Source: Escherichia phage SkaterBoy_Bas90. Taken from it: 64,000 nucleotides of DNA. The DNA lies in sequence record PQ850626.1. The stretch is one strand, 5' to 3'. Below, one piece after another: positions 1 through 64,000 of the stretch. The position numbers and the translations under genes were made by a program. How positions within the stretch are numbered: position 1 is the stretch's first letter; every line of letters begins with the position of its first letter. The notes under the pieces are model-generated. The model ran no database searches, was not told the DNA's origin, and saw nothing but the letters and a program-made list of their open reading frames with translations.

Positions 1-1
1 T

Positions 2-562
2 CCGGGAACTGGTGACAAGGATGTTGTTACTAAAGGCCAGATGGAAGCGTTCATGAAGAACTGGATGGAGAATAAGCTCTATCGAATTGGTTCTTACTAC
101 ATCACTGAAGAAGACATTAACCCCGGTGATTCAATCTCCTTAGGGTTTGGCTCTTGGGCTAAAGTGACTGGTGTTATCATGGGTACTGGTGTAGTAAACC
201 CTGATGGTTCTGTTCCTAACGCTCAAAGAGTTGAGTTCCAAGCAGGTGGTACTGGTGGTCGTGTCTTCAATACTATTCGAACTGAGAACGTACCTTTGAT
301 GACAGTTAATGGCTCCAGCTTCTCTCTATCCAGTAATACTCACAGTCACAACATGGTATTTGGTCGTGGAGATGCTAGTGGTCATAACAGCTCGCCAAAC
401 TGGTATAGTCCGGGTGGTGGATATAGTCAGAGAACTGATAATGACACACATACTCATACAATCTCTGGTAGTGTAAGTCTTGGTCGTGATGATATCTCTC
501 GTCAACCTATTAACACTTTGCCACCATTCAGAGCAGCTCACATTTGGAGACGTATTAGCTAA
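2..562 (+). CDS. 3' part of a structural, tail-fibre-like protein (5' end lies outside the window)
   Basis: Reading frame is open from nt 2 with no stop until 562; Gly/Ser/Thr/Asn-rich with His-rich HxH stretches; immediately followed by the AGGAGG RBS of the next virion gene. Confidence 0.45.
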   Translation, partial: PGTGDKDVVTKGQMEAFMKNWMENKLYRIGSYYITEEDINPGDSISLGFGSWAKVTGVIMGTGVVNPDGSVPNAQRVEFQAGGTGGRVFNTIRTENVPLMTVNGSSFSLSSNTHSHNMVFGRGDASGHNSSPNWYSPGGGYSQRTDNDTHTHTISGSVSLGRDDISRQPINTLPPFRAAHIWRRIS

Positions 563-571
563 GGAGGAATT

Positions 572-3500
572 ATGGCGCTGTATCCAATAAAGTCACTAGG
601 TGCTGTGGGCGTTATCGCTGATCAGGCTCCGACAGACTTAGCTCCTAATGCTTTCACTAATGCTATAAATGCTCGATTTGTTGAGCAGAGAGTATTTAAG
701 ACGGGGGGCAATGCCCCTCTTTCTTATGTAGATGAAGATAAGGATTTAACCCCTCTGTCTTTCGTTTCTATGCCTTTCGATTATTATAGCGCAGGTAATA
801 GCTTTCTTGTTGTAGGTACAAATAAGAAGTTATATAAACTAACAGATGAAAGCTTGACTGATATTAGCCGTAAGGTTGCTACAGTCACTAAGAAGGCTTC
901 TGCCTCAATTAAGATTTATCCAGTTGTTTCTCAGATCGTTCCTAAAGAATCAACTATCTCAATGAACTTCAATCAGACCAAGAATCTAGAGGTTTCTCTT
1001 CTCCCTGCTGATGCTAACAATACCGATCTTATTTGGGAGGTTAGTAACTCATCCTATGGAAGTATTACGGTAGACCCTAGTGACTCTAAACTTGCTACTC
1101 TAACATCTTTTGAGAAAGAGGGTAATCTTGTAGTAACTATCTCTACTGCCAATGAATCTGTAGTGGCTCAGATTGCTGTTAATATCATCGATGGTGATTC
1201 AGGCATCTTCTTGAGTCAAGATACTGTTACAATTCGTAAAGGAGGGACTACTACTCTCACGGCTGTTACTGGCAAAACTCCTGTAACTTGGTCCAGCAAT
1301 AACGCTTCTATTGTATCTGTAACTCCTAACGCCAACTCTTTAACTGCTGTCATTACAGCGAATGGAGAAGGTAATGTAACAATCACTGCTGATAACGGGA
1401 CTAAGACTGCTTCTTGTGAGATTGTTTCTATCCCTCAGATTGATAGCATTTCTTTAAGCCAGTCAGATGTTACTGTGAGTAGAGGTTCTCAGTATATCTT
1501 AACTGCTACCCTTTCTCCTGCTAACGCCCCTAATCAAAATATTACTTGGACCTCTTCTAATCCAAATATTGCAACAGTATCAGGGACTGGCACACAAGGG
1601 ACGATCAACGCTCTACTTGCTGGTTTTACTGAGATTACAGCTACCACTGAAGAAGGTAGCAGAGTTGCTGTCTGTACTGTACGTGTGGATTTAGCTGGAA
1701 GGACAATGAGAACAAGTGCTATGGCATTTGCCGCTCCTGTGTCAGAGTCAGTAGAAACTCAAGAGGAAGAAGTAGTAACTCCTCCTGAAAGTGAAGAGAC
1801 GGTTTATTTTGCTGAGCCTACATCCGGTATTGATACGTCAGGGATGTACGAAGGTAATAACTTCTATGACTACTCTAACGTGAACGACATTGAAGGTTTT
1901 GCAAGAGCTTCTTTACTGGCAACCCCTCTGTCATCTGTAACCTTAGATATTGTCAGCGCTTCTCTTGATGTTGGTGAAGAGATTGTCATTACCGCTACGG
2001 CTTCTCCAGAAGGCGATTATTCTTATCAATGGTCTGTTGATAAAACTGGCTATGTTTCTACAACTTCAGTCACTGGTAAATCTATCAAACTGGTTGCTCT
2101 CCGTAAAGGGGAGATTAATGTAACTTGTACTGTTAGTCAGATGACTCAGAAAGATTACGATGCTTTTGATGACTATCCTTGGTATCACGCTGTTATCTCT
2201 AACTGTGCAGTTGCTACAACTCACTATGAAACTCCTCAGGTAAAAGAATTCGAATCAGAATACTTTGTAGACCTTCCGGGGTGGGGTGAGCAAACAGTTG
2301 TTGATAATGATGGAAACCCTTCAGTCAAGAAGTTTAACTGGAAATGTGAGAGAGTAAGATCTTTTAACAACCGTCTTTTTGCTCTGAATATGAGAGAGGC
2401 TAATGCTTCTGGTGTTACCACTAACTACCCGCTTCGTCTTCGTTGGTCTAACTTTGCCAATGAGAACAAGGCTCCTACACTGTGGGATGACTTTGCCTAT
2501 GATCGAGTTGTGTCTTCGGACTTAGCTTCTAACATCGTAGGGCAGACTCAGGCTCTAGAGAATGGGTATGCTGGTTACATTGACTTAGCTGACTCTAATG
2601 GTAGCTTGATTGATATCCTGCCTCTTAAAGATTACTTGTTCGTTTACACAGAGTTTGAAACGTATATTGGTTCTCCGACTAATAACACGTACCAACCTCT
2701 AATGTTCAAGAAGCTCTTTAACGACTCTGGTATCCTTGCTCCTGAGTGTGTAGTTGAAGTAGAAGGTAGTCACTTCGTAGTTACTCAGAACGATGTAATC
2801 TTACATAATGGTGCAACCAAGAAATCAATTGCATCTAACCGTGTCAAGAACATGCTGATTAACGAGGTGTGTCTGGTTAACCCTCTAGCAACTAGAGTAC
2901 ACTTGCATCAGGATAAGAAAGAAGTCTGGGTTCTCTATGTAGGACCGGGGGAGCCAAAAGAAAGCTTCGCTTGTACCAAAGCTGCTGTATGGAATTATGA
3001 GTTTGATACCTGGTCTTTCCGTACTATCCCATATGCTCAGTGTATTGGTCTGGTTGATCCTCCTGTTTTAGAAAGAGGTCCAATCTGGTCTGACTTCCAA
3101 GAAATCACTTGGGATGACCCATCTATTAAAGAACTCGTTTGGAGAAAGGATGCAACAAACTTTAGACAGAGGGTTACGATAGTAGGTTCATTCTTGAAGG
3201 GATTCTATCAAGTGGATGTAGGTGCTCTTGATTATTTCTATGACAGGCTAAACGATGTTGTTATAGAGAAGCCTCTGGAAATGAGGTTGGAGAGGACTGG
3301 TATAGATTTTGATAATGTGACGAATGAGTGGAATCAGAAGCATATTAACAGGTTCCGACCTCAGACAACTGGTTCAGGTACTTACATATTTGAAGCTGGT
3401 GGTAGTCAATTCTCAAATGAATATGGACACCCACACACATCTAAGACATATACGATCGGTGTTGACAGGCATGTCTCGGTGAGACTGAACCATCCATACC

Positions 3501-3589
3501 TTTTCTATAATGTTATAGATAATGATGTTAATAGTAATGCTGCTATCAATGGTTTAACGATAGAGTTTGCTGTTGGCGGGCGGAGATAA
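572..3589 (+). CDS. tail fibre / tailspike-like protein with bacterial Ig-like (Big_2-type) repeats
   Basis: 1005-aa ORF with AGGAGG RBS 7 nt upstream; repeated ~80-aa Thr/Ser/Val-rich modules (e.g. ITATTEEGSRVAVCTVRV) typical of Ig-like domains on phage fibres; followed by a terminator. Confidence 0.6.
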   Translation: MALYPIKSLGAVGVIADQAPTDLAPNAFTNAINARFVEQRVFKTGGNAPLSYVDEDKDLTPLSFVSMPFDYYSAGNSFLVVGTNKKLYKLTDESLTDISRKVATVTKKASASIKIYPVVSQIVPKESTISMNFNQTKNLEVSLLPADANNTDLIWEVSNSSYGSITVDPSDSKLATLTSFEKEGNLVVTISTANESVVAQIAVNIIDGDSGIFLSQDTVTIRKGGTTTLTAVTGKTPVTWSSNNASIVSVTPNANSLTAVITANGEGNVTITADNGTKTASCEIVSIPQIDSISLSQSDVTVSRGSQYILTATLSPANAPNQNITWTSSNPNIATVSGTGTQGTINALLAGFTEITATTEEGSRVAVCTVRVDLAGRTMRTSAMAFAAPVSESVETQEEEVVTPPESEETVYFAEPTSGIDTSGMYEGNNFYDYSNVNDIEGFARASLLATPLSSVTLDIVSASLDVGEEIVITATASPEGDYSYQWSVDKTGYVSTTSVTGKSIKLVALRKGEINVTCTVSQMTQKDYDAFDDYPWYHAVISNCAVATTHYETPQVKEFESEYFVDLPGWGEQTVVDNDGNPSVKKFNWKCERVRSFNNRLFALNMREANASGVTTNYPLRLRWSNFANENKAPTLWDDFAYDRVVSSDLASNIVGQTQALENGYAGYIDLADSNGSLIDILPLKDYLFVYTEFETYIGSPTNNTYQPLMFKKLFNDSGILAPECVVEVEGSHFVVTQNDVILHNGATKKSIASNRVKNMLINEVCLVNPLATRVHLHQDKKEVWVLYVGPGEPKESFACTKAAVWNYEFDTWSFRTIPYAQCIGLVDPPVLERGPIWSDFQEITWDDPSIKELVWRKDATNFRQRVTIVGSFLKGFYQVDVGALDYFYDRLNDVVIEKPLEMRLERTGIDFDNVTNEWNQKHINRFRPQTTGSGTYIFEAGGSQFSNEYGHPHTSKTYTIGVDRHVSVRLNHPYLFYNVIDNDVNSNAAINGLTIEFAVGGRR

Positions 3590-3593
3590 CAAC

Positions 3594-3621
3594 AAGGGGC
3601 TTCGTGCCCCTTTTATTGTTT
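3594..3621 (+). terminator. rho-independent terminator
   Basis: GGGGCTTCGTGCCCC hairpin followed by TTTTATTGTTTT directly after the stop at 3589. Confidence 0.6.
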
Positions 3622-3632
3622 TGGAGGAACTT

Positions 3633-4601
3633 ATGGGTGCAGGTGGTTTTCGTAAGAACACTGGTCGCAATAACACCACACTCCCGTACAACGTTGGGTT
3701 TCTCAATAATGTACAGGACACAGAAACATATAACGTAGCCGTGTATGATGAATTACAAAAAGTTAGCACAGCTACTAACCAAATGTTCCAAGCTATAGAT
3801 GAAATTCACGAAGAGATTGATGTTCGTATTAAAGCTCTTAATGCAATGAATCTACAATTCGATGAGCTTGAGAATAGAATTACTACAGAGATAGAGACAG
3901 CTATTGCCGATATCCAAACACAGATGGGGAACCTCTCCACTGAAGATATTTGGGATAATTCTGTTCAACCTCCTGTAAAATTAGAAAGCACTGTATCTGG
4001 CTTTAAGACAAGTATTGAAGGTAACACAACCAAGATTCAAACTGTAGAAGGTATCGTCAACGACCAAGGTCAAGAGATTGCTTTGGTTCAGACAGAGATT
4101 CAAAATATTAATGGAAGCCTATCTCAGTATATGAAGCTCTCTGAATATGAAGCTACGTGGGGTATTAACTCTACAGTAAACGGAAGATATGCTGGGGTCA
4201 AGTTAACTAACAACGGAACAAACAGTCAATTCCAAGTAACAGCTAACAAGTTTATTGTTGGTGATGGCAGCTCTGGTAACACACCTTTTGTGTTTGAGGG
4301 TGGTAGGGCTAGGATGGAGTTCGCTGACATAAAGAACGTCAACATCACAACAGCTCAGATTGCCAACGCTAGGATCCAATGGGCACAGATTGATAACGTA
4401 TCTATCTCCAATGCTCAGATTCAGAACTTGTCAGCGGATAAGATTACTGCTGGCTCTATGTGGGGTTCTAACTGGAGACTTACTGTTGGTGGGGACTTTG
4501 TTATGGGTGGCACAGGTGGGGCACAATTGTGGATGAATGGTAACAGAATAGACTTCTACGATGGAAGCGGTGCTCTGAGAATCAGGATAGGGAGTTGGTA
4601 A
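3633..4601 (+). CDS. tail fibre-like protein (start trimmed to ATG 3633 behind a GGAGGA RBS)
   Basis: Track ORF 3567..4601; the upstream codons overlap the terminator, and the internal ATG at 3633 has a strong RBS; contains repeated ...NVNITTAQIANARIQWAQIDNVSISNAQIQNLSADKI... beta-helix-like repeats. Confidence 0.5.
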   Translation: MGAGGFRKNTGRNNTTLPYNVGFLNNVQDTETYNVAVYDELQKVSTATNQMFQAIDEIHEEIDVRIKALNAMNLQFDELENRITTEIETAIADIQTQMGNLSTEDIWDNSVQPPVKLESTVSGFKTSIEGNTTKIQTVEGIVNDQGQEIALVQTEIQNINGSLSQYMKLSEYEATWGINSTVNGRYAGVKLTNNGTNSQFQVTANKFIVGDGSSGNTPFVFEGGRARMEFADIKNVNITTAQIANARIQWAQIDNVSISNAQIQNLSADKITAGSMWGSNWRLTVGGDFVMGGTGGAQLWMNGNRIDFYDGSGALRIRIGSW

Positions 4602-4602
4602 T

Positions 4603-5634
4603 ATGGCATATGGAATATGGACACAACCAGTAGGGCCGGGGCCAGCAACCCCCGCTCCCTTATTTATTGATAGCGGAAGCACTTTCCCTCAGTTCAAGAA
4701 TAGTATAAGAGGGAGTTTTAACTTTAATGGGGCTGGGAGATCTTTCCCTATTAGTGGATGGGATGGCAGTGGTCAGATAGTTATTGTTCCTACCGGTTCT
4801 TTATGCTGGCAATGGGAAGTCCCTCCTAACCTAGTTCCTGATGTTTATTGTGTGAATAACATCTACGTAGAAAACAGTTCCTCTTTTAGAGTTACTCTGA
4901 ATCAGAACCCCGGCAGTAACCCCTTATTTGACTGTGGGTTCAACGTATATCAAATATGGCCTAGAGCGGATAGGAATTACGGAATTACCTTTTCTAATAC
5001 AGCAGACTACTTCTCGATATCTGATAGTGGGGTCGTCGGTCAATGTATTTGGGCTTGGCAGGGGACTATAAACAATGCCCTCCAGATACCAAATATCGGT
5101 GGGTTCAATATGACCAATGCTGTTGTGTTTGCTAATTGGTCTGATGGAGGGATAGGACTGTCTTATACCTCTGATGACAGGGTTATTCGTGTTTATCAGA
5201 ACAGACCTTACATAAACGGCAACACTAATGAGGGTGGTTCTGTGTTTGCTAGAGTTGCAGTATTCTGCAATGGAGCAGGAGTTCCGGAACATAATGGAGG
5301 TTTGAATATTTATTCTCCGGGTACCACGCAATGTGTCTTCTCTACTAACAGAACACCTTTCACTGTTGATACTTTTATAGGCTCAGGAGGTGGTAACACA
5401 GGAATGGCATACCCTATGATACCTCTTACCTCTGGAATAGGTGCGATAAAAGGCCAAGGCAGTGGATGGAGATATCAGCAAATGAGATCTCACACAATGA
5501 GTGGCTCTAGCATAGGAACTGGCTATGGAAGGTATCTATTTCAGTGGGATCAAAATTACGACCTAGGGGCTGATACTGTAGTTAATTTGTCAGTTCCTGT
5601 AATAAATGCAGCTAAGGTTTTTGCTGGACTATAA
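4603..5634 (+). CDS. Gly-rich structural protein (tail fibre / receptor-binding candidate)
   Basis: 343-aa ORF, start overlaps the previous stop (TAATATG); Gly/Asn/Ser-rich. Confidence 0.45.
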   Translation: MAYGIWTQPVGPGPATPAPLFIDSGSTFPQFKNSIRGSFNFNGAGRSFPISGWDGSGQIVIVPTGSLCWQWEVPPNLVPDVYCVNNIYVENSSSFRVTLNQNPGSNPLFDCGFNVYQIWPRADRNYGITFSNTADYFSISDSGVVGQCIWAWQGTINNALQIPNIGGFNMTNAVVFANWSDGGIGLSYTSDDRVIRVYQNRPYINGNTNEGGSVFARVAVFCNGAGVPEHNGGLNIYSPGTTQCVFSTNRTPFTVDTFIGSGGGNTGMAYPMIPLTSGIGAIKGQGSGWRYQQMRSHTMSGSSIGTGYGRYLFQWDQNYDLGADTVVNLSVPVINAAKVFAGL

Positions 5635-5646
5635 CAAGGAGATATT

Positions 5647-6429
5647 ATGGCAATTAAAATGGGTATTGAAGAACTAGACCCAATGGTTCAACAGGCTTCA
5701 AAGAAGTATGGGATTCCTGCTGCTTTGATTCATGCTGTAATCCAAAGGGAGTCTAGTGGTCGTCCTACAGTGGCTTCTGGAACTGGTCCTGTAGGTTTAA
5801 TGCAGATCAGTAAAGGATTGGCTAAAGACTACGGTTACAAACTAGAAGACAGACTTGACCCAGCAAAGAACATTGATATGGGTGCTCGTTATATTAGAGA
5901 TAATTTAAAAGCTTTTAATGGTGATGTTAAGAAGGCGATGGTTGGTTACTCAGAAGGCATTGGTGGTGCTAAGCAAATGTTCGCTGGTAAAAAGGGATTT
6001 ACACCTCAAGCCCTTGACTCAATGAACAACAAACACTTTCTTCCTTTCTATGGTGATGCAGCTTCTCAGATTGCTAACCCTGTTGGAGCTTTACAAGCTG
6101 TTCAACCAGTCAATCAGTTTAGTCCTGACTTGTTAGATAGAGAGAAGGCCGCACAAGCTCCAACTCAGGCAGACATTACTGCTTCTAAGACAGGTGCTTT
6201 AGGCGGAAATCCAGTAGAGTTTTACTCTGATGAAGCACAAGAAGGGGAAGATCAGAAGCCTCAACAGAACTTTGGTAATGCAGTATTAGGTGTAGCTGCT
6301 ATGCTTGCTGGTAAACCTCCGACTTCTCAAACAGTTCAGAGGGCAAGTGCACCACATGCAGCAGGTTCTCAGTACAGTCCACAAACACAAGCAGTGCTCA
6401 GACGTTTGGCTAGCATTGGTGTAAAGTAA
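5647..6429 (+). CDS. lytic transglycosylase (SLT domain), probably virion-associated
   Basis: N-terminal ...IQRESSGRPTVASGTGPVGLMQISKGLAKDYG... matches the SLT catalytic motif (ES...GLMQ); sits inside the virion gene block. Confidence 0.75.
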   Translation: MAIKMGIEELDPMVQQASKKYGIPAALIHAVIQRESSGRPTVASGTGPVGLMQISKGLAKDYGYKLEDRLDPAKNIDMGARYIRDNLKAFNGDVKKAMVGYSEGIGGAKQMFAGKKGFTPQALDSMNNKHFLPFYGDAASQIANPVGALQAVQPVNQFSPDLLDREKAAQAPTQADITASKTGALGGNPVEFYSDEAQEGEDQKPQQNFGNAVLGVAAMLAGKPPTSQTVQRASAPHAAGSQYSPQTQAVLRRLASIGVK

Positions 6430-6448
6430 TAATCTTTAAGGAGGACTT

Positions 6449-7501
6449 ATGTCTTTATTTGGAAAATCAGCTTCTAGCAAAACCACAGTGGCCCCTTCCT
6501 CTCAGGTTGATGCCCTGCTGAAGCAGATTGTTGCTAATGCTCAGAATATGCAGAACAACGATCCGGGATTCATCTCCCAACAGCTGGCTGGGTTTAATGG
6601 CAACCAACAAGGTGCTCTGAACAACTTAGCAGCTTCTACTACTCAGAAGAAACTAGCTGATATGTATACACCACGTACACAGCAAGGGTTGGACCAATTA
6701 AACGCTCTTGCCCAGCAGTATCAGAATATTGTTAATGGTGGTGGAGTAACAGCTGAAGGGGTTAATAACTTTAGTAAAGGTTTGAATAACTCAGCCCTTG
6801 CACAAGCTACTAGCAAAGCAGCTTCTAATGTCTCTCTTGGCAATGGCTCTGACTCTGGCTCTCTCCGTAGGGCTGCGGCTCAAGGGGCTGCTTTGAATGG
6901 CGCTAACACTAACCTGTCTCGTACTATCAGTGGTAAGAATATGGGTGTAAGTGCTCTGCAACAAGATCAGAACTTCCAGAGAGGGTTGCTTGGTGCTCAG
7001 TCTGGTTTAGCTGGACAGAACCTCAATCTTGGTGCTCAAGGCGTTCAGGCAACTCAACAAGCTATTCAGAATCAGCTGATGGCTGGTAATCTGCAACAGC
7101 AACAAGCTCAAGCTCAAGCTGATATTAATTGGCAGAACGCTATTGGCTCTCAGCAGTATGGGTGGAATCAGCTTAACAACCAACTTAATGTATTAAATAG
7201 TGTAAGCCCAATGGCTGGGTATACAATTAAGAATGCTGCTCCGGGGGTTAATACTGGACAACAGCTCCTAGGTGCTGGTATCACTGGTTTAGGTATTGCA
7301 GGTCGTATGGGTGCTTTCTCTCCTAACCAACAGACTCAGAATGCTTGGAGTTCCTATAACAACTCAGGTGGGCAATCTGGAATGGCTGGTCCTATGATTG
7401 GAGGTTCTAATCTTTCTCAACAGAAAGGTCAGTCTAACTGGTTATCCACAGCAGGTAGTAATATCTTAGGTGGTGTCTTAGGGGCATTTGGAGCAAACTA
7501 A
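6449..7501 (+). CDS. Gln/Asn/Gly-rich virion protein
   Basis: 350-aa low-complexity Q/N/G/A-rich ORF with AAGGAGG RBS. Confidence 0.5.
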   Translation: MSLFGKSASSKTTVAPSSQVDALLKQIVANAQNMQNNDPGFISQQLAGFNGNQQGALNNLAASTTQKKLADMYTPRTQQGLDQLNALAQQYQNIVNGGGVTAEGVNNFSKGLNNSALAQATSKAASNVSLGNGSDSGSLRRAAAQGAALNGANTNLSRTISGKNMGVSALQQDQNFQRGLLGAQSGLAGQNLNLGAQGVQATQQAIQNQLMAGNLQQQQAQAQADINWQNAIGSQQYGWNQLNNQLNVLNSVSPMAGYTIKNAAPGVNTGQQLLGAGITGLGIAGRMGAFSPNQQTQNAWSSYNNSGGQSGMAGPMIGGSNLSQQKGQSNWLSTAGSNILGGVLGAFGAN

Positions 7502-7513
7502 AGGAGATTTGAT

Positions 7514-8482
7514 ATGGGACTTTTCGGAGGCGGGGGTAGTAAAACTACTTCCCAAATGATTCGCCCTGAATACATTCAACAGTATATTGACCAGCTTAAC
7601 CAACAGATTGGTAATACTAGTTCAGGGGATTATGTCTATCGTGACAATGTAGGGTTTAATAATAATCAGACAGAGGCACTTAATAACCTAGCACAATCTG
7701 GCGCTTTGGGCACTCTCTCACAGCAATACATGGATGCAGCAGGTCAAGGGTTAGGGTATCTGGATAATGCCTATAAAGGCTATCAGAGCCTTTCTGGACA
7801 AGGTGGGATTACTGGAGAACAGATTGGTGCTCTCGCTGGTCAACTGTATGATGATGACGCTGTGCAAGCAGCCATTACAGCTAACAATGAACAGGTTCAA
7901 CAGAATCTAGCACGTAATGCTCTTCCTCAGTTAGCTCAACAATATGCGGGTCAGCAAGGTTCAGGTGCTCGTATGGCTAAATCTTTTGCCCAAGGTGATG
8001 CTCTGAATCAGATGCAAGGTCAAGCAACAGATATTACCAACAGTGCCTATAACTCGGCTATCAGCCAAGCTGAAAGCATCCTCTCTGGTAATAGACAGAA
8101 TCAGGCAGCTGCTCTCTCTGGTCTTTCTAATATTGGTTCTAACCTTTCTAACCTAGGTCAGCAGGGTGCTAATTTGTCTCAACAGCAAATAATGAATCAA
8201 TGGAATGCAGGGTTGCAGCAACAACAGCAACAACAGAATGAATATGATAATGCCTACCAGAATGCTCAGAACGCAGCTAATTGGGGATGGCAAGATATCA
8301 ATAACCAACTCGGTGCAGCAGGTGTACTTAATGGTGCTCTCGGACAAACTACAACTACTAAAACATCTGGTGGCAAAGGTGGTTTCCTTGGTGGAGCTAT
8401 GAGTGGTGCAGCAGCTGGCTCTTCCTTTGGACCTTGGGGTGCATTAGCTGGGGGTGTAATCGGTGGGTTGGCTAGTACTTAA
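7514..8482 (+). CDS. Gln/Asn/Gly-rich virion protein (resembles the preceding gene)
   Basis: 322-aa ORF with the same composition and shared N-terminal motif (SLFGKS / GLFGGGGSKTT); AGGAGA RBS. Confidence 0.5.
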   Translation: MGLFGGGGSKTTSQMIRPEYIQQYIDQLNQQIGNTSSGDYVYRDNVGFNNNQTEALNNLAQSGALGTLSQQYMDAAGQGLGYLDNAYKGYQSLSGQGGITGEQIGALAGQLYDDDAVQAAITANNEQVQQNLARNALPQLAQQYAGQQGSGARMAKSFAQGDALNQMQGQATDITNSAYNSAISQAESILSGNRQNQAAALSGLSNIGSNLSNLGQQGANLSQQQIMNQWNAGLQQQQQQQNEYDNAYQNAQNAANWGWQDINNQLGAAGVLNGALGQTTTTKTSGGKGGFLGGAMSGAAAGSSFGPWGALAGGVIGGLAST

Positions 8483-8495
8483 TTAGGAGATAAAT

Positions 8496-10151
8496 ATGCA
8501 ACAGACAACTTACGCTCAGGTCAGAAGTCGTGACCCGAGAAATACTTTCTATGGTGTTAATCCGGGAGCGGCTTCGGCCTCTCCTTATATGGCTAGACCT
8601 ACTCAGACAGCAGATATTTCTATGTATCAACGTCCTGCTGTACCTTCATCTCTTGCGGGTCTTGTCTCTCAGGCAGAAGAAGATCAGAATGCTATGGTTA
8701 ATCCGGGATTCCAGCAACGTCTTATGGAACAGCAGAATCAAGGAACTCCTACCAGTCTTCAGGGTATTGATATTGGAGCACCGGCCCCTGTAGCAGCTAA
8801 TCCTAACCTATCCACTGATCAAGGTTTACAGGATGCTGGGCTTATGCCTAGTGACCCTCTTCCGGTAACACCTCCTCCTAAACCACTAGAAGCTGGTCCT
8901 ATGGAGTTTACTCCTTCTCAGGTGGAACAGGCACAGGGTGTGATTAACACTCTTGCTCAAGGACAAGACACTGGTGATGGAATGGCTGCTGCTACTCGTG
9001 CTAAAGATCAGGAACGTGTTAACAACGATATCTTGCAAGTTGCGAAAGCTAAAGACCCTTCAGAAGCTTGGAACAAATTACAGAAAGAACCATTCTATCA
9101 GAACTCTAGTTTCTACACAGGTTTGATGGGTGTAGGTCTTTCAATCATGTCAGGTAAGTCTCCTATCGAAGCTTTCCAGATTGGTCAGGGAATGGCTAAT
9201 CAAGATGAGACTAAGAAGCAACTGGAAGCTAACCGTGATGCTCTGATTGAACAAGGCTTCTCTCAAGACTCGATCGCAGCTGCTATTGCTAACGGAGACC
9301 CGTCTCTACTGAAGATGAGAGCTGTAGACCCTGCTCAGAAAGAAGCGTTGTATGCTGCTCGTGAAGAACGACAAAATGCTGAATGGGATAGACGTCAACA
9401 GATTCAAGAGCAAACTATGCGTGAGCGTGCTGATGAAACTCGTCGTGCCGCTGAAGAAAGGGCTAACATGAACTTTGAACGTCAGAAAGAGTTGATTGGT
9501 TATCGTGATAAAGTTAAGGCTGAACGTGCTGAACAAGCTGCTCAGAGTTTTAACTTTAACCCGAAAGAAGTTCGTCTTGCTCAGAATACAGCTGAAGGTA
9601 CGGTTGCTAAGCAGTGGGCAGAGAAAGGTGGCCTGTTTAACCAGTCTAACAAAGACTTGGATTTGGCTGATAAGGCTGTTAAGGATAAAGACTATCAGAC
9701 AGCTCGTTCTGCTTACATGCAGGCTATCATGAACTCCGCAAGGGCTGAAATCGGTGCTACTCGTTCTCTTACCGAAGAAGACTTGGGGCACTTTGCAGAA
9801 GACCCATCAATCTTCGTTCGTGTTGGCAACAAGTTTGCGCTGAAATCTGGATGGCGTCCTACTGATTCTGCTCTTGCTTATGCTCGTAAGCAAGCTAATG
9901 TTGGTCACACCTCTGCAATGAAAGGTGTTGCTGATGCTAAGAGAGCTACGATTGAAGCTTACATCGGTTCTGGTATGGATAAGAAGAGAGCTACTGCATT
10001 GGTTAACCGTGCAATCCCTTCTGGTGGTTTCTATGACCCTCTAGGTGTTTTCTCTGAACAAGCAGAAGAAGCAGTTGGTGGTGCAGCAACCAATCCTAAG
10101 CTTAATGGTGCTTTATCAGCTGTCGAAGACACTAGCTGGTTTACTCAATAA
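8496..10151 (+). CDS. internal virion protein (function unknown)
   Basis: 551-aa ORF with AGGAGA RBS; charged coiled-coil-like C-terminal half. Confidence 0.45.
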   Translation: MQQTTYAQVRSRDPRNTFYGVNPGAASASPYMARPTQTADISMYQRPAVPSSLAGLVSQAEEDQNAMVNPGFQQRLMEQQNQGTPTSLQGIDIGAPAPVAANPNLSTDQGLQDAGLMPSDPLPVTPPPKPLEAGPMEFTPSQVEQAQGVINTLAQGQDTGDGMAAATRAKDQERVNNDILQVAKAKDPSEAWNKLQKEPFYQNSSFYTGLMGVGLSIMSGKSPIEAFQIGQGMANQDETKKQLEANRDALIEQGFSQDSIAAAIANGDPSLLKMRAVDPAQKEALYAAREERQNAEWDRRQQIQEQTMRERADETRRAAEERANMNFERQKELIGYRDKVKAERAEQAAQSFNFNPKEVRLAQNTAEGTVAKQWAEKGGLFNQSNKDLDLADKAVKDKDYQTARSAYMQAIMNSARAEIGATRSLTEEDLGHFAEDPSIFVRVGNKFALKSGWRPTDSALAYARKQANVGHTSAMKGVADAKRATIEAYIGSGMDKKRATALVNRAIPSGGFYDPLGVFSEQAEEAVGGAATNPKLNGALSAVEDTSWFTQ

Positions 10152-10172
10152 GACCTAAGTCCTGCCTTCTAT

Positions 10173-10181
10173 AATGTATAT
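10173..10181 (+). promoter_or_regulatory. TAATGTATA motif (candidate late promoter for the phage sigma factor)
   Basis: Exact TAATGTATA about 40 nt upstream of the ATG at 10219. Confidence 0.4.
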
Positions 10182-10218
10182 AGGGGGTAGGACATTTTTA
10201 TTTATAAAAGGAGACGTT

Positions 10219-13200
10219 ATGGCTAACATTAAACCGTGGGAAGAAGCTTCCAAAGCTCCTGCGTATCTGAATGCCTCTCCGGAGCAACAAGCTCAAATGA
10301 GAGAACAATATAAGGCAGCAGGTGGCTCTATTCCTGAGGAACAACCAGTAGCACAACCACAACAAGAAGAACGTGGTGCTATAGGTGAGTTTGCTCAAGG
10401 TGTGTCAAATGCTCTTCAATCTGGTGGTGCAAATATTGCAGCTAGTGCTGCTAAAGGTATTGGTGGTTTAGTTGAGATTGGTGAGAATCTAGCTGGAGCA
10501 CAAACTAGTTATGGTAAGCGTATCCAAGAGAACTCTCAGAACCTTCTGAAAGAACGTATGGATAAGATTGAGGATGGGATTGGTAAAACTGTTGGTCAGT
10601 ATGCTGGTGTTGCTGGTGATATCGGTTTGACAGTTGCTAACCCATTGGCTGCTGCTGCTATCATCGCAGGTCGTGAGACAGGTCGTGCATATGCAGACCA
10701 AACCCCTGAAGAGGGAGAAGATAAGTCTATTCTAGATGCAGCGTTAGTTGGTGGTGCTAACTATGCGGCTCAGAGAATCCTTCCGGGTGCTGTTGGTACA
10801 GCTGAGTCCACACTTGGACGTATTGGTCAGAACGTTGCTAGTAACGCAGTGGCTGGTGCTAAAGGTGGTGCTCTTGTGGGTGCTGCTGAAGCTCAGAATA
10901 AGCACGGAGATGACACAACATTTGCTAATGTATTAGAAGGTGCTATCGAAGAAGGTGCTATGGGTGCTGCATTCGGTGGTGCAGTTGGTGGGGTTCATGG
11001 TTTGATTAGCCGTCCGGATTCTGCTGTCTTCAAGAATACTCCAGAGTATGCGAAGACTGATATTGCTGCTGATGATGAACTAATTCGTAGTGCTAAGAAT
11101 ATTGATGAACTGAAAGAAGCTTACTCTAAAGCTGAAACTGCTAACGCTGCTTCTGCTCTTAACCTTCTGGATGAGAATGGATTCCGTATTACAGATGCTG
11201 TTGCTGTAGATTCTCCTGCCGCTCAGCGTATTCTTAATACTGACCAAGCTCGTGCTGAGAAAGCTGCTTCCGTTCAGAAAGAACATTCCAACATTCCGGG
11301 CCTCAACCCTTTAGCTTCTCCTGCTAAGACTCGTGGTAAAGCATTCGCTGATAACGAGCACAACCAGAAGCAGGCTGTTGCTATGAAGGATGCAATGGCT
11401 GACTACACCAAAGACAACACGAAAGCTCTTACAGATGTTCTAGATAATCTAGACCGTGAATTAACCTCTCTCCGAGCTTCTGGTGATTTTACTGGTAGTC
11501 CGATTGATATTAAGAACCGTACACAAGCTGACCGTGATTTCATTGATGCTTACAAGACTTTCTACAATGAAGCAAATCGATTCAAAGCTCGTGATGGTGA
11601 AGACTTTAATAACTTTGTAGAGAAAGCTGCTGAACTACAGAAGATGGCTGATAATGTTTCTCCAGAGATGAAGAAAGCTATCGGTGGGTTGAAGAAACTG
11701 AAAGGTATGCCTGAAGGTTTTAATCCTATTCAAGATGCTTACACTCTGAACAATACAGCTAAGTTCATGAGCAATCAAGACCGTGGTTGGACTTCCCTGA
11801 CTGATGATGGATTCCGTGAGGCTTCTTCACCTAGTCTGGTAATGAACACTCTTGGTGCTGCTAAGTATGCTCTGAATCGCTTCTCTTCTCAGCGTGCTCG
11901 CTCTCAACGTGTTAAGCAACAAGAATCTAACAGCGAAGCTATCCGCTCTCTTGCTCGTGGTGATTTGGAAGTTGCTCGTGCTAAATCTACTGCTGATGAA
12001 GCTCGTGCTAAAATGGAAGAAGAACCAGTTGTTGATGACATTAAATTTAAGACGCAAAATGACGTGGAAACCGAACCGGTTCGGGAGCCTTCTTCTAGTA
12101 CTGTGACGGAAGAAAATCTTCCTTCTTCTGCTCCTCAAGAAACTCCTCTTACAGCTCGTGATTTAGTTGCGCAAAGACGCGCTATCCGTCAGGCTGAACA
12201 GCGTCGCGCTGAAGAAGAGGCATTGGCTGCTCAAGAAGCTCCGGTCGAACAAACTCCACAGGCTGAACCTCTCCCTGCTCGTAACCCTCTAGAGGAGCGT
12301 CGTGCAATGGAACAGCAACGTGCTCAAGAAGAGGCCGCACAGGCTCCAGAACCAACCGTAGAGGAACCAACAGTCAAAGCTGAGCCATTACCTGCTCGTG
12401 CTCCTAAAGCTCCTAAGGAAGCTGTACAGGACGTTAAACCGGCAAGTGGTGTAGAGCGTTTAGCTGCTATGTCAAGTGCTGCTCGTCAGGCTACTAAAGA
12501 TCGTGCAGAACGCTTTGCTCGTTCTCTGTACTCTAAGGCTGCTAAAGCTAAAGCTACTGCTGAAAACTTCTTGGCTTATAAAGGTGATCCTAAGGAATTG
12601 ATGCGTCGTATCCGTCAGGAAGACAATGCTATCAACACTGAACGTCATGAAGAAATGGCTCGTAACCAGCTGGCTTCTCAGCAAGGTATTGCTACTGCTA
12701 AGAACAACACTGTACGAACTAATTTTGCTGAATGGGTTAAAGAACGTGGTCTGCCAGAAGATATTGCCACTAAGGCATTACGTGCTGAAGAGAAAGGCTT
12801 AGGTGGGAACGTAACTAACTTAGATAGTCTGAAACGTCGTGCTGAAAGGTTGTATCAGAAGCAGCGTGAGGATGAGTTTGATAGGCTATATCAACAAGCT
12901 CTTGAAGAGAACAAAGCTTTCGATAATAAGAATGCCCCTAAGCTGGTTGACCAGAAGAAAGAGCTTCAGTCTGAGATTGATGCTTTGATTGATTCAGAAC
13001 CTTTACGTCCTGCTCAGAAAGATGCTATGCGTAAGCTGATGAATGACTTTGTAGATGGGAAGTTTAAATCTTCAGAGAAGGCTGGTAGGGAAGAGGCTTT
13101 GGAAGTTGGTCAGATGAAGGATATTTGGGATGGGTTTATTAACACCTACAACAGAGAAGTGAATGCCTTCAACAAAGCTAACAAGAACTCTCAGTACGAA

Positions 13201-14640
13201 GCTGCTGCTAAGCACTTACAGGCTCGTGAAGAACGTCTTGCTACCCTCAGGAAAAAGGCTCAGGCTCGTTCAGATGCTAAGGCTGCTGTTGAGAATGAAC
13301 GTAAAACTCTAGAGGCTATTGCAGCTCAGAAGAGTGAGATTGAGAAGATGATGGAAGGTTTACCTAAACCTGTTCGTGAGGCTCAGGAATCTCGTACATT
13401 GAAACAGTTAGCTGCTCACCATGACAAGAACTCTCCAGTTCCTCCAGAGAAGTTCCGTAGTTACATTGAACGTATCCATAACGCCGAGTCAGATTACCTT
13501 GATCGTCAGCGTCGTTTAACTGATGCAGAGGAAGATGCTCGTCAGGCCAAGTGGAACAAGATGTATGAGCAAGCGGAAGAGATGAACCGTAAGTTTGATG
13601 TGGACAAGAGAGTTAAGCGCAGTGAAGAGCTTAAAGCGGCCCAAGAGCGTGAGAATGACCTTATGGCAGTACAACGTCAACGTGATGACATTCATCGCCG
13701 CCTGATGCGTACTATGGAAGATAAGGGCATATCTAGAGAGGATGCTGAAGCGTTTGCTGGTTCCTATATGGACAACCGTTATGCACTTCTTGAGAAACCT
13801 ATGACTCCTACTGAACATCAGAATGCTCGTTCTCGTATCGAAGCTGATGTTGAGAAGTTCGCTAAGAAGTACGAATCAATGACTCCTATTGAGAAAGAGA
13901 TTGTTAAGGTTACTGGAGATACTGAAGGTAAGCTTGATAACTTGGATGCAGATACTAGGAAGGCTATTGAGGAGGCTCAGAAGGTTGACTCTGATATTAA
14001 GAAACTGCAAGAGGAAGAGTTGGAGATGGAGAAGATTCGTTCTGCTCTGCCTGATGATGAAAGATCTCAAGCAAATTCTGATATCTTGGAAAGCATTAAA
14101 CAACAGGAAGAGGTCTTTGCTGATAAAGTAGAGAAAGCTTTCTTGAGTGGGAAGAGCTTGGATGAGTTGGCTAGTGTGGCTGAAGTTTTAGACAGGGTTC
14201 ATGGTGCAGATAAGGCTGGTAACAACCGTCGCTTTGTACGTGCATTGCAGACTGCTGCTGAAAACAAGAAGAAGTATGGTGATAATCCAGTAGCTTGGTT
14301 TAGTGCTGATGATTACTCTGCCATTGCTAAACTTGGTGCTTCTTCCGCAGGTGGTAACAAATCCAGAGCACTGGAGAAGATCTTTGGTTCTACAGCTGAA
14401 CAGGCTAAGAGTAAGTTGCTTGGTAGGGATGATGTAGCGAAGATGAGACATGTGATTGAAGAGAACCCTGATATTAAGATTCCTTCTTACAAGACAACGA
14501 ATCGTACTGAGTACTTGCAGTTCTTGGAGAAGTTTAATGACGAAGGGAAGCCGAAGATTAAACGTGGCTCATTATCAGAGAAGCTTGAACGCAGTAAGCG
14601 TCAATCGAGACTCCGTGTAAGAGTTCGACCTAAGGAGTGA
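10219..14640 (+). CDS. large internal virion / DNA-ejection-type protein (~1473 aa)
   Basis: Track ORF 10174..14640; ATG at 10219 has an AAAGGAG RBS; Ala/Glu/Lys/Arg-rich predicted coiled coils over >1000 aa; last gene of the + strand block. Confidence 0.5.
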   Translation: MANIKPWEEASKAPAYLNASPEQQAQMREQYKAAGGSIPEEQPVAQPQQEERGAIGEFAQGVSNALQSGGANIAASAAKGIGGLVEIGENLAGAQTSYGKRIQENSQNLLKERMDKIEDGIGKTVGQYAGVAGDIGLTVANPLAAAAIIAGRETGRAYADQTPEEGEDKSILDAALVGGANYAAQRILPGAVGTAESTLGRIGQNVASNAVAGAKGGALVGAAEAQNKHGDDTTFANVLEGAIEEGAMGAAFGGAVGGVHGLISRPDSAVFKNTPEYAKTDIAADDELIRSAKNIDELKEAYSKAETANAASALNLLDENGFRITDAVAVDSPAAQRILNTDQARAEKAASVQKEHSNIPGLNPLASPAKTRGKAFADNEHNQKQAVAMKDAMADYTKDNTKALTDVLDNLDRELTSLRASGDFTGSPIDIKNRTQADRDFIDAYKTFYNEANRFKARDGEDFNNFVEKAAELQKMADNVSPEMKKAIGGLKKLKGMPEGFNPIQDAYTLNNTAKFMSNQDRGWTSLTDDGFREASSPSLVMNTLGAAKYALNRFSSQRARSQRVKQQESNSEAIRSLARGDLEVARAKSTADEARAKMEEEPVVDDIKFKTQNDVETEPVREPSSSTVTEENLPSSAPQETPLTARDLVAQRRAIRQAEQRRAEEEALAAQEAPVEQTPQAEPLPARNPLEERRAMEQQRAQEEAAQAPEPTVEEPTVKAEPLPARAPKAPKEAVQDVKPASGVERLAAMSSAARQATKDRAERFARSLYSKAAKAKATAENFLAYKGDPKELMRRIRQEDNAINTERHEEMARNQLASQQGIATAKNNTVRTNFAEWVKERGLPEDIATKALRAEEKGLGGNVTNLDSLKRRAERLYQKQREDEFDRLYQQALEENKAFDNKNAPKLVDQKKELQSEIDALIDSEPLRPAQKDAMRKLMNDFVDGKFKSSEKAGREEALEVGQMKDIWDGFINTYNREVNAFNKANKNSQYEAAAKHLQAREERLATLRKKAQARSDAKAAVENERKTLEAIAAQKSEIEKMMEGLPKPVREAQESRTLKQLAAHHDKNSPVPPEKFRSYIERIHNAESDYLDRQRRLTDAEEDARQAKWNKMYEQAEEMNRKFDVDKRVKRSEELKAAQERENDLMAVQRQRDDIHRRLMRTMEDKGISREDAEAFAGSYMDNRYALLEKPMTPTEHQNARSRIEADVEKFAKKYESMTPIEKEIVKVTGDTEGKLDNLDADTRKAIEEAQKVDSDIKKLQEEELEMEKIRSALPDDERSQANSDILESIKQQEEVFADKVEKAFLSGKSLDELASVAEVLDRVHGADKAGNNRRFVRALQTAAENKKKYGDNPVAWFSADDYSAIAKLGASSAGGNKSRALEKIFGSTAEQAKSKLLGRDDVAKMRHVIEENPDIKIPSYKTTNRTEYLQFLEKFNDEGKPKIKRGSLSEKLERSKRQSRLRVRVRPKE

Positions 14641-14648
14641 TAAAAGAA

Positions 14649-14685
14649 AAGCCCCAACCGAAAGGAAGGGGCTTTATTTGTTTCT
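14649..14685 (+). terminator. rho-independent terminator at the convergent end of the late block
   Basis: AAGCCCC...GGGGCTT hairpin followed by TATTTGTTTC right after the stop at 14640. Confidence 0.55.
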
Positions 14686-14999
14686 AAGTTTTAAAAACCA
14701 TCAAATTCGTCATACATCCCAATTCTCTTCAGAAGTCTGGATGTTCATCTTCAAAGCATCCTGAGATGCCTCCGTAGAACCAATCTGATTTATTGCCAAG
14801 AATGACAACTTCTTCATTCATATACCCTCCTAGATTGTGTTTATAAAATTAGTAAGTTTCTCTTCACTTTCATCAAAAGCTTTTCCAGCTGCTTCCATCT
14901 CCCAAGTATCGGCATTGTCAATAAAGCTCTGAGCTTCTAATAGGTCGTGGATTAAGTCGAAGAGTTTATTTTTATCTGCTTGTGTGATCATGTCAGTTC

Positions 15000-15260
15000 C
15001 TAGATTAAATCGTAATACTGAATAATATCTGAGAGCTTGAACTCTCGAATCTCGTCTTTCTCTACATCAATTGCTGTCATAATCCAACAAGGTTTGCCAC
15101 CGTTATGAAAACGGGAGCTAGCAACGGAGGTTCGGAGTGGAATAACGGACCGGTCAGCAACCTCGCCTCTCCAATTGCGATAGCGAAAGCGAAGCACTTG
15201 TTGCGTAGATTTTTGATCATCACTCATTTCCTTTTTTGAATTGTTTTCTTGCATCATTCT
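15000..15260 (-). CDS. hypothetical protein (N-terminus uncertain; overlaps the HNH gene in another frame)
   Basis: Track ORF 15000..15368; internal ATG at 15260 chosen; no recognisable motif. Confidence 0.3.
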   Translation of the reverse strand, partial: RMMQENNSKKEMSDDQKSTQQVLRFRYRNWRGEVADRSVIPLRTSVASSRFHNGGKPCWIMTAIDVEKDEIREFKLSDIIQYYDLI

Positions 15261-15621
15261 CTTCTTTTGTTTTAATCTTATGACAAGGGTCTTTACACAG
15301 AACCTGAAAACCTTCTTTCTCACACAGAGCACGAGAGATGATCTCATCCCAAGTGGCTTCATGGTCAAGAGGAACTATAGGCTCTATGTGGTCAATAGCC
15401 ATATCCTTTACAGGGTGGTCAGAACCACACATGGCACACTTAAAGTGCATTGCCAGTCTGCCTGTCTTTGGATTAATCTTCTGCTCTGTCTTGGCGTCTG
15501 CTAGTGCATCGAACATGGGCTTCCATTTTCTAGTCAGAGAACGAATCCCTGACTTGATGAAAGAGTTGTAACGAGCTTCAGTCCACATTCCACTACAGCG
15601 AGTCTTCTCAGACTTCGCCAT
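15220..15621 (-). CDS. HNH homing-type endonuclease
   Basis: CxxC ... DHIEP ... N ... CKDPCHKIKT arrangement typical of the HNH motif. Confidence 0.6.
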   Translation of the reverse strand: MAKSEKTRCSGMWTEARYNSFIKSGIRSLTRKWKPMFDALADAKTEQKINPKTGRLAMHFKCAMCGSDHPVKDMAIDHIEPIVPLDHEATWDEIISRALCEKEGFQVLCKDPCHKIKTKEENDARKQFKKGNE

Positions 15622-15800
15622 AATCAGCTTCTTCCCAAACTCGTTTGTTTACACGATGACTCACTTTGCCCTCACGAGGAATACGACCAGTTCGCTGATC
15701 AAACAGTTGATGTTTAATCTTTTGATCTTTACGAGATTCACGATTGGATGAGTTTTCATCATATGAACGATAATCAAATTTACCCATTATAATATCCTTA

Positions 15801-16628
15801 TTACCAAGATTTATCTAACCATGTCCAGTCGAACAGGTCTTCCGGAGCCTGACCAACAAAGAGCAGCCGAGCATTCTCAAGCATCTTCTCTTCATCTTCA
15901 GTATCGAACTTCTTATAGTATTCCATTCGTACTATATGATACATGGTCCACTTATCTGTAACACCAGCCAACAATTTAGCTGCTGCCTTCTTCCCTATTC
16001 CTTGACGTCGAAGCTGAAGCTTACCGCCCCACATAACTTCTTTACGTTCCCCACATCCGGGGATATTATCCGTACCATCTCCAATCAACATTTGATAGAA
16101 GAAGTTTTGCCATGAGACTAAATCGGATACATAGTGAGGAGGAACTTCTTTCTGTCTTTCTCCACAAGCCCAGCGATAATGCCATCCGGGAGTTATCAAC
16201 AAATCCTTGTCTCTAGTACAGATGATAGTATTCTTATCCCTACGTTGTCTTTCAGCTAGTGCATCATCAGCTTCTCTCCCAAAGACCTCAATGTATTCGT
16301 ACTTGGCTTTAATGTAATCACCAACGTTTTGCCAGTGAAAAGGTCTTTCTCCGGGAGGTCTGTTTGCCTTGTAATCTTGCTGCTTAGCAACATCAAAACG
16401 GAAGTTACCACCTTCGCTGAAGTAGAACACAACCTTACTGCAACCTGAGCGAGCAATGATTGTATCTATCTTGTACTGAAGTCGTTCAATCATGAAATTG
16501 TAATCAACTGGAACACGTCCTGTGTCAAGAAAGGGATGCTCCTGAGTAAGAGCACCCACTTCATATCGAAGAACGTCAGCATCCACTATAGCAACTTCAG
16601 GGAGCTTAACTTCTTCCATAAATATCAT
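15801..16628 (-). CDS. 5'-3' exonuclease / flap endonuclease (T7 gene 6 / RNase H-like)
   Basis: GREADD and GDGTDNIPG motifs characteristic of FEN-family nucleases; start uncertain (track start 16643 is TTG; ATGs at 16628 and 16619). Confidence 0.6.
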   Translation of the reverse strand: MIFMEEVKLPEVAIVDADVLRYEVGALTQEHPFLDTGRVPVDYNFMIERLQYKIDTIIARSGCSKVVFYFSEGGNFRFDVAKQQDYKANRPPGERPFHWQNVGDYIKAKYEYIEVFGREADDALAERQRRDKNTIICTRDKDLLITPGWHYRWACGERQKEVPPHYVSDLVSWQNFFYQMLIGDGTDNIPGCGERKEVMWGGKLQLRRQGIGKKAAAKLLAGVTDKWTMYHIVRMEYYKKFDTEDEEKMLENARLLFVGQAPEDLFDWTWLDKSW

Positions 16629-17495
16629 CCTGAGCTTGAGCAATAATCCAATCTAGATCTGAGACTGCTGATTCGATGGTTGAGTCATTAAACAGTAGAT
16701 ATGTTTTTCTCTGTTCGCCTTCAATATATGAACGAGAGTCTCCATCAAAAGAGCAACCATCTCTAAGAACTTGGACAACTTGGACATGGAAATTCTTTTC
16801 TAGTTCTCGTACCTCTGCATCAAAACCTCCGTCAGTAAACACGACAATATCATCCTGACCTAGCCCTTCTTGTTTGATACTTTTTACAGCAAGATTCCCC
16901 ATATGATTGTTGCCAAACATAGGTTTTAAGAAGTCTTCACTTGTAGAAATCATCAAATCTCTTACAGACTTCCCTCCCCATTCTGGTCTAGGTTTTTCTT
17001 TCCATTCACGATCTTCATAGCGTGCTAGAAAATTTTCTAGAGGTATTCCTAGTGCAGCAGCAGCTACTCTGTACATTGGCTCCTTGAAGGATTTGGTTGA
17101 ATATCCGTGGTGGTATGAATGGGCATTGACCCAAGCATTGGCTATCGTATCTTTACCACAACCCGGAGGCCCATTAAGAATTACTACTAAAGGCTTATAG
17201 TGGGAATCTCCCACCATATTGGTCAGTGCTGGATTGCCTTGAGATTCCATTTCTAATTGCTCCGTGTGGTCATGTGAGTAATCTACTGGAGAAGTTTTGT
17301 TACCAGTAACTTTAGGTAAAATCGCTCTAGTTGTTTCTACGTACCTACCGCCATCAACATTGATTTGAAACTCTACAAGTTCATTCTGTAATTCATACCC
17401 TGATAAGTTGGATAGCTCCTCCAACTCATCTCTGACGAAATTTAAATGTTTGATTTTAATTGCAAGAGCTTTCTTTAAAGCTTTTACCTCTTCAT

Positions 17496-17505
<10 letters not shown>
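16606..17505 (-). CDS. P-loop NTPase / kinase-like protein
   Basis: Walker A GPPGCGKDT; N-terminal coiled coil; exact family not determinable by eye. Confidence 0.45.
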
Positions 17506-18991
<1,486 letters not shown>

Positions 18992-18992
<1 letters not shown>

Positions 18993-19252
18993 TATTCTAT
19001 TCCACGCTCTTTCAGAGCTTCTAACAATCCATTGTGATTAGCAGCACATTCTGTGTACTGGTCCTGATACCACTCCAACGTAGTGGCTAGTGCTTTTCCT
19101 TGAGCACTTTCTAAAAGAGGTAGGTCAACCCTACATTCAGCTTTTAGGTTTGTTGGTAAGGGCATTGATTGCCTGCTGTTGTCGCTCGTTGAACAAGCTG
19201 ACATACTCATCACTAGCGCAGACATTATAAAAAACTGGTTTAGTTTTCTCAT
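18992..19252 (-). CDS. o-spanin-like outer-membrane lipoprotein (overlaps the i-spanin gene out of frame)
   Basis: From ATG 19252: signal peptide MRKLNQFFIMSALVMSMSAC with a lipobox-like Cys, short periplasmic domain with Cys and Pro; starts inside the upstream gene in the +1 frame, the Rz/Rz1 overlapped architecture. Confidence 0.5.
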
Positions 19253-19487
19253 AATGCATCTCTTTATAAACGGTTTCCGTGTTCTTCTTCCAGTTAGATA
19301 AACCGGTAAGAACTCTCTGAGCAACTTCATCAGCTGCTCTACTTCTTTCAATCTCTAATTCTTGCTGGTGCTTCTCTTTGTCCAGATTACTGCTGTCTGT
19401 TTGATATTCGTTAAACTTCATACCACCAAAGAATACAAGAGCTGAGAAAACGATAAACCCTAAGTTATCACTTAATGTGTTTTGCAT
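19137..19487 (-). CDS. i-spanin-like protein (N-terminal TM segment plus periplasmic coiled coil)
   Basis: From ATG 19487 (GGAGA RBS): MQNTLSDNLGFIVFSALVFFGG transmembrane segment then a charged helical domain; the first ATG of track ORF 19137..19511 lies inside the upstream terminator. Confidence 0.5.
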   Translation of the reverse strand: MQNTLSDNLGFIVFSALVFFGGMKFNEYQTDSSNLDKEKHQQELEIERSRAADEVAQRVLTGLSNWKKNTETVYKEMHYEKTKPVFYNVCASDEYVSLFNERQQQAINALTNKPKS

Positions 19488-19499
19488 GTTGTCTCCAAC

Positions 19500-19525
19500 G
19501 AAAAAAGCCACCCGGAGGTGGCTAA
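19500..19525 (-). terminator. rho-independent terminator after the SSB gene
   Basis: On the - strand TAGCCACCTCCGGGTGGCTTTTTTCG: GC hairpin plus T6. Confidence 0.6.
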
Positions 19526-19544
19526 GCTATAACAAGGAGAGTTA

Positions 19545-20291
19545 TTAGAATGGGCTATCGTTGTCGTCTTCGTAAGTAGAAGCAGGCTCTTTATCAATCG
19601 TAGGGATTGAAGGAGTAGCTTCTTTCTGCTCTGTTTCAGAAGCACGAGTAATTTCACGACCAGCCAGAGGCATGTTCTTAGCGTCATTAGCTTGAGTAAG
19701 CAGGTTGCGCTGGAACGGGAACATCAGTTGGTAGGATGCTACGTTCTCGTCGGTTTCAGCATATGGTTCGAAGAATACCAGAGGACTACGAGCTTCACCA
19801 ACTGCTGCACGATATTTGGTTGGGATTGGAGAAATGGTCTTGATGGAGTTTTTAACTTCACCAGCTTTGTTAGTATAAGAGTTAACCAGAATGTTAACAG
19901 GCTGACCTAACAGAACATCCTTGAACCAAGATAGATCACCTTTCAGTGCTTGAATACTTGGGTCAATCATCTTGCAAAGATCAAGAATACCAGAGTTCTT
20001 AGCTCGTGGGTTTACATCATAGCTCTTGAACTGGCAAGCTGGACGTGGTTCTAATGCCTTACCATCGGAATCTTTACCAGTAGCATCAACACCAATCAGC
20101 TCGAAAGCTAAATCCATACGGAAAGCCGGATTCTTAGGAGTCACTGCTTTGGTCTTCGGGTCAATCCAAGGGTCACGATTGTGAACACCCAAACCTACTA
20201 CACGAACGATACGTGCTTCGTACTCACCATCAGGGATTACATCGTAGTTGGATTTACGGGAAGCGGTTGCGATAGTTGGAATCATAGACAT
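19545..20291 (-). CDS. single-stranded DNA-binding protein (T7 gp2.5-like)
   Basis: Acidic C-terminal tail ending in Phe (...TYEDDNDSPF), the hallmark of gp2.5-type SSBs; position beside replication genes. Confidence 0.45.
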   Translation of the reverse strand: MSMIPTIATASRKSNYDVIPDGEYEARIVRVVGLGVHNRDPWIDPKTKAVTPKNPAFRMDLAFELIGVDATGKDSDGKALEPRPACQFKSYDVNPRAKNSGILDLCKMIDPSIQALKGDLSWFKDVLLGQPVNILVNSYTNKAGEVKNSIKTISPIPTKYRAAVGEARSPLVFFEPYAETDENVASYQLMFPFQRNLLTQANDAKNMPLAGREITRASETEQKEATPSIPTIDKEPASTYEDDNDSPF

Positions 20292-20350
20292 ATTTTAATT
20301 TCCTTATTTAATTTGAAAGATTGTTGCTCTCTTTGAGCGGTTATGTATAG

Positions 20351-20359
20351 TATACATTA
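20351..20359 (-). promoter_or_regulatory. TAATGTATA motif on the - strand, about 60 nt upstream of the SSB gene
   Basis: Plus strand reads TATACATTA; lies in a 415-bp AT-rich intergenic region. Confidence 0.4.
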
Positions 20360-20422
20360 CGCTTATACCGATAAGAGTACTATATAATATAAGTATCTTT
20401 GGTAGTAGATATATCACACTAG

Positions 20423-20431
20423 TAATGTATA
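20423..20431 (+). promoter_or_regulatory. TAATGTATA motif on the + strand in the same intergenic region
   Basis: Exact TAATGTATA; it points into - strand genes, so it may drive antisense transcription or be non-functional. Confidence 0.25.
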
Positions 20432-20707
20432 TATTGTATAGCTGATAAAGTTATTGCAGGCTTGTATATTGGGCAATTCACAGAATCCCTTGCAAGTACC
20501 GAAGGGCAGGAGCCACCTGCGAGATAAAAATAGAGAATTAAGGAATCCTTGATTTAGGTTGTAGGGACTCCTAGGGACTTTGATTCTCTATTTAAAAGAA
20601 TATTAATTACTTATTACCTAAATAATTAACTAACTTACTTAAACCAAATTCAAGAATAATAGATAAAAAGATTATTCCTAAGAAAGCTAAAAAGTAAAGA
20701 ATATAAG

Positions 20708-20872
20708 TTACCATTCAAGTAAACCTTTAAAATTAGATTTTTCTACTATCCTCTGATAACGAAGATTAGAATCAGCTTGTTTCTTTAACATCTCATTATA
20801 TTGATCTCTAATAGAGTCTTTATAAACTACAGGTTCTTTAAATAATGAGATCTTGTTCTTTTCTTCTTTCAT
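20708..20872 (-). CDS. hypothetical small protein
   Basis: Track ORF 20708..20956 trimmed to the internal ATG at 20872 (MKEEKNK...). Confidence 0.3.
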   Translation of the reverse strand: MKEEKNKISLFKEPVVYKDSIRDQYNEMLKKQADSNLRYQRIVEKSNFKGLLEW

Positions 20873-21341
20873 CAAAGACCTTCCTAATCTCTTGCAGAGA
20901 AACAGCTTTATAGTCAATTTGCTCCATTGATGTACAGAAATATCTCCAATCATCAATTACATGGTTGTGTGTATGAGCATAAATGTTAAACTTTCCTCTC
21001 ATCTCATCAGTGTGAATAGGAATATGAGTTACCCAAAACTCTTTATATTTATAATCACCAGAGATTCTACGGAAGACTTTCATCATATCATGGAGAAGTT
21101 CTAACCTGTCATGGTTTCCTAAGACTAGATGCTTCTCTCCTCTTACTTCAGCGATGATATCAAGGGCATACTTTTCAAACACCCAATCACCGGTAAAGAA
21201 GATTTTATCACGCTTAGTTACATGATCAAATGCAGCTAGGATTGCTTTGTCGTGTTCTTCGATGGTTTTAAATTGCTTACGAAAACTACAGATGTTGCGA
21301 TGGCCTAAGTGACCATCCCCTGCAAAATAAACTTCAGCCAT
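20838..21341 (-). CDS. calcineurin-like metallophosphoesterase (Ser/Thr phosphatase-like)
   Basis: GDGHLGH, GDWVFEKY and GNHD motifs of the metallophosphoesterase fold. Confidence 0.6.
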   Translation of the reverse strand: MAEVYFAGDGHLGHRNICSFRKQFKTIEEHDKAILAAFDHVTKRDKIFFTGDWVFEKYALDIIAEVRGEKHLVLGNHDRLELLHDMMKVFRRISGDYKYKEFWVTHIPIHTDEMRGKFNIYAHTHNHVIDDWRYFCTSMEQIDYKAVSLQEIRKVFDERRKEQDLII

Positions 21342-21350
21342 AAAGACCTC

Positions 21351-21566
21351 TTAGATAGTACACCCATCACAAGTTAAGTCACCTAGCAGGGACAGGGAAA
21401 GTAATCTGGATTGCTCATCGCTGTATAGTTGATCAATCTCTTCTTTAAGTTTTGCCAACTCCATAAAGTTAATGAGCTGACCATGTTCGAGGCAGTCTGT
21501 TTTTAGTACGAACAAAACTTCAGCGTTGGTTGAGTCTTCACTTGAGTATTTATCAATGTATTCCAT
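21351..21566 (-). CDS. hypothetical protein
   Basis: 71-aa ORF packed tightly against its neighbours. Confidence 0.3.
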   Translation of the reverse strand: MEYIDKYSSEDSTNAEVLFVLKTDCLEHGQLINFMELAKLKEEIDQLYSDEQSRLLSLSLLGDLTCDGCTI

Positions 21567-21568
21567 TT

Positions 21569-21811
21569 TTATGCCACATCTCCTTGTTTGTTGTTAATAA
21601 CATCCAGTGCTGTATAAGCTTTACCTGTTCCTAAGTATTCCAAAACTGGAGGACTCTTCTTTTCTTCAGCGACTACATAAGGTGTGATCTTCCCTTTCAG
21701 TACAGCCTGAGATGCTTTAGCACTGTCTTCAGAGGTATGAATAGTAGTAAGCCCTTTCTTTCCAATTCTATAAGTGTGAACCCAAATCATTCTTCTTCCC
21801 CATATTCCCAA
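21569..21811 (-). CDS. hypothetical protein
   Basis: 80-aa ORF packed tightly against its neighbours. Confidence 0.3.
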   Translation of the reverse strand: MGIWGRRMIWVHTYRIGKKGLTTIHTSEDSAKASQAVLKGKITPYVVAEEKKSPPVLEYLGTGKAYTALDVINNKQGDVA

Positions 21812-21950
21812 TTTCTTTCATAATATCCAGAGTTATAGTTTAGGGCGCACTTCTCGGCCTCTTCTATGTCGTCGGTGTTTAGGATATTCACCCACCCTCC
21901 AGCTTCATCAAAACCTTCTTCTTCCTCGTTAATCCATACACTATATTTCT

Positions 21951-22343
21951 TCATCGAATCACCAAAGGCTCTTCAGAGTACACAGGAGCGGCTATTTCTA
22001 CAGGAGGTGCTGCCCTAAGGTCATTAAGTCTTACGCCCTTCAGCATACCGTCTAGGTGGTCCTTTTTGGGGATTCCAACAGGGAAGTCATCAATCCAGAT
22101 ATCGACGAAGAAACCTAACTGTCGACACACCTCATCCTTCTGCACACCATTACAAAAGATGATAGGAATCTGCAAACACTCTGCATCAATCTTAATGTCA
22201 TAATTATCATACCCATTAGGCTCTGCAAAGCGATAAGTTACAAAGCGTACATCGTAGCCCTTTTCTTGCATTAATGCCACCACAGAGCGCCACAGCTTTT
22301 TATCTGAGGTGTAAGTGTCATCGTAATCTAAACCAATATTCAT
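21951..22343 (-). CDS. HAD-like phosphatase (candidate nucleotidase or polynucleotide 3'-phosphatase)
   Basis: From ATG 22343 (AAAGGA RBS) the protein begins MNIGLDYDDTYT, i.e. the HAD motif I DxDxT at the N-terminus. Confidence 0.4.
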   Translation of the reverse strand: MNIGLDYDDTYTSDKKLWRSVVALMQEKGYDVRFVTYRFAEPNGYDNYDIKIDAECLQIPIIFCNGVQKDEVCRQLGFFVDIWIDDFPVGIPKKDHLDGMLKGVRLNDLRAAPPVEIAAPVYSEEPLVIR

Positions 22344-22350
22344 GTCAAAT

Positions 22351-22391
22351 CCTTTAGACAAGAAAAGCCGCCCGAAGGCAGCTTCTTATTT
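22351..22391 (-). terminator. rho-independent terminator (member of a recurring GGC(T/C)GCC-TTCG-GG(C/T)GGCC hairpin family)
   Basis: On the - strand AAGCTGCCTTCGGGCGGCTTTTCTTGTC; T-rich on both sides, so possibly bidirectional. Confidence 0.5.
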
Positions 22392-22575
22392 AACTGTTCA
22401 CTTTAGCTTCAAGTGTTTCGTTTTCAATACTCAAGTCAATCACTACACCAGTAAGCTCAACGACTGCTTGGCGAAGGGCATCTTTACCCATAGAGTGTAC
22501 TTGAGATAAGAAGAAAGCTTTACCTTCTTCAGTGGATAGGGTTTCTTTTAATTCAGAAGCAGTCATTGATATTCC

Positions 22576-22770
22576 TTATGTTATGTTATAAATTCGCATG
22601 ATTGTACCACCATTGGCTTCAATAGCAGCAACCATTTGGTTTCGTTCTTCATCCGTGTAAACTAACACACTTCTAAACTCGCCTGTTGCATCAGTATAAA
22701 GGATGTTATATTTTGGAGGCGGTTTACGGTAAATACCTTCCATCACTCTTTCTCCTCTCGTTCTTTCCAC
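22576..22770 (-). CDS. hypothetical protein
   Basis: 64-aa ORF. Confidence 0.3.
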   Translation of the reverse strand: MERTRGERVMEGIYRKPPPKYNILYTDATGEFRSVLVYTDEERNQMVAAIEANGGTIMRIYNIT

Positions 22771-22926
22771 AGTTCGGCTAGCTCTAGATAGAACTCAGCC
22801 TCATCAGGACGACCTTGTTCATTACAGATGGCGCTCTGACGATAACACCAATCCGATGGCATCTCTTCCACTTCAATCTCCTTGTTACGAACCAATCAAT
22901 AAGAATAGTTCATTCGTCTTATTTAT

Positions 22927-23121
22927 TCACTCTACCAATGCAGGTACTTCTATCCTTTTAACTGTGAATGTCTTGTTTGGAAACTTTCGAACTAGCTCTG
23001 CTGCTTTGGTTATTGCTAAGTTCTCTGTCTCAAAGATACACAGTTGACCATTTAATGCTACGAGAGTGGAGCCACCGCTGAAGACGGCCCAAGATTCATA
23101 ATAACCACGAACACTCATCAC
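22927..23121 (-). CDS. hypothetical protein
   Basis: 64-aa ORF, stop overlaps the next start. Confidence 0.3.
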   Translation of the reverse strand: MMSVRGYYESWAVFSGGSTLVALNGQLCIFETENLAITKAAELVRKFPNKTFTVKRIEVPALVE

Positions 23122-23486
23122 TCAACCTCAATATTATATAGAGTTTTCAGTGTATCTTTAATCCAAGTAATTCTTTTTTGGTTCTTGTGGTGTGATCTGT
23201 TATCCCTATCTCTGAAATATTGGTCACAGCCAAAAGGGTATGTATGGTCCGAGAATTTATCTTGGTTAAACATATTCTTCATGTCATCCACGTCTAGATG
23301 TTTTGTGAAATAATAATACTTCTTATAACAGCGGAAGTTGAAGCATAGTCCGTGATCTTCGTTAAACCAAGGAGGACACTCTTCTGTTTGAGTTATATGA
23401 TAATACTGGAGGAGGAAATCTTCCATCCCTCTCTCCTTGAATAAACACCTAAGTGTTCTATAGATTATATTAGTTTCTTTCATCAC
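23118..23486 (-). CDS. hypothetical Cys/His-containing protein
   Basis: 122-aa ORF immediately downstream of the polymerase gene. Confidence 0.3.
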   Translation of the reverse strand: MMKETNIIYRTLRCLFKERGMEDFLLQYYHITQTEECPPWFNEDHGLCFNFRCYKKYYYFTKHLDVDDMKNMFNQDKFSDHTYPFGCDQYFRDRDNRSHHKNQKRITWIKDTLKTLYNIEVE

Positions 23487-23491
23487 TCACC

Positions 23492-25336
23492 TTAGTGTGT
23501 GTGCATCCAGTTAAGTCCAATCTGACAATCAGATGCCAGAGGACATTCCATGTTCAGATACTCGCCAGCTTTCTTAACACAAAGCTCAGTGTGCTCTTTG
23601 AGTTTCTGTACATCATTACGGTTTACTGAGAATTGACCTTCATCGTGCATATCAATTACCTTAGCACAACGAACCTTATCTTTCTCAATCCACTTGTTAA
23701 GGAACATCATAGCATATTTCATAACAACAGCACCAGCACATTGCAGGAGTGTGTTAAGGGCTTTATGAACCATAACCTTACCAGTGGCATCCCGTCTCAT
23801 TGTAATCTTACGACCATCAACTCCAATCAAGTATCCTTGAGCAGCTTTCTCTGTCATACGATCAATGAGGATTGCAATACATGGGTTCTCTGCTAAGAAA
23901 CGTGCTCGCATCACTGAACCTTCGTCAGCCCCACCACCTACAATTGAACCAAGCTTAGCATCGCCAGCACCGTAGTTGAATGCATAGATAAACGTTTTAG
24001 CGTTGTCACGAGTAGGAAGACCAGCAAGTTTCTGGTTGTGGGAGTGGATATCACCTTCAAGGAGAATATCACGATACATAATAGCAGAAGCTAAACCACG
24101 TTCTGCCAGAGCTTTCTTAGCTGGGTTGTTCTCTTCAATTGCCTCAGCAAGCATATCCCTACACTCTTTAATGAGGTAGTGAGCGAGCATACGAAGTTCA
24201 AGTCCAGAACCATCATACCCCAAGAATACTTCTTTACCAGCGGGTATGTAATATTTGTAAGCGCCTACAGGTTTGTCTTTCTTCCCCGGCTTACCTTTCT
24301 CGTAAATTACGTTAGTACCTTTTCGTATATAACAACCATCAGGAACAACGTTAGTAATAACGAAAGGACGAGAGTGATCACTGTCTGAGTTATAGTCAGA
24401 CTCAAACAAACTGCGACACTCGTGACCAAACAAACCACGGGAGGGAATATTAACCACGATACGATGTTTGAATCGAAAAGTTGGCGTAGCGCAGCTGTTA
24501 GCTTCTGCCGAAAGTTTACCATCTTCGCGTTCCTTTGCTATGAGTCCACTGATAAGACCTAGCCTGTGAGCCGCTACAACGCGTCTCTTAAGCAAACTTC
24601 CGACACTCCCTAGCTCACCCCCTAACCCTTCTTCAAGAGTCTCCTCGAGGTTTGTAGGAGCTGTAGGCCACTTGTTTGATGTGGCTAGTGCTTTCTTAAT
24701 CTCATCAAACGTTACAGGATTACGACGATTCGGGTTTAATCCCAAACCAAATACGTAAGCCTTCATATAATTCTTAGTTTTAAACCTGAAATGCTTTTCT
24801 AAGAACTTCTTAATATCAGCGTCAACCATCTCGGCTGTCTGCTTCTGCTTAGCATTGCCTCGCATCCAAGCAGTATACCATGCTTGGTACGTTCCATACT
24901 TTCTCATATCTTTCTTAATTTCGAAAGTATTCCAAGGCTTCTTAGATACGTTAAACTCTGGAGGAAGAAAGCCCTCATCCATAAGAGCTTCTTTAACTCG
25001 TGCATCTTTCGATGGGTCAAAGTCTACGTATTCGACACAGGTGAAAGCTCCACCAATATCTTCTCTCTTCAGCCCAACCCTATCACAATAGGCTTGAGGC
25101 CACTTCTGTAAAGCTCCAGACTTCTTAAACGGCTTCATGTAAGTAGAGCCGTCTAATCTCATCTTAGGTAAGAGAGGAATCAACTCTCTGTCAATATTAA
25201 CAATAATCTCTTTAAGGAGGTGAACATACCACCGAGCATTTCTTCGGTTGAAACTCACTCCGTGCTTTGCTTGCTTAGAGATTATATCAGCGACAGTCAT
25301 CTCTGTCAAAAATGGAAGAGCGTCCGGGTTGCTCAC
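23492..25336 (-). CDS. DNA polymerase, family A, polymerase domain only
   Basis: Motif A LGYDGSGLELRMLAH, motif B RDNAKTFIYAFNYGAGDAKLG, motif C VIDMHDEGQF; no DEDD exonuclease motifs in this ORF. Confidence 0.8.
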   Translation of the reverse strand: MSNPDALPFLTEMTVADIISKQAKHGVSFNRRNARWYVHLLKEIIVNIDRELIPLLPKMRLDGSTYMKPFKKSGALQKWPQAYCDRVGLKREDIGGAFTCVEYVDFDPSKDARVKEALMDEGFLPPEFNVSKKPWNTFEIKKDMRKYGTYQAWYTAWMRGNAKQKQTAEMVDADIKKFLEKHFRFKTKNYMKAYVFGLGLNPNRRNPVTFDEIKKALATSNKWPTAPTNLEETLEEGLGGELGSVGSLLKRRVVAAHRLGLISGLIAKEREDGKLSAEANSCATPTFRFKHRIVVNIPSRGLFGHECRSLFESDYNSDSDHSRPFVITNVVPDGCYIRKGTNVIYEKGKPGKKDKPVGAYKYYIPAGKEVFLGYDGSGLELRMLAHYLIKECRDMLAEAIEENNPAKKALAERGLASAIMYRDILLEGDIHSHNQKLAGLPTRDNAKTFIYAFNYGAGDAKLGSIVGGGADEGSVMRARFLAENPCIAILIDRMTEKAAQGYLIGVDGRKITMRRDATGKVMVHKALNTLLQCAGAVVMKYAMMFLNKWIEKDKVRCAKVIDMHDEGQFSVNRNDVQKLKEHTELCVKKAGEYLNMECPLASDCQIGLNWMHTH

Positions 25337-25352
25337 TTTATACTCCTTTAAA

Positions 25353-25775
25353 TTATTGGTAAAGTAAATCTGTAAATGCTTGGTTATCTTCTACTACATT
25401 CAACATGGTAGCTTCATCACTATAAGCCCTAACCGTCCCGTTGACAACTGTCCAAGGAGGAGGTGGAGGTGGTGCATGGTTAGCCCTATCTTCACGAGGT
25501 TGCTCTCGTACTAAATGAGCCACAACCCTCTGATTAGCAACTTCTTCTCTTTCTCTGATAGCTCTCTGAATGTAGGCCAGCTTCATGCCCCAAGCTTCTT
25601 CAAACTCTTGAGGGTGTTTATCACTGATAACAACATACTGACGTTCAGTAATACCAGAGCGAATTTCTGATAATAATTCATGGAACAAATCCAGTTCATG
25701 TTCAGTGAGATTCATTTCGATATCATCCCACTTGAGAACTAAGAAACGGTTTGGATATCTAGCTGGTAATGGCAT
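25353..25775 (-). CDS. hypothetical protein with a poly-Pro stretch
   Basis: 140-aa ORF. Confidence 0.3.
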   Translation of the reverse strand: MPLPARYPNRFLVLKWDDIEMNLTEHELDLFHELLSEIRSGITERQYVVISDKHPQEFEEAWGMKLAYIQRAIREREEVANQRVVAHLVREQPREDRANHAPPPPPPWTVVNGTVRAYSDEATMLNVVEDNQAFTDLLYQ

Positions 25776-25938
25776 CCTACTCCACCTCTACTTCAATGTA
25801 AGTTCTCTCGCCAACATCGTCTTTTAAGACCCATGACTTGGCATCTTCTTCCGACTTAAAAGCTTTCACAACGCTGTATCCGCCTTCCCATTCATCGCCG
25901 AACCAGCGCTGTCCTACGTAAATGTATTCTTTCATCAC

Positions 25939-26223
25939 TCAACCTCTTGGGAATGGCATCAAAAATTCCATAGCAGATTTAATCTCATTATTGATTCGTG
26001 AATCACGATAAGAGATAAACTTACCTTTGCTATCACGTAACATCACATGGGTTCTGGCTGTTTTGTGAGGGAGCAATGTGATACTAGTTGGAATAGCATC
26101 AATCCCTACAGCGTATTTGTCAATAGTCTTACTTTCAGCCAACAGATAAGACCAAGTACGCGGTTTCTGCTCCGGGCGGTTAGGGTATGTGTCCCGAATT
26201 TGAACCATAGCTAACTTATTCAT
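25939..26223 (-). CDS. small protein, paralogue of 26225..26479
   Basis: Shares ...RT(N/H)V(L/M)LR...GKFISY(K/R)...FPKG with the adjacent ORF. Confidence 0.4.
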   Translation of the reverse strand: MNKLAMVQIRDTYPNRPEQKPRTWSYLLAESKTIDKYAVGIDAIPTSITLLPHKTARTHVMLRDSKGKFISYRDSRINNEIKSAMEFLMPFPRG

Positions 26224-26224
26224 A

Positions 26225-26479
26225 TTAAACTCCTTTAGGGAATGGGATGAGATTTTCTACTGCAACACGGAAAGATTTTTCTACGTTCTTATTCTTATAA
26301 GAGATAAATTTTCCATCAGCTCCTCGAAGGAGTACGTTAGTGCGAGCTGTATTTGGGTTTTGTTGAATCATAGAACGAATGATGTTCTCTGAACCTCTAT
26401 GCTTATTGGTGAATTTCCAACTGATAGTTTTACCGGTACGAGTTACATCAATGATATTTACGATTTTTACAATAGACAT
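26225..26479 (-). CDS. small protein, paralogue of 25939..26223
   Basis: Tandem duplicate; start overlaps the neighbour's stop. Confidence 0.4.
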   Translation of the reverse strand: MSIVKIVNIIDVTRTGKTISWKFTNKHRGSENIIRSMIQQNPNTARTNVLLRGADGKFISYKNKNVEKSFRVAVENLIPFPKGV

Positions 26480-26511
26480 ATTTATTACCTAAGAAGTTTA
26501 ATTTGGTTTAT

Positions 26512-26545
26512 ATAAAAGAAAAGGCCACCTGATTAGGCAGCCTTT
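26512..26545 (-). terminator. rho-independent terminator (same hairpin family)
   Basis: On the - strand AAGGCTGCCTAATCAGGTGGCCTT followed by TTCTTTTATAT. Confidence 0.45.
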
Positions 26546-26548
26546 GTT

Positions 26549-26842
26549 CTAGAGACGAAGCCAAGTTTGATAGTCAGCTTCAGTGTAATGGTTGTTTCGA
26601 GAGTTATTTTTCATTTCCTTGAGAGTAGCTCTCAGGTCAATGTTATGCTCTCTCCTTGTTCTATTCGGGTCTGTATCTTCTAATAGATGGGAGTGATCAC
26701 TACAAGAGTAGTGCTTATAGTGGTCCCTGTATCCTCTACTTGGAGAATACTTGGTCATTAAAGTTGCAACTCTTTTTACACCCTCTGCTTTACAGAATTT
26801 ACAATAAGTGTGAATTGTACATCTTTTTGTTTCTGCTGACAC
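26549..26842 (-). CDS. hypothetical Cys/His-rich protein
   Basis: 97-aa ORF, CxxC and His-rich. Confidence 0.3.
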   Translation of the reverse strand: MSAETKRCTIHTYCKFCKAEGVKRVATLMTKYSPSRGYRDHYKHYSCSDHSHLLEDTDPNRTRREHNIDLRATLKEMKNNSRNNHYTEADYQTWLRL

Positions 26843-26852
26843 TATAACCTCT

Positions 26853-27167
26853 TTATGAGCTTAAAGCTCCTTTGCGTGCTCCAGCTGCTTTTCCAGCTCG
26901 ATCACCACTTTTGCCGCCGTTTGAACGGTTTGAGCTGACTGATTCAACACGTAAGTTGCTTGACGCATTAGAGCCTCCAGACTTGACAGCTCGTTTGTGT
27001 CCAACGTCTTTACCTCTGACAGCAGCTTTTCCATCGCGCTTTTCAACGATGCGACGTGCACGGTGGCGCTGAGCATCTCCGCTCTTGCTCCCAACGCCTG
27101 TTTCACCACGGGCAATTGCGGTACGTCTTTCTTGTGCATAATCTCTCTTTCCTACATGATCTGCCAT
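26853..27167 (-). CDS. hypothetical basic Gly/Ser/Arg/Lys-rich protein (alternative frame over the same DNA)
   Basis: 104-aa ORF with a strong AAGGAG RBS 6 nt upstream of its ATG; low-complexity composition, so it may be a frame artefact. Confidence 0.3.
   Translation of the reverse strand: MADHVGKRDYAQERRTAIARGETGVGSKSGDAQRHRARRIVEKRDGKAAVRGKDVGHKRAVKSGGSNASSNLRVESVSSNRSNGGKSGDRAGKAAGARKGALSS
26861..27139 (-). CDS. hypothetical helical protein (fully overlapped by another ORF in a second frame)
   Basis: 92-aa ORF with protein-like amphipathic composition; AAGAGAG RBS-like sequence upstream. Confidence 0.35.
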   Translation of the reverse strand: MHKKDVPQLPVVKQALGARAEMLSATVHVASLKSAMEKLLSEVKTLDTNELSSLEALMRQATYVLNQSAQTVQTAAKVVIELEKQLEHAKEL

Positions 27168-27223
27168 TTAGAACTCCTTAATATATCAGTGTACACTAAG
27201 GAGTATACATTATAAGTTACTGT

Positions 27224-27961
27224 TTAAGCTTTCTTTTCCATTGCTTTAACAATCGCCTTACAGAAACCAGAACGAACAATATCATCTGATTCACCATCTA
27301 CAATCTCAGCAAACTCATACAGATCATGTTCATCAATAAAGTTAGTAGCCCAAGTAAGACCACTCTCACGACCACGCATATCATGCTGGTTAGTATCGCC
27401 CATGCAGAACAGCTGAGAGGTTTCTCCCAATCGAGTCATGATCGAGAAGGCTTCATCTTTAGTGGTGTTCTGGAATTCATCAACAATAACAATAGCATCA
27501 TTGAAAGAACGACCACGGAGATATTCCAGAGGTACGAACTCAATGTTACTGTTACCGAGCTGGCATTCATAGAATCCCTTACCATATCGCTGAGTAATAA
27601 CATCAATGATAGGCATCAGGTAAGGTTCAAACTTCTCACGCATTCCTCCCGGAAGTAACCCAAGAGAGTTACCCATGCCGACCGAAGGACGACTCAGAAT
27701 GATCTTCTGAATCTTACCGCTCTTCAGTGCATCAATAACCGTGGAAGTGATTACAAAGGTCTTACCACAGCCCGCAGGAGCGTCTGTGAACACAACTTGT
27801 TTAGTCTTAATAGCATTGAGTAGCTCAGACTGAAACTGGTTCTGAGGGACTACAGGCTTTGCTAAAACCACCTCTTCATACTCTCGCTTACCCTTACGAG
27901 TAACAAGTGCTTCCCGACGAAGGTCTTTCCGTGATTCTTTCCGTGATTGACGACGACTCAT
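27224..27961 (-). CDS. phoH: PhoH-like ATPase
   Basis: Walker A DAPAGCGKT and Walker B IVIVDEFQN with overall PhoH-like layout. Confidence 0.7.
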   Translation of the reverse strand: MSRRQSRKESRKDLRREALVTRKGKREYEEVVLAKPVVPQNQFQSELLNAIKTKQVVFTDAPAGCGKTFVITSTVIDALKSGKIQKIILSRPSVGMGNSLGLLPGGMREKFEPYLMPIIDVITQRYGKGFYECQLGNSNIEFVPLEYLRGRSFNDAIVIVDEFQNTTKDEAFSIMTRLGETSQLFCMGDTNQHDMRGRESGLTWATNFIDEHDLYEFAEIVDGESDDIVRSGFCKAIVKAMEKKA

Positions 27962-28155
27962 TTACGCTCTCCAATTTCTTCGTAATGACATTCAGTAGTT
28001 AAGCAGTCTTTACAGATTGCTGTATAAACCCTGACGTTAGTAAATCGTTTGTTCTTCCCTTTGGTTGGAGAGCCTTTGGCAAGCTCTCTGATAACCTTGT
28101 TACTTAAATGAAGGTTTGTTCCTTCACATCTAGAGCACTTCACCACAATGTCCAC
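27958..28155 (-). CDS. small zinc-ribbon-like protein
   Basis: CSRCEG ... CKDC ... C pattern; start overlaps the PhoH stop. Confidence 0.3.
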   Translation of the reverse strand: MDIVVKCSRCEGTNLHLSNKVIRELAKGSPTKGKNKRFTNVRVYTAICKDCLTTECHYEEIGERK

Positions 28156-28340
28156 TCAGTAAGAGACCACAAGGAGTCACCTATGTGGGAATTGTCATTT
28201 CTGATGAGGTCTTTGATTTTATCAACATCAGTTAAGTTGGTCACATTCAAAATGTCCTCAACATCCGGGGCATATTTAAATATGGCAACAATACTGTTGT
28301 GATCTTCAGCGTATCTTTCTAGAACATAAACTACGCTCAT
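28140..28340 (-). CDS. hypothetical protein
   Basis: 66-aa acidic ORF. Confidence 0.3.
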   Translation of the reverse strand: MSVVYVLERYAEDHNSIVAIFKYAPDVEDILNVTNLTDVDKIKDLIRNDNSHIGDSLWSLTEWTLW

Positions 28341-28660
28341 GCGACGTTAACCTCTTTATGAAGTCTGTAAACAGCTGTCGCCATACAAGCAACAGCTTCG
28401 TTATGTGGGAGATGCATACCTGTAGAACCATCCCAATCTTTAAACTCGTTGTCAAAGACTCCAGTAGGTTCTGGATACAGAGATTGCAACTCAACCAAAT
28501 CGTTAGCAACTTGTTGCCATTTATCATCAGACCAGATAGGGTCATCCAACCAGTAATACAAATAGGAATGGATGATCAATTGCCTTCTATGACGATTGAT
28601 TACTTCAGCGGGACTTATTTCACTTCCATTTGAAGTCCTAAATGTATTACTGTCAATCAT
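28337..28660 (-). CDS. hypothetical protein
   Basis: 107-aa ORF. Confidence 0.3.
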   Translation of the reverse strand: MIDSNTFRTSNGSEISPAEVINRHRRQLIIHSYLYYWLDDPIWSDDKWQQVANDLVELQSLYPEPTGVFDNEFKDWDGSTGMHLPHNEAVACMATAVYRLHKEVNVA

Positions 28661-28905
28661 TTCACAACCTTAAATTTGAATGTTGTTGGGTGATAATAAT
28701 GCAATCTATTGATAGTGTGTTTTGTTTCAAGATATATCCTGCAAGAGTGGCACATGACATGGGTCAGACCAGTTACAGGATTAGGTTTAAAGTTGGCGAC
28801 AGTCTTCTCTTTATTACAGAAGCTACAGATTTTCTTTTCCATCTTTTCTCCAGTGGTCAACGAATTGCTGAAACACTTTACGATCAAATGTGAAATTACG
28901 AGCAA
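28657..28905 (-). CDS. hypothetical Cys-containing protein
   Basis: 82-aa ORF with CSFC ... CHSC. Confidence 0.25.
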   Translation of the reverse strand: MLVISHLIVKCFSNSLTTGEKMEKKICSFCNKEKTVANFKPNPVTGLTHVMCHSCRIYLETKHTINRLHYYHPTTFKFKVVK

Positions 28906-29056
28906 TTCCGCATTCTCTAAAAGTGGCAGGCATATAATCTACATCACCTTCAGATGTATGACCATAGACTTGAATAAGCTTCTTAATCTTATCCTTCTCT
29001 CTTCGAGGAAGCATTCTAAATGCCTCCTGAATATCTGTAATATGTTTTATCTTCAT
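28823..29056 (-). CDS. hypothetical protein
   Basis: 77-aa ORF. Confidence 0.25.
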   Translation of the reverse strand: MKIKHITDIQEAFRMLPRREKDKIKKLIQVYGHTSEGDVDYMPATFRECGIARNFTFDRKVFQQFVDHWRKDGKENL

Positions 29057-29453
29057 AAGGAATTCCTGCTAATCCTCTGAGTTGTGGGAACAGCAATATT
29101 CACATACTCCGCAACATGGACAAATTTCTACACTTGGGTCATATGCATCATCAACTGTCATCCCACACTTGGTGCAGAACACATCGTCATCTTCTTCCAA
29201 CATTAATCCTCCAAACAAGAATCATTCATCAGTAGCTCCAAGCTATCAAGTGTGTAATAATAACCAAAGAATGGGGCTGTTGACTTGGAAACCTTTTTAT
29301 CAAAAAGAGATTGAGAAACATCCTCTTCTACTCCAACATCCTCAAGCTGCGGTTTTGTAGGGTAGTCAGTGAAAGAGCAAAGTACTTCTCTGTCCTCCCC
29401 TCTGTCCGTTTCTTCGACACGACTCAGAATCCAAATACTTTTACTAGCCATTT

Positions 29454-30110
29454 TTAACTCTCCAAAGTTTTCTTCAGAGCTGCCCATGAGATTGGGTAGA
29501 GTTTAGCCATCTCTTCATCCAGAGATTGAGCAAACACTCTAACTTCGTATTGAGCGTGAGAGGAGAGTCGCTGACGACACAACTCAAACCATCCATACAA
29601 AGAACCAGTCCACACCCACTCAGTGATCATCCCCTGAGGGAGTACAAATCTGGCTTGCTCTGGTGCAATAAACTCAATTAACTTGTCATATGCTGCTAGA
29701 GAAGCTTCATATGCATCGTTAATCAACATTAATGCTTCAGCTCGTTCTCCGTCGATGAGTTGAATCCCTGAACCTGCATGGAGGTCCGAAGGTCTAGCAA
29801 AAATCTCTTTAGGGATGAAGACTTCAACTGCTCCATCTTTATACCGCCGGGACATTTCGTTCCACGAGAATCCAACCTGATGCTTGCCCAACTGTCTCGC
29901 AATTGCAATAGGTGCTTTGCATCGGAAACTGACTTGCGGGTGTCGGAATGGGGTAACATGCTTCTCTCTTGCGAGGAAGTTGATGAGACGTTCATCACGT
30001 TCATTTAAATCACCTTCACGGGTTACGCCAAAGGAAACTCGAGCTGCGTTTACTACGCTACGATCACTTCCCATAGCTTCGATTAATGTTGCTTGTAGTT
30101 GTTCATTCAT
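29454..30110 (-). CDS. thyX: flavin-dependent thymidylate synthase
   Basis: ThyX signature ...RHPQVSF ... GKHQVGFSWNEMSRRY... (RHR-x7-S-type motif). Confidence 0.75.
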   Translation of the reverse strand: MNEQLQATLIEAMGSDRSVVNAARVSFGVTREGDLNERDERLINFLAREKHVTPFRHPQVSFRCKAPIAIARQLGKHQVGFSWNEMSRRYKDGAVEVFIPKEIFARPSDLHAGSGIQLIDGERAEALMLINDAYEASLAAYDKLIEFIAPEQARFVLPQGMITEWVWTGSLYGWFELCRQRLSSHAQYEVRVFAQSLDEEMAKLYPISWAALKKTLES

Positions 30111-30125
30111 CCGTGAATATCCTTA

Positions 30126-30401
30126 TTACTTATTGCTCAGGGCTGTGTCCAAAAATGCTTTCAGGTTTGCTTCAGTCTGCATACCAGAGAGGCTATAGTG
30201 TGCACCACTGTTACGGTCAGGCACAACGAAAGCAGGGATACTTCGTACACCATACTTAACAGCTTGTTCACGACCATCACCTTCAAGGATGTTAATCTCT
30301 TCAACTTCTACATCAAACTCCTTAACAACCTTCTCAAAGGTAGGAGCCATTGCTTTACATGGAGCACACTGATCACTATAAAACTTAATTACTTTAGGCA
30401 T
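30126..30401 (-). CDS. thioredoxin / glutaredoxin-like redox protein
   Basis: CAPC active-site dithiol and a cis-Pro-type SIPAF motif in a 91-aa Trx fold. Confidence 0.65.
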   Translation of the reverse strand: MPKVIKFYSDQCAPCKAMAPTFEKVVKEFDVEVEEINILEGDGREQAVKYGVRSIPAFVVPDRNSGAHYSLSGMQTEANLKAFLDTALSNK

Positions 30402-30650
30402 GTAAATCCTTATGCAGTCAGGAGGTGAAGCAGGAATGGGATAACAACAGCTACGATAACCATGATAGTTGATGCTGTTTGAATCTCACCTTTCTTATCA
30501 GGAGTTTCTTCAATAAGCTTACCAGAAGCCCAATAAATACCACCACCAATAAAGATAGCCCAAATACCCCATACGATTGCTGATAACATATATCTATATC
30601 CTTATAAATAAGTTCGCCCCACCTCGGGTTAGGAGACAGGGCGGAGGTTT

Positions 30651-31214
30651 TTAGTAAGACACGTCACCACTTGAATGGGACATGTTGCTCTTGACGAAGT
30701 AGCAATACTTGCCAAGACCTTCATTAATTTCTTGAAGCATACTCTGATCGACAGGGTAGGTGGCTAAATCACCATCAAACTCATCCATCTTCTCAATAAT
30801 ACACATCAAGGTCATGCACATATCAGAGAGCATACCGTCCATGTCTAGATCAGCGTTACCCTCTGAGAACCAAGCATGAGAGAGGTAGTTAGCTGCTGTA
30901 GCGTCCACTTTAACACAGTGGTAACGCATACGTTCAGCAATACGATCTCCTACCTGTCGTGCGTAATCTTCCAGCTCGTCAAACATACCATGAACACCCT
31001 GAAATCCTGAACCAGAGACGTTCCAGTGGTAGTTTTTAGCTTTGATATGCAAGAGTTCCATGTTAGCTTGCAAGCAGCTCAGAATGTGTTCTAGGCTGTT
31101 TCCACTAATCATACCCTGCATTGTTTCAAGGCGAGAGATTGATAGGTCGGACCGGTCTAACATACTATAGCTGTCACGACCAATCTCAGGTAAATCAAAG
31201 ACATTCTTATGCAT
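30651..31214 (-). CDS. Dps / ferritin-like protein
   Basis: NYHWNVSGSGFQGVHGMFDELEDY matches the Dps signature HW-x-V-x-G-x5-H-x-x-F-x-E; start trimmed to ATG 31214 (GGAG RBS). Confidence 0.55.
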   Translation of the reverse strand: MHKNVFDLPEIGRDSYSMLDRSDLSISRLETMQGMISGNSLEHILSCLQANMELLHIKAKNYHWNVSGSGFQGVHGMFDELEDYARQVGDRIAERMRYHCVKVDATAANYLSHAWFSEGNADLDMDGMLSDMCMTLMCIIEKMDEFDGDLATYPVDQSMLQEINEGLGKYCYFVKSNMSHSSGDVSY

Positions 31215-31536
31215 TTGGGTTTTCTCCATCAAGTTCAACCGAGTTAGCAACATTACGTGCAATATTATCCATTACCTGCTGGGTAATTACGATGCAGTTC
31301 TGTGGGTCTACTGACTTAGAACGCCCCATTTCAGGGTCATACACCTTAACCCGCTTAGCAGTTGAACCTGTAACCTGAAGAACCTTCAACAGATATCCCT
31401 GATTACCAATAGACCAAGCAACAACATCACGATTCTTGATAAAGCGACCAAGCATATCACGATGATAAAACTGTTGCATCACCTTGGATTTTGTAATCTC
31501 TTCAGTGGGCGGGGCCACTTTACTCAAATCTAACAT
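31207..31536 (-). CDS. hypothetical protein
   Basis: 109-aa ORF; an AAATGTATA motif lies about 40 nt upstream (31576..31584). Confidence 0.3.
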   Translation of the reverse strand: MLDLSKVAPPTEEITKSKVMQQFYHRDMLGRFIKNRDVVAWSIGNQGYLLKVLQVTGSTAKRVKVYDPEMGRSKSVDPQNCIVITQQVMDNIARNVANSVELDGENPNA

Positions 31537-31608
31537 AACTCTCTCCTGTAAAATACAAATTCTTATTGTACTCTATATACATTTGAGAGTTACCATATCT
31601 ACTACCAA

Positions 31609-31818
31609 TCAGTAGTAAATTACTTTAGACATAAAAGAACCAGTGTTAGGGTCTTCATACCAGCGATGTATGTCAGCGCTTTTTACTATTGTGCCCAGAG
31701 TCTTCAACTGTTTCTTAGCAATACGAGCCTCTTTGCGAGTATCAAACAATTTGATGTTATCTTTTCTCATGTGTTGCTCAAGATCCCAAACAACATGAAT
31801 AGCCCACATCTTTTTCAT
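31609..31818 (-). CDS. small basic protein, member of a tandem triplet
   Basis: About 69 aa ending in ...YY; resembles the next two ORFs. Confidence 0.4.
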   Translation of the reverse strand: MKKMWAIHVVWDLEQHMRKDNIKLFDTRKEARIAKKQLKTLGTIVKSADIHRWYEDPNTGSFMSKVIYY

Positions 31819-32027
31819 TAGTAATGTACCTTTCCGCTGATATAAACACGACCAGAAGAATACTCCTTGGCCTTATGGATACTGATACTATTAACCACGT
31901 CACCAGTAAGCATAGTCTTTTTAAAATCTCGAGCTTGTTGGCGAGTGGGTAGTGCAGTCATAGTCATGCCACCTGATGCCCACTTAATCTTTGCTAACCA
32001 AAATTGTCTCATGGTGATTGGTCTCAT
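31818..32027 (-). CDS. small basic protein, member of a tandem triplet
   Basis: About 69 aa ending in ...VHY. Confidence 0.4.
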   Translation of the reverse strand: MRPITMRQFWLAKIKWASGGMTMTALPTRQQARDFKKTMLTGDVVNSISIHKAKEYSSGRVYISGKVHY

Positions 32028-42420: not shown

Positions 42421-43034
42421 AACGAATCCACCAACGTAATATTGTAATTGCTAAGGTTTTCAGAAATGTGATGAAAGTGTTCCAGAAGTCGCATCGGTTG
42501 CTGACCGTAAGAGTCACGAGGCGCTTCCAGATCTACCTGACCTACCAGTGCACCTTTATAATGCACTTTACCATCTGTAGGATTGATGTAAATATAACGA
42601 GTAACCAATCCATCAAATTCAGGATTGAACAGACTGTAAACCATTTCACCAGAGATCGAACGACCAATCCCAGGAGCGTTTCGAATCTTGTTACCCATCA
42701 AACCCTTCGCTCTCTGACGAACAGGATTGATATGAGTCCAGCTTACAGTGTTACCGTTATGGAACAGATAACCAACATCAGGTGATTCAAGAATCAAGGT
42801 TGGGTCGAACACTGGAATATTCATCGTAGTGTTTCGGAGATTCCCATGCTCATTCTTGTACCACTGCTCTACAACAAAATACAGAGCCTGTTCTGCTTCA
42901 TGCGAGAAGTCATCGCTGCGGAAGTTACCGCTCTGCTCAACACCAATCACAAAACACGGAAGGTTGATATTGCCTGCTCGTTTAGCAATCCATGTACCAT
43001 TATAGTAATGAGAAAAATCAGCTACTAAGCTCAC
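42417..43034 (-). CDS. hypothetical protein in the amidoligase cluster
   Basis: 205-aa ORF translationally coupled to its neighbours. Confidence 0.35.
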   Translation of the reverse strand: MSLVADFSHYYNGTWIAKRAGNINLPCFVIGVEQSGNFRSDDFSHEAEQALYFVVEQWYKNEHGNLRNTTMNIPVFDPTLILESPDVGYLFHNGNTVSWTHINPVRQRAKGLMGNKIRNAPGIGRSISGEMVYSLFNPEFDGLVTRYIYINPTDGKVHYKGALVGQVDLEAPRDSYGQQPMRLLEHFHHISENLSNYNITLVDSL

Positions 43035-43043
43035 GATAACCTC

Positions 43044-43850
43044 TTATGCTACCTGAAGGAGTTTGATCTGCTGGTCAGCTTCTTTAACGTTGTTCCCGTT
43101 AATGATTTCATGAAGCTTCTCAATCGGAAGGCGAGAGTGCAATGCCATCAGAGTGGACATATCACACTGCTGAACAACCTTGTCAACCTGATCGTAAACA
43201 AACTTACGGTTTTCACGATCACTAATCCAGAAGTTAGACAGAGAGCGGTATTCAATACCATAGTCTTTATAACGGATTGCAGATGCTTTACCGTAGAGTT
43301 CTTTACGGCGAGTATCTTTGTCCATAATTACTGCTGGGAGAGACAGGAAGTAGTCACACAACACACCCAGCATCATCTGAGTTTGCAGAGTGATATCCAA
43401 AGCACCAACTACGCCAAGATGTACGTGACCACCGGCAGTACGAAGTCCCTTATTCTGAGAAGTCGGGGATGGGTTTTTCTGACCAGTGAAGGCGTTGAAA
43501 TCAGGAGTGCACCCGAAGATGAACGCTGATTCGTTAAAGGTCTTCATCTCTTCTTCAGTGAAGATGTGAGAGCTAACACCCGGAGCTGTTTCCATGTCCA
43601 GTTTGTTCAGGACATTATTGGTGAGATCAATACCACGTTGCATGTTATCGTTAAACGCTTCAAAACCGCTCTGTGGGTCAATATCAAACTCAGCCAGTAC
43701 GTTGTCCTCTTGGAGACGAACATCCTTAGCCAGAGCGATCTTATCGTCCTTAGAGCAGCCTAATAAACCGGCTACAGAAGTGATGATACCATTACTAGTA
43801 CGAACGAACATTTCAGGGTCAGAGCCGATGAGGAATTTGCGCTTAGTCAT
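43044..43850 (-). CDS. hypothetical enzyme, possibly a second carboxylate-amine ligase-like protein
   Basis: IGSDPEMF near the N-terminus and GGHVHLG later, loosely resembling ligase motifs; weak. Confidence 0.3.
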   Translation of the reverse strand: MTKRKFLIGSDPEMFVRTSNGIITSVAGLLGCSKDDKIALAKDVRLQEDNVLAEFDIDPQSGFEAFNDNMQRGIDLTNNVLNKLDMETAPGVSSHIFTEEEMKTFNESAFIFGCTPDFNAFTGQKNPSPTSQNKGLRTAGGHVHLGVVGALDITLQTQMMLGVLCDYFLSLPAVIMDKDTRRKELYGKASAIRYKDYGIEYRSLSNFWISDRENRKFVYDQVDKVVQQCDMSTLMALHSRLPIEKLHEIINGNNVKEADQQIKLLQVA

Positions 43851-44814
43851 TGTAATACTCCACTAGTTCAGAAAAGAGAGATGAGATTGTGTTACCAACT
43901 TCTTCAAGAGTAAGACCGGAATCTGCTCCAGTTCTTTGAATCAGTCGGGATGTAAAGTTTTGTACCGTAATGTTTCCCAACTTGTCGTCTATTGCTTCAC
44001 GTTTGTGACCATAACAGTTGGACCAGAGTCTTAACCACTCTGACATTGTTTCATACTCGTCTGGGTCTTGATCTTTAGCACGAGCAAATCTTCGTAAGGC
44101 ATCTTGGTTGTGGTTACGAACATAACCATTCTCATTGTCGCCAACACCGAAGGGGTTTTGAACCCATACTTGCTTCGTATATTCATCAGAGTCTACAACC
44201 AAAGGAAGGAAAGCTGCTGCTGACATATTGTTGTTAATAACAATAGAGGTGCTCTCGCTACTCCCATTGGCTCTTCCTCGTTGAGACCACCCACCGAAGA
44301 AGTCACGACCCAACCCAGCTAACACTAGAGCGATGCCGATGCGTTTACGCTTCAGCCACTCTTCCCTGTCTTCAATTCCTTCTGCTAGGAAATCCATTCC
44401 ACGATATTGCCCTTCCAGAATACTACGGAAGAGCATAAGTCCTGTGAAGATCTGATCTGCTGGATGCTCACGAAGATTGACAGCAACACTGTTCGCTGAA
44501 GTGATAGTAAATACATCACGATAGCAAGACATAGAATTCATAATGTCTGCTGTTTCAATCAAGTTCTTTTCAATATCAGATGGAACATGACCATGAAAAG
44601 AGTGGGTCCAGTAATTCAACATCTCCAATTGCAAGTTAATGTCACGGTTGAAGCGTTTATGGCGCCCATCTTCCATTACACATTCGTCATTAACATCATA
44701 TACGACTTGACCTTGCATGTAGTTGTGGATACCGAAGCACCCACGACCTAAGAACTTCTGTTCCCCTAAATCCTGTTGAAGATTAAGAGGTACGATCGTT
44801 GTGGAGATTGACAT
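43843..44814 (-). CDS. hypothetical protein in the amidoligase cluster
   Basis: 323-aa ORF overlapping the next start. Confidence 0.35.
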   Translation of the reverse strand: MSISTTIVPLNLQQDLGEQKFLGRGCFGIHNYMQGQVVYDVNDECVMEDGRHKRFNRDINLQLEMLNYWTHSFHGHVPSDIEKNLIETADIMNSMSCYRDVFTITSANSVAVNLREHPADQIFTGLMLFRSILEGQYRGMDFLAEGIEDREEWLKRKRIGIALVLAGLGRDFFGGWSQRGRANGSSESTSIVINNNMSAAAFLPLVVDSDEYTKQVWVQNPFGVGDNENGYVRNHNQDALRRFARAKDQDPDEYETMSEWLRLWSNCYGHKREAIDDKLGNITVQNFTSRLIQRTGADSGLTLEEVGNTISSLFSELVEYYND

Positions 44815-44824
44815 AACTAACCTT

Positions 44825-46024
44825 TTATTTTCCTAAAAATAATCCGCTCATAATACCATCCCACTCAGAGGACGGAATCACTGAATACTCCGAACTTTGG
44901 TCCAGAGTTCCACTACTAAATCGCTGAATGATGTTGTAGATGTTGAACAGGTCTTTAGCCTCGGCACGAATGCCGTAGATTAACCTGTTAGCTGTTTTCT
45001 CATTTTTAGACACGCGACGGGTAAAGTTAACCAAAAGATTATCACCTTTAAGTGTCTCTGACCCGTCTTTTACTAGATCGGGGTGCATCACTGGCAAGAA
45101 CATTGAGTTGTTAACTCGTAATTCTGCTGTTTCATCATTCTCGTAATGAATCCACTTAAAGTCTTCATCACGGAAATGACCGCATCCATCTCTATATGAC
45201 TGTTGACGCCAAGGCACTTGAAATACTTCAGCGTATTTATTAGCCATGCCAACTGTAAACAGCGACGCTGGGAAGATACAAGCATCCCAATCATTACCAA
45301 CCAGAGTTGCTTTCGTTTCCCCTAAGAGGTTAGTGTAAGTGCTAACCATTCGCGAGTAAACATAAGCCTGAAGGATTGTCCAGCCTTCAACCAACCATTT
45401 GTGGAGGAAGGTTTCAACTTGACTCTCTTCATCTTCACAATAGAAGATTCGGTCTAACATCAAATAGAACAGACAACGATCAGCAGGGATATTCTCAGTT
45501 GCTACCCCCATAAAACCTTTATCGTGCCAGCGTAAACAGGAGGGACGATCTTTGTCCACAAATGCTTCCATAGCTTCCAGTACAGCACGAGGTGTGGTTC
45601 GATGCTCAGGGTTTTTGTCGTTCCAACGTTCGATGTTGTTCTTAGGGGGCGTGTCTTCATCTTCATACGAACACCAACTTAAAGCTTCAGCTACATGCTT
45701 TTCATCACGCCAACGTCTAAAACCTAACATCTTCATATGAGTTCCAGAGTTCCAGATATGCTTGATTTTACACATATCCATCTCTCGGCTTAACAGGAAC
45801 TCTTCCCCATCAGCACTACGAACGTTAGCTTCTTCATGCCACACTCGAACGTGCATATTCCATCCATGAGTTGCCTCATACATGTTAGGGTCGAAGTAGT
45901 CATCATACTCTTCATCGTCTTCATCAACGCCACCGTTATAGTTGCGAAGCTGAAGGAACCCATAACAAGGAGGGTTGACTGTTAAAACATTACCTTCAGT
46001 ATCTTCTAATGTTACTGGAAACAT
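44825..46024 (-). CDS. hypothetical acidic protein, first gene of the amidoligase cluster
   Basis: 399-aa ORF. Confidence 0.35.
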   Translation of the reverse strand: MFPVTLEDTEGNVLTVNPPCYGFLQLRNYNGGVDEDDEEYDDYFDPNMYEATHGWNMHVRVWHEEANVRSADGEEFLLSREMDMCKIKHIWNSGTHMKMLGFRRWRDEKHVAEALSWCSYEDEDTPPKNNIERWNDKNPEHRTTPRAVLEAMEAFVDKDRPSCLRWHDKGFMGVATENIPADRCLFYLMLDRIFYCEDEESQVETFLHKWLVEGWTILQAYVYSRMVSTYTNLLGETKATLVGNDWDACIFPASLFTVGMANKYAEVFQVPWRQQSYRDGCGHFRDEDFKWIHYENDETAELRVNNSMFLPVMHPDLVKDGSETLKGDNLLVNFTRRVSKNEKTANRLIYGIRAEAKDLFNIYNIIQRFSSGTLDQSSEYSVIPSSEWDGIMSGLFLGK

Positions 46025-46035
46025 TATACCAACCT

Positions 46036-46398
46036 CTATTGGTTTTTAATCAACTCAATCGACTTACGAATATAAAGAATATCTCGGAAGTTTCGATAGT
46101 TGTTCATAAATTGATGCTTCTGGAACTCAGCTTCTTCCAGAGCTTTCTTTGCTTCTGCGTAGTTTTTACGGGCAAGATGTACAACCCGCTCCGGTAACAC
46201 GTTTGCACGATGGATTAGATACTTATGAGCTTTCATGTTACTTTGCTCACGAGCAATCTTACCTTTAGCAACCTTGATACCATTTGCAATCCAAGCAAGT
46301 TCTTGCTCAAGCTCATCGTTGGACATTCCACCGAGGTTTGATGCAACCTTGTTCAGAGTTTCAATATTAACGTTGCCCTTGATGGGACGTGTATTCAT
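46036..46398 (-). CDS. hypothetical protein
   Basis: 120-aa ORF with AGGAG RBS. Confidence 0.35.
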   Translation of the reverse strand: MNTRPIKGNVNIETLNKVASNLGGMSNDELEQELAWIANGIKVAKGKIAREQSNMKAHKYLIHRANVLPERVVHLARKNYAEAKKALEEAEFQKHQFMNNYRNFRDILYIRKSIELIKNQ

Positions 46399-46572
46399 AC
46401 TTACTCCTGTTGTTTACACTCGTCAATAACCCACTGATAAGTGGATTGCCCAGAAAAGAAACACTGAATAAATCCAGATGTTCTCTGCGTTACCAGTGCT
46501 AGTGCACAAATCACTACCGCTGCTGCTAGCAGTTTTAAATCTAATTTAGACATATTTCCTCTCTTTGAATTT

Positions 46573-46598
46573 AAAAAAGGACTCTCCGAAAAGAGTCA
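46573..46598 (-). terminator. rho-independent terminator
   Basis: On the - strand GACTCTTTTCGGAGAGTC followed by CTTTTTTAAATT. Confidence 0.55.
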
Positions 46599-46660
46599 AG
46601 CTTTAAATACAAAAAGATATTACCCAATATCTGTGGATAACCTGCTCTTAAAATATCTAT

Positions 46661-46776
46661 CCGACGGATGTTCGAGGAATGTTCCTCTCCCTAGCATCGG
46701 CCCCATACGGGAAATATATTAAGATTAGGTTAGTTGAGTCAGAATAACTCACATAGCCCTCCGAAGAAGGCTATAG
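46661..46776 (-). repeat. conserved ~110-nt intergenic element, copy 1
   Basis: Shares CGGATGTTCGAG, CTCTCCCTAGC and CTCACATAGCCCT...AGGGCTAT with 52068..52174. Confidence 0.5.
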
Positions 46777-46788
46777 GCGTTACTACAA

Positions 46789-47007
46789 CTAAAAATCACC
46801 TGATTTTACAAAATCATCACTAAGAATTTCGTCAATCTCTTTGCTAGTCAAATCTTTCCTGAACCAGCAACAAGGAACATTCACCCATTGACCAGAGTTG
46901 TTCTCTACAGAGCATAGATTCCCTGTCTTACTCTTGCATTTATAAGATTTTCCTTTATCTAGGCGATAGTGTAATCTGTAAACTACAGACACAAGTGTTA
47001 TCATCAC
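46789..47007 (-). CDS. hypothetical protein
   Basis: 72-aa ORF. Confidence 0.3.
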   Translation of the reverse strand: MMITLVSVVYRLHYRLDKGKSYKCKSKTGNLCSVENNSGQWVNVPCCWFRKDLTSKEIDEILSDDFVKSGDF

Positions 47008-47237
47008 TCACCTTTCTTAGCACGATCTTTGGCAGTTTTGCCAGTGCGGATGCGATGAGAAACGTTAACCAGAGTGCCACCATCAACTACGGTAACGCTC
47101 TTGTTTTTAGCCAGATCAAACACAGTCTTCTCTGTACCACCCAAGCGAATTTGCTTAGGTTCGCTGAAGGTTTGGGTTGATTTGGATTGGAACTGAAACG
47201 GTTGACGGATTGCATCGATTGCGCTTACTTTAGACAT
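47004..47237 (-). CDS. hypothetical basic protein
   Basis: 77-aa ORF with AAGGAA RBS. Confidence 0.35.
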   Translation of the reverse strand: MSKVSAIDAIRQPFQFQSKSTQTFSEPKQIRLGGTEKTVFDLAKNKSVTVVDGGTLVNVSHRIRTGKTAKDRAKKGE

Positions 47238-47469
47238 AGGGGAAATTCCTTAAAAAATTATGGCTGCGTAGAGGGAATTCCCTACGCAAATCGGGCCGCC
47301 CACAGAGAGGCGTCATAGTACTAAAAGGAGGAGAGAAGAGGGCTTATTTAGCTACCTTTTTCTGTCCGTTTACGAACCAGATAATTGAACCGTCAGGCTG
47401 TCGTTGACCGAAGCCTTTCTGGTTAATCATATCGTCATAAGAATATGCTTTACGTCTCATTTGTTTTCC

Positions 47470-47724
47470 CTACGAAGTTAAGATGATTTCAGCCTTAATA
47501 AACTTCTCACCAACAACCATATCACCAGAGATGACACGTAGTTCTCCAGTGCCTAGGTTAACAGCTCCAGCAGGTTGACAACCCCTGCTTTTAGCTGTCA
47601 TCATATAAACCTTTTGATTTTGGCACTCTTGGAGAGTGAACACATCTGACATATTTAGATCTCTGACGCGGAGGATTTTTTCCTCTTTGTCTTTAACTTT
47701 AATGTTAATAATGCTCATATGCAC
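47470..47724 (-). CDS. member of a ~80-aa paralogous family
   Basis: Shares the L-x2-L-x2-G-x-(V/T)-F core and length with at least nine other ORFs. Confidence 0.45.
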   Translation of the reverse strand: MHMSIINIKVKDKEEKILRVRDLNMSDVFTLQECQNQKVYMMTAKSRGCQPAGAVNLGTGELRVISGDMVVGEKFIKAEIILTS

Positions 47725-47969
47725 TACTCCTGAACCACTGACATACGAATCATTTCTACCTGATCATCAAGACCTTTAACAGATAACACACCTGTGGAAA
47801 GGTTTACCACAGGAACCCAACCACTGGCTATACGGATGTTACCAGAAGCATTTTCAACCCTCATGTAATACTGAGGAGAGGCACTTCCGTTCTGAACCAC
47901 GAAAGGGTTTCCGGGAATGATTGTTTCCAATCGTACCGTATTATCCTTTTTCTTTGGGATGATTTTCAT
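47724..47969 (-). CDS. member of a ~80-aa paralogous family
   Basis: As above; tandem, start overlaps the neighbour's stop. Confidence 0.45.
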   Translation of the reverse strand: MKIIPKKKDNTVRLETIIPGNPFVVQNGSASPQYYMRVENASGNIRIASGWVPVVNLSTGVLSVKGLDDQVEMIRMSVVQE

Positions 47970-48217
47970 TGCGTATTATCCACCAAAAGTTCTGCTGATA
48001 CAGGAACAACTCGGCACCAGATAGAAGGTGCTGTTACGTTACCATCGGATAGACGAAGAGTAATTGTTCGATCAGAGTTAACGGTTACATTAGGACTTTC
48101 AGACACAGACCCTTTAACATAGAGAGTAGCACTCTCAGGGAATTTAAACACTGCTCCGCTGGGGAGGGAGTTGAGATCAATCGTGGTCACTTCTTCTTTC
48201 TTGTGGGTAATCTTCAT
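47966..48217 (-). CDS. member of a ~80-aa paralogous family
   Basis: As above. Confidence 0.45.
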   Translation of the reverse strand: MKITHKKEEVTTIDLNSLPSGAVFKFPESATLYVKGSVSESPNVTVNSDRTITLRLSDGNVTAPSIWCRVVPVSAELLVDNTQ

Positions 48218-48468
48218 TTAGAATCCTTAATAACGTTAGCTTCAACCTTAACAGGAATAACAGAGATGCCCTCAACGGGGCCACTTAAGTGTCCATCTTC
48301 CAGTCTGACACACACGACTCGATCTCGTGCAACTTCTACCCAATTAGTAGATGCCGCAGTACAGACCATATGAATTGGACCGTTCTCTTCCAGCCGGAAG
48401 GTATCGCCCTTCTTCAGAGTGTGGAGTTTCACAGTCTTGATAGTTTTGTTCAATTCGTTAACTTTCAT
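48214..48468 (-). CDS. member of a ~80-aa paralogous family
   Basis: As above. Confidence 0.45.
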   Translation of the reverse strand: MKVNELNKTIKTVKLHTLKKGDTFRLEENGPIHMVCTAASTNWVEVARDRVVCVRLEDGHLSGPVEGISVIPVKVEANVIKDSK

Positions 48469-48476
48469 ATTGATTC

Positions 48477-48788
48477 CTATTTAAGTTTGAGGCTAATGTT
48501 AAGGTGCATACATGCTCTGTTCTGTACAGCAGCATAACTTCTACCGAGCATGTCAGCCATTCTCTGAATAGACATGAACCCAGCATTACGGATAAGGAAC
48601 TGGTCCTCTTCTTCAGACCATTTAACTCGGATTGAAGCTCTTGATATGCCGAATTTAGTGCAAGCTGTGTTAACAGCATTCTCCGTTACATTCATAATCT
48701 GAGCTACTTCTTGAACCGAGTACTCTTTGATTAGTCTCCGAAGATTTTCAATCTGCATCGGAGTCCATATAGTTCTTCGTGCTTTCAT
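48477..48788 (-). CDS. DNA-binding protein with two HTH-like repeats (candidate transcription regulator)
   Basis: Two similar ~45-aa units (W...EVAQIMNVTENAVNTAC and WSEEEDQFL...MADMLGRSYAAVQNRAC). Confidence 0.4.
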   Translation of the reverse strand: MKARRTIWTPMQIENLRRLIKEYSVQEVAQIMNVTENAVNTACTKFGISRASIRVKWSEEEDQFLIRNAGFMSIQRMADMLGRSYAAVQNRACMHLNISLKLK

Positions 48789-49466
48789 ACATCCTCCAAT
48801 TAATTGTTAAAACTATCAGGGGAGAACACTAGCTCTGGGCCACGCTGTAGATATTGGCCTACCTTCCACAGCTAATCAGCTAATATACTCCCCTAATAGT
48901 TTATGAATAGGGGGAGGGGACGAATCCTCCCTTATCCTATTAGTTAATATTGCATGTAAGATCTAACAATCGGTTGCCTTTGTAGGAATAAGCGTAAAGC
49001 CAATCCAGCACTAAACTCCCGCCCCCTTAGTGGGCTGGGTTATTAAAGGGTAACGCCCTTATGGGCTAGTTACATGAATGTTAGTTTGATAGGAGATCTG
49101 AAGTCCTATCTCAAAGGACTCTCGTAAGAATCCTTCACGATATTACTTATTCATCTCTCGTCGGCTATCTCTCCAAGCCAACCAAGTGTAGGTTTTCAGT
49201 TCTTCAAAGTCTTCTGGAGAGAATAGATACTCTTTGAAGGTGTTCCCAAACCACTCTAAAAATTCTTCAGTCATAAGATTCTCTTAACAAGATTGGTCAC
49301 ACGGCTGATCACCACATGTTTTACAGATCACTGGTGAGTAACTACAGGCAGGATAAACAGACACCCCATCAAACGTCTCACATCCACAATCAGGACATGT
49401 ACCGTTGGATTCCATGTCATCATCGTCATCTACTTCACCGCCACCAAAACAACTCATACAGGCTCC

Positions 49467-49688
49467 TTAGTAAACTAAACCTGTAGCCTTTGCATCAGGC
49501 TGAGGGACTACTTTTGCACTAGGGCGATAGCCATCCACTGAGCCGTTCCAAAGATTGACACAGGTGATATATCCATCGTCTATGATGTCTGTTTTAATCC
49601 AGAAGTGTTTATCATGACCAAAAATACTTCCGTTTGGCAGCGTGGACAATTCAACAGTTTTAAGTGACTGCTTAGAGTCTAGTTTCAT
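49467..49688 (-). CDS. member of a ~80-aa paralogous family
   Basis: Contains LSTLPNGSIF...FWIKTD core. Confidence 0.45.
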   Translation of the reverse strand: MKLDSKQSLKTVELSTLPNGSIFGHDKHFWIKTDIIDDGYITCVNLWNGSVDGYRPSAKVVPQPDAKATGLVY

Positions 49689-49697
49689 ATAAGTTCC

Positions 49698-49895
49698 TTA
49701 ATATACCAAACCATGTAAAAGAAACATCCTCTTTGTAAGCTCTGCTTTAGCTCTGTAATAAGCCTTAGAACCTAACAGGCGGCTCTTAACAAAGAACTTA
49801 ATGTCATTGCTAACATCTTGTATTAAACGCTCCTGTACAGTTTCTGAGGAGTTATTAATCGAATCAATTAACACCTTTGTAGATGTGTAATTCAT
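49698..49895 (-). CDS. hypothetical small protein
   Basis: Track ORF 49698..50087 trimmed to the internal ATG (MNYTSTK...), because the upstream part overlaps the lipoprotein gene. Confidence 0.3.
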   Translation of the reverse strand: MNYTSTKVLIDSINNSSETVQERLIQDVSNDIKFFVKSRLLGSKAYYRAKAELTKRMFLLHGLVY

Positions 49896-49896
49896 A

Positions 49897-50196
49897 TCAC
49901 CACTCCTTACCGGTTGTAATCGTAGAGCCACCACACCACAATGCTGTATCAATAACAACATTATCCGGTGTAGACTTCTCTTCGTTGATAGAAGGGTTAG
50001 CATTAGAACAGGTTGCTCCGTTCCATCGCATATCAATTTCACCAGAAGGAATCTTCTCACCCTTATGCCAGCGAGAAACACAAACACCTTCCACTGCTAC
50101 TGCACACCATCCATCAGGACGGCTCTGTACGCAGCCTGTAAGGGCTATGCAGACAAGGAAGATACAGATTAAGGATATTACACCACCCCAACTCAT
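49897..50196 (-). CDS. Cys-rich lipoprotein (candidate superinfection-exclusion or receptor-blocking protein)
   Basis: Signal peptide with lipobox LTGC, then a Cys-rich periplasmic domain. Confidence 0.45.
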   Translation of the reverse strand: MSWGGVISLICIFLVCIALTGCVQSRPDGWCAVAVEGVCVSRWHKGEKIPSGEIDMRWNGATCSNANPSINEEKSTPDNVVIDTALWCGGSTITTGKEW

Positions 50197-50215
50197 AATT
50201 ACCTCCTATTAGATT

Positions 50216-50331
50216 TGGTGGACTATCTGGAATCGAACCAGAAGCTCACTAAGAAAGTAATTCCCACTGTTATAAAAGCACTTGCCTCAACAGGGATACA
50301 CTAACTCTGGTGCCGCACCCATACTAGCCCT
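50216..50331 (-). ncRNA. tRNA-like fragment (intact T-arm and CCA-type 3' end, but no canonical acceptor or anticodon stem)
   Basis: - strand ends ...TCTGGTTCGATTCCAGATAGTCCACCA (T-stem, GTTCGATTC loop, 3' CCA); no cloverleaf could be completed by hand. Confidence 0.3.
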
Positions 50332-50336
50332 AAATG

Positions 50337-50412
50337 TGGTGCGCCCTACAGGACTCGAACCTGTAACCAATAGCTTAGAAGGCTACTGCTCTATCCATTG
50401 AGCTAAGAGCGC
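50337..50412 (-). tRNA. tRNA-Arg, anticodon UCU, 3' CCA encoded
   Basis: Hand-folded cloverleaf on the - strand: acceptor GCGCTCT/AGGGCGC, D-arm GCTC-AATGGAT-GAGC, anticodon stem GTAGC/GCTAT with loop CUUCUAA, T-arm ACAGG-TTCGAGT-CCTGT, discriminator A, CCA. Confidence 0.8.
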
Positions 50413-50587
50413 AGAATTATTTAGATCATATCTCGCTTGGTGATATGACCACATGTTTTACATCGAAGTATATAACGAGTACCTGTGTCTTCTATTTGAC
50501 CAATCTCATTATATATGTGTAAACGAACTTCTTTTATTGTCTCCCAATCATGCAGATGGAATAGACGTTTAAACCACTTGAACATAA

Positions 50588-50881
50588 TTACACCACCTCA
50601 ACGAGAGATGTTTTCCATGCAAACAGAGGTCCATTATCGTTAAGATAAACAGCTCCTCCCGTCTCGAACGGAGTCCCATAAGGAAGTGCCCAAGCATACC
50701 CACGAATTTCTGGCTTATGGGTAAACCCATATACCTCGCCGTTGCTATCAGTTGCTAAATATCTTATAGAGCTGTCCACTTTAACAACTTCGCCAAAATA
50801 TTTAACCTCTTTTCCTTTCATATTAACCTCAAGCACAAGCAGGGAGTGTGATGATTTTATGCTTACCATCAAATTCTCCAA
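50588..50881 (-). CDS. hypothetical protein, distant paralogue of 50829..51080
   Basis: Shares Y(L/I)A(T/I)D..G(E/Y)V(Y/W) core; N-terminus probably shorter than the track ORF. Confidence 0.35.
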   Translation of the reverse strand: MENLMVSIKSSHSLLVLEVNMKGKEVKYFGEVVKVDSSIRYLATDSNGEVYGFTHKPEIRGYAWALPYGTPFETGGAVYLNDNGPLFAWKTSLVEVV

Positions 50882-51080
50882 ATAAACCTAAGAATGTGGG
50901 ACTGTAAGTTCCAGTACAAACAAACTCATCAAACAATGCGTTATAACTAGGCTTGATCTTCCAAGCCCATACATAACCCATCTTGTCAATTGCAATGTAA
51001 CGAGTGTTCAGAGGAACAGTCATCATTATACCATCAACTTCGATCACTTTAGTGATTGGTGCAGCTTGGAAGTTTTTCAT
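50829..51080 (-). CDS. hypothetical protein, paralogue of 50588..50881
   Basis: 83-aa ORF. Confidence 0.35.
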   Translation of the reverse strand: MKNFQAAPITKVIEVDGIMMTVPLNTRYIAIDKMGYVWAWKIKPSYNALFDEFVCTGTYSPTFLGLFGEFDGKHKIITLPACA

Positions 51081-51245
51081 ACTTTACCTTTGATAAAAAT
51101 GTCATTACCACAGACACAGCATGAACGAACAACAGTAGCGCCACGCTGAACAATACGAACCTCTTCCTTAACCAGACTAATACGAGCACCGCAGCAAGGA
51201 GAGTTGACATAAGAGTAACCAGCTTGCGTATGTTTGATTATTTGC

Positions 51246-51602
51246 TTAGACATTTGATTCTAGATCTCTTAGTTGTTCAGCCAATTGTTCGCATTCATTA
51301 ACGCATAACTCTTCTGTTCTTGGTATCCCGTTAGGGTTGAACCGTGTCTTATCACCTGCATGGGCACAATCAAATCCGATTGTATCTAAACCACCCATCT
51401 CTTCAAGGGTGTCTTGCCATGTGACACCACCATGAACACTTACATAACAAACCTCTTCCTTTCCGTTATATCCGGTGAAGTTTTTATGTTTTAAGCTGTC
51501 TGGTAGCTCTACATATCCACAAAAATGGGAGTCGTTCATGTGCATAATCACAGCACGAAGACCTGATTTAGTGACCCAATCTTTAACCATGCGTCTCATA
51601 TA
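51246..51602 (-). CDS. hypothetical protein
   Basis: Track ORF 51246..51659 trimmed to ATG 51602 (AAGAGGTG RBS), because a terminator hairpin occupies 51636..51672. Confidence 0.35.
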   Translation of the reverse strand, partial: YMRRMVKDWVTKSGLRAVIMHMNDSHFCGYVELPDSLKHKNFTGYNGKEEVCYVSVHGGVTWQDTLEEMGGLDTIGFDCAHAGDKTRFNPNGIPRTEELCVNECEQLAEQLRDLESNV

Positions 51603-51635
51603 AGCACCTCTTGTTAGTTTAAGTAAGAGTTGTCC

Positions 51636-51672
51636 CTTAATTAAAACAACAAAGGCCACCCGAAGGCAGCCT
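51636..51672 (-). terminator. rho-independent terminator (same hairpin family)
   Basis: On the - strand AGGCTGCCTTCGGGTGGCCT followed by TTGTTGTTTT. Confidence 0.5.
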
Positions 51673-52067
51673 CTCTTTATTTGTTAACTGTTATACGTCC
51701 AATTACCTTGCTTGTTACGGATGGCTGACATTGCATGAATCCAGAAGCCTTCCAGTTTCAGAGCACCATTAGCTACTGCATCCATACGTTCAGGGCGGTT
51801 CATACGTTTGGTTGATACTTTCATACCTATCTCTCTTTGTTAGTGGAGGCATTATTGCCAGTTGATATAAGGGATAGCCCTAGTCAGTAGACTAACCCTG
51901 ACCGCGTACTCATTGCCGACCTTCTCTGCCTAAGAGTTCAGGTTCTAGAGCTATCTCTTATCCCAACTGGTGAAGACTCCCTACCCCTAGGAAGTCTCCT
52001 GAATCCCAAACCAATACGTACCCCTACATATCGGAAAGTCTTTCGAAAATTAACAGGTTTTAGTCTA

Positions 52068-52174
52068 ACACCGGATGTTCGAGCAAGCTCTCCCTAGCGG
52101 TGTGGCATATGCCTGAATTAATAAGTTAATGAGGAACACCCTCACATAGCCCTCTGATAAACACAAGGGCTATA
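52068..52174 (-). repeat. conserved ~110-nt intergenic element, copy 2
   Basis: Same motif order as 46661..46776; hairpin ATAGCCCT...AGGGCTAT at 52146..52173. Confidence 0.5.
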
Positions 52175-52182
52175 AGTCGGTG

Positions 52183-52401
52183 TTACTTTTGGGATAAACA
52201 CAGATCGGGACGTGGCATAACAGTGGTTGATAGACCGAAGACTTCAACAGAACCACTGCTCAAGTTAGCAGCCTTACACAAACCATCAGGGGTTTTATCT
52301 TCTAGCATCAGCCAGAAACGTTTATCATAAGAGAAAACATCACCACCTTTAATGTCCTCTGCATTTGCATATTTAGGATAATCAACTACTTTAATTTCCA
52401 T
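52183..52401 (-). CDS. member of a ~80-aa paralogous family
   Basis: IKGGDVFSYDKRFW core. Confidence 0.45.
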   Translation of the reverse strand: MEIKVVDYPKYANAEDIKGGDVFSYDKRFWLMLEDKTPDGLCKAANLSSGSVEVFGLSTTVMPRPDLCLSQK

Positions 52402-52411
52402 CTAATTGCCC

Positions 52412-52630
52412 TTATTGATATATAGAAAGGTGGATAAGTTTATTAACATGAGCGAAGTTAGGAAGGATTTGCATCTCATTGTTGAAGATATTAAAACAAC
52501 GAACCCCGCCCTCTACAGCATAAGCAGATTTCTGAAACAGACTGCCTCCCCACACAAATACATCATGTGTTTCAAGAGATCGTAACTGAACAGCCTCGTC
52601 AACAACCTTCTTTTCAATGTTCATATTCAC
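52412..52630 (-). CDS. member of a ~80-aa paralogous family
   Basis: LRSLETHDVFVWGG core. Confidence 0.4.
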   Translation of the reverse strand: MNMNIEKKVVDEAVQLRSLETHDVFVWGGSLFQKSAYAVEGGVRCFNIFNNEMQILPNFAHVNKLIHLSIYQ

Positions 52631-52878
52631 TTCCGATTGGTAATTACTGCATCATGGATAACTGAAACAGGTAAGTTTGAATCTAGCTTCATTACTTGAT
52701 TGGTGCTTAAACTGAGCACTACACAACCATTCCGAAGATCAGTCTCTGACACATGTGGTGTATATAACTGAACGATCATGTAATAATCAATACATGTTGC
52801 CTTAACTTGGAATACATCACCAAGTTTCAAAGCACCCACACACAATTCTTTAGCTTTCATCTCAAGATCAATCTTCAT
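52627..52878 (-). CDS. member of a ~80-aa paralogous family
   Basis: GALKLGDVFQV core. Confidence 0.45.
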   Translation of the reverse strand: MKIDLEMKAKELCVGALKLGDVFQVKATCIDYYMIVQLYTPHVSETDLRNGCVVLSLSTNQVMKLDSNLPVSVIHDAVITNRK

Positions 52879-53104
52879 CTTTAGCCTCTATGTTGGTTAT
52901 GTGAAGATCACTACGTACTTGGCAGACTTCATCCCGTTTAAAAGGCATGAGCTTTCCAGTTACCACATCAACACAGTTGACATAATTGTCTGCGTACAAT
53001 GTGTCGGTTCTGATGTAAAGGGATTCTTTACGCTCAAACAGAACCCCCGGCTTCATGTTATTTAAGCGAAGCATTGTACGATCGGATTTAATATTAACTT
53101 TCAT
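52868..53104 (-). CDS. member of a ~80-aa paralogous family
   Basis: LNNMKPGVLFE core. Confidence 0.45.
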   Translation of the reverse strand: MKVNIKSDRTMLRLNNMKPGVLFERKESLYIRTDTLYADNYVNCVDVVTGKLMPFKRDEVCQVRSDLHITNIEAKDED

Positions 53105-53106
53105 CT

Positions 53107-53364
53107 TTAATCCACCTTATTGGTAAGTCGAGCATTATCAACTACCTGAACAACAGTATCTTTTCTCAACATTGTTATTCTATCCGAAGTGAGATCTACT
53201 ACTACTCTTTCGTCAGGCTTCCAACTAGCTGAATAAACGGTTGAGGAATCTAGCTTTACTGTAAGATATATTTTATTTTTAGGTGGAACAGTTTCAAAAA
53301 CACTCCCCACCTTCAGGTCTTTCAGTTGCTTGACTACAGGGGCTGTATTAATATCATGCTTCAT
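53107..53364 (-). CDS. member of a ~80-aa paralogous family
   Basis: Track ORF 53107..53421 trimmed to MKHDINTAP...; LKDLKVGSVFE core. Confidence 0.4.
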   Translation of the reverse strand: MKHDINTAPVVKQLKDLKVGSVFETVPPKNKIYLTVKLDSSTVYSASWKPDERVVVDLTSDRITMLRKDTVVQVVDNARLTNKVD

Positions 53365-53650
53365 TGTTAATCTCCTGCTGTTTAGCAATAGCCACTCGCA
53401 AGTCTTCATTAGCACGAGCAAGGCGTAACACTTCGTGGTTGAGGTTCTGAAGACGCTTGTTTCTGTCCTCTACTTGCATAATAAGATCGTTAAGTGTTAC
53501 TTTAACTTTCTCATTATACATCTCATCCACTCGAACTAGGGATTTATACATTCTCTCCCAGCTTGCTGCTTTGTTTCTGAGAATAATAAATCCTAGAACG
53601 CTGATAGTTAAACAGCTTACAAAAAGGAATTTATATACTTCTAAAGTCAT
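53354..53650 (-). CDS. membrane-anchored coiled-coil protein (holin/spanin-like, function unresolved)
   Basis: N-terminal TM segment FLFVSCLTISVLGFIIL followed by a charged helical domain; downstream of the cell-wall hydrolase gene. Confidence 0.35.
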   Translation of the reverse strand: MTLEVYKFLFVSCLTISVLGFIILRNKAASWERMYKSLVRVDEMYNEKVKVTLNDLIMQVEDRNKRLQNLNHEVLRLARANEDLRVAIAKQQEINNEA

Positions 53651-53849
53651 ATTATTTACCCTTTATCAGAGATTAAAAGTAATATTATTTAAGTAAGTTA
53701 TATTTAGTAAACTTATTTTCTAAGAAATTTTCAAAGGGTCTATATACAGAGCATTACCCATAGTCCCAGAATACTGCCATCTTTTTCAATAAATTTACTA
53801 AGTGGTTGGTTTATAAAGGAATTTAGTTTGTCAAATCTGGCACTAGTGA

Positions 53850-54239
53850 TTATTCCCTAGAGCTATTATCGAACACTAAATCACCACAATACATAGGATT
53901 GGCATACCATTTTGGCACCCCTTCGCTCTTACTCTGAAAGTAAGTCCCACTGTACAGCGGAACATAATTCTTCTTAAGGGCACGTTTAGCAAGTCGCTCG
54001 CTTTCTCCAATGGCTTGCTTAGTCATCGGATTTTTATCACGAATCAGCTTTACATAACGTTTATAAGGTTTCTCCTGTTTTAATAGTACCGGAATCCACT
54101 CAAACTGGTTCTTTTGTCTTATCACCTGTTCAGCGGTCAGTTTTCGTTGGGCCATTCTATTTATCACGGTATCCGCAACTAAAGCCTTACATGCGGTTGG
54201 CTGATTCCCTGCCTCATAATAAATAGTCAATGTCAACAT
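53850..54239 (-). CDS. cell-wall hydrolase (SleB/CwlJ-like), candidate endolysin
   Basis: TIYYEAGNQP ... ALVADTVINRM ... NQFEW pattern resembles the SleB/CwlJ hydrolase domain. Confidence 0.5.
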   Translation of the reverse strand: MLTLTIYYEAGNQPTACKALVADTVINRMAQRKLTAEQVIRQKNQFEWIPVLLKQEKPYKRYVKLIRDKNPMTKQAIGESERLAKRALKKNYVPLYSGTYFQSKSEGVPKWYANPMYCGDLVFDNSSRE

Positions 54240-54317
54240 TAGCTGTGCCGTTGTTATCAGAACTTGCTACCTCCTGTTTTGTTGTTTCAATAAACACCCT
54301 CGAAAAGATGCTTATAG

Positions 54318-54345
54318 AAACACCCCTCCCTTTCGGGAGAGGCAC
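54318..54345 (-). terminator. rho-independent terminator downstream of the collagen-like gene
   Basis: On the - strand CCTCTCCCGAAAGGGAGGGG hairpin followed by a T-rich run. Confidence 0.45.
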
Positions 54346-54349
54346 TATC

Positions 54350-55138
54350 TTACCACTCGTAACTTACACCAGCGCCCAGAACAGCGTCACTCTCTGAAGT
54401 CATTGCCACTGATGCTTTAGTTACTACGTTTTCATTGAAACGAGCACTAACACCAATAGCAAGAGCAGATTCACCATCGTAAGCACCTACCCCAGCACCA
54501 ACAGAGAAAGCAGATCCTTGACTTACTTGCGGGATGTTAGCCATTGCAGCCACGCCAGAAATACCAGCAGAGGCATGATCACGGTTACGGTCTATTTGTT
54601 TTTGCAAAGAAGCAAAACGTTTATTGGTGGATTGTTCCAGAGCTTTGATGGATTTGGCGTTAGCATTAACGGCAGACATATCTGCATCTTTACCATTTTT
54701 GCCATTTAATCCGTCAACGCCATTCAAACCTGCTGCACCAGTTAGGCCAGTTTCGCCTTTCTTACCATCTGCACCAGAATCACCTTTTTCACCTTGAGCG
54801 CCTTGTTCTCCATCAATTCCATCTTTACCATCAATGCCATCTTTACCATCAATGCCATCTTTACCATCAATGCCATCTTTACCATCAATGCCATCTTTAC
54901 CATCAATGCCATCTTTACCATCAATGCCATCTTTACCATCAATGCCATTAGCGCCAGTGTCGCCTTTCTCTCCCTGATCACCTTTTTCACCTTTAAACCA
55001 ATCTCCGATACCGCAACCATTGGTAGATTGACCTACACCACAACCTCCATTGCCATTGCCATTGTTTCCACTTTTAGCAATAACAGGCGATGCCATTACG
55101 GACAGAGCTAGGATTGAGGATAATACAATTGCTTTCAT
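54350..55138 (-). CDS. secreted collagen-repeat protein with a YadA-like (trimeric autotransporter) C-terminal anchor
   Basis: From ATG 55138: signal peptide MKAIVLSSILALSVMASPVIA; (GIDGKD)n collagen-type Gly-X-Y repeats; C-terminus ...AIGVSARFNENVVTKASVAMTSESDAVLGAGVSYEW resembles the YadA-type beta-barrel anchor. Confidence 0.55.
   Translation of the reverse strand: MKAIVLSSILALSVMASPVIAKSGNNGNGNGGCGVGQSTNGCGIGDWFKGEKGDQGEKGDTGANGIDGKDGIDGKDGIDGKDGIDGKDGIDGKDGIDGKDGIDGKDGIDGEQGAQGEKGDSGADGKKGETGLTGAAGLNGVDGLNGKNGKDADMSAVNANAKSIKALEQSTNKRFASLQKQIDRNRDHASAGISGVAAMANIPQVSQGSAFSVGAGVGAYDGESALAIGVSARFNENVVTKASVAMTSESDAVLGAGVSYEW
54819..54946. repeat. 18-bp perfect tandem repeat, about 7 copies (CATCTTTACCATCAATGC), encoding the GIDGKD collagen-like repeats
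   Basis: Directly visible in the sequence; lies inside the CDS 54350..55138. Confidence 0.9.
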
Positions 55139-55149
55139 TTCATAGATTC

Positions 55150-55182
55150 CTATACAGTAGACATAAAAAAGCCCCAGCCGTA
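55150..55182 (-). terminator. rho-independent terminator upstream of the collagen-like gene
   Basis: On the - strand GC-rich hairpin (CCCCGGCTACGGCTGGGG) followed by CTTTTTTATG. Confidence 0.5.
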
Positions 55183-55249
55183 GCCGGGGCAAACCTGAAA
55201 GCAACACATGACCGTTGCTATAAATACACTCGCAAATGCACTTACAGCA

Positions 55250-55282
55250 ACGCAAAAAGCCGCTCAAAGGCGGCTATGCGGA
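55250..55282 (-). terminator. second tandem rho-independent terminator
   Basis: On the - strand ATAGCCGCCTTTGAGCGGCTTTTTGCG. Confidence 0.5.
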
Positions 55283-55355
55283 AGCTTCAAATGGGGAGAG
55301 GGCACGACGCTACAGAAAGAGCGTCACAGTACTAAAAGAGGGGGCTATATTCCTA

Positions 55356-55799
55356 CTACTTAACCCTTGCCTCTTTGATGGGGTCAATGTATTTCTCAAC
55401 GCCCCACTTGTGTTTACTATCTGCGTAGAAAACATCAGGTGCACACTGGCTTGTCTTAGGGAAAGCCTGCGGGTCTTTCGTGCTACCTTTAAACTTCTGT
55501 TTACCACGGGTGCGACCATTACAGAAGATTTCTAACTTCTTCTCCTCTTCTGTTTTAGCTCCCCCGCTCTGTAACAAAGAACGTTTATGATCAGCTAACA
55601 ACAACGCATCAGCCCGATGGACACGATGGCCTACACGCTTTGCAACACTGGAAGGAACATGGGATTCAGCCTCAGCCTTTGCAGCACGACGTTTTAAACT
55701 ACGCTTACTAATGTGATTAGTTGCCTTCGGTTTCTCTTTCTCCAGTTCAGAGATAGAAAAACAACGCCCGCCCTTCATGCTGATTTTAGATTTAGCCAC
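55356..55799 (-). CDS. hypothetical basic protein
   Basis: 147-aa Lys/Arg/His-rich ORF. Confidence 0.35.
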   Translation of the reverse strand: MAKSKISMKGGRCFSISELEKEKPKATNHISKRSLKRRAAKAEAESHVPSSVAKRVGHRVHRADALLLADHKRSLLQSGGAKTEEEKKLEIFCNGRTRGKQKFKGSTKDPQAFPKTSQCAPDVFYADSKHKWGVEKYIDPIKEARVK

Positions 55800-55868
55800 A
55801 ATCTTATTCCTTTTAGTGATAAGTTATATCGGGCAAGCCCATCAAGGCGATAGGCTTGAACAAATAAC

Positions 55869-56078
55869 TTAATCAAGTAAACTAAACGATTTCCAACTAC
55901 GTAGAAGGATTGTACCGTCATCCATAGTTACACATAATTTTAGTAGTTTCTTATTGGCACTACTCACCGTTGTAATTCGTCCGGTTGTACATTTACCTTT
56001 ATTGCTATAAAGATACACTACACGACGGCCTAACAGACGAGAGGGAGCTTTCTTAAACTCTGAAATGTTAGTGATCAT
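55869..56078 (-). CDS. hypothetical protein
   Basis: 69-aa ORF. Confidence 0.3.
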   Translation of the reverse strand: MITNISEFKKAPSRLLGRRVVYLYSNKGKCTTGRITTVSSANKKLLKLCVTMDDGTILLRSWKSFSLLD

Positions 56079-56299
56079 GATGCTTGATACCTTTGAATGT
56101 GTTCAATACGGGTTGATTGAGCAAATGACGCTTTAACAGCCATTTTCCTAACTTCTTCTTTACGCTGGTTAGTGTGTACAGTATCCCAATGTTTGTTATC
56201 ACGTTGGCGCTGTAATATCTTACTACATTTGCGATGGTTTCCCGTGCTGCGATGTTTCTCACAAATAGGACACTTGCCAAAATTACTACTGAATATCAT
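56075..56299 (-). CDS. hypothetical Cys/His-containing basic protein
   Basis: 74-aa ORF with CPICEKH; overlaps track ORF 56068..56280 in another frame. Confidence 0.3.
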   Translation of the reverse strand: MIFSSNFGKCPICEKHRSTGNHRKCSKILQRQRDNKHWDTVHTNQRKEEVRKMAVKASFAQSTRIEHIQRYQAS

Positions 56300-56523
56300 T
56301 TTCTCAATCCCAGCTTTCTTAAGATACGGCCTAACGTTGTTTCTTGCGTGATAATATAACTGATCGCTTCACGTTCCAGCGTTTCAATCTTCATTGGCGA
56401 CGGATACCATTCACCGGTAATAACACATTTACATTCAACGCCATATTTTTTAGATAGGCGGTAATGTTGACCGTTGACAAGATTCCGATAAATCGTGGTA
56501 TGCGTAATTAACATGATCATCAC
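56296..56523 (-). CDS. hypothetical protein
   Basis: 75-aa ORF. Confidence 0.3.
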   Translation of the reverse strand: MMIMLITHTTIYRNLVNGQHYRLSKKYGVECKCVITGEWYPSPMKIETLEREAISYIITQETTLGRILRKLGLRK

Positions 56524-56625
56524 CTTTGATTAGATTCTTTGATTAATGCACTGAATCAATGCACTGATAAAAGAAAAGGCGCTACCCGTTAAGATAGCGC
56601 CTTATGTTTATTCAAATTGTCTTAC

Positions 56626-57534
56626 TTATGCCGCCTGACGTGCCGCCATAATTTCAGCCGCTTTACGCAATACTTCTTCCTCTTCTGCTTTCGCCGCTTG
56701 TTCGGTACGGGTAGCAACCGTTGAAGAGATACGACCGCGCAGACTTTCTAACTTCTCCTGCATAGCTGCAACAGTCTTTTCCATTTCATCAGCGTATGAA
56801 TCGAGTGATTCTAATTCCTTGCTTGATGCGTTCATCAGATAATCATCCGAGATCGCTACCGTCGAGGCCGTGATTTTCTTGATGAGTGAATCAAAGGACT
56901 TTTTAACCTTCCCAACTTCTTCACTCAGGGCGATAGTGTTATCGCTGGTTGCGCCGTTGCGCTCATCAGCCAGTAATTTGGCTTCAATACGGATTGCATT
57001 CAAGCGTTCAACCAAAGCGTAAATATCCTGATTAAAATCTTCCTTGTTTTTCGCCGGAATTTGCAGGTGTGCCGCCACGTTGTCATTGCAACCTTTGTAG
57101 AAGTTAGGATTATCCACTTCAATTGCACGACCTAATGCAAAGTTTTCGAAAGCGTTTGACCAGCGAGCGCGGTTTTGTTCCATTTTGGCCTTAATTTGCG
57201 CTTCTTTCGCATCTTCTTTAGCTTTCGCTTCACCTTCCAGATTAATCCACTTTTTACGACCATTCGCCGCATCAGTGTTAAACTTGATAGGAGTTAAGAA
57301 AGTAATCGCGGTGGCAATAACATCCATATCGCGGAAACGTTCGGTTAACAGGAAGTCAACCGCCGCCTGCAATACATCTAACTTCTTACCGTTGCTACGA
57401 AAGTGCTGCAAATGACCTAACAGGAAGTTAGAAACATCTTGTTTGATCGCCGCGTTATTACTGCGAATGTTGTTAGCCAGAGCATTAAAACCGGATTCGT
57501 TAACCAGAGTAAAGATTTTAGCCATAATATTCAC
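56626..57534 (-). CDS. hypothetical protein with a coiled-coil C-terminal half
   Basis: 302-aa ORF; first gene after the ORF-poor region; looks more GC-rich than its neighbours by eye. Confidence 0.4.
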   Translation of the reverse strand: MNIMAKIFTLVNESGFNALANNIRSNNAAIKQDVSNFLLGHLQHFRSNGKKLDVLQAAVDFLLTERFRDMDVIATAITFLTPIKFNTDAANGRKKWINLEGEAKAKEDAKEAQIKAKMEQNRARWSNAFENFALGRAIEVDNPNFYKGCNDNVAAHLQIPAKNKEDFNQDIYALVERLNAIRIEAKLLADERNGATSDNTIALSEEVGKVKKSFDSLIKKITASTVAISDDYLMNASSKELESLDSYADEMEKTVAAMQEKLESLRGRISSTVATRTEQAAKAEEEEVLRKAAEIMAARQAA

Positions 57535-57539
57535 CTTTC

Positions 57540-59490
57540 AATTGTAAGGGCGCTATTGCCCCGCTCTCTATGAGCTTGTTTAAGTCACTATTAACTTAAC
57601 TATAACCACTCGTTGTTAAGTAGTTATAGGTAAGCGGGGCGGTCTTATCAGGAGTTAACCTTGCCGCCCCCTTATCCGTGATGTTTCATCTGGTATCTTT
57701 AATTAGTCGCTATAAACGAAGCCGACCTGATAGCGATGATCAATCATCACAATAAGGCAGTGCGTCCGACTCTAATTAGTTACGTTATTGTAACCGTCGG
57801 CAATATCGTTTACTTTGCTTTCGCTCTCGCCTATCCTTTTATATCAACTCTCAATCGCTAGTCATCGCCCACTACGGGATACTATTGCGAAAGAGTCATT
57901 GACCGTCTAATGTTCCGACGTTTTATATCTTTCGGCAAGTTTACTACATAAACCGACTATGTACTTTCATCATAAGATGAATCTCAAGCCGTTCACATTG
58001 TAAACGTTCACACTAAACCTTATTGTTAAATAGCAATTTGCCACTTTTTAACCACTCCCCGCCGCTCTCAATTGAGCGTTAATTCGTCGGGATTGCCTAC
58101 CCTGATTAACTTCTTTCACTGTAGCACCGTGTTAGCAATGACCGCCGCTACCCTTAACCGTGGGCGATTAGCTCAAGTCTTTGCGTGTACTCAATGAATC
58201 CGTTTATCAATGGTGACGTTTCCAGTAAGGGAATGTAAAACTGTTTACCCTGATAATTTAGGGAGTTTTACGCCGTTTTATCTGGTATGCTTTCCGATGG
58301 TTATTATCATCAAGCATATTCAACCGATATAGGAGAATGTTTAAATTATTAAAGAGCGGTAAATCTATCAGTGTGCTTTCTCACACTATGCAACTGTTAG
58401 CCGTTGTTACGCTTTTCACTGAAGCGATGATTTGCTTAGTGAGTGCTCATTATGAATCATGTTGTTTTCGCTGTCAACCGCTTTTTAATCTTTTTCGTCG
58501 TTCCCGCTATTGGGAGGATATATCAATCAGCTTTATTTGATTGAAGATTAAGCGGTGAGGCTTAACTTATGACTCATATTGTTAAAGAGCGTTTAGCCTT
58601 TTAAAGTGTCTGCTAATCACTGTCACATTGAAGGCTTACTGATTCATTAACAGGCCGCCTACACCTGAACTAATCGCTGCACTATGTGCCACCTTTCCCG
58701 CGATACGTTGATTTGGGAACTAGTTAGCGATGTTTTGCTAACTTGTGGTTAGTATGGACTACTTTAACCACGTTTGCAACTCTTTTTATCATCTTCTTTT
58801 AATTCCTTTCCCTTATCTCGCGTGAATCTATGCGAAAGGGCAAGATGATAAGTCTGATTTGTCTTTCAGGGAATCTAGTGCGCTTTCAAGCATTAATCTT
58901 TTGAAAGTATCGAACAAATAAGGCTTATTGATATTGCTTATTGTCCGCCTGCGTCACGTATGAATCAGGAATCAATTCTACCGATTAACTGAGCGCCTTA
59001 TAGTAATGACGTCGCCGCCACCCGTAAGACAAATCATATTTTTAAAGAGCGGGATTTTTTAAGTCATCGCTGACTATGCTCACTATATATCAGGCTGTTT
59101 TCGGTGTCAATACTCTTTTTAAGAATATTTTCACTTTCTAGCCTGATTTTTAAAGAGCGGGGCAAGTTTCCTTGCCTTGTATGTTTTACATCGTACCCGA
59201 TGAAATGAAGTATACATTAATCAGTGAGGGATGCAATAGGGTAAAACAAAATATTTTAAACTTTTTCACTATAGGAAGGTAAAAGAGCGGGCGAACGTGA
59301 TACATCATAGGAAAAGGCTTGTAAAGCGATAACAAGCGGCCTATAACGCATCACAATGAGCTAAAAGGGAGTAAGGTATACAATCACCTTAGAAAAGAAA
59401 AAAGCCTCATAGCGAGGCTTATAGGAAGGATTTAAAGCATCAGATAGATTATGACCATAGGCATGACTACGGCACAATACAGGAGAAAGA
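57540..59490. repeat. ~1.9 kb ORF-poor, repeat-rich region (five TTAAAGAGCG(G) direct repeats, two TTT(C/T)ATCTGGTAT repeats, several hairpins)
   Basis: Only one track ORF (67 aa) in six frames; TTAAAGAGCG copies near 58349, 58582, 59042, 59150, 59280; a - strand TAATGTATA at 59211..59219. Confidence 0.6.
59211..59219 (-). promoter_or_regulatory. TAATGTATA motif on the - strand inside the ORF-poor region
   Basis: Plus strand reads TATACATTA; would drive transcription leftwards through the repeat region. Confidence 0.35.
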
Positions 59491-59496
59491 TTAAGC

Positions 59497-59874
59497 CTAT
59501 GGATTTACACATTGACCATTACCGGACTCAATTTCATTCATGGACTCATCAAAGAGCGTCAACGATGAGCGCATCAAGTGATCTATCGTGATTTGTTTAC
59601 CGGTAGTTTCATTTACCAGCAGAATAGCTTTGTTATCTGATTGCACATGATCAAAATCATTTACATGCAAAATAATAACTTTAGGTGACTGTTTACCAGT
59701 TTCATAGTTTTCTATCAAATAGGTGCACTGTAAACCGTCAACCGTAGCAGGGGAGAACATTGCAGCCTTAACACTACCCATAGACGATAGGAGAACGCCC
59801 AGCAGGAGAACGACAAGGAAGAAGCCCACGAATACTTTTACTACAAATTTGATAATACCCATGATAATAATCAC
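59497..59874 (-). CDS. membrane protein (N-terminal transmembrane segment)
   Basis: MGIIKFVVKVFVGFFLVVLLLGVLL hydrophobic N-terminus. Confidence 0.4.
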   Translation of the reverse strand: MIIIMGIIKFVVKVFVGFFLVVLLLGVLLSSMGSVKAAMFSPATVDGLQCTYLIENYETGKQSPKVIILHVNDFDHVQSDNKAILLVNETTGKQITIDHLMRSSLTLFDESMNEIESGNGQCVNP

Positions 59875-59959
59875 CTATAGTTAGAGAATATAAGAATAAA
59901 GCATATCAGCGACGAATAACGCCACTGTAACGACGAACAAGCAACGCCAAAAATAATCA

Positions 59960-60235
59960 CTATTCATCGTTGCTATTCTCGCCAAAAAATGCTACGCTAA
60001 TCTGTTCCACTTCTTCCAGCGACAGGAGAATCCCGCGTTGGGCTAAATACTTCCCAACAGTTAGATAATCTTGCACTAAACAGACAATAGGAAAGCGTAT
60101 ATTTTGAATCTCACCTTTGGAAAGAAAAGACAAATATCCAACGTCGATTGATTCATCAAAGGACAATGTAACGCCACCGTAATTATGCGTATCAATTAAC
60201 GCAATAGTTTCATTTCCCATTGGTATCATCCCCAA
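59960..60235 (-). CDS. hypothetical protein
   Basis: 91-aa acidic ORF. Confidence 0.35.
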   Translation of the reverse strand: MGMIPMGNETIALIDTHNYGGVTLSFDESIDVGYLSFLSKGEIQNIRFPIVCLVQDYLTVGKYLAQRGILLSLEEVEQISVAFFGENSNDE

Positions 60236-60476
60236 TCAGACCATGATTAAGCAGGTTAGCCAGCGACAAATCACCGTCAATATAGATTGATCTGAAATCA
60301 TCGCGGGTAATTTCGAAATCAGCAAAGGCTAGCCAATCTTTAAGAGGCTGATATTCCATCCTGCAAAAAGTGATAACAGGCAAGATTATCTGACCATCAA
60401 GTGTATTAAACAGGATAGAGCTTCCACCAACAAAACAAGAAAAGCCATTAGATAACTTAATTTCTTTGATAGCCAT
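60210..60476 (-). CDS. hypothetical protein
   Basis: 88-aa ORF overlapping the downstream gene start. Confidence 0.35.
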   Translation of the reverse strand: MAIKEIKLSNGFSCFVGGSSILFNTLDGQIILPVITFCRMEYQPLKDWLAFADFEITRDDFRSIYIDGDLSLANLLNHGLIGDDTNGK

Positions 60477-60500
60477 TTTTACACTCCCAAAATAGGTTAT

Positions 60501-61373
60501 TTACTTACTAGCCTTAATGCAGTTGGCTAAATTAACGTGAACGGTATAAACAGCGTTATCAGCGTTATTATAAACGGTAGTGGCGATCATCGACTCATTA
60601 ACCGGACCATAACTCACTAGATTGGTTACAGCTTTAACGTCTTCGTAACGTTGTACAGTGCCAAATGTAACCATATCCGAGTCACTATCGGTGCGCTTGA
60701 GAACTAGATCATTGTTAGGCTGATTGTCTAGTGTCTTAGACTGAAAGAGAACGCCATCATTAGTTACGTTGCTAAACTTCATTTTTAATACAATAGTATT
60801 GCCGTCACTATCCGCACCGTTGCAAATCATCCAACCTTTATTGATGGAACTAGCGAAAACATCAGCGGCATTAGTTGCAGGAGCAGGGCCAGCGATAGCC
60901 TTATCAGAAAGAGATGTGACCAGTGCACTAACACCAATAGCTGCAACCAGTGCATAACTTGCCAGATTAACAGACTTCATAATCTTACTTGCAACAGTGG
61001 GCTTGATTGGCTGTTTCTTGTTTTTCTTGTTCCATGCTTCAACCATGACAGACAAGCGGGATAATTCAGCTTTCACATCACGGCATGACTCAGGCCAATC
61101 CTTCTGATTCCAGCTATCTAAATTTGCCTGAATGTAACAGTTGATAGCGTCCTGCATATCGGTAAAACCGTTCTCTTTGAACGTGCTTTCATCTTCACAC
61201 TGTAAAGCGTTCGCAGTAGAATTGATGATTAAGCAAGCCAGCATTACAGAGTTTTTGAATCCTTTACGTGCACTTTCGTTTTCCATCCACGCATCAGGAC
61301 TACCAACAGTTAAGCCTAAAGAGGAAAGGCTTTCGTTTGCTTTATTCAAGTGGTTAATCGCTACTTTAGACAT
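60501..61373 (-). CDS. hypothetical protein with a central hydrophobic segment
   Basis: 290-aa ORF; helical N-terminal domain, SYALVAAIGVSALVTSL segment, Asn/Thr/Val-rich C-terminal domain. Confidence 0.4.
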   Translation of the reverse strand: MSKVAINHLNKANESLSSLGLTVGSPDAWMENESARKGFKNSVMLACLIINSTANALQCEDESTFKENGFTDMQDAINCYIQANLDSWNQKDWPESCRDVKAELSRLSVMVEAWNKKNKKQPIKPTVASKIMKSVNLASYALVAAIGVSALVTSLSDKAIAGPAPATNAADVFASSINKGWMICNGADSDGNTIVLKMKFSNVTNDGVLFQSKTLDNQPNNDLVLKRTDSDSDMVTFGTVQRYEDVKAVTNLVSYGPVNESMIATTVYNNADNAVYTVHVNLANCIKASK

Positions 61374-61559
61374 TTGATATTCCTTATGGTTGATGAAAAC
61401 TACAAACTACAATCGCAACTATATAATAAAGGAAAAGGCTGTCAACCGTTTATTTTCTAACTTTCTTGCATCCTACTGAAAACTAAAGGAATTTAATTTG
61501 CTAAACTTTCCATACTCAGAGAATCAGCTTACTAGATATTGTTACTTTATAACACTACG

Positions 61560-62020
61560 GGTAACAGACCAACAGACCAGGACAAACGGGGATACAACAA
61601 CCGCAGGACAGACCACGGGGAAACATGCAAGATAGTGCGGTAATAATATACCACTTAAATAATTGTATAACTCAAACATCAAAGACGTTCGCTACGCTCA
61701 CAAAGGCACGCTGAAAAAGAAAAGAATAAAAGAAATAATTAAAAGAAATACAATCATCCACTTAATTAATACATACATCATTATTGCACTCATAATAACA
61801 ACTATTGAAACTATTTACATTCAAACTATGGGGGATGGGATGGTTACTATACGGTATTATTAACCCTCTTATGGTAGTGCCTGTACTAGTTTATACAGTG
61901 CTGGCCTTTCTCTCACTCAGTAAAGGGGAACTAAATAAACGGGTAGATAATGTATTGGGTAGTATACACGGGGGAATAATTACGGGGAGTAGGCACGGGG
62001 AAAGGTGAAACGTTGAAAGG
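61560..62020. promoter_or_regulatory. divergent intergenic control region with iteron-like ACGGGGA repeats
   Basis: ACGGGGA at about 61586, 61616, 61969, 61992, 62006; CAGGACA(A/G)ACC repeats; a TAATGTATT variant at 61948..61956; lies between leftward and rightward genes. Confidence 0.45.
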
Positions 62021-62155
62021 GAAGGTAAAGGCATTGCCAATAACCCTTTTTTAAATGAGGACTCCCCCCTTTTTAGGAAACGCGCGGGAAGCGGCTAGCC
62101 CCATTCGGTCAAATCAGAATTTTAAACTCTTATATATAAGGTTGAAAGAGAACTT

Positions 62156-62320
62156 ATGTGGAAAATTAAGTTAATCATTAAGCAATTCAAATGTGATCAT
62201 GAGTACTATCGGATACGCAAAGCTTACGGGGATGAAAGAGTTCACACCCTTTATAAGTCCACTTGGAGATGTAGTAAATGTGGAAAGCTTAAACACAGCA
62301 CATGGATGGATAGGCCTTAA
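62156..62320 (+). CDS. small zinc-ribbon protein (54 aa; not in the ORF track)
   Basis: ATG at 62156 behind a GAAAGAG RBS; MWKIKLIIKQFKCDHEYY...RCSKCGK... with a C-H/C-C pattern; overlaps track ORF 62193..62498 in another frame. Confidence 0.35.
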   Translation: MWKIKLIIKQFKCDHEYYRIRKAYGDERVHTLYKSTWRCSKCGKLKHSTWMDRP

Positions 62321-62521
62321 CGTGACATGGCCTTTACGGGTATGTCTTATGATGTGCCCTTTATACTTTTATTCAGAGGATAAGAATATGAGGTTTTTAA
62401 AAGAACTACACTCCTTGATTTATAAGGACATAGTGTACTCAGTATCCCGCAATGCATGGTTCTACCAAAAAGGTGGCAACGGTGAATGGGTAGATTGAAT
62501 CTTATTCAGAGGAGATGAATT

Positions 62522-62776
62522 ATGAATTTAGTATTAGACTTTTTATCAGAGATGGTGCCTCGGTTCAGAACGGAGACATACGCTTTCGTAATCAACAGTG
62601 ACTCTGAAGAAGAGATGGAAGCTACATGCTTAGGTCGACTTGTTGACTTAGATGATGAAACAGATTTCGATATTACAATTGATGTGAGTAGCTTAGGTTG
62701 GCTCTTCTTCAGAGCATTCCGCACTTACAAAGTAGAAACATACAAAGATTACAGCAAGGGAGAGACAGATGAATAA
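62522..62776 (+). CDS. hypothetical acidic protein
   Basis: 84-aa ORF with GAGGAG RBS. Confidence 0.4.
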   Translation: MNLVLDFLSEMVPRFRTETYAFVINSDSEEEMEATCLGRLVDLDDETDFDITIDVSSLGWLFFRAFRTYKVETYKDYSKGETDE

Positions 62777-63401
62777 TTTAATCAAAGCGATGGACCTTAA
62801 CGAGTATAATTCACAGCTGTGTCGCTCTGGCTGTAGCTTACAGAATTTAGAAACTATGGGAAATGTTTCAGGACTGGCTGTACAAGATTTATATAGTGGA
62901 AGTATTCTTAAACCAACTATTACGGAGAAGAAAGATATGATGAGTTTAGTAGAACAATACCGTGGACTTCAAGTCGGTACTATTGGTGATAAATATGAGA
63001 ACTATTACAAAGATCGATCAAAAGTACTTGAAGAAGTTGCACGGGCTAAGCCTTCTACTCTGGAAGTAGTTGAATACGAATCTACTAAACATGATCACCT
63101 CCCTGACTATGCTCGTGCAATGATTGAGATGATTGAAGAAGCTGAATATGAAATGCTCCATGATTACATTACCTCCAAAGATGAATGGCATCGTGATGTT
63201 CGAATCGAAGAGGATGGTACAGAAACAATTACGTGGATTCACAAGAGTGAGCTAGTAGACGACGCACTGCGAGACTACGAAAAATTTTTGGTCGACGGCT
63301 CTATTGTTTTAGAGGAAGAGAAGGGTGCAGAACTTCCGTGGGAAGGTGAGACGATTGCTTTAGGTAAGATGTTCAACCTGTCCGTTGGTGATTGTAAGTA
63401 A
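62769..63401 (+). CDS. hypothetical protein
   Basis: 210-aa ORF overlapping the previous stop; followed by a terminator. Confidence 0.4.
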   Translation: MNNLIKAMDLNEYNSQLCRSGCSLQNLETMGNVSGLAVQDLYSGSILKPTITEKKDMMSLVEQYRGLQVGTIGDKYENYYKDRSKVLEEVARAKPSTLEVVEYESTKHDHLPDYARAMIEMIEEAEYEMLHDYITSKDEWHRDVRIEEDGTETITWIHKSELVDDALRDYEKFLVDGSIVLEEEKGAELPWEGETIALGKMFNLSVGDCK

Positions 63402-63402
63402 T

Positions 63403-63432
63403 GTTTGCCTCCCTTGGGAGGCTTTTTGTGTT
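63403..63432 (+). terminator. rho-independent terminator
   Basis: GCCTCCCTTGGGAGGC hairpin followed by TTTTTGTG. Confidence 0.55.
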
Positions 63433-63457
63433 GTTGATAATGTAGAAGGAGTATAAA

Positions 63458-63931
63458 ATGTTTGGAGAAAACGGAGAACTCACGCCTGCACAGGTAGCTG
63501 AGATTACAGGAAGATTACCCGGAGTAACGGAAGAACTTGAAGGCCGTGGTATGAACCCAAGCAATGGGAAGTTTCAAAAGGGAAATAAATTCGGACGACC
63601 CAGAGGTAGTAGAGGTAAACTGACACAATTAATGTTGGACCGTGTTGCTGCAAGTCATTTGTCTCCTGATGAAGTGTTAATTCAAATTTACGAAGATCCT
63701 AATATTCCACCTGATCTTAGATTCAAGGCTGCATCAAAAGTTGCAGATCTGGTATATCCTAAGGCGGCCTCTGTTGAAGTTAAGATTGAGGAAGAGAATG
63801 TAATCAACGAAGAATCATTGAATGCACAAATCAAGGACTTCTTGACTGGAGCACTTGGTATCGACGTTATGCCTCCAGAAGAAGACAACTCTGAGGACGC
63901 TGAAAAGGGGGAGGAAGCGGACGAGAGTTAA
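63458..63931 (+). CDS. possible small terminase subunit (DNA-binding)
   Basis: N-terminal ...NGKFQKGNKFGRPRGSRGK... resembles the GN-x-NA-x-G-x-GRP motif of some small terminase families; AAGGAG RBS; acidic C-terminus; a TAATGTAGA variant about 15 nt upstream. Confidence 0.3.
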   Translation: MFGENGELTPAQVAEITGRLPGVTEELEGRGMNPSNGKFQKGNKFGRPRGSRGKLTQLMLDRVAASHLSPDEVLIQIYEDPNIPPDLRFKAASKVADLVYPKAASVEVKIEEENVINEESLNAQIKDFLTGALGIDVMPPEEDNSEDAEKGEEADES

Positions 63932-64000
63932 GTAAAGGAAAGAAGGGGAGGTTCTTTGACGAAGGGACTTTCCCTTTTCTATTTTTAAACTGGAGGAAGT

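Follow-up and report, generated by a model that had tools for sequence, protein, structure and literature searches.

In Escherichia phage SkaterBoy_Bas90 (PQ850626.1), ORF2, a 92-codon frame that lies entirely inside the small conserved gene ORF1, probably represents a true case of overprinting, one that is confined to enteric phages of the Gordonclarkvirinae-like type. ORF2 most likely originated in the ancestor of these phages, and it would since have been maintained by selection that acted mainly against truncation and weakly on the amino-acid sequence. For the product, a soluble and amphipathic hairpin of two helices is predicted, and translation would begin at an ATG of its own, behind a weak SD sequence. 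From the comparative evidence discussed below, we infer that ORF2 is translated and functional.

The source phage is a Kuravirus coliphage (phiEco32/SU10-like, Gordonclarkvirinae), and the 1 kb around the locus is 98-99.5% identical to the corresponding regions of FS2B, MN03 and SU10. The minus-strand gene order starts with a PhoH-like ATPase (27961..27224) and continues with ORF1 (26853..27167), the equivalent of SU10 gp56 with a homologue in phiEco32, a 97-aa gene (26842..26549), several small genes and then the DNA polymerase. A preliminary description of the window, that is, of the whole stretch of 64,000 nucleotides that was analysed, had pointed to two overlapping minus-strand frames at this place, and both are indeed read in the sequence, from 27167 to 26853 for ORF1 and from 27139 to 26861 for ORF2. 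The overlap is full, as the ATG of ORF2 lies 28 nt downstream of the ATG of ORF1, in the +1 frame, and ORF2 ends before ORF1 does. The local GC-richness mentioned in the same description is also found, with a GC content of 0.51 for the segment versus 0.42 for the window.

ORF1 is a real, expressed and ordinary small HNH-like phage gene. It encodes a basic protein of 104 aa (pI 11.5), rich in Gly, Ser, Arg and Lys, and the strong ribosome-binding site attributed to it is the SD sequence AAGGAG (27174..27179, minus strand), located 6 nt before the ATG and conserved in most Gordonclarkvirinae loci. The protein matches PHROG 4590, a small HNH-like family, with E = 7.4e-41 (residues 4-101 on profile positions 2-99 of 100), and its homologues form at least 200 clusters of about 100 aa, from many phage lineages, in a collection of 5.8 billion proteins; some of these clusters are named HNH endonuclease or McrA by the source databases. 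By tblastn, ORF1 is found in 253 phage records, with Escherichia, Pseudomonas, Aeromonas, Vibrio, Proteus, Salmonella and Cronobacter among the hosts, together with a Planktothrix phage, and its frame is annotated in every inspected deposited record. The GC contents of its three codon positions are 0.63/0.58/0.31, compared with 0.54/0.40/0.36 for the phage genes, the third position being the one that fits. Finally, the sequence of SU10 gp56 is identical to that of ORF1, and this protein (10.8 kDa) was found by mass spectrometry with 2 peptides (PMC4281155).

The evidence that places ORF1 in the HNH (beta-beta-alpha-Me) nuclease superfamily is consistent but weak. His57, Asn71 and Asn80 are invariant in the alignments of the family, within the motif DH...GGSN..SNLRV....N (alignment A1). 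The family consensus at the beginning of this motif is VDH, and the window ORF1 and Gordonclarkvirinae proper have VGH, so that the Asp is lost. When 18 relatives of ORF1 were compared with Pfam, nine matched PF01844 weakly (best E = 0.0015), four matched PF13392 and two PF14279; the window ORF1 itself gave no match to the curated HNH models at E up to 1, and no match to the PDB sequences either as a single sequence or as a profile.

An open frame on the opposite strand had also been reported, and two plus-strand ORFs are present, both of which are by-products. The first, of 66 aa (26872..27072), is compositional: its frame is open by default, because its stops require a position lying before a Tyr, His or Gln codon of ORF1 and only one such position occurs past codon 35, and it carries two to three stops in every relative. 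The second, of 72 aa (26997..27215), is a chance ORF in an antisense frame in which every relative has three to eight stops inside the gene. The idea of a dual-coding locus, raised in the preliminary description as one of two alternatives, is partly supported, as calibrated tests give signs of constraint on the second minus-strand frame in the enteric clade.

The other alternative raised there was that of a chance frame, and it corresponds to the main rival of the reading proposed here, namely, that ORF2 is a non-functional by-product of a stop-poor +1 frame, inherited from an open ancestor and kept free of stops among related phages by shared ancestry and recent recombination or spread of the small gene. 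We regard this rival as possible, if on the unlikely side, and several properties of ORF2 speak for it. A stop in the +1 frame needs a T at the second codon position of ORF1, which is rare in the overlap (about 10 Val/Ile/Leu codons, and few when Met is counted too), so that the frame is intrinsically poor in stops. The +1 frames of typical genes of the window have 5.1 stops per 100 codons; from the ORF1 protein and the codon usage of the phage, 2.1-2.2 stops are expected in the overlap of a single sequence, and the probability of finding none is about 0.08 (0.03-0.18 when calculated for each sequence). Consequently, one open copy means little, and to this extent the earlier suspicion of chance was justified; the tests across relatives, given below, instead favour constraint.

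Other features of ORF2 taken alone are also those expected from the by-product reading. The 92-aa product (MHKKDVPQLPVVKQALGARAEMLSATVHVASLK...) is neutral (pI 6.8), with a GRAVY of -0.10, and has no match in Pfam, PHROG or NCBIfam. Among the 5.8e9 proteins searched it finds two near-identical entries only and no homologues outside the overlap with ORF1, and by tblastn it is recovered from 98 records, all from Escherichia and Shigella phages and apparently all of the Gordonclarkvirinae type. The rate of evolution of ORF2 is about 2.5 times that of ORF1, with identities in divergent relatives of 67-71% versus 87-94% and column entropies of 1.12 versus 0.45; the SD of ORF2 is weak, and its third-position GC (0.63) is atypical when compared with that of the phage genes (0.36). 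Annotators all call ORF1 only at this locus, and the mass spectrometry study of SU10 searched the Glimmer CDSs only, a database in which ORF2 is not present (PMC4281155).

The comparison on which the argument rests covered 95 unique genes of the family with their flanks, taken from GenBank phages, IMG/VR and metagenomes and grouped on the ORF1 protein tree. Block A consists of 37 enteric Gordonclarkvirinae-like sequences (36 in some tests), with a GC content of 0.37-0.44 and ORF1 proteins 69-100% identical to that of the window; block B consists of 18 sequences from LUZ24/Bjorn-like Pseudomonas phages; and the remaining 40 sequences, which include Grimontviridae, Lahexavirus, and marine and soil contigs, served as controls. 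The number of +1 stops expected was calculated from each ORF1 protein together with the codon usage of each locus. For the controls, 105.5 stops were expected and 96 observed, and this agreement calibrates the null. For block A, 83 were expected and no internal stop was observed, while block B had 6 versus 59 expected, all of them at the ORF ends. Two sequences placed with block A or close to it do carry stops in the +1 frame, four to six each (L041, a close relative, has six; the other is L044), and in a third, L061, the ATG is absent and the +1 frame is still open. These cases show that ORF2 or its ATG can be lost, and L041 represents a natural control that counts against a mere by-product.

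The probability of the observed openness was estimated by simulating third-position changes under neutrality, at the codons prone to +1 stops, along a tree whose length was matched to the parsimony count at the 4-fold sites of ORF1 (3.36 changes per 4-fold column, 5.9 resampling units). This parsimony-calibrated tree replaced a neighbour-joining tree built from the 4-fold sites only, whose length was probably inflated. Starting from an open ancestor, all 36 tips remain open with P = 3e-5, or 1e-3 when the frequencies of the stop-forming bases are halved, and a tree shortened by 40% gives values of 1e-3 to 1.4e-2. In a second test, the reconstructed changes were sorted by their effect in both frames and calibrated internally. 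Changes that are synonymous in ORF1 and create or remove a +1 stop numbered 2 in block A versus 18.6 expected, that is, they were about nine times rarer (Poisson 2e-6, rising to 2e-5 with calibration; Fisher versus controls, p = 4e-5 and 2e-6). The controls behaved neutrally, such changes being as frequent per site as the other synonymous ones, with 54 versus 64.6 expected, and 53 versus 52.4 for those of low GC. A relocation test applied to the +2 frame of block A gave 15 stop-creating synonymous changes versus 19.4, near expectation. The relocation null used in the conservativeness test described below predicts 6.1 stop-creating changes and overestimates stop creation about 1.5- to 2-fold in the controls, a bias that favours the by-product reading.

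The same reading draws on the mosaic nature of the locus, with its intragenic recombination, flanking indels and insertions. ES17 and SU7 share an N-terminal segment of the gene, and homing-endonuclease genes are inserted beside ORF1 in several phages. Parsimony is imperfect on a recombining gene, its counts being inflated by recombination, and the sequences compared are phylogenetically related. Yet even if recombination had doubled the apparent changes, P would stay below 0.01, and recombination does not explain a deficit of stop-creating changes that is specific to one frame. Moreover, a gene younger than its flanks would leave the substitution and simulation tests unaffected, because both are based on the synonymous divergence of ORF1 itself. 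In the enteric block A, the ORF2 frame has been kept open beyond the calibrated neutral expectation. The preliminary description had proposed to look among homologues for substitutions constrained in one frame only; in the enteric clade the second frame also gave calibrated signs of constraint, namely in the avoidance of stops, in a dN/dS of about 0.66 and in a conservation of synonymous sites above that of the flanking genes.

Selection on the amino-acid sequence of ORF2 appears to be modest. Its dNN/dNS ratio in block A (0.66) is lower than in block B (0.85), in the full set of controls (0.90) and in the low-GC controls (0.98), with p = 0.007 for block A versus the low-GC controls and p = 0.053 versus all controls. 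The amphipathicity of the +1 product, calculated as the 100-degree hydrophobic moment, is above that of synonymous recodings of ORF1 in all 14 block A representatives (14/14) and is uniform in the controls (Mann-Whitney p = 3e-4 versus block A). Both results count against a by-product. A further test, of BLOSUM62 conservativeness under the relocation null, gave z = 4.5 for block A, yet it gave z = 3.5-6.3 for lineages in which the +1 frame is broken, and it was dropped because its null is biased on the controls.

The synonymous sites of ORF1 are unusually constrained in block A and are not so in the lineages with a broken +1 frame. The 4-fold identity of ORF1 exceeds that of the flanking genes in all the block A genome pairs compared (22/22); it is 0.75 versus 0.52 for the flanks between the window and ECBP2, and 0.85 versus 0.43 between L042 and L103 (p = 7e-8), the values for PhoH and DNA polymerase alone being 0.46-0.60. 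No such excess was found in the +1-broken lineages, between L041 and block A, or in block B. This excess is supporting evidence only, since by itself it is inseparable from recent recombination of the gene, which could explain a part of it. The composition of the third positions of ORF1 in block A differs as well, with A at 0.36 and T at 0.38 versus 0.23 and 0.54 in the phage genes. The internal Val codons of block A are all GTT or GTC; over the whole genome, GTA accounts for 29% of Val codons, and outgroups have GTA at those same columns.

The extra constraint on the synonymous sites of ORF1 could also be exerted at the nucleic-acid level, by an element such as a structured mRNA region, a regulatory site or a signal for replication or packaging, with no involvement of +1-frame translation. 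One argument in its favour is a stretch of 40 nt, at ORF1 codons ~30-44, whose nucleotides hardly vary within block A, and a promoter and a hairpin adjoin the gene. However, the consensus fold obtained with RNAalifold reaches only -8.2 kcal/mol for the 330 columns and includes a covariation penalty, and there is no Rfam match. Such an element would not specifically avoid the stops of a single frame along some 280 nt and leave the +2 frame near neutral, nor would it increase the amphipathic periodicity of the +1 product, and we consider this explanation very unlikely.

The preliminary description had assigned a start signal to each of the two frames. This holds for ORF1, with its strong SD, and holds in part for ORF2, which has a conserved ATG and a weak SD. 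The ORF2 ATG (27137..27139, minus strand) is made of the TAT codon of ORF1 Tyr10 and the G of the following codon, and 35 of the 36 block A sequences have it at one and the same column of the alignment, the exception being L061 (TAC AAA). The third-position diversity of this Tyr codon is 0.14 in block A versus 0.51 in the low-GC controls, where TAT and TAC are about equal, a comparison that is uncontrolled because the phylogenetic breadth of the groups is unequal. The AAGAGAG-like stretch noted ahead of this ATG is present as well: the purine-rich sequence AGGAAAGAGAG (27143..27153, minus strand) consists of AGGA (27153..27150, positions -14 to -11) followed by AAGAGAG (27149..27143), and reads as a weak SD-like signal of about 4 bp with a spacing of 10 nt from the ATG. 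The same stretch codes for Gly-Lys-Arg in ORF1, and the relatives are purine-rich there but variable; the SD is not strictly kept.

A weak SD, together with the open +1 frame of L061 where the ATG is lacking, would agree with another route to this frame, in which ribosomes enter it by programmed frameshifting from ORF1 and make an ORF1-ORF2 fusion rather than a product with its own ATG. Frameshifting in the +1 direction is rare, the ATG is otherwise conserved, and no slippery motif was noticed in an incidental reading; this route is therefore highly improbable, although ribosomal slippage does occur once elsewhere in phages of the SU10 type (Table 1, PMC4281155).

Translation of ORF2 might also depend on the form of the transcript. 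Between the PhoH gene and ORF1 lies TAATGTATACT (27202..27212, minus strand), a match to the phiEco32-type gp36-sigma promoter motif tAATGTATAtA that is conserved in Kuravirus, Suseptimavirus and Nieuwekanaalvirus loci. This motif has been found 6-8 nt upstream of transcription starts, and a middle promoter has been placed between SU10 CDS56 and CDS57 (PMC4281155). It reaches into the 5' arm of a predicted hairpin of 12 bp, CUCCUUAGUGUA / UAUAUUAAGGAG, with a 6-nt loop (27174..27203, minus strand), in which the ORF1 SD pairs with an upstream anti-SD. The region 27215..27130 has a minimum free energy of -19.2 kcal/mol (z = -2.3), the start region of ORF2 is predicted to be unpaired, and the complementarity ACTCCTT...AAGGAGT recurs, with a different intervening sequence, in four distant members of block A (L042, L043, L103 and L112). 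In a read-through mRNA, the hairpin would sequester the ORF1 SD, whereas an mRNA from the TAATGTATA promoter would begin downstream of the anti-SD arm and leave the SD free. The two transcript forms may accordingly influence the choice between the proteins, with read-through favouring ORF2 and the mRNA from the gp36-sigma promoter favouring ORF1; an effect of the hairpin or of the transcript form on ORF2 is speculative.

As to the product, AlphaFold2, run on the single sequence with no alignment, predicts a two-helix hairpin with helices at residues 9-45 and 48-91 (pLDDT 82.8), and a Foldseek search with this model returned generic helical hairpins only (E >= 0.26). Neither Cys, signal sequence, hydrophobic N-terminus nor transmembrane segment was found in ORF2. 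A role as the o-component of a spanin (Rz1-like) was considered and rejected, as Cys and signal sequence are missing and the frame that hosts ORF2 is HNH-like and does not encode a membrane protein.

The +1 frame is also kept open in the LUZ24/Bjorn-like phages of block B, where 3 stop-involving synonymous changes were counted versus 21.7 expected (p = 2e-4). In this block there is neither an excess of synonymous-site conservation nor a dN/dS signal, so openness alone can have other causes, a point that again favours the by-product reading of ORF2. The codon usage estimated for these GC-richer loci is possibly contaminated by wrong-frame ORFs, and openness in the LUZ24 group may be partly compositional because A occupies only 0.13 of the third positions. 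For the lack of both signals, block B was not accepted as a second proven case of overprinting; it would represent a second and distinct overlapping gene, or else an effect of composition not fully captured by the model. The deposited CDS of LUZ24 gp26 (Bruynoghevirus; L031 614-883) is the +1 frame of the ORF1 homologue (L031 568-879), and its annotation reads "contains transmembrane domain". Unlike ORF2, the LUZ24 +1 product is hydrophobic, and the two have little in common beyond what ORF1 forces on them.

It is conceivable that the +1 frame of this HNH-like family has been overprinted repeatedly or since ancient times, being kept open in at least two distant phage groups, and that in Kuravirus the transcript form selects the protein made. 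The enteric product would then be a soluble helical hairpin and the LUZ24/Bjorn-like product a hydrophobic, transmembrane-like protein. This wider scenario appears rather improbable.

If ORF2 is real, a gene is missing from all 98 GenBank records in which tblastn finds its frame. Several Kuravirus-type isolates reportedly appear in therapy-oriented studies, for example ES17 in a preprint on gut predation. The frame can be removed in ways that are silent for ORF1, because TAT>TAC abolishes the ATG and GTT>GTA creates a +1 stop (TAG). Nested genes are invisible to gene callers and therefore systematically missing from phage annotation; a test for the avoidance of stop-creating synonymous changes, when calibrated on controls, can reveal them from sequence alone.

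With regard to known systems, the closest to ORF1 include the small stand-alone HNH proteins and HNH homing endonucleases of phages (I-HmuI, Gme-HNH; PF01844/PF13392). For ORF2, tiny viruses offer well-documented cases of genes nested out of frame, and to our knowledge only a handful of fully nested genes are known in large dsDNA phages, with Rz/Rz1 as the classic case. The Rz1 protein, a lipoprotein of the outer membrane that carries a signal peptide and a lipobox Cys, acts with Rz in lysis. Like ORF2, Rz1 of phage lambda is a complete +1-frame gene located inside another gene of a dsDNA phage and provided with its own start codon. Unlike Rz/Rz1, ORF2 is hosted by an HNH-like gene and belongs to the replication/nucleotide-metabolism (middle) module. 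The architectures of spanin genes have been reviewed (PMC6139136).

A second parallel is offered by phiX174, with B within A and E within D. These cases are experimentally proven and belong to very compact genomes, whereas ORF2 belongs to a 77-kb dsDNA phage and is supported by comparative evidence. What they share with ORF2 is the pattern itself, that of a young, lineage-restricted ORF inside an older conserved gene, with atypical codon usage, faster evolution, no homologues, and constrained synonymous sites in the old frame.

The HNH motif of ORF1 (window 27167..26853, - strand; 104 aa) differs within the family, and the difference falls at codons 56-57 (window ~26997..27002). According to the family alignment, this site reads Gly-His (VGH) in Gordonclarkvirinae proper and Asp-His (VDH) in the remaining family, including the other members of block A, the enteric Gordonclarkvirinae-like phages. 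In Gordonclarkvirinae proper, the nuclease may have been attenuated or put to another use.

Upstream of ORF1, the gp36-sigma promoter motif, TAATGTATACT, is located at 27212..27202 on the - strand and overlaps the 5' arm of a predicted 12-bp hairpin (27203..27192 paired with 27185..27174, - strand) that hides the AAGGAG Shine-Dalgarno (SD) sequence of ORF1. An mRNA that begins at the promoter would be missing the hairpin's anti-SD arm, and read-through transcripts would contain it. The ACTCCTT...AAGGAGT complementarity also occurs in the relatives L042, L043, L103, and L112, with a different spacer sequence. Further downstream, a minimal start-stop ORF of the +1 frame, ATG TAG, occupies 27152..27157 (- strand) and precedes by 12 nt the ATG of ORF2, the 92-aa candidate gene nested in ORF1. 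The TAG of this mini-ORF comes from the GTA codon of ORF1 Val5, which is the sole Val codon of ORF1 outside the ORF2 overlap and the sole one written GTA. The mini-ORF is limited to the "MADHVG" N-terminal variants, found in Kuravirus, SU7 (L017), L038, and L041.

The Kuravirus ES17 (L002) and the Suseptimavirus SU7 have upstream sequence in common and, in the opening ~30 codons of the ORF1 homologue, agree in their nucleotide version of codons about 8-27. Because this N-terminal segment is alike and the remainder of the gene places the two phages in separate clades, the sequences indicate intragenic recombination in the ORF1 homologue. The region flanking ORF1 is also an insertion hot spot (window 26549..26842 and the homologous positions in L019, L023, L037, L041, and L002). 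The 97-aa gene at 26549..26842 (PHROG 9585) is present in some close relatives and missing from others; in E20-1, Bas89, and L041, the ORF1 stop is overlapped by a 163-164-aa HNH endonuclease gene; L037 has an Endonuclease_7 gene after ORF1; and in ES17 about 800 additional bases separate PhoH from ORF1. Directly past the 97-aa gene there is a strong terminator-like hairpin of 11 pairs followed by TCTTTTATAT (26520..26545, - strand), which also accounts for the weak Rfam "Phe_leader" matches, dismissed as chance.

GenBank product names are inconsistent for the ORF1 homologues and adjoining genes. The homologue is labelled "PhoH-like phosphate starvation-inducible" in XT18, "Cas8 protein" in the Ptacy phages, "cytidyltransferase" in SeKF_80, and elsewhere "putative restriction endonuclease", and the 84-aa gene adjoining it in ES17 is named "autotransporter adhesin". 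These conflicting names look like annotation-transfer errors.

In block B, the LUZ24/Bjorn-like Pseudomonas phages (LUZ24 itself, L031, together with L008, L010-L014, L029, L064, L074, L076-L078, L082, L083, L087, L088, L091, and L100), the +1 frame of the HNH-like gene is open for 90-106 codons in every phage, and its product is hydrophobic. Synonymous changes involving stops numbered 3, against 21.7 expected; neither a dN/dS signal nor a synonymous-site signal was found for this frame in block B. The open frame reflects either another gene that overlaps the HNH-like one or an effect of composition. In LUZ24, the conserved HNH-like gene spans L031 568-879, and the CDS annotated as gp26 (614-883, "contains transmembrane domain") is its +1 frame. 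A low-GC relative, L059 (Ga0070728_10008541, 269-580), whose ORF1 identity is about 76%, does not fit cleanly into block A or block B: its +1 frame is open throughout, the ATG is absent from the usual position, and the product is hydrophobic, resembling those of block B.

Follow-up and report, generated by a model that had tools for sequence, protein, structure and literature searches.

Two copies of a structured RNA element, copy A and copy B, lie on the sense (-) strand of the early operon of a Kuravirus (phiEco32-like) phage, and this element is a previously undescribed phage RNA family of ~110 nt with unusually clean covariation. The window, i.e., the whole 64,000-nucleotide stretch of Escherichia phage SkaterBoy_Bas90 (PQ850626.1) that was analysed, carries copy A at 46661..46775 (-) and copy B at 52068..52174 (-). 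It is strongly supported that the element is a real structured RNA on the gene-sense strand and that it is a conserved regulatory RNA structure, not a terminator. Together with a small Arg-rich protein encoded in its neighbourhood (phi32_112 family), it is best read as a nut/N-like antitermination module, with a probability of about 40%. The wider proposal is somewhat more tentative, namely that virulent sigma-encoding phages possess, in these two components, an RNA-protein system of processive antitermination that has not been described before, is unrelated in sequence to N/nut, Q/qut, and put, and represents the undefined strategy of 7-11/phiEco32-like phages.

In the whole window, the two copies share three collinear exact blocks of 13, 11, and 12 nt. 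With no mismatch allowed, AGGGCTATGTGAG (- strand) occurs only at 46748-46760 and 52141-52153, GCTAGGGAGAG (- strand) only at 46685-46695 and 52088-52098, and CTCGAACATCCG (- strand) only at 46665-46676 and 52072-52083, in identical order and orientation in copies A and B. Any given 13-mer is expected by chance ~0.002 times per 128 kb, so three such blocks in collinear arrangement are not a chance finding. Exact block matching thus bears out the repeat coordinates and the shared, equally ordered and oriented blocks that an earlier note on this DNA had described. When a covariance model was run over the 64 kb with filters off, copy A scored 149 bits and copy B 143.8 bits, and the next-best match reached 19 bits.

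The element is built from two adjacent helices (P1 and P2), an AU-rich linker, and the helices P3, P4, and P5, the last two of which are separated by an invariant 7x7 internal loop (CUAGGGA/GAACAUC). In copy A, P1 extends over 46775-46752, P2 over 46751-46735, the linker over 46734-46712, P3 over 46711-46702, and P5 over 46687-46674; P4 pairs 46700-46695 with 46666-46661, and the loop places CUAGGGA (46694-46688) opposite GAACAUC (46673-46667). The corresponding positions in copy B are 52174-52145 (P1), 52144-52130 (P2), 52129-52114 (linker), 52113-52104 (P3), 52103-52098 with 52073-52068 (P4), and 52090-52081 (P5), with the loop at 52097-52091 opposite 52080-52074. The minimum-energy fold of copy A as a single sequence yields the same five helices, and all five also recur when four divergent copies are each folded by themselves for minimum energy.

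The long hairpin that the earlier note had seen at both sites does exist as P1, but it is just the first of the five helices, and it measures 10 bp, not 8 bp. The 8-bp stem proposed there, ATAGCCCT/AGGGCTAT, pairs without mismatch in copy B, whereas the partner arm in copy A is AAGGCTAT, which against ATAGCCCT gives C.A if read on the + strand and G.U on the - strand. The hairpin had been placed 10-15 nt past a stop codon, which fits copy A, where P1 begins 13 nt after the stop of a 72-aa phi32_91-like ORF (46789..47007 (-)), but not copy B, where the TAA stop of another 72-aa ORF (52183..52401 (-)) is 8 nt away. The absence of a T-tract was correctly noticed: P1 runs straight into P2 without a U-tract, and an intrinsic terminator was rejected as the identity of the element on this ground. 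The real, canonical terminator, which had been overlooked, follows copy A at a distance of 65 nt (46597-46580 + T6).

Covariance analysis across related phages supports the fold. For 33 distinct copies, pairing holds in 99% of 968 pair cells, and compensatory double changes are seen at 16 of the 31 pairs; none of 500 shuffles reached the observed values, and slid-register controls gave 30-44% paired cells. G.U accounts for ~10% of the pair cells, at which the opposite strand would show A.C. The idea of a conserved regulatory RNA structure is hence strongly supported by covariation, by G.U pairs that make sense on one strand only, and by the agreement of the four independent folds. In the most divergent copy, L049, P1, P2, and P4 are fully resubstituted; even here, the loop CUAGGG(A/C) / (G/A)AACAUC and the P5 pairing GAG/CUC are invariant. 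Among the copies, a covariation from A..G to C..A adjoins P5. The internal-loop/P5 core is a site-like feature, and the loop likely holds non-canonical G.A/A.G pairs. HIV Rev-RRE stem IIB and BIV Tat-TAR are pairs of an ARM peptide with its RNA, and they resemble the present case, in site type alone and without homology, by a purine-rich internal loop, short flanking helices, and an Arg-rich peptide, which is encoded nearby here. With regard to known families, Rfam 15 at gathering thresholds returned tRNA-Arg as the sole match in the window; scans with E up to 10 gave a chance mir-1284 match on the terminator in the copy A region and nothing in the copy B region.

The element is not absent from related genomes: over 100 records of related phages contain it, with two copies per genome in Kuraviruses and one in 7-11-like Salmonella phages. 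A search of 50,697 phage records located the RNA, and likewise the small protein, in Kuravirus and 7-11-like phages only; neither was present in the part of the GAP52 genome that was searched. In the window, the protein gene (51684..51824 (-); 46 aa, basic, MKVSTKRMNRPERMDAVANGALK...) is the next gene downstream of copy B. Members of this family have 44-59 aa, and most of them possess an Arg/Lys-rich N-terminus (MNRRNTRAFRKTAHKRMNRPERMD), although the Kuravirus version is devoid of most of the Arg-rich extension. No convincing Pfam match and no PDB match were obtained for the family. In four lineages, the element is located 100-550 nt upstream of the protein gene: the distance is 243 nt for Kuravirus copy B and 104-140 nt in L054-L057 and L061-L062; in L052 and L053, a single small gene intervenes. 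In 7-11, the sole copy and the protein gene are 12 kb apart, and what immediately follows this copy is a terminator and then a gene unrelated to the protein.

The second conserved aspect of the neighbourhood is the presence of terminators. The canonical intrinsic terminator after copy A (GACTCTTTTCGGAGAGTC + CTTTTTT; 46571..46597 (-)) runs directly into the RBS belonging to ORF 46553-46401, the gene that comes next, and would have to be read through for the ~20 kb of early genes downstream of it to be expressed. The terminator is kept in 7-11-like phages with compensatory stem changes; in 7-11, it is located 40 nt downstream of the element and is the only convincing terminator in ~39 kb of early operon. 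A GC-rich terminator-like hairpin is also present 50 nt downstream of the L052-type copy. After copy B, a terminator-like hairpin (AGAGGCTGCCTTCGGGTGGCCTTT + GTTGTTTT; 51651..51674 (-)) follows right behind the small-protein gene, ~400 nt downstream of the element. In both Kuravirus and 7-11, the protein gene is promoter-proximal relative to the terminator-adjacent RNA copy.

The region between copy B and the small-protein gene is highly structured. It contains two hairpins with identical UA-GGGG-UA apices (52011..52034 (-) and 51972..51999 (-)), whose stems covary among Kuraviruses, and a long irregular hairpin with a ~20-bp outer stem (51862..51966 (-)) that ends ~37 nt before the start codon and is a candidate RNase III-type leader structure. 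Enclosed in the latter, positions 51947-51881 show 82% identity with the leader that separates nutL from gene 24/N in P22-like phages, and this fragment sits between copy B and the protein gene in the matching relative position.

Sigma appropriation has been studied with phiEco32 and 7-11 as model systems, and the early genes of these phages form very long operons transcribed by host RNA polymerase. It was reported that only far-right sigma70 promoters have been validated in 7-11, and that an antitermination strategy, still to be defined, is very likely used (PMC8948821). The element travels together with an Arg-rich protein gene and lies just upstream of terminators, which makes it a candidate for this function. 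Like the nut sites and N (gene 24) of lambda and P22, it is a sense-strand RNA signal of early operons, one copy of which directly precedes the gene of a small basic Arg-rich protein (RNA and gene are neighbours in four lineages) and another a terminator gating downstream genes (40-65 nt away in A-type and 7-11 copies); the P22-type leader fragment is a further point of likeness. Weak boxA-like stretches can be made out by eye in copy B (CUCAUUAAC), copy A (CUCAACUAAC), and 7-11 (CUCACUAAC), with a partial match to CGCUCUUUAAC-like boxA, and the small 3-bp P3 hairpin follows each of them 11-19 nt later; the similarity of CUCAUUAAC to CUCUUUAAC is weak and falls partly inside P2. On the other hand, lambda and P22 use boxA and a 15-nt boxB hairpin, compared with ~110 nt, five helices, and a 7x7 loop here, and the phages considered here are virulent and sigma-appropriating, not lambdoid. 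The phi32_112 protein, which has no detectable N homology (no alignment with the BTP1 N-like protein by BLASTP or hhalign), is much shorter than N, and this counts against an N-like reading.

According to the antitermination model, host RNA polymerase would produce a long leftward early transcript with both copies, each of which would fold once the ribosome has left the upstream ORF, with P1/P2 as one stack and P3, P4, the purine-rich loop, and P5 as the other. By analogy with N, the phi32_112-family protein is proposed to be the RNA-binding partner that is recruited to this nut-like site. The resulting complex, possibly with host Nus factors, might ride along with the elongating polymerase and permit read-through at 51674-51651 (after copy B) and 46597-46580 (after copy A), thereby opening ~20 kb of promoterless downstream early genes. 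On the - strand from 59.2 kb to 27.2 kb, no exact phage-sigma promoter (TAATGTATA) was detected, and none of the element copies was found to be preceded by a promoter; near-consensus sequences that may be phage-sigma or sigma70 promoters do occur, e.g., GAATGTATA at 53553-53545, and could make read-through less necessary. Nor can the element account for read-through everywhere, because three strong terminators are predicted upstream of both copies (56603, 55275, and 55190). The L049 copy also counts against the model, as the 8 kb of sequence covered for it contain no clear terminator and no homologous protein gene.

Antitermination is thought to be needed by phiEco32-like phages but is unexplained, and a concrete, specific, and cheaply testable candidate is offered by the 110-nt RNA, whose internal loop is invariant, and its proposed partner, an Arg-rich protein of 45 aa. 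If the reading is true, processive antitermination, of which very few systems are known, would gain a new class, and a compact RNA-peptide pair would become available for synthetic control of termination. Whatever its function, the element is a new phage RNA family with a conserved protein neighbour.

Among the alternatives, the most credible, if unlikely, is an RNA processing or stability element, in which RNase III, or RNase E acting in the AU-rich linker, would split the early polycistronic transcript so that the upstream mRNA ends in protective hairpins, as in T7. The setting is suitable: the phage is a virulent coliphage that relies on host RNA polymerase, and its early operon is polycistronic, with conserved structures repeated directly behind stop codons. 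The T7 sites R0.3 to R1.3 have this same placement, and T7 early intergenic regions (L051:1430-1500 and 5830-5930) fold as homologous hairpins with a conserved internal loop. Furthermore, coaxial stacking of P1/P2 and of P3/P4/P5 is possible because the junctions measure 0-1 nt; the single-stranded linker is RNase E-like, and the long RNase III-like hairpin lies beside copy B. However, RNase III prefers about two helical turns and has weak sequence specificity, whereas the longest uninterrupted helix here is 10 bp, P3-P4-loop-P5 would have only ~17-21 layers if stacked coaxially, and P5 has just 3 bp in copy B. Neither RNase III nor RNase E would need, for its specificity, as many as 14 loop nt kept without change between distant phages. 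T7 also differs in having one long hairpin instead of five shorter helices, and the model (R1) found nothing similar to its R sites in T7 1-9000 (best match 6.3 bits, E 2.9). An operon of 30-40 kb holds only one or two of the sites, and processing leaves the linkage to the protein gene unexplained. The conserved neighbourhood of Arg-rich gene and downstream terminators points to antitermination or an RNP function more than to cleavage.

The conserved synteny is just as compatible with a leader that is solely autoregulatory, in which the small protein binds its own 5′ leader and controls translation or mRNA stability with no effect on polymerase, the A and 7-11 copies being extra operators for other genes. 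The element-then-gene order of the four lineages, the operator-like invariant loop, and the structured leader after copy B are in agreement with such a role. It is nevertheless rather improbable: the RBS is 100-250 nt, and at times a whole gene, away from the element, a terminator separates copy A from the next gene, and the only 7-11 copy precedes an unrelated gene far from that of the protein.

A lower probability is given to a stable trans-acting RNA or RNP, released by processing and by the downstream terminator, to which a host factor would bind as to a decoy, sponge, or scaffold; the small protein might take part in this. The block of element, invariant 11-mer GGUUAUCCACA, and terminator is early-expressed, present in more than one copy, and kept in A-type and 7-11-type copies though the flanking genes differ, a layout that resembles a 3′-UTR-derived small RNA with a seed. 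But copy B, L049, and the L052 type have neither the 11-mer nor a good terminator, no promoter was detected ahead of any copy, and the RNA has no known target.

It is slightly less probable again that the nascent RNA alone binds polymerase and suppresses pausing and termination without a phage protein. The put RNA of HK022 acts in this manner on RNA polymerase, through the beta' zinc-binding domain. The positional arguments for the nut/N-like model apply here as well, L049 carries the RNA with no recognisable protein gene in 8 kb, and putL and putR are also two related RNAs per genome with a two-domain fold, on nascent early transcripts upstream of terminators (PMC9378689). Nonetheless, put sites have ~70 nt and two stems, as against ~110 nt and five helices, the copies described here are not promoter-proximal, and HK022 27500-34000, taken as the early control region (put sites are unannotated in the record), showed no resemblance in sequence or structure, with a best score of 7.6 bits (E 2.5; model R1, filters off). 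The linked small protein suggests that the element, unlike put, is not protein-independent.

A phage promoter was also considered as the identity of the element. The phiEco32 gp36 promoter (tAATGTAtA) has no TAATGTATA-like match within copy A or B, and the 7-11 copy was rejected as a gp47 promoter, as its GTAACA is followed at 16-nt spacing by GAGT, not by the aCTA of the consensus GTAAtg-(16)-aCTA (PMC8948821).

It is very improbable that the element works at the DNA level, e.g., as an origin of replication or an ssDNA initiation signal, with the hairpins forming in ssDNA and the DnaA box serving to load a host factor. A perfect DnaA-box consensus (TTATCCACA; 46632..46640 (-)) does occur between copy A and its terminator, 20 nt downstream of the element, and is conserved at the same distance from the 7-11 copy, the stretch GGTTATCCACA being invariant in A-type and 7-11-type copies within an otherwise variable spacer; the AU-rich linker would suit such a signal, and ssDNA hairpin signals covary too. 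These points are opposed by the lack of a DnaA box at copy B and in any metagenomic lineage, the several G.U pairs per copy, the variable size of the loop between the P1 arms, the strict sense-strand orientation with a start just after stop codons, and the linkage to a small basic protein instead of replication genes; GC skew was uninformative. Least credible is a new self-cleaving ribozyme separating early mRNAs, for which no Rfam ribozyme match was found even at E up to 10 and nothing specific favours catalysis, although most invariant positions cluster in one internal loop between covarying helices and the element, like many twister-sister, pistol, and hatchet examples, occupies a phage intergenic location.

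The two intergenic copies, copy A (46661-46775, - strand) and copy B (52068-52174, - strand), represent one RNA element of ~110 nt with five helices (P1-P5). The three sequence blocks that the earlier note reported as shared are exact and occur at these two places only. Its description of the stretches between them as divergent spacers holds insofar as their sequences differ, but they are hairpins rather than mere spacers, whose arms differ between the copies and still pair in the - strand alignment (CCC/GGG versus GGC/GCC, CCGAUG/CGUCGG versus ACACCG/CGGUGU, and UGAGU/ACUCA versus UGAGG/CCUCA). P1 (10 bp) starts 5-18 nt past the upstream stop codon in every copy with a located stop; it is not a terminator, in agreement with the earlier note. 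P2 (5-9 bp) abuts P1 with a junction of 0-1 nt and is followed by an AU-rich linker of 9-34 nt. P3 (3 bp, with a (G/A)UAU loop) abuts P4 (6-7 bp), which leads to a symmetric 7x7 internal loop, CUAGGG(A/C) opposite (G/A)AACAUC, closed by P5 (GAG/CUC plus 0-2 further pairs).

Covariance analysis across related phages, which had been proposed as a check, bore out a conserved structure. In the curated alignment, length differences were filled with N so that MAFFT held the register, giving 33 distinct sequences and 31 pairs. Standard pairs account for 99.0% of 968 cells, and 16 of the 31 pairs are changed on both sides. None of 500 shuffles reached any of five measures, and sliding the partners by 1-3 columns lowered pairing to 30-44%. 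About one tenth of the cells are G.U, the + strand equivalent of which is A.C, and shuffled sequences fold as well as the + strand of copy A does (z = 0.13 versus -2.30). RNAalifold recovered P1, P3, P4, and P5 unaided from 15 copies. Knowledge of the structure guided the curation of the alignment, so single-sequence minimum-energy folds served as an independent check, and the same five helices appeared in all four sequences (copy A, copy B, the copy of Salmonella phage 7-11, and the most divergent copy, L049). Invariance of the internal loop, the GAG/CUC pairs, and P3 extends even to L049, whose P1, P2, and P4 are fully resubstituted; the internal-loop position adjoining P5 shows covariation, with A facing G or C facing A. 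Judged from these sequence comparisons, this combination marks a surface for specific recognition.

Further pairings were also considered. Those between leader and tail and between linker and tail (UAAC with GUUA) are suggestive, but they were omitted from the model because their register is inconsistent between lineages. A riboswitch-like overlap of terminator and antiterminator was rejected, since the alternative pairings (P2 versus terminator; AGAUAUU in copy A) appear by eye weak or lineage-specific and are not conserved in 7-11. AGAUAUU occurs twice near copy A (46611-46631 and 46647-46660, - strand), once in the element tail and once in an AU-only hairpin (AGAUAUU-GGGU-AAUAUCU, then UUUUUG), of which it forms the 5' arm; Kuravirus copy A shows this duplication, 7-11 does not, and it could allow alternative pairings.

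By the covariance model of the element, R1, each Kuravirus genome has exactly two copies, and Salmonella phages 7-11 and pSal-SNUABM-01 have one each; a search of the window with filters off gave no third copy. None was found in the early half of Cronobacter phage GAP52, and neither the element nor the small protein described below was found in the part of that genome searched. IMG/VR, metagenomes, and GTDB genomes, scanned for the pattern, supplied further variants, including the clearly divergent L049:3016-3146 (59 bits); its contig is phage-like, was assigned by binning to a Flavobacterium MAG, and also encodes an Srd/sigma70-decoy homologue. Many other pattern matches (L006, L014, L016, L025, L034-35, L040-42, and L045-46) were chance matches that lack the other helices, and were rejected on inspection or by covariance-model search. 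Among 50,697 phage records, only Kuravirus and 7-11-like phages have either the element or the small protein. Rfam, searched both with gathering thresholds and up to E 10, returned nothing relevant, and no description was found in the searchable literature. The element is, on these grounds, a new RNA family; it has strong covariation and a conserved protein neighbour. In the ECBP2/4E8 sublineage of Kuravirus (L012:2483-2640, L019:12394-12551), copy A has a long P1 loop, CCCTTGTGAGTATCAGAGGG, of the kind that characterizes copy B, which suggests gene conversion between the copies.

Along its entire length, the 44-54 kb part of the window matches Escherichia phage vB_EcoP_DE5 at 98.5% identity; for the next-best Kuravirus (phiEco32-like) phages, the identity is 92-98%. 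Every gene in the region of the two copies is on the - strand. By the annotation of one relative, copy A lies between the phi32_91 and phi32_90 homologues, and copy B just upstream of the phi32_112 homologue. Strong sigma70-type promoters were found at 59110 and 58477 (- strand), and terminator-like sites at 56603, 55275, 55190, 51674, 47289, and 46597 (- strand). In the close relative SU10, the early class comprises CDS 69-125 (PMC4281155).

Copy B is followed on the - strand by two adjacent hairpins with an identical UA-GGGG-UA apex (52011-52034 and 51972-51999), whose stems covary among Kuraviruses, and by a long irregular hairpin of ~20 bp (51862-51966, core 51881-51947). The gene for a 46-aa basic protein, the phi32_112 homologue (51684-51824), and a terminator come next. 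An AGGGG-loop hairpin also follows the element in L049 (about 3186-3225), and UAGGG occurs within the internal loop; together with the UA-GGGG-UA apices, these may represent a repeated protein-binding motif. P22-like Salmonella phages (BTP1, L, SE1, ST160, and others) have, between nutL and the start of N/gene 24, an untranslated leader to which the core of the long hairpin is 82% identical. In both phage groups, this sequence makes up the top of a ~20-bp irregular hairpin with compensatory changes; it is likely an RNase III-type leader structure exchanged between unrelated phages.

Homologues of phi32_112 comprise 7-11 gp135 and a metagenomic family (44-59 aa). They share KRMNRPERMD, usually with an Arg/Lys-rich N-terminal extension, MNRRNTRAFRKTAHK... 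(an example N-terminal peptide is MNRRNTRAFRKTAHKRMNRPERMD); no homology of the family to N, Pfam, or PDB entries was found. When R1 was run on contigs encoding three divergent members, it scored 68-83 bits, and the element lies on the strand of the gene, 104-140 nt upstream (L054-L057, L061-L062) or one small gene upstream (L052, L053). The order of RNA element and then small basic protein gene is found in four lineages, Kuravirus included. Contigs with a fourth, 7-11-like member (L058-L060) have no copy near the gene, matching 7-11, in which the gene is 12 kb promoter-proximal to the single element. A ProQ/FinO-domain RNA-binding protein is encoded by 7-11-like phages and the new metagenomic element-bearing lineages, in the early operon with the element (L052:19454-19894, L053:10741-11181, L055:17080-17517, L017:13041-13769).

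In 7-11 (L004), gp135 is followed by a 712-nt unannotated gap (7073-7783), which contains a sub-threshold Rfam match to permuted tmRNA (7346-7490; 29.6 bits, gathering score 47) and two T-arm-like motifs, GGTTCGAATCC and GGTTCGACTCC; ARAGORN made no call there. The gene overlapping the gp135 start, gp136 (L004:6691-6906), is annotated as 'anti-termination protein Q-like', a label not supported by Pfam, which gives a weak DnaJ-type CXXCXGXG zinc-finger match only (E 3.5e-4, below cutoff).

The A-type block, which runs from the element through an invariant GGTTATCCACA to a terminator with compensatory stem changes, is conserved as a whole between Kuravirus and 7-11-like phages (69-74% identity across groups), and its flanking genes are unrelated between them. 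A perfect DnaA-box consensus, TTATCCACA, lies within the invariant sequence between element and terminator (46632-46640, - strand; L004 about 19180-19190). It is kept in Kuravirus, 7-11, pSal-SNUABM-01, and metagenomic relatives amid a variable spacer, and is absent after copy B. The copy A terminator is the last strong one in the window before ~20 kb of genes, and that of 7-11 (L004:19210-19227) is the only convincing intrinsic terminator in ~39 kb of early operon. Early transcription of 7-11 starts from two right-end promoters and yields transcripts over almost half the genome; these far-right promoters are the only ones validated (PMC8948821), and polymerase must therefore pass this terminator.

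The element is proposed to be a phage antitermination or cis-regulatory RNA. The most economical model, to which we tentatively assign a probability of about 0.4, is a nut/N-like module, for which we infer binding, polymerase modification, and read-through. Briefly, the nascent element would fold just past the stop codon, the arginine-rich small protein would bind the invariant purine-rich internal loop, and the complex would render RNA polymerase resistant to terminators downstream. Purine-rich internal loops are the type of site that arginine-rich peptides typically use, as in Rev-RRE. The P22-type N-leader fragment occupies a relative position like that in lambdoid phages, which lends independent, circumstantial support. 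On the other hand, both copies are preceded by three predicted terminators, the small protein is far smaller than N, and the 8 kb available for L049 contain no partner gene or terminator. Through the element, a question that has been declared open for phiEco32-like phages becomes directly accessible to experiment.

Processing by RNase III/E, the function suggested in the earlier note, has a precedent in T7 but is unlikely, as the helices are short and the loop invariance would be unaccounted for; R1 had no match in the T7 early region with RNase III sites. A purely autoregulatory leader, with which the synteny of element and gene is also compatible, appears somewhat less probable. Release of the RNA, or of an RNP, as a decoy is improbable, and put-like action by the RNA alone slightly more so; R1 had no match in the HK022 region taken to contain put sites. 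An origin signal acting at the DNA level and linked to the DnaA box is very improbable, and a new ribozyme is the least probable of all. GC skew, examined for an origin, tracks transcription direction only.

Other identities were also sought. The sole tRNA/tmRNA call was a tRNA-Arg (anticodon TCT, 50337-50412, - strand) between the two copies. Stimulation of stop-codon read-through or frameshifting was rejected, as copy A has a second stop two codons past the first. A link to lysis genes was likewise rejected: an endolysin follows the terminator in 7-11, yet the downstream genes of Kuravirus are unrelated. No convincing sigma70, gp36, or gp47 promoter motif lies in or just upstream of the element, and the element does not fit the promoter consensus of either gp36 or the 7-11 sigma factor. 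Exact matches to the phage-sigma (gp36) promoter, TAATGTATA, occur on the - strand of the window only at 59211, 27204, and 20351. The first (59211-59219) precedes the strongest of the sigma70 early promoters, at 59110, by ~100 nt, and a one-mismatch version, GAATGTATA, is located ~1.4 kb upstream of copy B (53545-53553, - strand); either could be an entry of phage-sigma polymerase into the early operon.

Follow-up and report, generated by a model that had tools for sequence, protein, structure and literature searches.

Anti-CRISPR loci, ArdA/ArdC islands and the early host-shutoff proteins of T4 and T7 follow a similar genomic logic, being small, non-enzymatic, accessory, rapidly exchanged and first-expressed, and lying in one-directional runs. 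Such anti-defence and takeover clusters normally mix unrelated folds. A locus of Escherichia phage SkaterBoy_Bas90 (PQ850626.1) appears to share this logic and has no homology to those clusters; it is unusual in holding ten paralogues of one predicted fold in a single genome. The stretch of 64,000 nucleotides analysed here (the window) belongs to a Kuravirus, a phiEco32-like podophage, and is 99.8% identical to phage DE5. Gordonclarkvirinae are reported to show remarkable resistance to RM and further defence systems, no inhibitor being known, and in BASEL the RM resistance was tentatively ascribed to DNA modification, not to inhibitors (PMC11990801).

Among described proteins, N4 gp21 (YP_950499, 74 aa) belongs to the same sequence family as the window proteins (family HMM, E 4e-18) and has the same predicted fold (TM 0.82). 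One copy occurs in the 50 kb of N4 examined, against ten in the window. In PHROGs the family is split into at least eight unlinked groups, none annotated and all labelled 'unknown function'. Other resemblances, to the N-terminal (KOW-like) domain of EF-P/eIF5A, the uL2 C-terminal domain and the Tudor, CarD and UvrD-CTD barrels, are at the level of fold only. The EF-P and uL2 barrels are domains of larger factors, whereas the window proteins stand alone at 70-85 aa. No sequence homology to EF-P domain I was seen, with an hhalign probability of 0.3% against an E. coli EF-P sequence and no EFP_N hit among the ten in Pfam (E<=1). The EF-P hairpin that bears the modified lysine corresponds to the most variable, indel-rich loop of the window family.

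The ten genes were verified in the window ORF list, all on the minus strand. They form a four-gene array (47470-48468), a singleton (49467-49688) and a five-gene array (52183-53364), as follows, with E-values against an external profile described below.

47470..47718, minus: member 1, 82 aa; orthologue of phi32_95, PHROG 12612; E 4.5e-13; dN/dS 0.15; SD aggag
47724..47969, minus: member 2, 81 aa; orthologue of phi32_96, PHROG 7431; E 5.7e-15; dN/dS 0.13
47966..48217, minus: member 3, 83 aa; orthologue of phi32_97, PHROG 7832; E 1e-12; dN/dS 0.08; stop codon overlapping the member 2 start
48214..48468, minus: member 4, 84 aa; PHROG 7832; E 6.9e-16; dN/dS 0.05; nearest paralogue member 3 (pairwise E 7e-11)
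49467..49688, minus: member 5, the singleton, 73 aa; orthologue of phi32_104, PHROG 6570; E 9.4e-19; dN/dS 0.13; modelled, pLDDT 88.7
52183..52401, minus: member 6, 72 aa; orthologue of phi32_113, PHROG 6570; E 4.9e-15; dN/dS 0.08; nearest paralogue member 5 (pairwise E 9e-11)
52412..52624, minus: member 7, 70 aa; PHROG 33163; E 2.8e-9; the most divergent of the ten, found only in NJ01 among the genomes compared
52627..52878, minus: member 8, 83 aa; orthologue of phi32_114, PHROG 9955; E 1e-11; dN/dS 0.10
52868..53104, minus: member 9, 78 aa; orthologue of phi32_115, PHROG 16423; E 4.7e-16; dN/dS 0.08; overlaps member 8 by 11 nt
53107..53364, minus: member 10, 85 aa; PHROG 9955 (weaker match); E 3.8e-12; dN/dS 0.08; not found by genome comparison in phiEco32, IMEP8, MN05, LAMP or EP335

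A conserved HTH regulator gene (48477-48788) lies immediately ahead of the first array. Two starts in the list differ from the longest reading frames: for member 1 the ATG at 47718 (82 aa) appears more likely than the GTG at 47724, and for member 7 the ATG at 52624 (70 aa) more likely than the GTG of 52412..52630. Both choices are consistent with SD sites, homologue N-termini and the DE5 annotation.

The ten open reading frames are one protein family, as the original prediction had proposed. A profile built from 121 unrelated metagenomic proteins only, with the window sequences excluded, matches exactly these ten among 657 window ORFs (E 1e-18 to 3e-9), the best non-member reaching E 0.32. Leave-one-out HMMs regained nine of the ten at E<=3e-4; member 7 came back at E 0.12, yet above every non-member. 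No eleventh member was found in the profile searches of the window ORFs at E<0.1. Similarity beyond composition is evident from 2000 composition-preserving shuffles, which reached 8.5 bits at most against 32.7-62.8 bits for the ten real sequences. PHROGs 6570, 7832, 7431, 8365, 16423, 9955, 12612 and 33163 cross-match via the window proteins. All members are single-domain proteins whose lengths fall within the roughly 66-95 aa of the family criterion, and most positions of the family motif series, L-x2-L-x2-G-[DS]-x-F ... Y-[MI]-K-T ... V-N-L-x-[TS]-G ... V-x-P-V, are kept in individual window members. The core motif first put forward, L-x2-L-x2-G-x-[VT]-F, was about right: its final F is invariant, and its G is present in only eight of the ten.

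SD sites and ATG starts are present for all ten genes, stops and starts overlap, and dN/dS values of 0.00-0.15 for all ten indicate purifying selection; by these signatures the genes are real and of an expressed type. Paralogues are just 14-30% identical, with many pairwise E-values above 0.01, as would be seen if the similarity were merely compositional or the frames non-coding, a reading of negligible probability that is refuted by the profile, the shuffles, the PHROG cross-matches, the dN/dS and SD results, and a confident predicted fold that recurs in independent BFVD models.

That fold was assigned from an AlphaFold (AF2) model of member 5 alone (core pLDDT about 97), the other paralogues being covered by BFVD models taken as their likely orthologues by phage name and length. 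The model is a five-stranded SH3-like barrel with strands at residues 22-25, 28-37, 40-45, 51-54 and 59-62. BFVD models, N4 gp21 and PaP3 ORF.65 included, match it at TM 0.57-0.83, so that structure prediction, like the alignments, bears out a common family. Each gene is thus predicted to encode a single cytoplasmic domain of 70-85 aa with this barrel. The closest solved folds are the uL2 C-terminal domain, EF-P/eIF5A domain I, KOW and Tudor. With the family HMM no PDB relative was found; no NCBIfam family matched, and Pfam gave no match either, with thresholds of E<=1 for the ten and E<=0.01 for 134 members. The conserved positions (M1, I3, L14, L17, G20, V22, F23, Y30, M31, V44, L46, G49 and V60) are of hydrophobic-core or glycine-turn type; across 134 sequences F23 is invariant and G20, G49 and V60 are at least 90% conserved. 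The family alignment holds no invariant polar residue and no conserved residues of catalytic type. Indels are placed at beta2-beta3 and at the tip of beta3-beta4, and variability within orthogroups maps to the same loops. Net charge of the ten ranges from -2 to +3, pI from 4.9 to 9.3 and GRAVY from -0.53 to 0.21; the wider family is mildly acidic (median pI 5.2, with pI above 8 in just 7 of 121). Inspection of the ten sequences revealed no signal peptide or hydrophobic segment. Two known anti-defence types were considered and rejected: DNA-mimic antirestriction proteins of the Ocr, ArdA or Arn type, on the charge and pI values and the lack of a Pfam ArdA/Ocr match, and a Tad2/DUF2829 anti-Thoeris sponge, on the lack of a Pfam match (E<=1 for the ten, E<=0.01 for 134 members).

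Beyond the window the family, which has no name, occurs widely among phages and mobile elements. The HMM search that the original prediction had proposed recovered, besides N4 gp21, at least 1,257 clusters at 50% identity (E<=1e-3), most of them full-length proteins 66-95 aa long. No member was found by tblastn in 72,556 plasmids, and no functional literature on any member was found. In six sampled contexts distant members sit in one-directional runs of small ORFs; an ArdA or ArdC antirestriction gene lies within 8 kb in two of these, and three contain tandem or multiple copies.

Across Gordonclarkvirinae the number of copies per genome varies from 3 to 11, LAMP having three. Orthologue identity falls into two bands, 90-100% and 50-70%, unless the orthologue is missing, while neighbouring genes hold 90-100%. 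Unrelated small early genes vary to a similar degree, so this variability is not specific to the family. Close orthologues are under purifying selection with no overt positive selection. Most paralogues have a syntenic orthologue in another genus (Nieuwekanaalvirus EP335), and this, together with the low identity between paralogues and their common predicted fold, supports an origin by old duplications and diversification, as had been anticipated.

The orthologues phi32_95-115 fall within the phiEco32 early cluster, which was delimited by experiment, and the early cluster of phiEco32-like phages is transcribed by host RNAP (PMC8948821, PMC4281155, PMC9965538). Three sigma70-type promoter-like sites lie upstream of the family genes.

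58449..58477, minus: near-consensus site (11 of 12 matches); probable early promoter of the leftward unit that holds the family genes
59082..59110, minus: near-consensus site (11 of 12 matches); probable early promoter
61418..61445, minus: near-consensus site (11 of 12 matches); probable rightmost early promoter

The position of the first fits early promoters described for phiEco32/SU10 (PMC4281155). No gp36-type TAATGTATA promoter was found from 47 to 58 kb. Cluster position and these upstream sites support a predicted early expression of the family genes by host RNAP. The SU10 proteome showed no family member (PMC4281155). Directly downstream, the same early unit carries the peptide-ligase module phi32_77-88 (ATP-grasp, COOH-NH2 ligase, amidoligase, glutamine amidotransferase and gamma-glutamyl cyclotransferase).

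Position in the early cluster, 3-11 copies, allele turnover and proximity to ArdA/ArdC in two of six contexts are consistent with a role in host takeover or counter-defence. The leading explanation, tentative and at somewhat less than an even chance, is that the paralogues form a set of non-enzymatic early binders, each directed against a different host or defence target. The leftward unit would be read by host sigma70 RNA polymerase right after DNA entry; the barrel would serve as a rigid, non-catalytic scaffold on which the N-terminal arm and the beta2-beta3 and beta3-beta4 hairpin loops vary between paralogues. Each paralogue could then bind, and neutralise or redirect, a different host protein, either a defence-system or a housekeeping component, and gene gain and loss with replacement by divergent alleles would adapt the set to whichever hosts a lineage encounters. 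Against this stand the purifying rather than positive selection among close orthologues, the similar variability of unrelated small early genes, the anecdotal nature of the two ArdA/ArdC links, the negative plasmid search, the SU10 proteome result and the tentative BASEL attribution of RM resistance to DNA modification.

The closest solved folds being SH3-like barrels of translation proteins, and one distant repeat in P0144 giving a weak Pfam EFP_N match, the paralogues could instead be small nucleic-acid-binding barrels (like KOW, Sm, EF-P domain I or uL2-C) that bind RNA, ribosome or DNA and modulate early host or phage translation or transcription. This is improbable given the near-neutral charges, the mildly acidic wider family, the lack of any basic residue conserved family-wide, the negligible hhalign score against EF-P and the absence of a PDB relative.

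Early accessory genes often have exclusion, competition or regulatory roles. A function directed at phages rather than at host immunity (excluding superinfection, competing with prophages or with phages that co-infect the cell, or regulating or chaperoning the phage's own early-to-middle switch) would suit N4 gp21, whose close upstream neighbours are a P22 gp17-like superinfection-exclusion gene, a membrane protein and a lipoprotein, as well as the place of the first array behind the HTH regulator gene. Without signal peptides or hydrophobic segments, however, envelope exclusion proteins are unlikely; ten diverged copies, in a range of 3-11, fit a single regulatory step poorly, and three suffice for LAMP. 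The probability of such a function is accordingly low.

That the barrels are partners or substrates of the peptide-ligase module, modified by it or presenting targets for modification, is very improbable: the module is adjacent, phage 7-11 carries it with 3-4 family copies, the 7-11 annotation notes PaP3 homologues of module genes (PaP3 ORF.65 being a fold match) and a GGACT/AIG2-like gene is found 8 kb away from one distant member, but N4 has gp21 and no module in the 50 kb examined, most metagenomic contexts are without it, the ten share no C-terminal or acceptor motif, and LAMP retains the module with just three copies.

Undiscovered functions in host takeover and anti-defence reside mainly in small early phage genes. 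The expansion to 3-11 copies is exceptional and occurs in a phage group that reportedly resists most tested defence systems. Eight unlinked PHROGs, N4 gp21 and more than 1,200 metagenomic clusters are now joined in one family with a confidently predicted fold and putative specificity loops, whose definition could be curated into Pfam or PHROGs. A stronger form of the binder proposal, in which one SH3-like scaffold in up to 11 copies per genome neutralises a different immunity protein or host factor with the variable loops of each copy, is unlikely. If true, the family would be the determinant that lets Gordonclarkvirinae withstand an unusually broad range of defences, restriction included, and N4 gp21 with more than 1,000 metagenomic relatives would constitute a large unrecognised anti-defence class. 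Should the copies bind distinct targets, they would also be a natural collection of small proteins that bind bacterial proteins.

The window belongs to a Kuravirus, a phiEco32-like podophage of the C3 morphotype within the Gordonclarkvirinae, and is 99.8% identical over the region to Escherichia phage vB_EcoP_DE5. Ten small ORFs had been proposed to form a paralogous family, and their coordinates were borne out, all on the minus strand:

47470-48468, minus strand: array 1, four genes
49467-49688, minus strand: family singleton
52183-53364, minus strand: array 2, five genes

Two GTG starts in the original prediction are probably wrong. The true starts are probably ATG at 47718 and ATG at 52624, preferred because Shine-Dalgarno sites, homologue N-termini and the DE5 GenBank annotation agree. 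Shine-Dalgarno sequences lie 5-10 nt 5' of the ATG in all ten genes, and the start codons of several overlap the stop codon of the adjacent gene. The immediate neighbour of array 1 on its transcriptionally upstream side (48477-48788, minus strand) encodes a conserved HTH protein of 103 aa. This gene carries the annotation 'D5-like transcriptional regulator', and its product gives Pfam matches to HTH models, sigma-70 region 4 among them, all sub-threshold and none reaching the curated single-stretch cut-off.

Pairwise identity between the paralogues is only 14-30%, so compositional resemblance was put to the test. Run over the 657 ORFs of the window, leave-one-out HMMs regained nine of the ten members with E values no higher than 3e-4, and the tenth (52412) outranked all non-members in that set. 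An external profile of 121 metagenomic proteins, none close to any window member, regained exactly the ten (E 1e-18 to 3e-9; best non-member ORF in the window, 0.32), although these proteins, natural sequences coherent as a family, were first found via a profile of the ten and are thus not fully independent. Composition-preserving shuffles (n=2000) reached at most 8.5 bits, versus 32.7-62.8 bits for the real members. All three controls agree with the claim of one family, and similarity by composition only, the outcome named beforehand as its refutation, is not what the shuffles gave; the chance of an artefact is negligible. No eleventh member was detected in the window at E<0.1, and the family is its sole paralogous family apart from two unrelated pairs:

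6440-7501 / 7502-8482, plus strand: unrelated adjacent paralogue pair (phmmer E 1.9e-13)
25939-26256 / 26225-26488, minus strand: unrelated adjacent paralogue pair (phmmer E 1.3e-10)

Phmmer gave no support for a second family suspected at 50588-50881 and 50829-51080.

This is a genuine and widespread family, as yet uncurated. Pfam, NCBIfam and PDB sequence-profile searches returned no relative, only chance-level hits (e.g. antibody heavy chains), and in PHROGs the ten members are spread over eight cross-hitting families of 'unknown function'. When 1.84 billion cluster representatives were searched exhaustively with the HMM, 1,257 clusters matched at E<=1e-3; 130 of the 150 best matches are 60-95 aa long, nearly all of these matching end to end, and a few matches are two-domain tandem fusions. 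A search of other phages with the family HMM, one of the checks originally suggested, matched N4 gp21 (E 4e-18), the only member from a model phage and single-copy within the 50 kb of N4 examined. A scan of T4 (148 kb) gave no member (best hit ndd.1, E 0.03), and none is listed in the SU10 proteome. N4 gp49 (34003-34485 of N4 locus L009), annotated as a DUF2829 protein, i.e. of the Tad2 anti-Thoeris family, is unrelated to the gp21-like family and bears on the anti-defence content of N4. Several records of relatives in GenBank or UniProt misname family members, with no support for any of the names: 'endolysin' for IMEP8 gp111 and for an EcoN5 UniProt entry in BFVD, 'putative two-domain glycosyltransferase' for NJ01_132, and 'DNA helicase' (EcoN5, P0104).

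AlphaFold2 modelling of the singleton with a 134-sequence alignment (pLDDT 88.7, core ~97) predicted a five-stranded barrel, and the topology was unchanged with an alignment of 23 sequences. A shared fold, for which the original prediction had suggested this test, is supported by matches of the model to BFVD entries taken, by phage name and length, as likely orthologues of several other paralogues. Further BFVD matches include N4 gp21, Proteus Myduc, Erwinia Cronus and PaP3 ORF.65, among others; none of the BFVD matches is characterised, and Foldseek against the PDB found no match at E<0.001. Conserved columns are those of the core and turns (M1, I3, L14, L17, G20, V22, F23, Y30, M31, V44, L46, G49, V60), with no invariant polar residues. 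Indels cluster in two places, the loop between beta2 and beta3 and the tip of the beta3-beta4 hairpin; within orthogroups it is again these loops, together with the N-terminal arm, that vary. With pI values of 4.9-9.3 the proteins are close to neutral, and on inspection their sequences show no hydrophobic segments. Large proteins also use the barrel as a repeated module: the metagenomic protein P0121 (478 aa) has a SprT-like metalloprotease domain followed by five tandem repeats (residues 139-474), each matching the family HMM at E about 1e-9, and P0144 (3223 aa) has six repeats with weaker matches. The matches in both look genuine; those of two other long multi-domain proteins, P0123 and P0181, are apparently spurious hits to repeats, and the two were set aside.

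Copy number varies widely: 10 in the window and DE5, 10 in NJ01, 11 in EP335, 9 in phiEco32, 8 in Paul and in MN05, 7 in IMEP8, 3 in LAMP and 3-4, scattered, in the distant phage 7-11. EP335 belongs to a different genus, yet most paralogues have syntenic orthologues there (49-96% identity), so the duplications are older than the genus split. Together with the low paralogue identity and the shared predicted fold, this sustains the earlier claim of duplication and diversification. In LAMP, a 68.5-kb Kuravirus (MG673519, locus L015, 20154-20455), array 2 is wholly missing between gp112 and gp116 and only three members remain; the arrays are thus dispensable for lytic growth on the LAMP host. Genes beside the family are typically 90-100% identical between Kuraviruses, whereas family members are 90-100% identical, 50-70% identical as divergent alleles, or absent, a pattern of turnover also seen in a few unrelated small early genes. 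Between close orthologues, dN/dS is 0.00-0.15 for all ten members, similar to adjacent genes, which argues that every copy is a functional protein under constraint; no pervasive positive selection is detectable at this resolution. The diversity of the family is one of gene gain and loss and allele replacement.

Six distinct metagenomic contexts were sampled for distant members. In all six the family gene belongs to a series of small unannotated ORFs that point the same way, and three contexts hold two copies (one tandem pair, two dispersed pairs). PHROG annotation of the neighbours gave unknown-function families only. ArdA lies 6 kb from the family gene in one context, ArdC and a GGACT-like gene lie 8 kb away in one, and in one the family gene is found among DUF4313, cREC_REC, DUF932 and RVT_1 genes; the ArdA and ArdC associations are suggestive, not statistical. 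A reading as a plasmid leading-region family was unsupported, tblastn of the consensus and of protein P0294 against PLSDB plasmids giving no matches. A 183-kb contig with a tandem pair of family members (L017; ENA ERZ5850168, SRR1747025_scaffold_4) has called genes (e.g. 3072-3998 and 5673-7154, minus strand) that are interrupted by 3-9 in-frame stops when read with table 11; the contig may come from a phage or element with recoded stop codons.

The phiEco32 orthologues (phi32_95-98, 104 and 113-115) lie in a cluster that is early by experiment, is transcribed by host sigma70 RNA polymerase, and is described as the most variable stretch of these phages' genomes and as one of likely host-takeover genes (PMC8948821, PMC4281155, PMC9965538). 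Upstream of the family in the window are:

58.4 kb, minus strand: near-consensus sigma70-type site
59.1 kb, minus strand: near-consensus sigma70-type site
61.4 kb, minus strand: near-consensus sigma70-type site

The phage-sigma consensus TAATGTATA is absent from 47 to 58 kb, and from position only we infer that the family genes are expressed early. Exact matches to TAATGTATA, the phiEco32 gp36 promoter consensus, number five across the window versus 0.55 expected; one (59211-59219, minus strand) falls within the early-promoter spacer and precedes a sigma70-like promoter by ~100 nt, and the others are:

10172, plus strand: exact match
20351, minus strand: exact match
20423, plus strand: exact match
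27204, minus strand: exact match

Another early-cluster gene (54350-55138, minus strand) encodes collagen triple-helix repeats (GIDGKD x9; PF01391, 6.8e-17) and then a YadA-like membrane anchor (PF03895, 4.4e-19), a trimeric-autotransporter-like product for a lytic podophage; in phiEco32 the orthologue phi32_119 carries the annotation 'tail protein'.

On the best-supported reading, the family protein would be a non-catalytic, cytoplasmic SH3-like scaffold with variable loops, expressed early and kept as a variable multi-copy repertoire, the signature expected of proteins that bind host targets. Tentatively, then, the paralogues may bind host proteins stoichiometrically, each with its own target, in host takeover or counter-defence. 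This binder reading fits the reported ability of Gordonclarkvirinae, for which no inhibitor is known, to withstand RM and almost every defence system tried against them, a resistance for which the authors instead suspect a DNA modification (PMC11990801). Binding to RNA, DNA or the ribosome is unlikely, as charge speaks against it and conserved basic residues are lacking; inter-phage or phage-internal roles are similarly doubtful. Partnership with the adjacent peptide-ligase module is highly improbable, since N4 and most contexts lack the module. The remaining probability falls to functions beyond these.

Translation-factor, KOW and Tudor barrels share the fold but show no detectable homology, and homology to E. 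coli EF-P (approximate sequence) was rejected at an hhalign probability of 0.3%. Anti-CRISPR and antirestriction islands share the genomic logic, again without homology, and neither the hallmarks of DNA mimics nor those of Tad2 are seen in the family. In the literature covered on phiEco32 paralogues, N4 gp21, Kuravirus anti-defence and SH3-like early proteins, which does not include the original phiEco32 genome paper, no description of the family or its expansion was found. The family is classified as a case of expanded, diversified small early phage proteins; the observation of the family is solid and opens the way to direct experiment.

Follow-up and report, generated by a model that had tools for sequence, protein, structure and literature searches.

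The question raised by this locus is what kind of gene, if any, follows the tRNA-Arg gene on the minus strand of the 64,000-nt stretch of Escherichia phage SkaterBoy_Bas90 DNA (PQ850626.1) analyzed here, referred to below as the window. A preliminary description had pointed to an intact T-arm and a CCA end downstream of tRNA-Arg without a canonical cloverleaf, and had considered three possible readings: a tRNA that has degenerated, one with an unusual insertion, and a tRNA-like structural RNA. The T-arm (50226-50242) and the terminal ACCA (50216-50219) are present as described, and neither ARAGORN, in relaxed and intron modes, nor a covariance search with Rfam makes a call over them. The structural RNA is the option that our analysis supports, and judging from the sequence and its relatives the element is most likely a working tRNA or tmRNA mimic rather than a decayed tRNA.

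The element occupies a conserved block of 116 nt (50216-50331, minus strand; numbered e1-e116, where the window coordinate equals 50332 - e). Along this strand a canonical tRNA-Arg(UCU) with an encoded CCA (50337-50412; called by ARAGORN and by Rfam RF00005 at 72.4 bits) ends in ...GGGCGCACCA and is followed by the 5-nt spacer CAUUU (50332-50336), which alignments place between that CCA and the conserved block, then by a single A and by GGGCUAGUAUGGG...UCUGGUUCGAUUCCAGAUAGUCCACCA, which stops at 50216. The predicted mature RNA would run from the G at 50330 to the CCA 3' end (50216-50330, 115 nt); the excess of about 40 nt over a 76-nt tRNA had been estimated correctly. A distant 5' acceptor strand had also been proposed, and it exists as GGGCUA (e2-e7, 50325-50330), which pairs with UAGUCC (e107-e112, 50220-50225), although it lies 115 nt from the CCA end and not about 119 nt. 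Its pair probabilities in the unconstrained ensemble are 0.97-1.0, and the third base, a G, pairs with U50222 as G•U. Between the two strands lie a junction region, GUAUGGGUGCGGCACCA (e8-e24, 50308-50324), a long imperfect hairpin of about 20 bp with the apical loop AAGU (e25-e81, 50251-50307), an 8-nt linker defined by the fold, AGUGAGCU (e82-e89, 50243-50250), and the T-arm, in which the 5-bp stem UCUGG/CCAGA carries the 7-nt loop UUCGAUU (50231-50237). This loop conforms to UUCRANN, the equivalent of the G53-C61 pair is present, and the whole arm is invariant in all copies. An A73-like discriminator and the encoded CCA complete the 3' end.

The acceptor stem differs from that of a tRNA in that only six pairs, and not seven, precede the ACCA, so that the spacing from T-loop to ACCA is 11 nt against the canonical 12. 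A seventh layer appears in the ARAGORN drawing as an A×A mismatch, which would leave no discriminator. The preliminary description had missed both the 6-bp stem and the alanine-type character of the acceptor end (a G•U third pair with ACCA). When the window was searched with a descriptor consisting of a consensus T-arm, a 6-7-nt acceptor strand, NCCA and a complementary 5' strand 40-125 nt away, exactly two matches were obtained, tRNA-Arg and the element, while 200 shuffles gave a mean of 0.005 matches. The tRNA-like anatomy of the element is therefore far beyond what chance would produce.

Standard finders pass over it. On the 64-kb window ARAGORN called tRNA-Arg only, the element being left uncalled at default settings and with -ps90, -ps80 and -i, and the -m option called no tmRNA on it; Rfam at the gathering score also returned tRNA-Arg only, with no match to the element even at E≤10 and none to an intron family. 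The bacterial Y RNA YrlA (RF02553) was rejected as a candidate, since the weak match of 14.1 bits (gathering score 69) falls mainly over tRNA-Arg; moreover, the tRNA-like module of YrlA is internal to a Ro-binding terminal stem, whereas the acceptor end of the phage element is terminal and free. Among 5,426 complete genomes of E. coli blastn found no match, and a host origin was rejected. No match to exact or anchored patterns of the element was obtained in IMG/VR or in JGI metagenomes. Loosening the pattern gave four matches to metagenomes, in GC-rich coding sequence, and a pattern scan of bacterial genomes gave 12 inside CDSs, all of them chance matches.

The place of the anticodon arm is taken by the hairpin of about 57 nt, whose apical loop has 4 nt, and an anticodon-type loop of 7 nt is absent; on reading the sequence, no position of the long arm was found to offer a loop of 7 nt with U33 and purine 37. 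Because it has no anticodon arm the element is unable to decode. The long-hairpin fold has a free energy of -14.9 kcal/mol (z = -2.14), and 5 of 200 shuffles did equally well. In the minimum free energy structure the T-arm is left unformed, CCAGAG pairing with CUUCUGG, and the tRNA-like fold is 5.6 kcal/mol costlier. The junction e8-e24 can be drawn either as a small D-like hairpin or as a single-stranded D-loop analogue with AUGG, a motif that tmRNAs also have at their 5' ends; a 3-bp D-stem with the loop GUGCGGCA is drawable, an alternative rod fold abolishes that stem, and the linker e82-e89 may instead pair with e16-e22 and lengthen the rod. We also exchanged the long arm for an anticodon stem-loop and ran ARAGORN on the product, with shuffled interiors as the control. 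A tRNA is called, but about half of the trials with shuffled interiors also succeed, and the exchange was rejected as proof of a tRNA scaffold or a D-arm.

These features bear on the reading of the element as a decoding tRNA split by a small intron or insertion, the removal of which would yield a normal tRNA. The shape and the roughly 40 extra nucleotides at the anticodon arm, that is a length of 76 + ~40 nt, stand from the proposal of a tRNA with an insertion, and a weak 5-bp stem can be drawn between e27-31 and e80-84 (G•U, U•G, U-A, A-U, G•U). That stem, however, is about 9 kcal/mol costlier than the long-arm fold, and the pair probability of this register-correct 5-bp anticodon stem is about 0.001; no anticodon loop is left, and the intron mode of ARAGORN yields nothing sensible. 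To our knowledge group I introns are the only tRNA introns in bacteria and their phages, and the insert of 48-58 nt is far too small for one (at least 200 nt is needed) and has no match among the Rfam intron families, so that a group I intron-bearing tRNA was rejected. A decoding tRNA interrupted in this manner is very improbable.

The element is a discrete module, either carried or lacking at a single site, and is nearly invariant while its flanks have diverged or been replaced. It occurs in about 29 of roughly 120-150 related phage records, the carriers being Gordonclarkvirinae of three genera (Kuravirus, Suseptimavirus and Nieuwekanaalvirus). Compared with MN03 and phiEc_1 it is a precise 122-nt presence/absence indel with CACCA on either side, and in phiEc_1, a close relative, the flanks are 98% identical and the element is absent. 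In six other phages (seven compared, that of the window included) the identity of the element is 97.4-100%, with two differences in the YF01 copy, whereas across the same phages that of tRNA-Arg is 46-100% and that of the flanking CDSs is 29-97%. Conservation begins and ends at the predicted ends of the mature RNA, while the spacer and the 3' trailer vary; in Bas91, HC25922 and YF01 the spacer is 10-11 nt long and has a different sequence, AUUUU(U)AAACA. Such identity, kept where tRNA-Arg falls to 46-50% and the CDSs to 29-39%, and bounded by the mature ends, speaks against the degenerate tRNA or remnant that had been suggested. Only four sites vary across the copies, G16A in the junction and G25A, A49G and A74G in the long hairpin, and all are structure-neutral, with pairing kept or the site in a loop. 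As support from covariation these four sites were rejected, the estimated chance probability being about 0.3, which is not statistically significant.

Near-identity across genera could stem from recent lateral spread instead of purifying selection, and the element could accordingly be a non-functional passenger, a piece of a phage tRNA or tmRNA gene that recombination at a tRNA-exchange hotspot has lately passed between co-infecting Gordonclarkvirinae, possibly along with adjacent homing endonuclease genes, its uniformity reflecting youth. The tRNA-Arg(UCU) genes in the slot are of at least four unrelated kinds, which marks the slot as a recombination hotspot, and HNH/homing endonuclease genes abut tRNA-Arg in Bas91 and YF01. 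The patchy occurrence, with close relatives that lack the element and are otherwise locally unchanged, points the same way, as do the four substitutions, which carry no significant selection signal, and the 3' 36 nt, which are 92% identical to the tRNA-Gln of T4-like Klebsiella phages and hint at a chimeric origin. A passenger would not be expected, however, to keep the T-loop, the G53-C61 equivalent, the acceptor pairing, the G•U and the ACCA all intact and invariant, or to have edges of conservation that coincide with the predicted mature ends. Further, the element persists beside at least three different tRNA-Arg genes, with or without an endonuclease gene, and both a diverged relative (L018, below) and many analogous RNAs have been retained in phage tRNA clusters. 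On this evidence we regard a mere passenger as unlikely, though as an explanation to be taken seriously.

No promoter or terminator was found between the element and its neighbors, tRNA-Arg and a lipoprotein gene, and since nothing of the kind separates them the element is predicted to lie inside a polycistronic early transcript. Its CCA is followed after 8 nt (AAUCUAAU) by the Shine-Dalgarno sequence AGGAGG (50202-50207, minus strand) upstream of a phage lipoprotein ORF (49897-50196, minus strand; Pfam PF24052 Phage_lipoprotein, E=7e-35). This arrangement might suggest a cis-acting punctuation mark, in which the tRNA-like fold serves only to recruit RNase P and the 3' processing enzymes and so to cut the early transcript before the lipoprotein ribosome binding site, the excised RNA having no role. 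The lack of a promoter or terminator of its own and the short distance from CCA to Shine-Dalgarno fit such a role, and the same CCA-AAUCUAAUAGGAGG junction that ends the element comes directly after tRNA-Arg in the phages without it. In those phages, however, tRNA-Arg supplies an equivalent processing site, equally far from the ribosome binding site, so that a second site adds nothing obvious, and a handle for RNase P needs neither an invariant internal arm of 57 nt nor G•U as the third pair. We consider punctuation alone improbable.

With the 5' end placed at G50330, the acceptor end reads G1-C72, G2-C71, G3•U70 and A73-CCA, which is the alanine identity set common to tRNA-Ala and tmRNA; in the register drawn by ARAGORN, with the A×A layer on top, the G•U would shift to 4:69 and the discriminator would be lost. 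The G•U and the ACCA are unchanged in all eight copies that were read. Among 954 dereplicated tRNAs from phage loci, G3:U70 was found in 45 of the 50 tRNA-Ala and in only 15 of the 904 others, in which U70 pairs with A3 in 158 cases, and in the uncalled RNAs whose ends share the 11-nt geometry the third position is G 15 times and A 3 times. Alanyl-tRNA synthetase (AlaRS) of E. coli reads G1-C72, G2-C71, G3•U70 and A73-CCA without need of an anticodon, minihelices included. Since this recognition is independent of the anticodon, the established identity rules make it probable that the RNA is charged with alanine, like tRNA-Ala and tmRNA. The element presents the same set on an acceptor/T-arm stack as do tRNA-Ala and the minihelix substrates of AlaRS, and it differs from tRNA-Ala in having no anticodon arm, in having six acceptor pairs and not seven, and in being uncalled by ARAGORN and Rfam.

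A chargeable RNA that is kept out of decoding for want of an anticodon could also be a dedicated carrier, donating alanine to a transferase of the phage or the host that acts outside translation. Fem transferases, which use a non-proteinogenic tRNA-Gly, are a precedent. Mom of phage Mu, a phage enzyme with an aminoacyl-tRNA donor, uses Gly-tRNA (PMC13219725). Besides the alanine-type acceptor end, one can point to two further features of these phages, an amidoligase/ATP-grasp cluster and a nucleotidyltransferase (456 aa, 32771-34138). As a candidate partner the latter gave only a sub-threshold match to the PolyA_pol head domain and none in PDB or NCBIfam. Against a carrier, no aminoacyl-tRNA-dependent transferase of the GNAT, Fem or Mom-like type was identified, and the element is gained or lost as an isolated indel with no protein gene co-transferred. 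The amidoligase/ATP-grasp cluster and the nucleotidyltransferase are presumably core genes that are also found in phages lacking the element, which counts against their being its partners, and we think a carrier role quite improbable.

No convincing internal tag reading frame was found in the element or in its long relatives. The sole frame in the element is AUG-GGU-GCG-GCA-CCA-GAG-UUA-GUG-UAU-CCC-UGU-UGA (MGAAPELVYPC*), in which the natural variants are non-synonymous. A full-length tmRNA was therefore rejected, there being no tag frame that ends in a degradation signal (typically ..AA*) and no call with ARAGORN -m. Mycobacteriophage DS6A, however, encodes a CDS-less tmRNA consisting of the tRNA-like domain (TLD) only (Hudson, Lau & Williams 2014, PMC4131195; PMC11915505), whose expression in E. 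coli is reported there to inhibit the tmRNA of the host; among the kinds compared here it is the only one with experimental evidence of a function. Like the element, RNAs of the DS6A type are phage-encoded and short, have G3•U70 and A73, a canonical T-arm and AUGG past the acceptor, and contain a single internal helix that links the two halves without a tag frame; both can be drawn in the order acceptor, loop, helix and T-arm. With 36 bona fide viral tmRNAs the element shares its ACCA and the first four pairs of its acceptor, the C-G at 4:69 being like viral tmRNAs and unlike E. coli tRNA-Ala, and two viral tmRNAs start with GGGCTAGTCATGG and GGGCTAGACATGG compared with GGGCTAGT-ATGG in the element.

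In contrast to the CDS-less tmRNAs, the element lacks the D-loop motif UUUCGAC and the GAC linker, its internal arm is much longer and its acceptor has 6 bp and not 7. A covariance model of the tmRNA TLD (R1), built from the tRNA-like domains of 36 viral tmRNAs and penalizing a long insertion, gave the element 16.6 bits (E ~0.8) over its 3' 50 nt only, compared with 48.4 bits for DS6A, 40.6-59.5 for mini RNAs of 66-69 nt from IMG/VR and 24.5 for tRNA-Arg. Membership of the tmRNA family was ruled out by this model, true CDS-less tmRNAs scoring 40-60 bits, and since the model rejects the element, binding of SmpB is not to be assumed. The 5' junction scored 2.8 bits with a matrix for the tmRNA D-loop (..AUGGUUUCGAC). 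Of 979 tRNAs, 99.7% scored lower, whereas the tmRNAs without exception scored higher (mean 16.5, minimum 7.0), as did DS6A (9.5) and the minis (7-17). The score of -9.3 for a 3' GAC linker equals the tRNA median; this matrix is unreliable for minis with the 11-nt geometry and was given little weight, because these minis, although genuine TLDs themselves, score low too.

Long tRNA-like RNAs beside phage tRNAs have been described in T4, where the stable species 1 and 2 RNAs are processed along with the tRNAs and are of unknown function. The gene order there is tRNA-Arg(UCU), rnaD (119 nt) one base on, and rnaC (139 nt), and the element likewise follows a tRNA-Arg(UCU). In architecture alone rnaC (species 1) is comparable: a terminal stem closes it, its interior forms long hairpins, and it has a canonical T-arm, GGGUUCGAAUCCC; unlike the element, it has no encoded CCA or clean G3•U70 acceptor, and rnaD (species 2) has no T-arm. 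Homology to either was rejected, as blastn with a word size of 7 returned only an 11-nt T-loop match (E=0.5).

Uncalled RNAs of a similar kind, 57-131 nt long, were found in the tRNA clusters of uncultivated phages (IMG/VR). Those of 66-69 nt are, by the covariance model, genuine CDS-less tmRNAs. Longer ones (L018, L048/L067, L057, L061 and L068; 105-131 nt) resemble the element in their GGGCnn...nnGUCC-ACCA ends, the 11-nt spacing from T-loop to ACCA, an AU-rich leader, the absence of a tag frame and the absence of a call by ARAGORN or Rfam, whereas their interiors cannot be aligned with its own. L018 (131 nt), within a phage tRNA cluster, is a diverged relative that shares GGGCUA-AUAUGG and has a compensatory change in the T-stem. 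A search for relatives of the uncalled IMG/VR RNAs in cultured phages, including the minis, L048 and L018, gave no match; the long RNAs may be one family or several convergent ones. It is possible, if on balance doubtful, that the element and these longer RNAs form a new class apart from tRNA and tmRNA, namely anticodon-less, alanine-accepting phage tRNA mimics with an acceptor/T helix of 11 and not 12 layers, by which phages would manipulate ribosome rescue or some other pathway in which the acceptor half of alanyl-tRNA is read.

The reading we prefer, at a probability of roughly 0.45, is that this is a working gene whose product is a non-decoding tRNA mimic, an RNA that is processed, putatively chargeable with alanine, and acts as a mimic or decoy. 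Its transcript would also contain tRNA-Arg upstream and the lipoprotein gene downstream; a cut by RNase P 5' of G50330, with 3' trimming that halts at the encoded CCA, would give a stable 115-nt RNA that E. coli AlaRS could then alanylate under its known identity rules. The mimic or decoy role is proposed because the RNA has no anticodon and no tag frame and its acceptor/T stack is one layer short (11 against 12), and the factors that it might engage are the readers of the acceptor/T half of tRNA-Ala or tmRNA, such as AlaRS, EF-Tu, SmpB and ribosome rescue. By analogy with the CDS-less tmRNA of DS6A, interference with ribosome rescue is our leading guess.

Standard annotation, including ARAGORN, Rfam and published counts of one tRNA, overlooks both this element and the CDS-less tmRNA-like genes of phage tRNA clusters. 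For the T4 species 1 RNA, a puzzle half a century old, we know of no natural pair of phages with and without it. The present element is carried by easily grown and genetically tractable E. coli phages (SU10, and Bas91 of the BASEL collection), and phiEc_1 is a natural, near-isogenic partner without it, so that its role is directly testable. The tRNA genes of phages are usually attributed to codon usage or to evasion of tRNA-targeting defences, both of which require an anticodon. A conserved and probably chargeable mimic without one would suggest that phages also put the tRNA shape to some other use, such as interference with rescue by tmRNA-SmpB, or conceivably the sequestering or feeding of enzymes that recognize the acceptor end.

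Our descriptor, which combined a consensus T-arm, a 6-7-nt acceptor strand, NCCA and a complementary 5' strand, matched exactly two sites in the window, tRNA-Arg(UCU) and the element directly after it on the minus strand (50216-50331), with a mean of 0.005 matches per shuffle over 200 shuffles. The preliminary description had noted a tRNA-like feature beside tRNA-Arg, and with its T-arm, encoded ACCA, paired 5' strand and descriptor match far above the shuffles that feature is real; the estimate of about 40 extra nucleotides also held. Of the searches proposed there, relaxed ARAGORN (intron mode, or thresholds as low as 80%) called no normal tRNA at the element, and the Rfam covariance models reported no match on it even at E<=10, tRNA-Arg being the sole call by either program in the whole window. 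An intron-containing tRNA is very unlikely, and Rfam, ARAGORN and frame inspection excluded three identities: group I intron, Y RNA and full tmRNA. The element is absent from published Kuravirus genome papers, which count a single tRNA. The element is real and unannotated; very probably it is no remnant but encodes a tRNA mimic.

The element was numbered e1-e116 along the minus strand (window coordinate = 50332 - e). Its acceptor stem pairs e2-e7 (GGGCUA) with e107-e112 (UAGUCC) as G-C, G-C, G•U, C-G, U-A and A-U, with pair probabilities of 0.97-1.0 even in unconstrained folding, and is accompanied by a textbook T-arm (e90-e106) and the ACCA end (e113-e116). The acceptor strand 3' of the T-stem has 6 nt instead of the usual 7, leaving 11 nt from T-loop to ACCA rather than the canonical 12, and the seventh layer in the ARAGORN drawing is an A×A mismatch. 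The span e25-e81 folds into a long imperfect hairpin, with about 20 bp and an apical loop of 4 nt (-14.9 kcal/mol, z = -2.1, an energy that 5 of 200 shuffles matched or bettered). Nowhere in this arm is there a 7-nt loop with U33 and purine 37, so the RNA has no anticodon. Two foldings are possible for the junction region (e8-e24): a small D-like hairpin, giving a predicted four-way junction, or prolongation of the rod to e16-e88 with GUAUGGGU single-stranded, giving a predicted three-way junction as in tmRNA. The unconstrained minimum-energy fold loses the T-arm, the tRNA-like fold being 5.6 kcal/mol less stable; such loss is common for real tRNAs but is a caveat nonetheless. When the long arm was swapped for a 17-nt anticodon stem-loop ARAGORN called a full tRNA, but shuffled interiors also passed in about half of the trials; the swap is therefore not specific, was dropped as proof of a D-arm, and no D-arm is claimed. 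The element contains an 11-codon frame, AUG...UGA (MGAAPELVYPC*, 50287-50322, minus strand), which lacks a Shine-Dalgarno sequence and is unlike a tmRNA tag. The two natural variants that fall in this frame are non-synonymous, and the frame is probably due to chance.

The locus belongs to a long minus-strand array of small early genes. vB_EcoP_DE5 (MW741821; Kuravirus, Gordonclarkvirinae), a phiEco32-like podovirus of about 77 kb, is 100% identical to the window. The tRNA-Arg gene (50337-50412, minus strand; ARAGORN and Rfam) ends in ...GGGCGCACCA and is followed by CAUUU, A and GGGCUAGUAUGGG...UCUGGUUCGAUUCCAGAUAGUCCACCA, the last base being 50216. No promoter-like or terminator-like site was found between tRNA-Arg, the element and the lipoprotein gene, so that processing must release any mature RNA; in a rival reading, the element does no more than direct processing of the downstream mRNA. 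In MN03, phiEc_1 and similar phages, ...GGGCGCACCA is joined to AAUCUAAUAGGAGG, the ribosome-binding site of the lipoprotein gene directly following tRNA-Arg, whereas the window has exactly 122 extra bases after tRNA-Arg that end in their own ...GUCCACCA. Elsewhere in the window, a 456-aa 'nucleotidyltransferase' (PHROG 12715; 32771-34138, minus strand) matched the PolyA_pol head domain below threshold (18.7 bits, cut-off 23) and had no counterpart in PDB or NCBIfam. CCA-adding enzymes and poly(A) polymerases belong to the superfamily of that domain, and the protein might act on tRNA 3' ends.

The whole element is present in about 29 of some 120-150 related phage records, spanning Kuravirus, Suseptimavirus and Nieuwekanaalvirus, and nothing similar was found in E. 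coli genomes. Across six other phages it is 97.4-100% identical, compared with 46-100% for tRNA-Arg, 29-94% for the upstream CDS and 39-97% for the lipoprotein gene. The conserved stretch starts at e1/e2 and ends at the CCA, and in Bas91, HC25922 and YF01 both the tRNA-Arg gene and the spacer beside it differ, the former entirely. The element is a discrete conserved module, and the word 'remnant' used earlier does not fit it. Variation is confined to four sites: one in the junction (G16A), one in the apical loop (A49G) and two in base pairs, G25A (G•U to A-U) and A74G (U-A to U•G). All four are neutral in the long-arm model, which is no evidence for it since we estimate that this would arise by chance about 30% of the time. 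The G•U and ACCA were invariant in the 8 of 8 copies read.

The slot upstream of the lipoprotein gene is always occupied by a tRNA-Arg(UCU), in at least four unrelated sequence versions, and those at window 50337-50412, L003 1435-1509 and L007-L010 ~1405-1481 (L-numbers are phage and viral-contig comparison loci) each end in ...GCCA/ACCA plus AAU(C/U)AA(U)UAGGAGG. It is a tRNA-exchange hotspot. Several GenBank records, among them DE5, XT18 and SU10, leave this tRNA-Arg unannotated. In Bas91 (L013 1-137) and YF01 (L195 495-1010), tRNA-Arg shares about 10 nt at its 5' end with a homing/HNH endonuclease CDS, immediately upstream of the element, a placement reminiscent of segB inside the T4 tRNA cluster; the endonuclease could drive lateral spread of the whole tRNA-Arg/element cassette. 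Given the hotspot and these abutting genes, recent lateral spread could contribute to the near-identity of the copies, and the same observations favor a rival explanation in which recombination or homing has spread the element as a neutral passenger.

With an encoded ACCA, RNase P would place its 5' cut at the helix edge, before G50330. If it cuts there, the RNA reads G1-C72, G2-C71, G3•U70 and A73-CCA. In the work of Hou and Schimmel, McClain and Foss, and Francklyn and Schimmel, G3•U70 and A73 reportedly suffice for charging by E. coli AlaRS, and charging is said to hold even for minihelices, whatever the anticodon. Among 954 dereplicated ARAGORN tRNAs from the phage loci gathered here, G3:U70 occurred in 45 of 50 tRNA-Ala and in only 15 of 904 others, in which U70 pairs with A3 158 times. 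The acceptor end would thus be of the alanine type, provided that RNase P cuts before G50330.

The 36 nt at the 3' end of the element (50216-50251), which hold its T-arm, 3' acceptor strand and trailer, match a tRNA-Gln of Klebsiella phage Mineola (L005 1493-1536) at 92% identity; this tRNA-Gln occurs in about 120 T4-like Klebsiella/Enterobacter phages. Relative to that tRNA the element lacks the discriminator G and differs in its 5' strand at position 1 (U to A) and position 4 (A to G); the latter change creates the G•U, and together with the loss of the discriminator G it turns a glutamine-type acceptor into an alanine-type reading. Shared ancestry is possible but not established, as the blastn E-value is only 3e-3. 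The Mineola tRNA cluster also contains unannotated gaps of 160-250 nt (L005 881-1135 and 1210-1372), which could hold further tRNA-like RNAs. T4 has a like gene order, with tRNA-Arg(UCU) followed by rnaD one base after its CCA end and then rnaC (both within L006 1909-2172); in its plan of closing stem, long hairpins and T-arm, rnaC resembles the element, without sequence homology to it.

We scanned IMG/VR for the 11-nt geometry (a T-loop followed by a stem strand of 5 nt, by 6 nt with GUCC at their end, and by ACCA) and found 39 loci, 35 of them without an ARAGORN call. The majority are located in clusters of phage tRNAs, with a GGGCnn 5' strand 57-131 nt upstream that is a perfect complement of the 3' strand; the third acceptor position is G over A by 15 to 3 (dereplicated), and no Rfam family reached threshold on any of ten members examined. 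With canonical 12-nt spacing the same pattern gave at least 122 matches; ARAGORN called 101 of those listed, namely 25 tRNA-Ala, about 45 full-length tmRNAs whose tags were of the ordinary ...ALAA type, and for the rest other tRNAs. The 11-nt class is thus distinct and largely invisible to the finder. Full-length tmRNA genes were common in viral contigs (about 45 among the 122 matches listed, L074-L193), and 32 of 43 extracted were of the permuted two-piece type. L018 (131 nt) has an acceptor identical to the element's, followed by AUAUGG where the element has GUAUGG, a compensatory U-A to G-C change in the T-stem and a different interior. An internal motif, AAGGAAGCAC(G/A)U(U/C)GCG, common to L048 4984-5096(-), L067 9252-9363(-) and L068 4728-4842(+) (112-115 nt), suggests a second subfamily whose interior is unrelated to the element. 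Matches in bacterial genomes and metagenomes were rejected as chance matches in coding sequence.

CDS-less tmRNAs have been recognised in the mitochondria of jakobids, in two plastids and in a single phage, mycobacteriophage DS6A (PMC4131195; PMC11915505). The DS6A gene (L072, JN698994), unannotated in GenBank, was located in the gp33-gp34 gap at 28478-28560; DS6A also encodes an RtcB-like RNA ligase (gp76). Six uncalled 66-69-nt RNAs in IMG/VR tRNA clusters, L043 4082-4147(-), L054 10328-10396(-), L059 5242-5309(-), L046 1508-1576(-), L050 135-203(-) and L063 5538-5606(+), which neither ARAGORN nor Rfam reported, carry the hallmark of the tmRNA tRNA-like domain (TLD), GGAUUCGACG...GCGGAC-T-arm (-ACCA), with the halves joined by a short hairpin. 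These look like further phage CDS-less tmRNAs, a form so far reported in phages only for DS6A. A TLD covariance model, for which 36 bona fide viral tmRNAs supplied the spliced 5' and 3' TLD halves, recovered DS6A (48.4 bits) and these minis (40.6-59.5 bits) over a background of 20-35 bits for ordinary tRNAs (window tRNA-Arg, 24.5). An identical 57-nt mini, GGGCGAGAGCAAGGATGCATCCTAGGTTATAGGGGTTCGATTCCCCCTCGTCCACCA, scored 32 bits and lies directly after a tRNA ending in CCA in five viral contigs (L047 49-105(+), L051 7308-7364(+), L053 4911-4967(+), L066 12872-12928(-) and L069 5180-5236(+)); in L053 and L066 it is followed, 4 nt on, by another uncalled gene of TLD type (73 nt, 43 bits). The model also picked out further uncalled TLD-like or Ala-type RNAs at L019 793-874(-), L045 8193-8273(-), L060 3461-3540(-) and L071 162-219(+); the L019 RNA, which has no encoded CCA, has the acceptor of the element with the seventh pair intact (GGGCUAG/CUAGUCC).

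The element scored 16.6 bits on the TLD model (E ~0.8, 3' 50 nt only) and other long 11-nt members 14-20 bits. On a matrix for the tmRNA D-loop analogue it scored 2.8 bits; 99.7% of 979 tRNAs scored lower, and every tmRNA (lowest, 7.0), the minis (7-17) and DS6A (9.5) scored higher. The element has no GAC linker; two real viral tmRNAs start GGGCTAGTCATGG and GGGCTAGACATGG, compared with GGGCTAGT-ATGG in the element. We therefore rejected it as a member of the TLD family on model score, matrix and linker. It has the acceptor end of tmRNA and a faint tmRNA-like trace besides, yet fails the membership tests, and may be a far-diverged tmRNA derivative or a convergent form.

The element is a discrete, nearly invariant, tRNA-ended and anticodon-less module within a predicted polycistronic transcript. 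RNase P and 3' trimming would excise a 115-nt RNA (50216-50330), which host AlaRS would charge with alanine. More speculatively, such a non-decoding mimic may engage factors that read the acceptor/T half of tRNA-Ala or tmRNA, and later steps may accept it only poorly as a substrate, its helix being one layer short; by analogy, interference with tmRNA-SmpB ribosome rescue would be the best-precedented target. It might alternatively be a dedicated alanine carrier for a non-ribosomal transferase, for which the use of Gly-tRNA by Mu Mom (PMC13219725) is a precedent. We regard the element as a variant form related to phage tRNA-like stable RNAs and CDS-less tmRNAs, and since its host phages are tractable coliphages, its function is directly testable.

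Follow-up and report, generated by a model that had tools for sequence, protein, structure and literature searches.

A putative collagen-stalked trimeric autotransporter encoded by an optional gene of the Escherichia coli phage SkaterBoy_Bas90

The gene and its identity

The stretch of DNA analysed here (the window; 64,000 nucleotides of Escherichia phage SkaterBoy_Bas90, sequence record PQ850626.1) belongs to a Kuravirus (phiEco32 group), a virulent phage of E. coli. It carries a gene for a protein combining a putative export signal, a small tip, a collagen-like stalk and a YadA-type membrane anchor (Table 1). The open reading frame recorded in a preliminary description of this DNA is confirmed on the minus strand (55138..54350, 262 amino acids). 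Mechanically, the frame extends over 54350..55267 and starts at a TTG; an ATG at 55138, preceded by the AGGA motif at nine nucleotides, is the credible start. Of the range 54350-55282 that had been assigned to the gene, the part containing the coding sequence was retained, and the end reaching 55282 turned out to be non-coding and to hold two hairpins upstream of the gene.

The product is an orthologue of that of gene 119 of phiEco32 (ABY52920.1; GenBank EU330206), which was annotated in 2008 as 'agglutinating adhesin'. In phiEco32, as in the window, the gene occupies the slot between genes 120 and 117; the flanks and non-repeat parts show ~98% nucleotide identity, and signal peptide, tip, stalk and anchor are all alike. 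The number of GIDGKD units differs, being two in phiEco32 and seven in the window. The 39 N-terminal amino acids of the phiEco32 CDS in GenBank are probably not real, because the upstream TTG start spans both terminators described below. Homology of the gene to yadA was remarked on in 2013 (PMC3728262), and the architecture was taken up again in 2017 (PMC5449768). Since the orthologue was annotated in 2008 and the yadA homology was noted in 2013, the identification is already known, going back to the phiEco32 genome, and adds nothing new. A search for experimental work on phage homologues of the YadA anchor found none in the searchable literature, which holds genome-annotation remarks only.

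Table 1. Features of the locus (positions in the window).
Feature	Position	Strand	Basis
Gene 117, SleB-like cell-wall hydrolase, next gene downstream	53850-54239		Pfam Hydrolase_2 1.7e-7, endolysin PHROG
Presence/absence cassette (leader, CDS, downstream hairpin)	54281..55161	-	Missing exactly in SU10 and Paul
Stable hairpin with GAAA loop, 8 nt past the stop codon	54325..54342	-	Cassette part, also common to the alternative HTH cargo
Whole CDS, collagen-stalk YadA-anchor protein, 262 aa plus stop	54350..55138	-	Orthologue of phiEco32 phi32_119
YadA-type membrane anchor, codons 203-262, four beta-strands, ends ...GAGVSYEW	54353..54532	-	Pfam PF03895, PDB sequence matches, Foldseek
GKDADM junction, then long alpha-helix (coiled-coil stalk, pore-filling helix), codons 152-202	54533..54685	-	AF2, conserved columns
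Gly-X-Y run, codons 50-151, 34 uninterrupted triplets, proline-free, Asp/Lys-rich	54686..54991	-	Pfam and triplet count
Seven perfect 18-bp units GGCATTGATGGTAAAGAT (GIDGKD), then one degenerate unit	54821..54946	-	TRF
Small Gly/Asn-rich tip, codons 22-49, Cys pair C33 and C42	54992..55075	-	Sequence comparison
Sec-type signal peptide, codons 1-21, MKAIVLSSILALSVMASPVIA, probable cleavage before KSG	55076..55138	-	Hydrophobicity and -3/-1 rule
Leader, 23 nt, AGGA (55151-55148) nine nt 5' of the ATG	55139..55161	-	RBS-like site
Intrinsic terminator T2, 8-bp GC-rich stem, 4-nt loop, U6 tract	55161..55190	-	Folding vs. shuffled sequences; annotated terminator in phage Paul; backbone
Intrinsic terminator T1, 6-bp stem, then U5	55248..55275	-	Folding vs. 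shuffled sequences; backbone

Signal peptide, tip and collagen stalk

The N-terminus (MKAIVLSSILALSVMASPVIA, followed by KS) has a basic residue (Lys, position 2) and then a hydrophobic core with Kyte-Doolittle values of up to 2.56 over 11 amino acids, and the likely cleavage site is preceded by V-x-A (V-I-A). Judged by such rule-based features, the protein possesses the N-terminal Sec signal peptide of trimeric autotransporter adhesins (TAAs), as had been proposed, and 113 of the 120 homologues are likewise signal-like.

The tip is the most variable part of the protein. EcP-vB and EcK-vB carry a second tip allele, CSHSKQC, and a pair of Cys residues near the tip was present in every homologue whose sequence was inspected. 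No recognisable binding domain was detected in the tip (~28 amino acids) by a Pfam search.

The stalk matched the Pfam family Collagen (PF01391; 6.8e-17; 61.4 bits vs. a gathering score of 27.2) and shows the long uninterrupted Gly-X-Y run of collagens; runs of 12-58 triplets were found in all 120 homologues. As a predicted triple helix, the 34 triplets would measure about 29 nm, and each 18-bp unit would add about 1.7 nm. Seven triplet pairs of the stalk are encoded by perfect GIDGKD units (in coding orientation seven identical copies of GGCATTGATGGTAAAGAT, 54946..54821), and the degenerate unit after them encodes GIDGEQ. Tandem Repeats Finder reported an 18-bp unit with 7.7 copies (54810-54948, 99% matches, score 271). 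Both the perfect units, put at about seven copies in the preliminary description, and the copy-number variation predicted there are borne out by these data: among near-identical orthologues the number of units ranges from 0 to at least 9, always in frame, and all repeat changes in carriers are multiples of 18 bp. Arrays of 18-bp units may be collapsed by short-read assembly, and the sequence of three public records is interrupted within the array. The AF2 monomer model of amino acids 1-152, which include the collagen part, had pLDDT values below 50 and is uninformative.

Helix and membrane anchor

For residues 150-200, AF2 predicted a helix of roughly 50 amino acids (pLDDT 62-88). This region aligns to the helix of YadA and Hia, and the conserved columns include the GKDADM junction. 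The helix is followed by four predicted strands (211-220, 223-233, 238-247 and 252-260; pLDDT 75-89).

The assignment of the C-terminus to a YadA-type anchor ending in YEW was likewise upheld when it was checked against the anchor profile of the TAAs. Pfam YadA_anchor (PF03895; 4.4e-19; 68.7 bits vs. a gathering score of 22.7) matched over profile positions 1-60 of 60 to amino acids 203-262, the extreme C-terminus, so that both domains of the protein, Collagen and YadA_anchor, exceed their gathering scores. Sequence matches in the PDB (among them 2lme, 2gr7 and 3emo) extend end to end to the last residue of the anchors of YadA (2lme, 4.5e-9), Hia and AtaA. Foldseek searches with the predicted structure gave Hia (3emo, 2gr7, 2gr8), AtaA (9vnj) and YadA (2lme) as the best five matches, all of them TAA anchors (E 4e-8 to 2e-4; TM on target 0.69-0.88), and the next match had an E of 0.07. 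The predicted fold thus has one pore helix and four strands per chain, as is typical of TAA anchors. Furthermore, the protein ends with a terminal aromatic residue, the beta-signal for BAM (...VSYEW); 118 of the 120 homologues end in W, and in the alignment the anchor chain of 2lme ends with ...NIEW. The collagen and coiled-coil motifs of the passenger are intrinsically trimeric, which is consistent with an obligate homotrimer.

Position of the gene in Kuraviruses

The gene was found in about 14 of 99 Kuravirus records with the same backbone at the locus. SU10 and Paul have no gene in its slot, and 172-1 and SGF2 carry an HTH gene there. The slot is fixed and the adhesin gene is optional cargo in it; such presence or absence among collinear relatives is a feature of morons. 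In every complete carrier the reading frame is intact; the anchor is strongly conserved, and the tip is diversified by allele exchange.

An origin from E. coli or its prophages was rejected, as blastn gave no DNA match to the gene in 5,426 complete E. coli genomes at roughly 65-70% identity or better. The composition gave no signal of recent foreign origin either, since the GC content of the cassette (0.44) is close to that of the window (0.42). PADLOC gave no matches, and membership in a defence system was rejected. The label 'recognition of host receptor' of a neighbouring mini-ORF looks like an annotation artefact.

The neighbourhood of gene 117, which matches Hydrolase_2 and an endolysin PHROG, could suggest an accessory of lysis or envelope remodelling, whose barrel would weaken the outer membrane in cooperation with this hydrolase. 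Such a role is very improbable. Gene 117 belongs to the backbone and occurs in phages that lack the adhesin gene as well as in those that have it. In TAAs, the helices of the protein itself close the barrel; a resemblance to spanins or disruptins was not found, and the position is that of an early gene cluster.

It is also very improbable that the protein is a virion component, namely a collagen-like tail fibre. This is what the annotation would imply, because the best PHROG match is phrog_26246 'tail protein' (1.5e-108), RefSeq NC_010324 uses the same label for the family, and collagen repeats are common in phage fibres. However, the conserved cleavable Sec signal and the complete barrel anchor would take the protein out of the cytoplasm, the site of virion assembly. 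Beside the best match, PHROG gave many weaker matches of the collagen-type tail-fibre kind, which cover the low-complexity collagen part only. Tail fibres are encoded in the structural module, lack an export signal and are conserved among phages with the same virion; the gene studied here lies outside the structural module in an early leftward gene cluster (PMC4281155), as it likewise does in SP-058, encodes an export signal, and is absent from about 85% of the Kuraviruses.

Terminators and expression

Three stable hairpins surround the gene, as the preliminary description had stated. Those of T1 (55275-55258; -15.4 kcal/mol; z = -2.8 vs. shuffled sequences) and T2 (55190-55171; -18.6 kcal/mol; z = -3.6), the latter 32 nt from the ATG, are followed by UUUUU and UUUUUU, respectively, and the downstream hairpin (54342-54325; -18.4 kcal/mol; z = -3.5) has a weak U tract. 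The further claim of an independent transcription unit bracketed by these terminators did not hold. T1 and T2 are also present, with 97% identity, in the gene-less phages SU10 and Paul and therefore belong to the phage backbone. Similarly, the designation as a moron is justified with regard to the accessory, moron-like nature of the cargo and not with regard to a promoter of its own: the cassette has a downstream hairpin, and no sigma-70-like promoter was found in a scan of the minus strand from 57541 to 53711, including the stretches between T1 and T2 and past T2.

One candidate for such a promoter was the sequence TACTGTATA (55159-55151) in the leader, which has one mismatch to the element tAATGTAtA of the phage sigma factor gp36. 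It was rejected as evidence for a promoter. One-mismatch matches occur at chance frequency (20 found vs. 19.8 expected), the mismatch affects a conserved position, and a transcription start 6-8 nt downstream would give a leader of 5-7 nt without a Shine-Dalgarno sequence. The motif is, however, kept in front of the alternative HTH cargo, too, which leaves a gp36 promoter as a slight possibility.

Strong sigma-70-like promoters are located upstream of the gene at 61445, 59110 and 58477, and a further terminator-like hairpin (56603-56576) lies between these early promoters and the gene. Expression of the cassette appears to rely on read-through. Such read-through is probable, because gene 117 and more than 40 further early genes are located downstream of the same terminators and were classed as early (PMC4281155).

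The gene might also be a silent or nearly silent hitch-hiker without a role in the lytic cycle. The three hairpins between the early promoters and the gene (56603-56576, 55275-55258 and 55190-55171), the lack of a promoter-like site between them and the gene in the scan, and the fact that most relatives do without the gene would fit this. It is nevertheless improbable, considering that the frame is intact in all complete carriers, that the repeat changes are in frame and the ribosome-binding site looks functional, that the anchor is conserved and the tip diversified, and that several groups of virulent phages unrelated to each other have the same architecture. The early genes behind the same terminators argue against silence as well.

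Homologues in other phages

According to the preliminary description, an outer membrane fibre would be unexpected in a lytic phage. This was not confirmed, as many virulent phages infecting Enterobacterales or Aeromonas encode the same architecture. The 'agglutinating adhesin' of the Ithacavirus phages FSL SP-058 and SP-076 shares the signal peptide, the tip with its Cys pair, the collagen part, the GKDADM junction and the anchor (57-60% identity to the protein from the window over amino acids 111-262). Further homologues occur in virulent phages such as the Serratia T4-like phage CBH8 (ORF145), GAP32 and Yersinia jumbo phages (PMC3728262; PMC5449768). In comparison to the protein studied here, the homologues from Ithacavirus, CBH8 and the jumbo phages have larger tips (~70 amino acids) and longer stalks; several distant phage matches comprise the anchor only, from about amino acid 162 onward.

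The homologue of the N4-like phage SP-058 is located after the RNA polymerase genes (PMC3728262), and another one follows the DNA polymerase gene on a 45-kb myovirus contig. Hence, homologues are encoded in non-structural regions of unrelated virulent phages.

Comparison with known systems

With YadA of Yersinia, Hia of Haemophilus and AtaA of Acinetobacter, the phage protein shares the helix and four-strand anchor in sequence and predicted fold, the terminal aromatic residue, the N-terminal Sec signal and an obligately trimeric passenger, the trimer being a prediction in the case of the phage protein. Its passenger, in contrast, consists of proline-free collagen and a tip of ~28 amino acids, whereas YadA-type passengers possess a beta-roll or Trp-ring head, a neck and a long coiled coil. 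Unlike these proteins, it comprises only 262 amino acids and is borne by a virulent phage. Equivalence to YadA or BimA was rejected, since the NCBIfam scores against the full-length models were far below the cut-offs.

The streptococcal proteins Scl1 and Scl2 and Lcl of Legionella likewise present a terminal domain on a proline-poor or charged Gly-X-Y stalk with repeat-number polymorphism. They are anchored by LPXTG sortase or in other ways and not by a type Vc barrel, and the likeness is restricted to the repeats; NCBIfam matches were partial (5e-15 to 6e-10) and far below the cut-offs, and equivalence was rejected here, too.

Lambdoid prophages carry the genes of the immunoglobulin-binding Eib proteins of E. 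coli, which are expressed in lysogens. Their ligand is Ig Fc, and their passengers comprise a large coiled coil and a YadA-like head. Eib proteins are prophage-encoded TAAs (cf. PMC4352079). They resemble the protein described here as phage-borne trimeric autotransporters on the host outer membrane, where display of the latter is predicted; in contrast to them, the gene from the window belongs to a virulent phage, encodes a collagen passenger and has no DNA match in the E. coli genomes searched.

Llp of T5 and Cor of phi80 and N15 are phage envelope lipoproteins which bind FhuA and block receptors. The analogy to them is functional only, with no homology: all might be early exported phage proteins that change the surface of the infected cell.

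Proposed function

These observations are best explained by a minimal trimeric autotransporter (type Vc) with a collagen passenger, which is encoded by an accessory gene and exposed on the infected cell; we assign a probability of about 75% to this reading. We infer trimerisation, display in the outer membrane and read-through across leaky terminators from the strong early promoters. The preprotein would be exported by Sec, and the signal peptide would be removed. The BAM machinery of the host would then assemble the C-terminal four-strand units of three chains into a single outer membrane barrel of 12 strands. The three helices would fill the pore, and the passengers would be threaded out with their C-terminal end first, so that the coiled coil could nucleate zipping of the 34-triplet collagen stalk, at the end of which the small disulfide-looped tip would be located. 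The resulting fibre would stand on the infected cell and would not be built into virions.

With regard to the role of the fibre, we tentatively prefer a surface coat, a view that takes up well under half of our belief. With such a coat, infected cells and debris may adsorb fewer particles of other phages, or fewer of the progeny that the phage itself releases. In its logic this would correspond to Llp of T5, with the tip and the stalk length as the evolving parts.

The same outer membrane fibre could instead act as an agglutinin or adhesin, so that infected cells clump with their neighbours or stick to surfaces and new hosts are locally abundant when the progeny are released. YadA-type adhesins are well known for autoagglutination, from which the GenBank name 'agglutinating adhesin' derives (PMC3728262), and a variable tip on a stalk of variable length is what would be expected of a ligand-binding adhesin. 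We regard this role as rather unlikely, as the tip is tiny and devoid of a recognisable binding domain, and the features observed fit a passive shield equally well.

A more general version of the coat reading is possible, if doubtful. Virulent phages of Gram-negative bacteria, belonging to several unrelated families, may share a dedicated class of collagen-stalked mini-autotransporters as a steric coat, the length of which would be set by slippage of the 18-bp repeat and the tip of which would be exchanged by recombination, serving exclusion or protection of the progeny. If this is true, it would represent a new device for superinfection exclusion or progeny protection built on type Vc secretion.

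Significance

Newly detailed here are the slot and the distribution of the gene, the assignment of the terminators to the backbone, the range of repeat numbers, the non-structural location of the homologues and the absence of the gene from the E. coli genomes. The label 'tail protein' of the family looks like an annotation artefact that is worth correcting. Kuraviruses are used in cocktails for phage therapy, where the label 'adhesin' or 'virulence' on a gene is a matter of regulatory concern.

The locus offers a protein of only 262 amino acids, two tip alleles and natural stalk alleles ranging from 0 to at least 9 repeats, as well as natural knock-outs (empty slot or HTH replacement) in otherwise near-identical phages. 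It is therefore a compact model for type Vc export and folding of a proline-free collagen helix, for the effect of a stalk length set by an 18-bp repeat, and for the question why an outer membrane fibre is gained time and again, and then retained, by strictly lytic phages.

Identity and anatomy of the adhesin gene

In this region, the identity with Escherichia phages of the Kuravirus genus (phiEco32-like, Gordonclarkvirinae) is 97–99%. The interval 54350-55282 comprises a single minus-strand gene and two hairpins, T1 and T2, located 5' of it. The orthologue in phiEco32 is phi32_119, annotated as "agglutinating adhesin" in GenBank EU330206; its name in RefSeq is "tail protein", and in the EcP-vB record "YadA-like protein". 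The longest mechanical ORF (54350..55267) begins with TTG, and its N-terminal extension spans both upstream hairpins. Translation credibly begins at the ATG at 55138, which AGGA precedes by nine nucleotides, giving a protein of 262 amino acids. In phiEco32, gp119 (L001 4551-5348) is annotated from an upstream TTG crossing both terminators, which adds 39 aa (window 55139-55267). In adhesin-less phages, the label 'recognition of host receptor' is attached to ORFs of 44 and 75 aa that lie between the homologues of genes 117 and 120; we suspect that it was copied from the false N-terminus of gp119. 'gp118' (window 54214-54345) is probably not a gene, since it shares sequence with the downstream hairpin and the cassette boundary runs through it.

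The signal peptide noticed in the preliminary description was recovered, with a hydrophobic core and V-I-A at positions -3 to -1. Tandem Repeats Finder reported an 18-bp array of 7.7 copies (99% identity, score 271), which is far beyond chance; in coding orientation, seven identical GGCATTGATGGTAAAGAT units (GIDGKD) are followed by a degenerate eighth, in line with the roughly seven perfect copies described before.

Features of the adhesin gene, its surroundings and its relatives (L numbers are locus records of relatives in their own coordinates; all other positions refer to the window)
Feature	Position	Strand	Remarks
Strong sigma-70-like promoters	61445-61418; 59110-59082; 58477-58449	minus	11/12 positions each
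Terminator-like sites in the early cluster	56603-56576; 55275-55258 (T1); 55190-55171 (T2); 51674-51651	minus	first three lie between early promoters and gene
Sec-type signal peptide	MKAIVLSSILALSVMASPVIA/KS	minus	Kyte-Doolittle up to 2.56 over 11 aa
Tip, Gly/Asn-rich	~28 aa	minus	two cysteines, C33 and C42
Collagen stalk	aa 50-151	minus	34 Gly-X-Y triplets, uninterrupted, proline-free
Identical 18-bp units	54946..54821		
GKDADM junction	after Gly-X-Y run	minus	conserved
Helix	~50 aa, after GKDADM junction	minus	
Four beta-strands	C-terminus	minus	ending ...GAGVSYEW
Cassette	54281-55161		
Downstream hairpin	54342-54325		GAAA loop
Second N-terminal allele	EcP-vB (L007) 2051-2827; EcK-vB (L014); window 54951-55119		extra GxKGD/E triplets
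HTH gene	172-1 (L009) 2054-2371; SGF2 (L008) ~2073-2366		
Window equivalents of HTH swap ends	54350-54371; 55133-55161		
174-nt ORF	Paul (L002) 3657-3830; KM01 (L006) 2835-3008		between gene-120 homologue and terminators
Small 'recognition of host receptor' ORFs	CHD5UKE1 (L100) 1258-1392; pEC-N1203-2Af.1 (L101) 1571-1798		T1-T2 spacer position

The C-terminal anchor and its relatives

The Pfam profile YadA_anchor matched with 4.4e-19 (68.7 bits; cut-off 22.7), all 60 profile positions being placed onto aa 203-262, and Collagen matched with 6.8e-17. Among PDB sequences, the YadA anchor 2lme (4.5e-9) and the Hia structures 2gr7, 3emo and 2gr8 aligned with the C-terminal 90 residues from end to end, the final residue included; AtaA 9vnj matched more weakly. 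An AlphaFold2 monomer from a 59-sequence alignment, confident for aa 150-262 only (the collagen part being outside its reach, as expected), showed a helix (150-200) and four strands (211-220, 223-233, 238-247, 252-260) with pLDDT 75-89. The five best Foldseek matches in the PDB were all anchors of trimeric autotransporter adhesins (Hia three times, AtaA, YadA; E 3.6e-8 to 1.8e-4, TM on target 0.69-0.88), and beyond them no match was significant (sixth, E 0.07). The earlier reading of the protein, including the proposed YadA-type anchor, is therefore correct, and the feature is real. The likeness to known NCBIfam models (YadA, BimA, Scl1/Scl2, Lcl) is partial and below threshold.

Among 5.8 billion proteins searched, 3,113 matched at E ≤1e-5. 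In 119 of the best 120, Collagen and YadA_anchor occur together, the remaining one having Collagen only, and many of these 120 lie on phage-sized contigs of 45 kb or ~70–72 kb. Among the same 120, a signal-like N-terminus (113), a terminal Trp (118) and Gly-X-Y runs of 12–58 triplets were found; a Cys pair (CX5-8C) was present in every tip sequence inspected. These features suit an oxidising, exported destination. The genomic context of the homologues examined is non-structural: in the N4-like Ithacavirus SP-058 the gene sits between RNA polymerase genes and dUTPase, and on a 45-kb myovirus contig it follows DNA polymerase A.

Relatives of the anchor are common on chromosomes of environmental Enterobacteriaceae (L020-L048). 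Starting near aa 143 or 162, anchor and stalk base are 53–66% identical to proteins of Leclercia, Enterobacter, Scandinavium, Dryocola, Cedecea, Citrobacter, Kluyvera and Klebsiella; the majority of these proteins lack a collagen run and mostly have coiled-coil passengers. The few collagen-bearing exceptions include Ewingella (49 triplets), Yersinia (9–13) and one chromosomal gene by an arginine-deiminase operon. No phage genes lie near this last copy (GCA_031975035.1, L015, 8001-9260), which adjoins an arginine-deiminase/pyrBI region. The cassette had no blastn match in 5,426 complete E. coli genomes.

Variation of repeat number and tip

The predicted copy-number variation was observed among near-identical orthologues, always in multiples of 18 bp and thus in frame. 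Numbers of GIDGKD units range from 0 in KM01 (which has a further in-frame deletion), 1 in EK5, 2 in phiEco32, 4 in phiEc_1 and 5 in Ec3-ASingh to 7 in the window, with at least 5, 6 and 9 in FS2B (L011), MN03 (L012) and PGN6866 (L013), respectively. These last three records end inside the array; short-read assembly is therefore unreliable here, and the counts, including the seven of the window, need long-read confirmation. The predicted stalk length is ~18 nm to >30 nm (0.286 nm per residue, 1.7 nm per unit).

EcP-vB and EcK-vB possess a second N-terminal allele with another signal peptide and a CSHSKQC tip on the same stalk base and anchor. This is mosaic exchange restricted to the exposed end of the adhesin. 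The metagenomic protein P0001 combines a window-type tip with EcP-vB-type triplets.

A cargo slot downstream of backbone terminators

The window region 53800-55900 was compared with ten relatives by pairwise BLAST and direct inspection. The cassette is exactly missing in SU10 and Paul, which keep T1 and T2 at 97% identity; in these two phages T2, an annotated terminator in Paul, directly abuts the sequence upstream of gene 117. The mobile unit therefore comprises the CDS with its 23-nt leader and the downstream hairpin, and the upstream terminators, previously regarded as insulation of the gene, are phage backbone.

A different gene, for a 105-aa XRE-type HTH protein (PHROG 2339, 5e-28), lies between the same leader CTAYTGTATAGGAAT and downstream hairpin in 172-1 and SGF2. 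In 172-1 this protein ends with ...GDGVSYK, a relic of the ...GAGVSYEW terminus of the adhesin. The swap point therefore lies within the adhesin's last codons, and the HTH gene displaced an adhesin gene via recombination at its extreme ends.

The adhesin occurs in ~14 phage records at ≥95% protein identity; the flanks of the cassette are matched by 99 Kuravirus records. The GC content of the cassette (0.44) is similar to that of the phage (0.42), and PADLOC gave no matches. Immediately upstream of T1 there is another small indel site (window 55348-55360): an additional 174-nt ORF is present in Paul and KM01 but absent from the window. The gene that follows the cassette, the phi32_117 homologue (53850-54239, minus, 129 aa), encodes a SleB-type cell-wall hydrolase (Hydrolase_2, 1.7e-7) with a weak endolysin PHROG match; it lies in the early region, has no obvious signal peptide and shows a strong AGGAGG unusually distant (~25 nt) from its ATG.

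Transcription

T1 (-15.4 kcal/mol), T2 (-18.6) and the downstream hairpin (-18.4) are significantly stable (z -2.8 to -3.6); U tracts are present at T1 and T2 and weak at the downstream hairpin. The three strong promoters agree with early promoters described for phiEco32 and SU10 (PMC4281155), and no promoter-like site was found on the minus strand from 57541 to 53711. The sequence TACTGTATA at 55159-55151 has one mismatch to the phage-sigma element tAATGTAtA (PMC8948821). This match was not taken as evidence of a gp36-type promoter: the number of one-mismatch matches (20) is what chance predicts (19.8), and a transcript starting 6–8 nt downstream would lack the ribosome-binding site. The gene is probably transcribed by read-through, and gene 117 and many early genes further downstream must likewise be reached in this way. 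The description as an independently transcribed moron is thus half right, because the cargo is accessory but transcriptional autonomy is not evident: no own promoter is apparent and the upstream terminators belong to the backbone.

In the leftward early cluster, three near-consensus sigma-70 promoters come first, followed by several good intrinsic terminators before dozens of early genes. This arrangement suggests that early transcription in Kuravirus involves graded read-through or antitermination directed by the phage.

Putative function

According to known type Vc secretion, the adhesin would be exported by Sec with cleavage of the signal peptide, and BAM would help three units of four strands each to form a 12-strand barrel whose pore the three helices would occupy. 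The passenger would emerge C-terminal end first, the coiled coil would nucleate the collagen triple helix, and the small disulfide-looped tip would be held ~20–30 nm from the membrane. Given this putative route, the adhesin should decorate the infected cell and not the virion. A virion fibre would match the PHROG and RefSeq label but is at odds with a protein that has a signal peptide and a membrane anchor, is encoded in the early region and is absent from most Kuraviruses; this explanation ranks last of five. Ranked first is a steric or receptor-masking coat, which may serve superinfection exclusion or keep progeny off debris; it resembles T5 Llp in logic only. A putative role of the fibre in aggregation or adhesion ranks second, silent cargo third and putative help in lysis fourth.

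In 2013, Moreno Switt et al. counted phiEco32 as one of the phages that have a yadA homologue, and they noted that in the Salmonella phages FSL SP-058 and SP-076 this gene is not close to tail genes (PMC3728262). Chen et al. (2017) described a further homologue in T4-like Serratia phages, with its function given as unknown (PMC5449768). No experiments on phage proteins of the collagen/YadA-anchor type were found in the literature searched. The identity of the gene, as a member of the phiEco32 gene 119 family, is therefore already known.

This family is common in virulent enterobacterial phages. Mildly new are the anatomy of the slot, the adhesin relic in HTH-carrying phages, the documented polymorphism of repeat and tip, and the collagen passenger as typical of the phage-borne branch of the anchor family.
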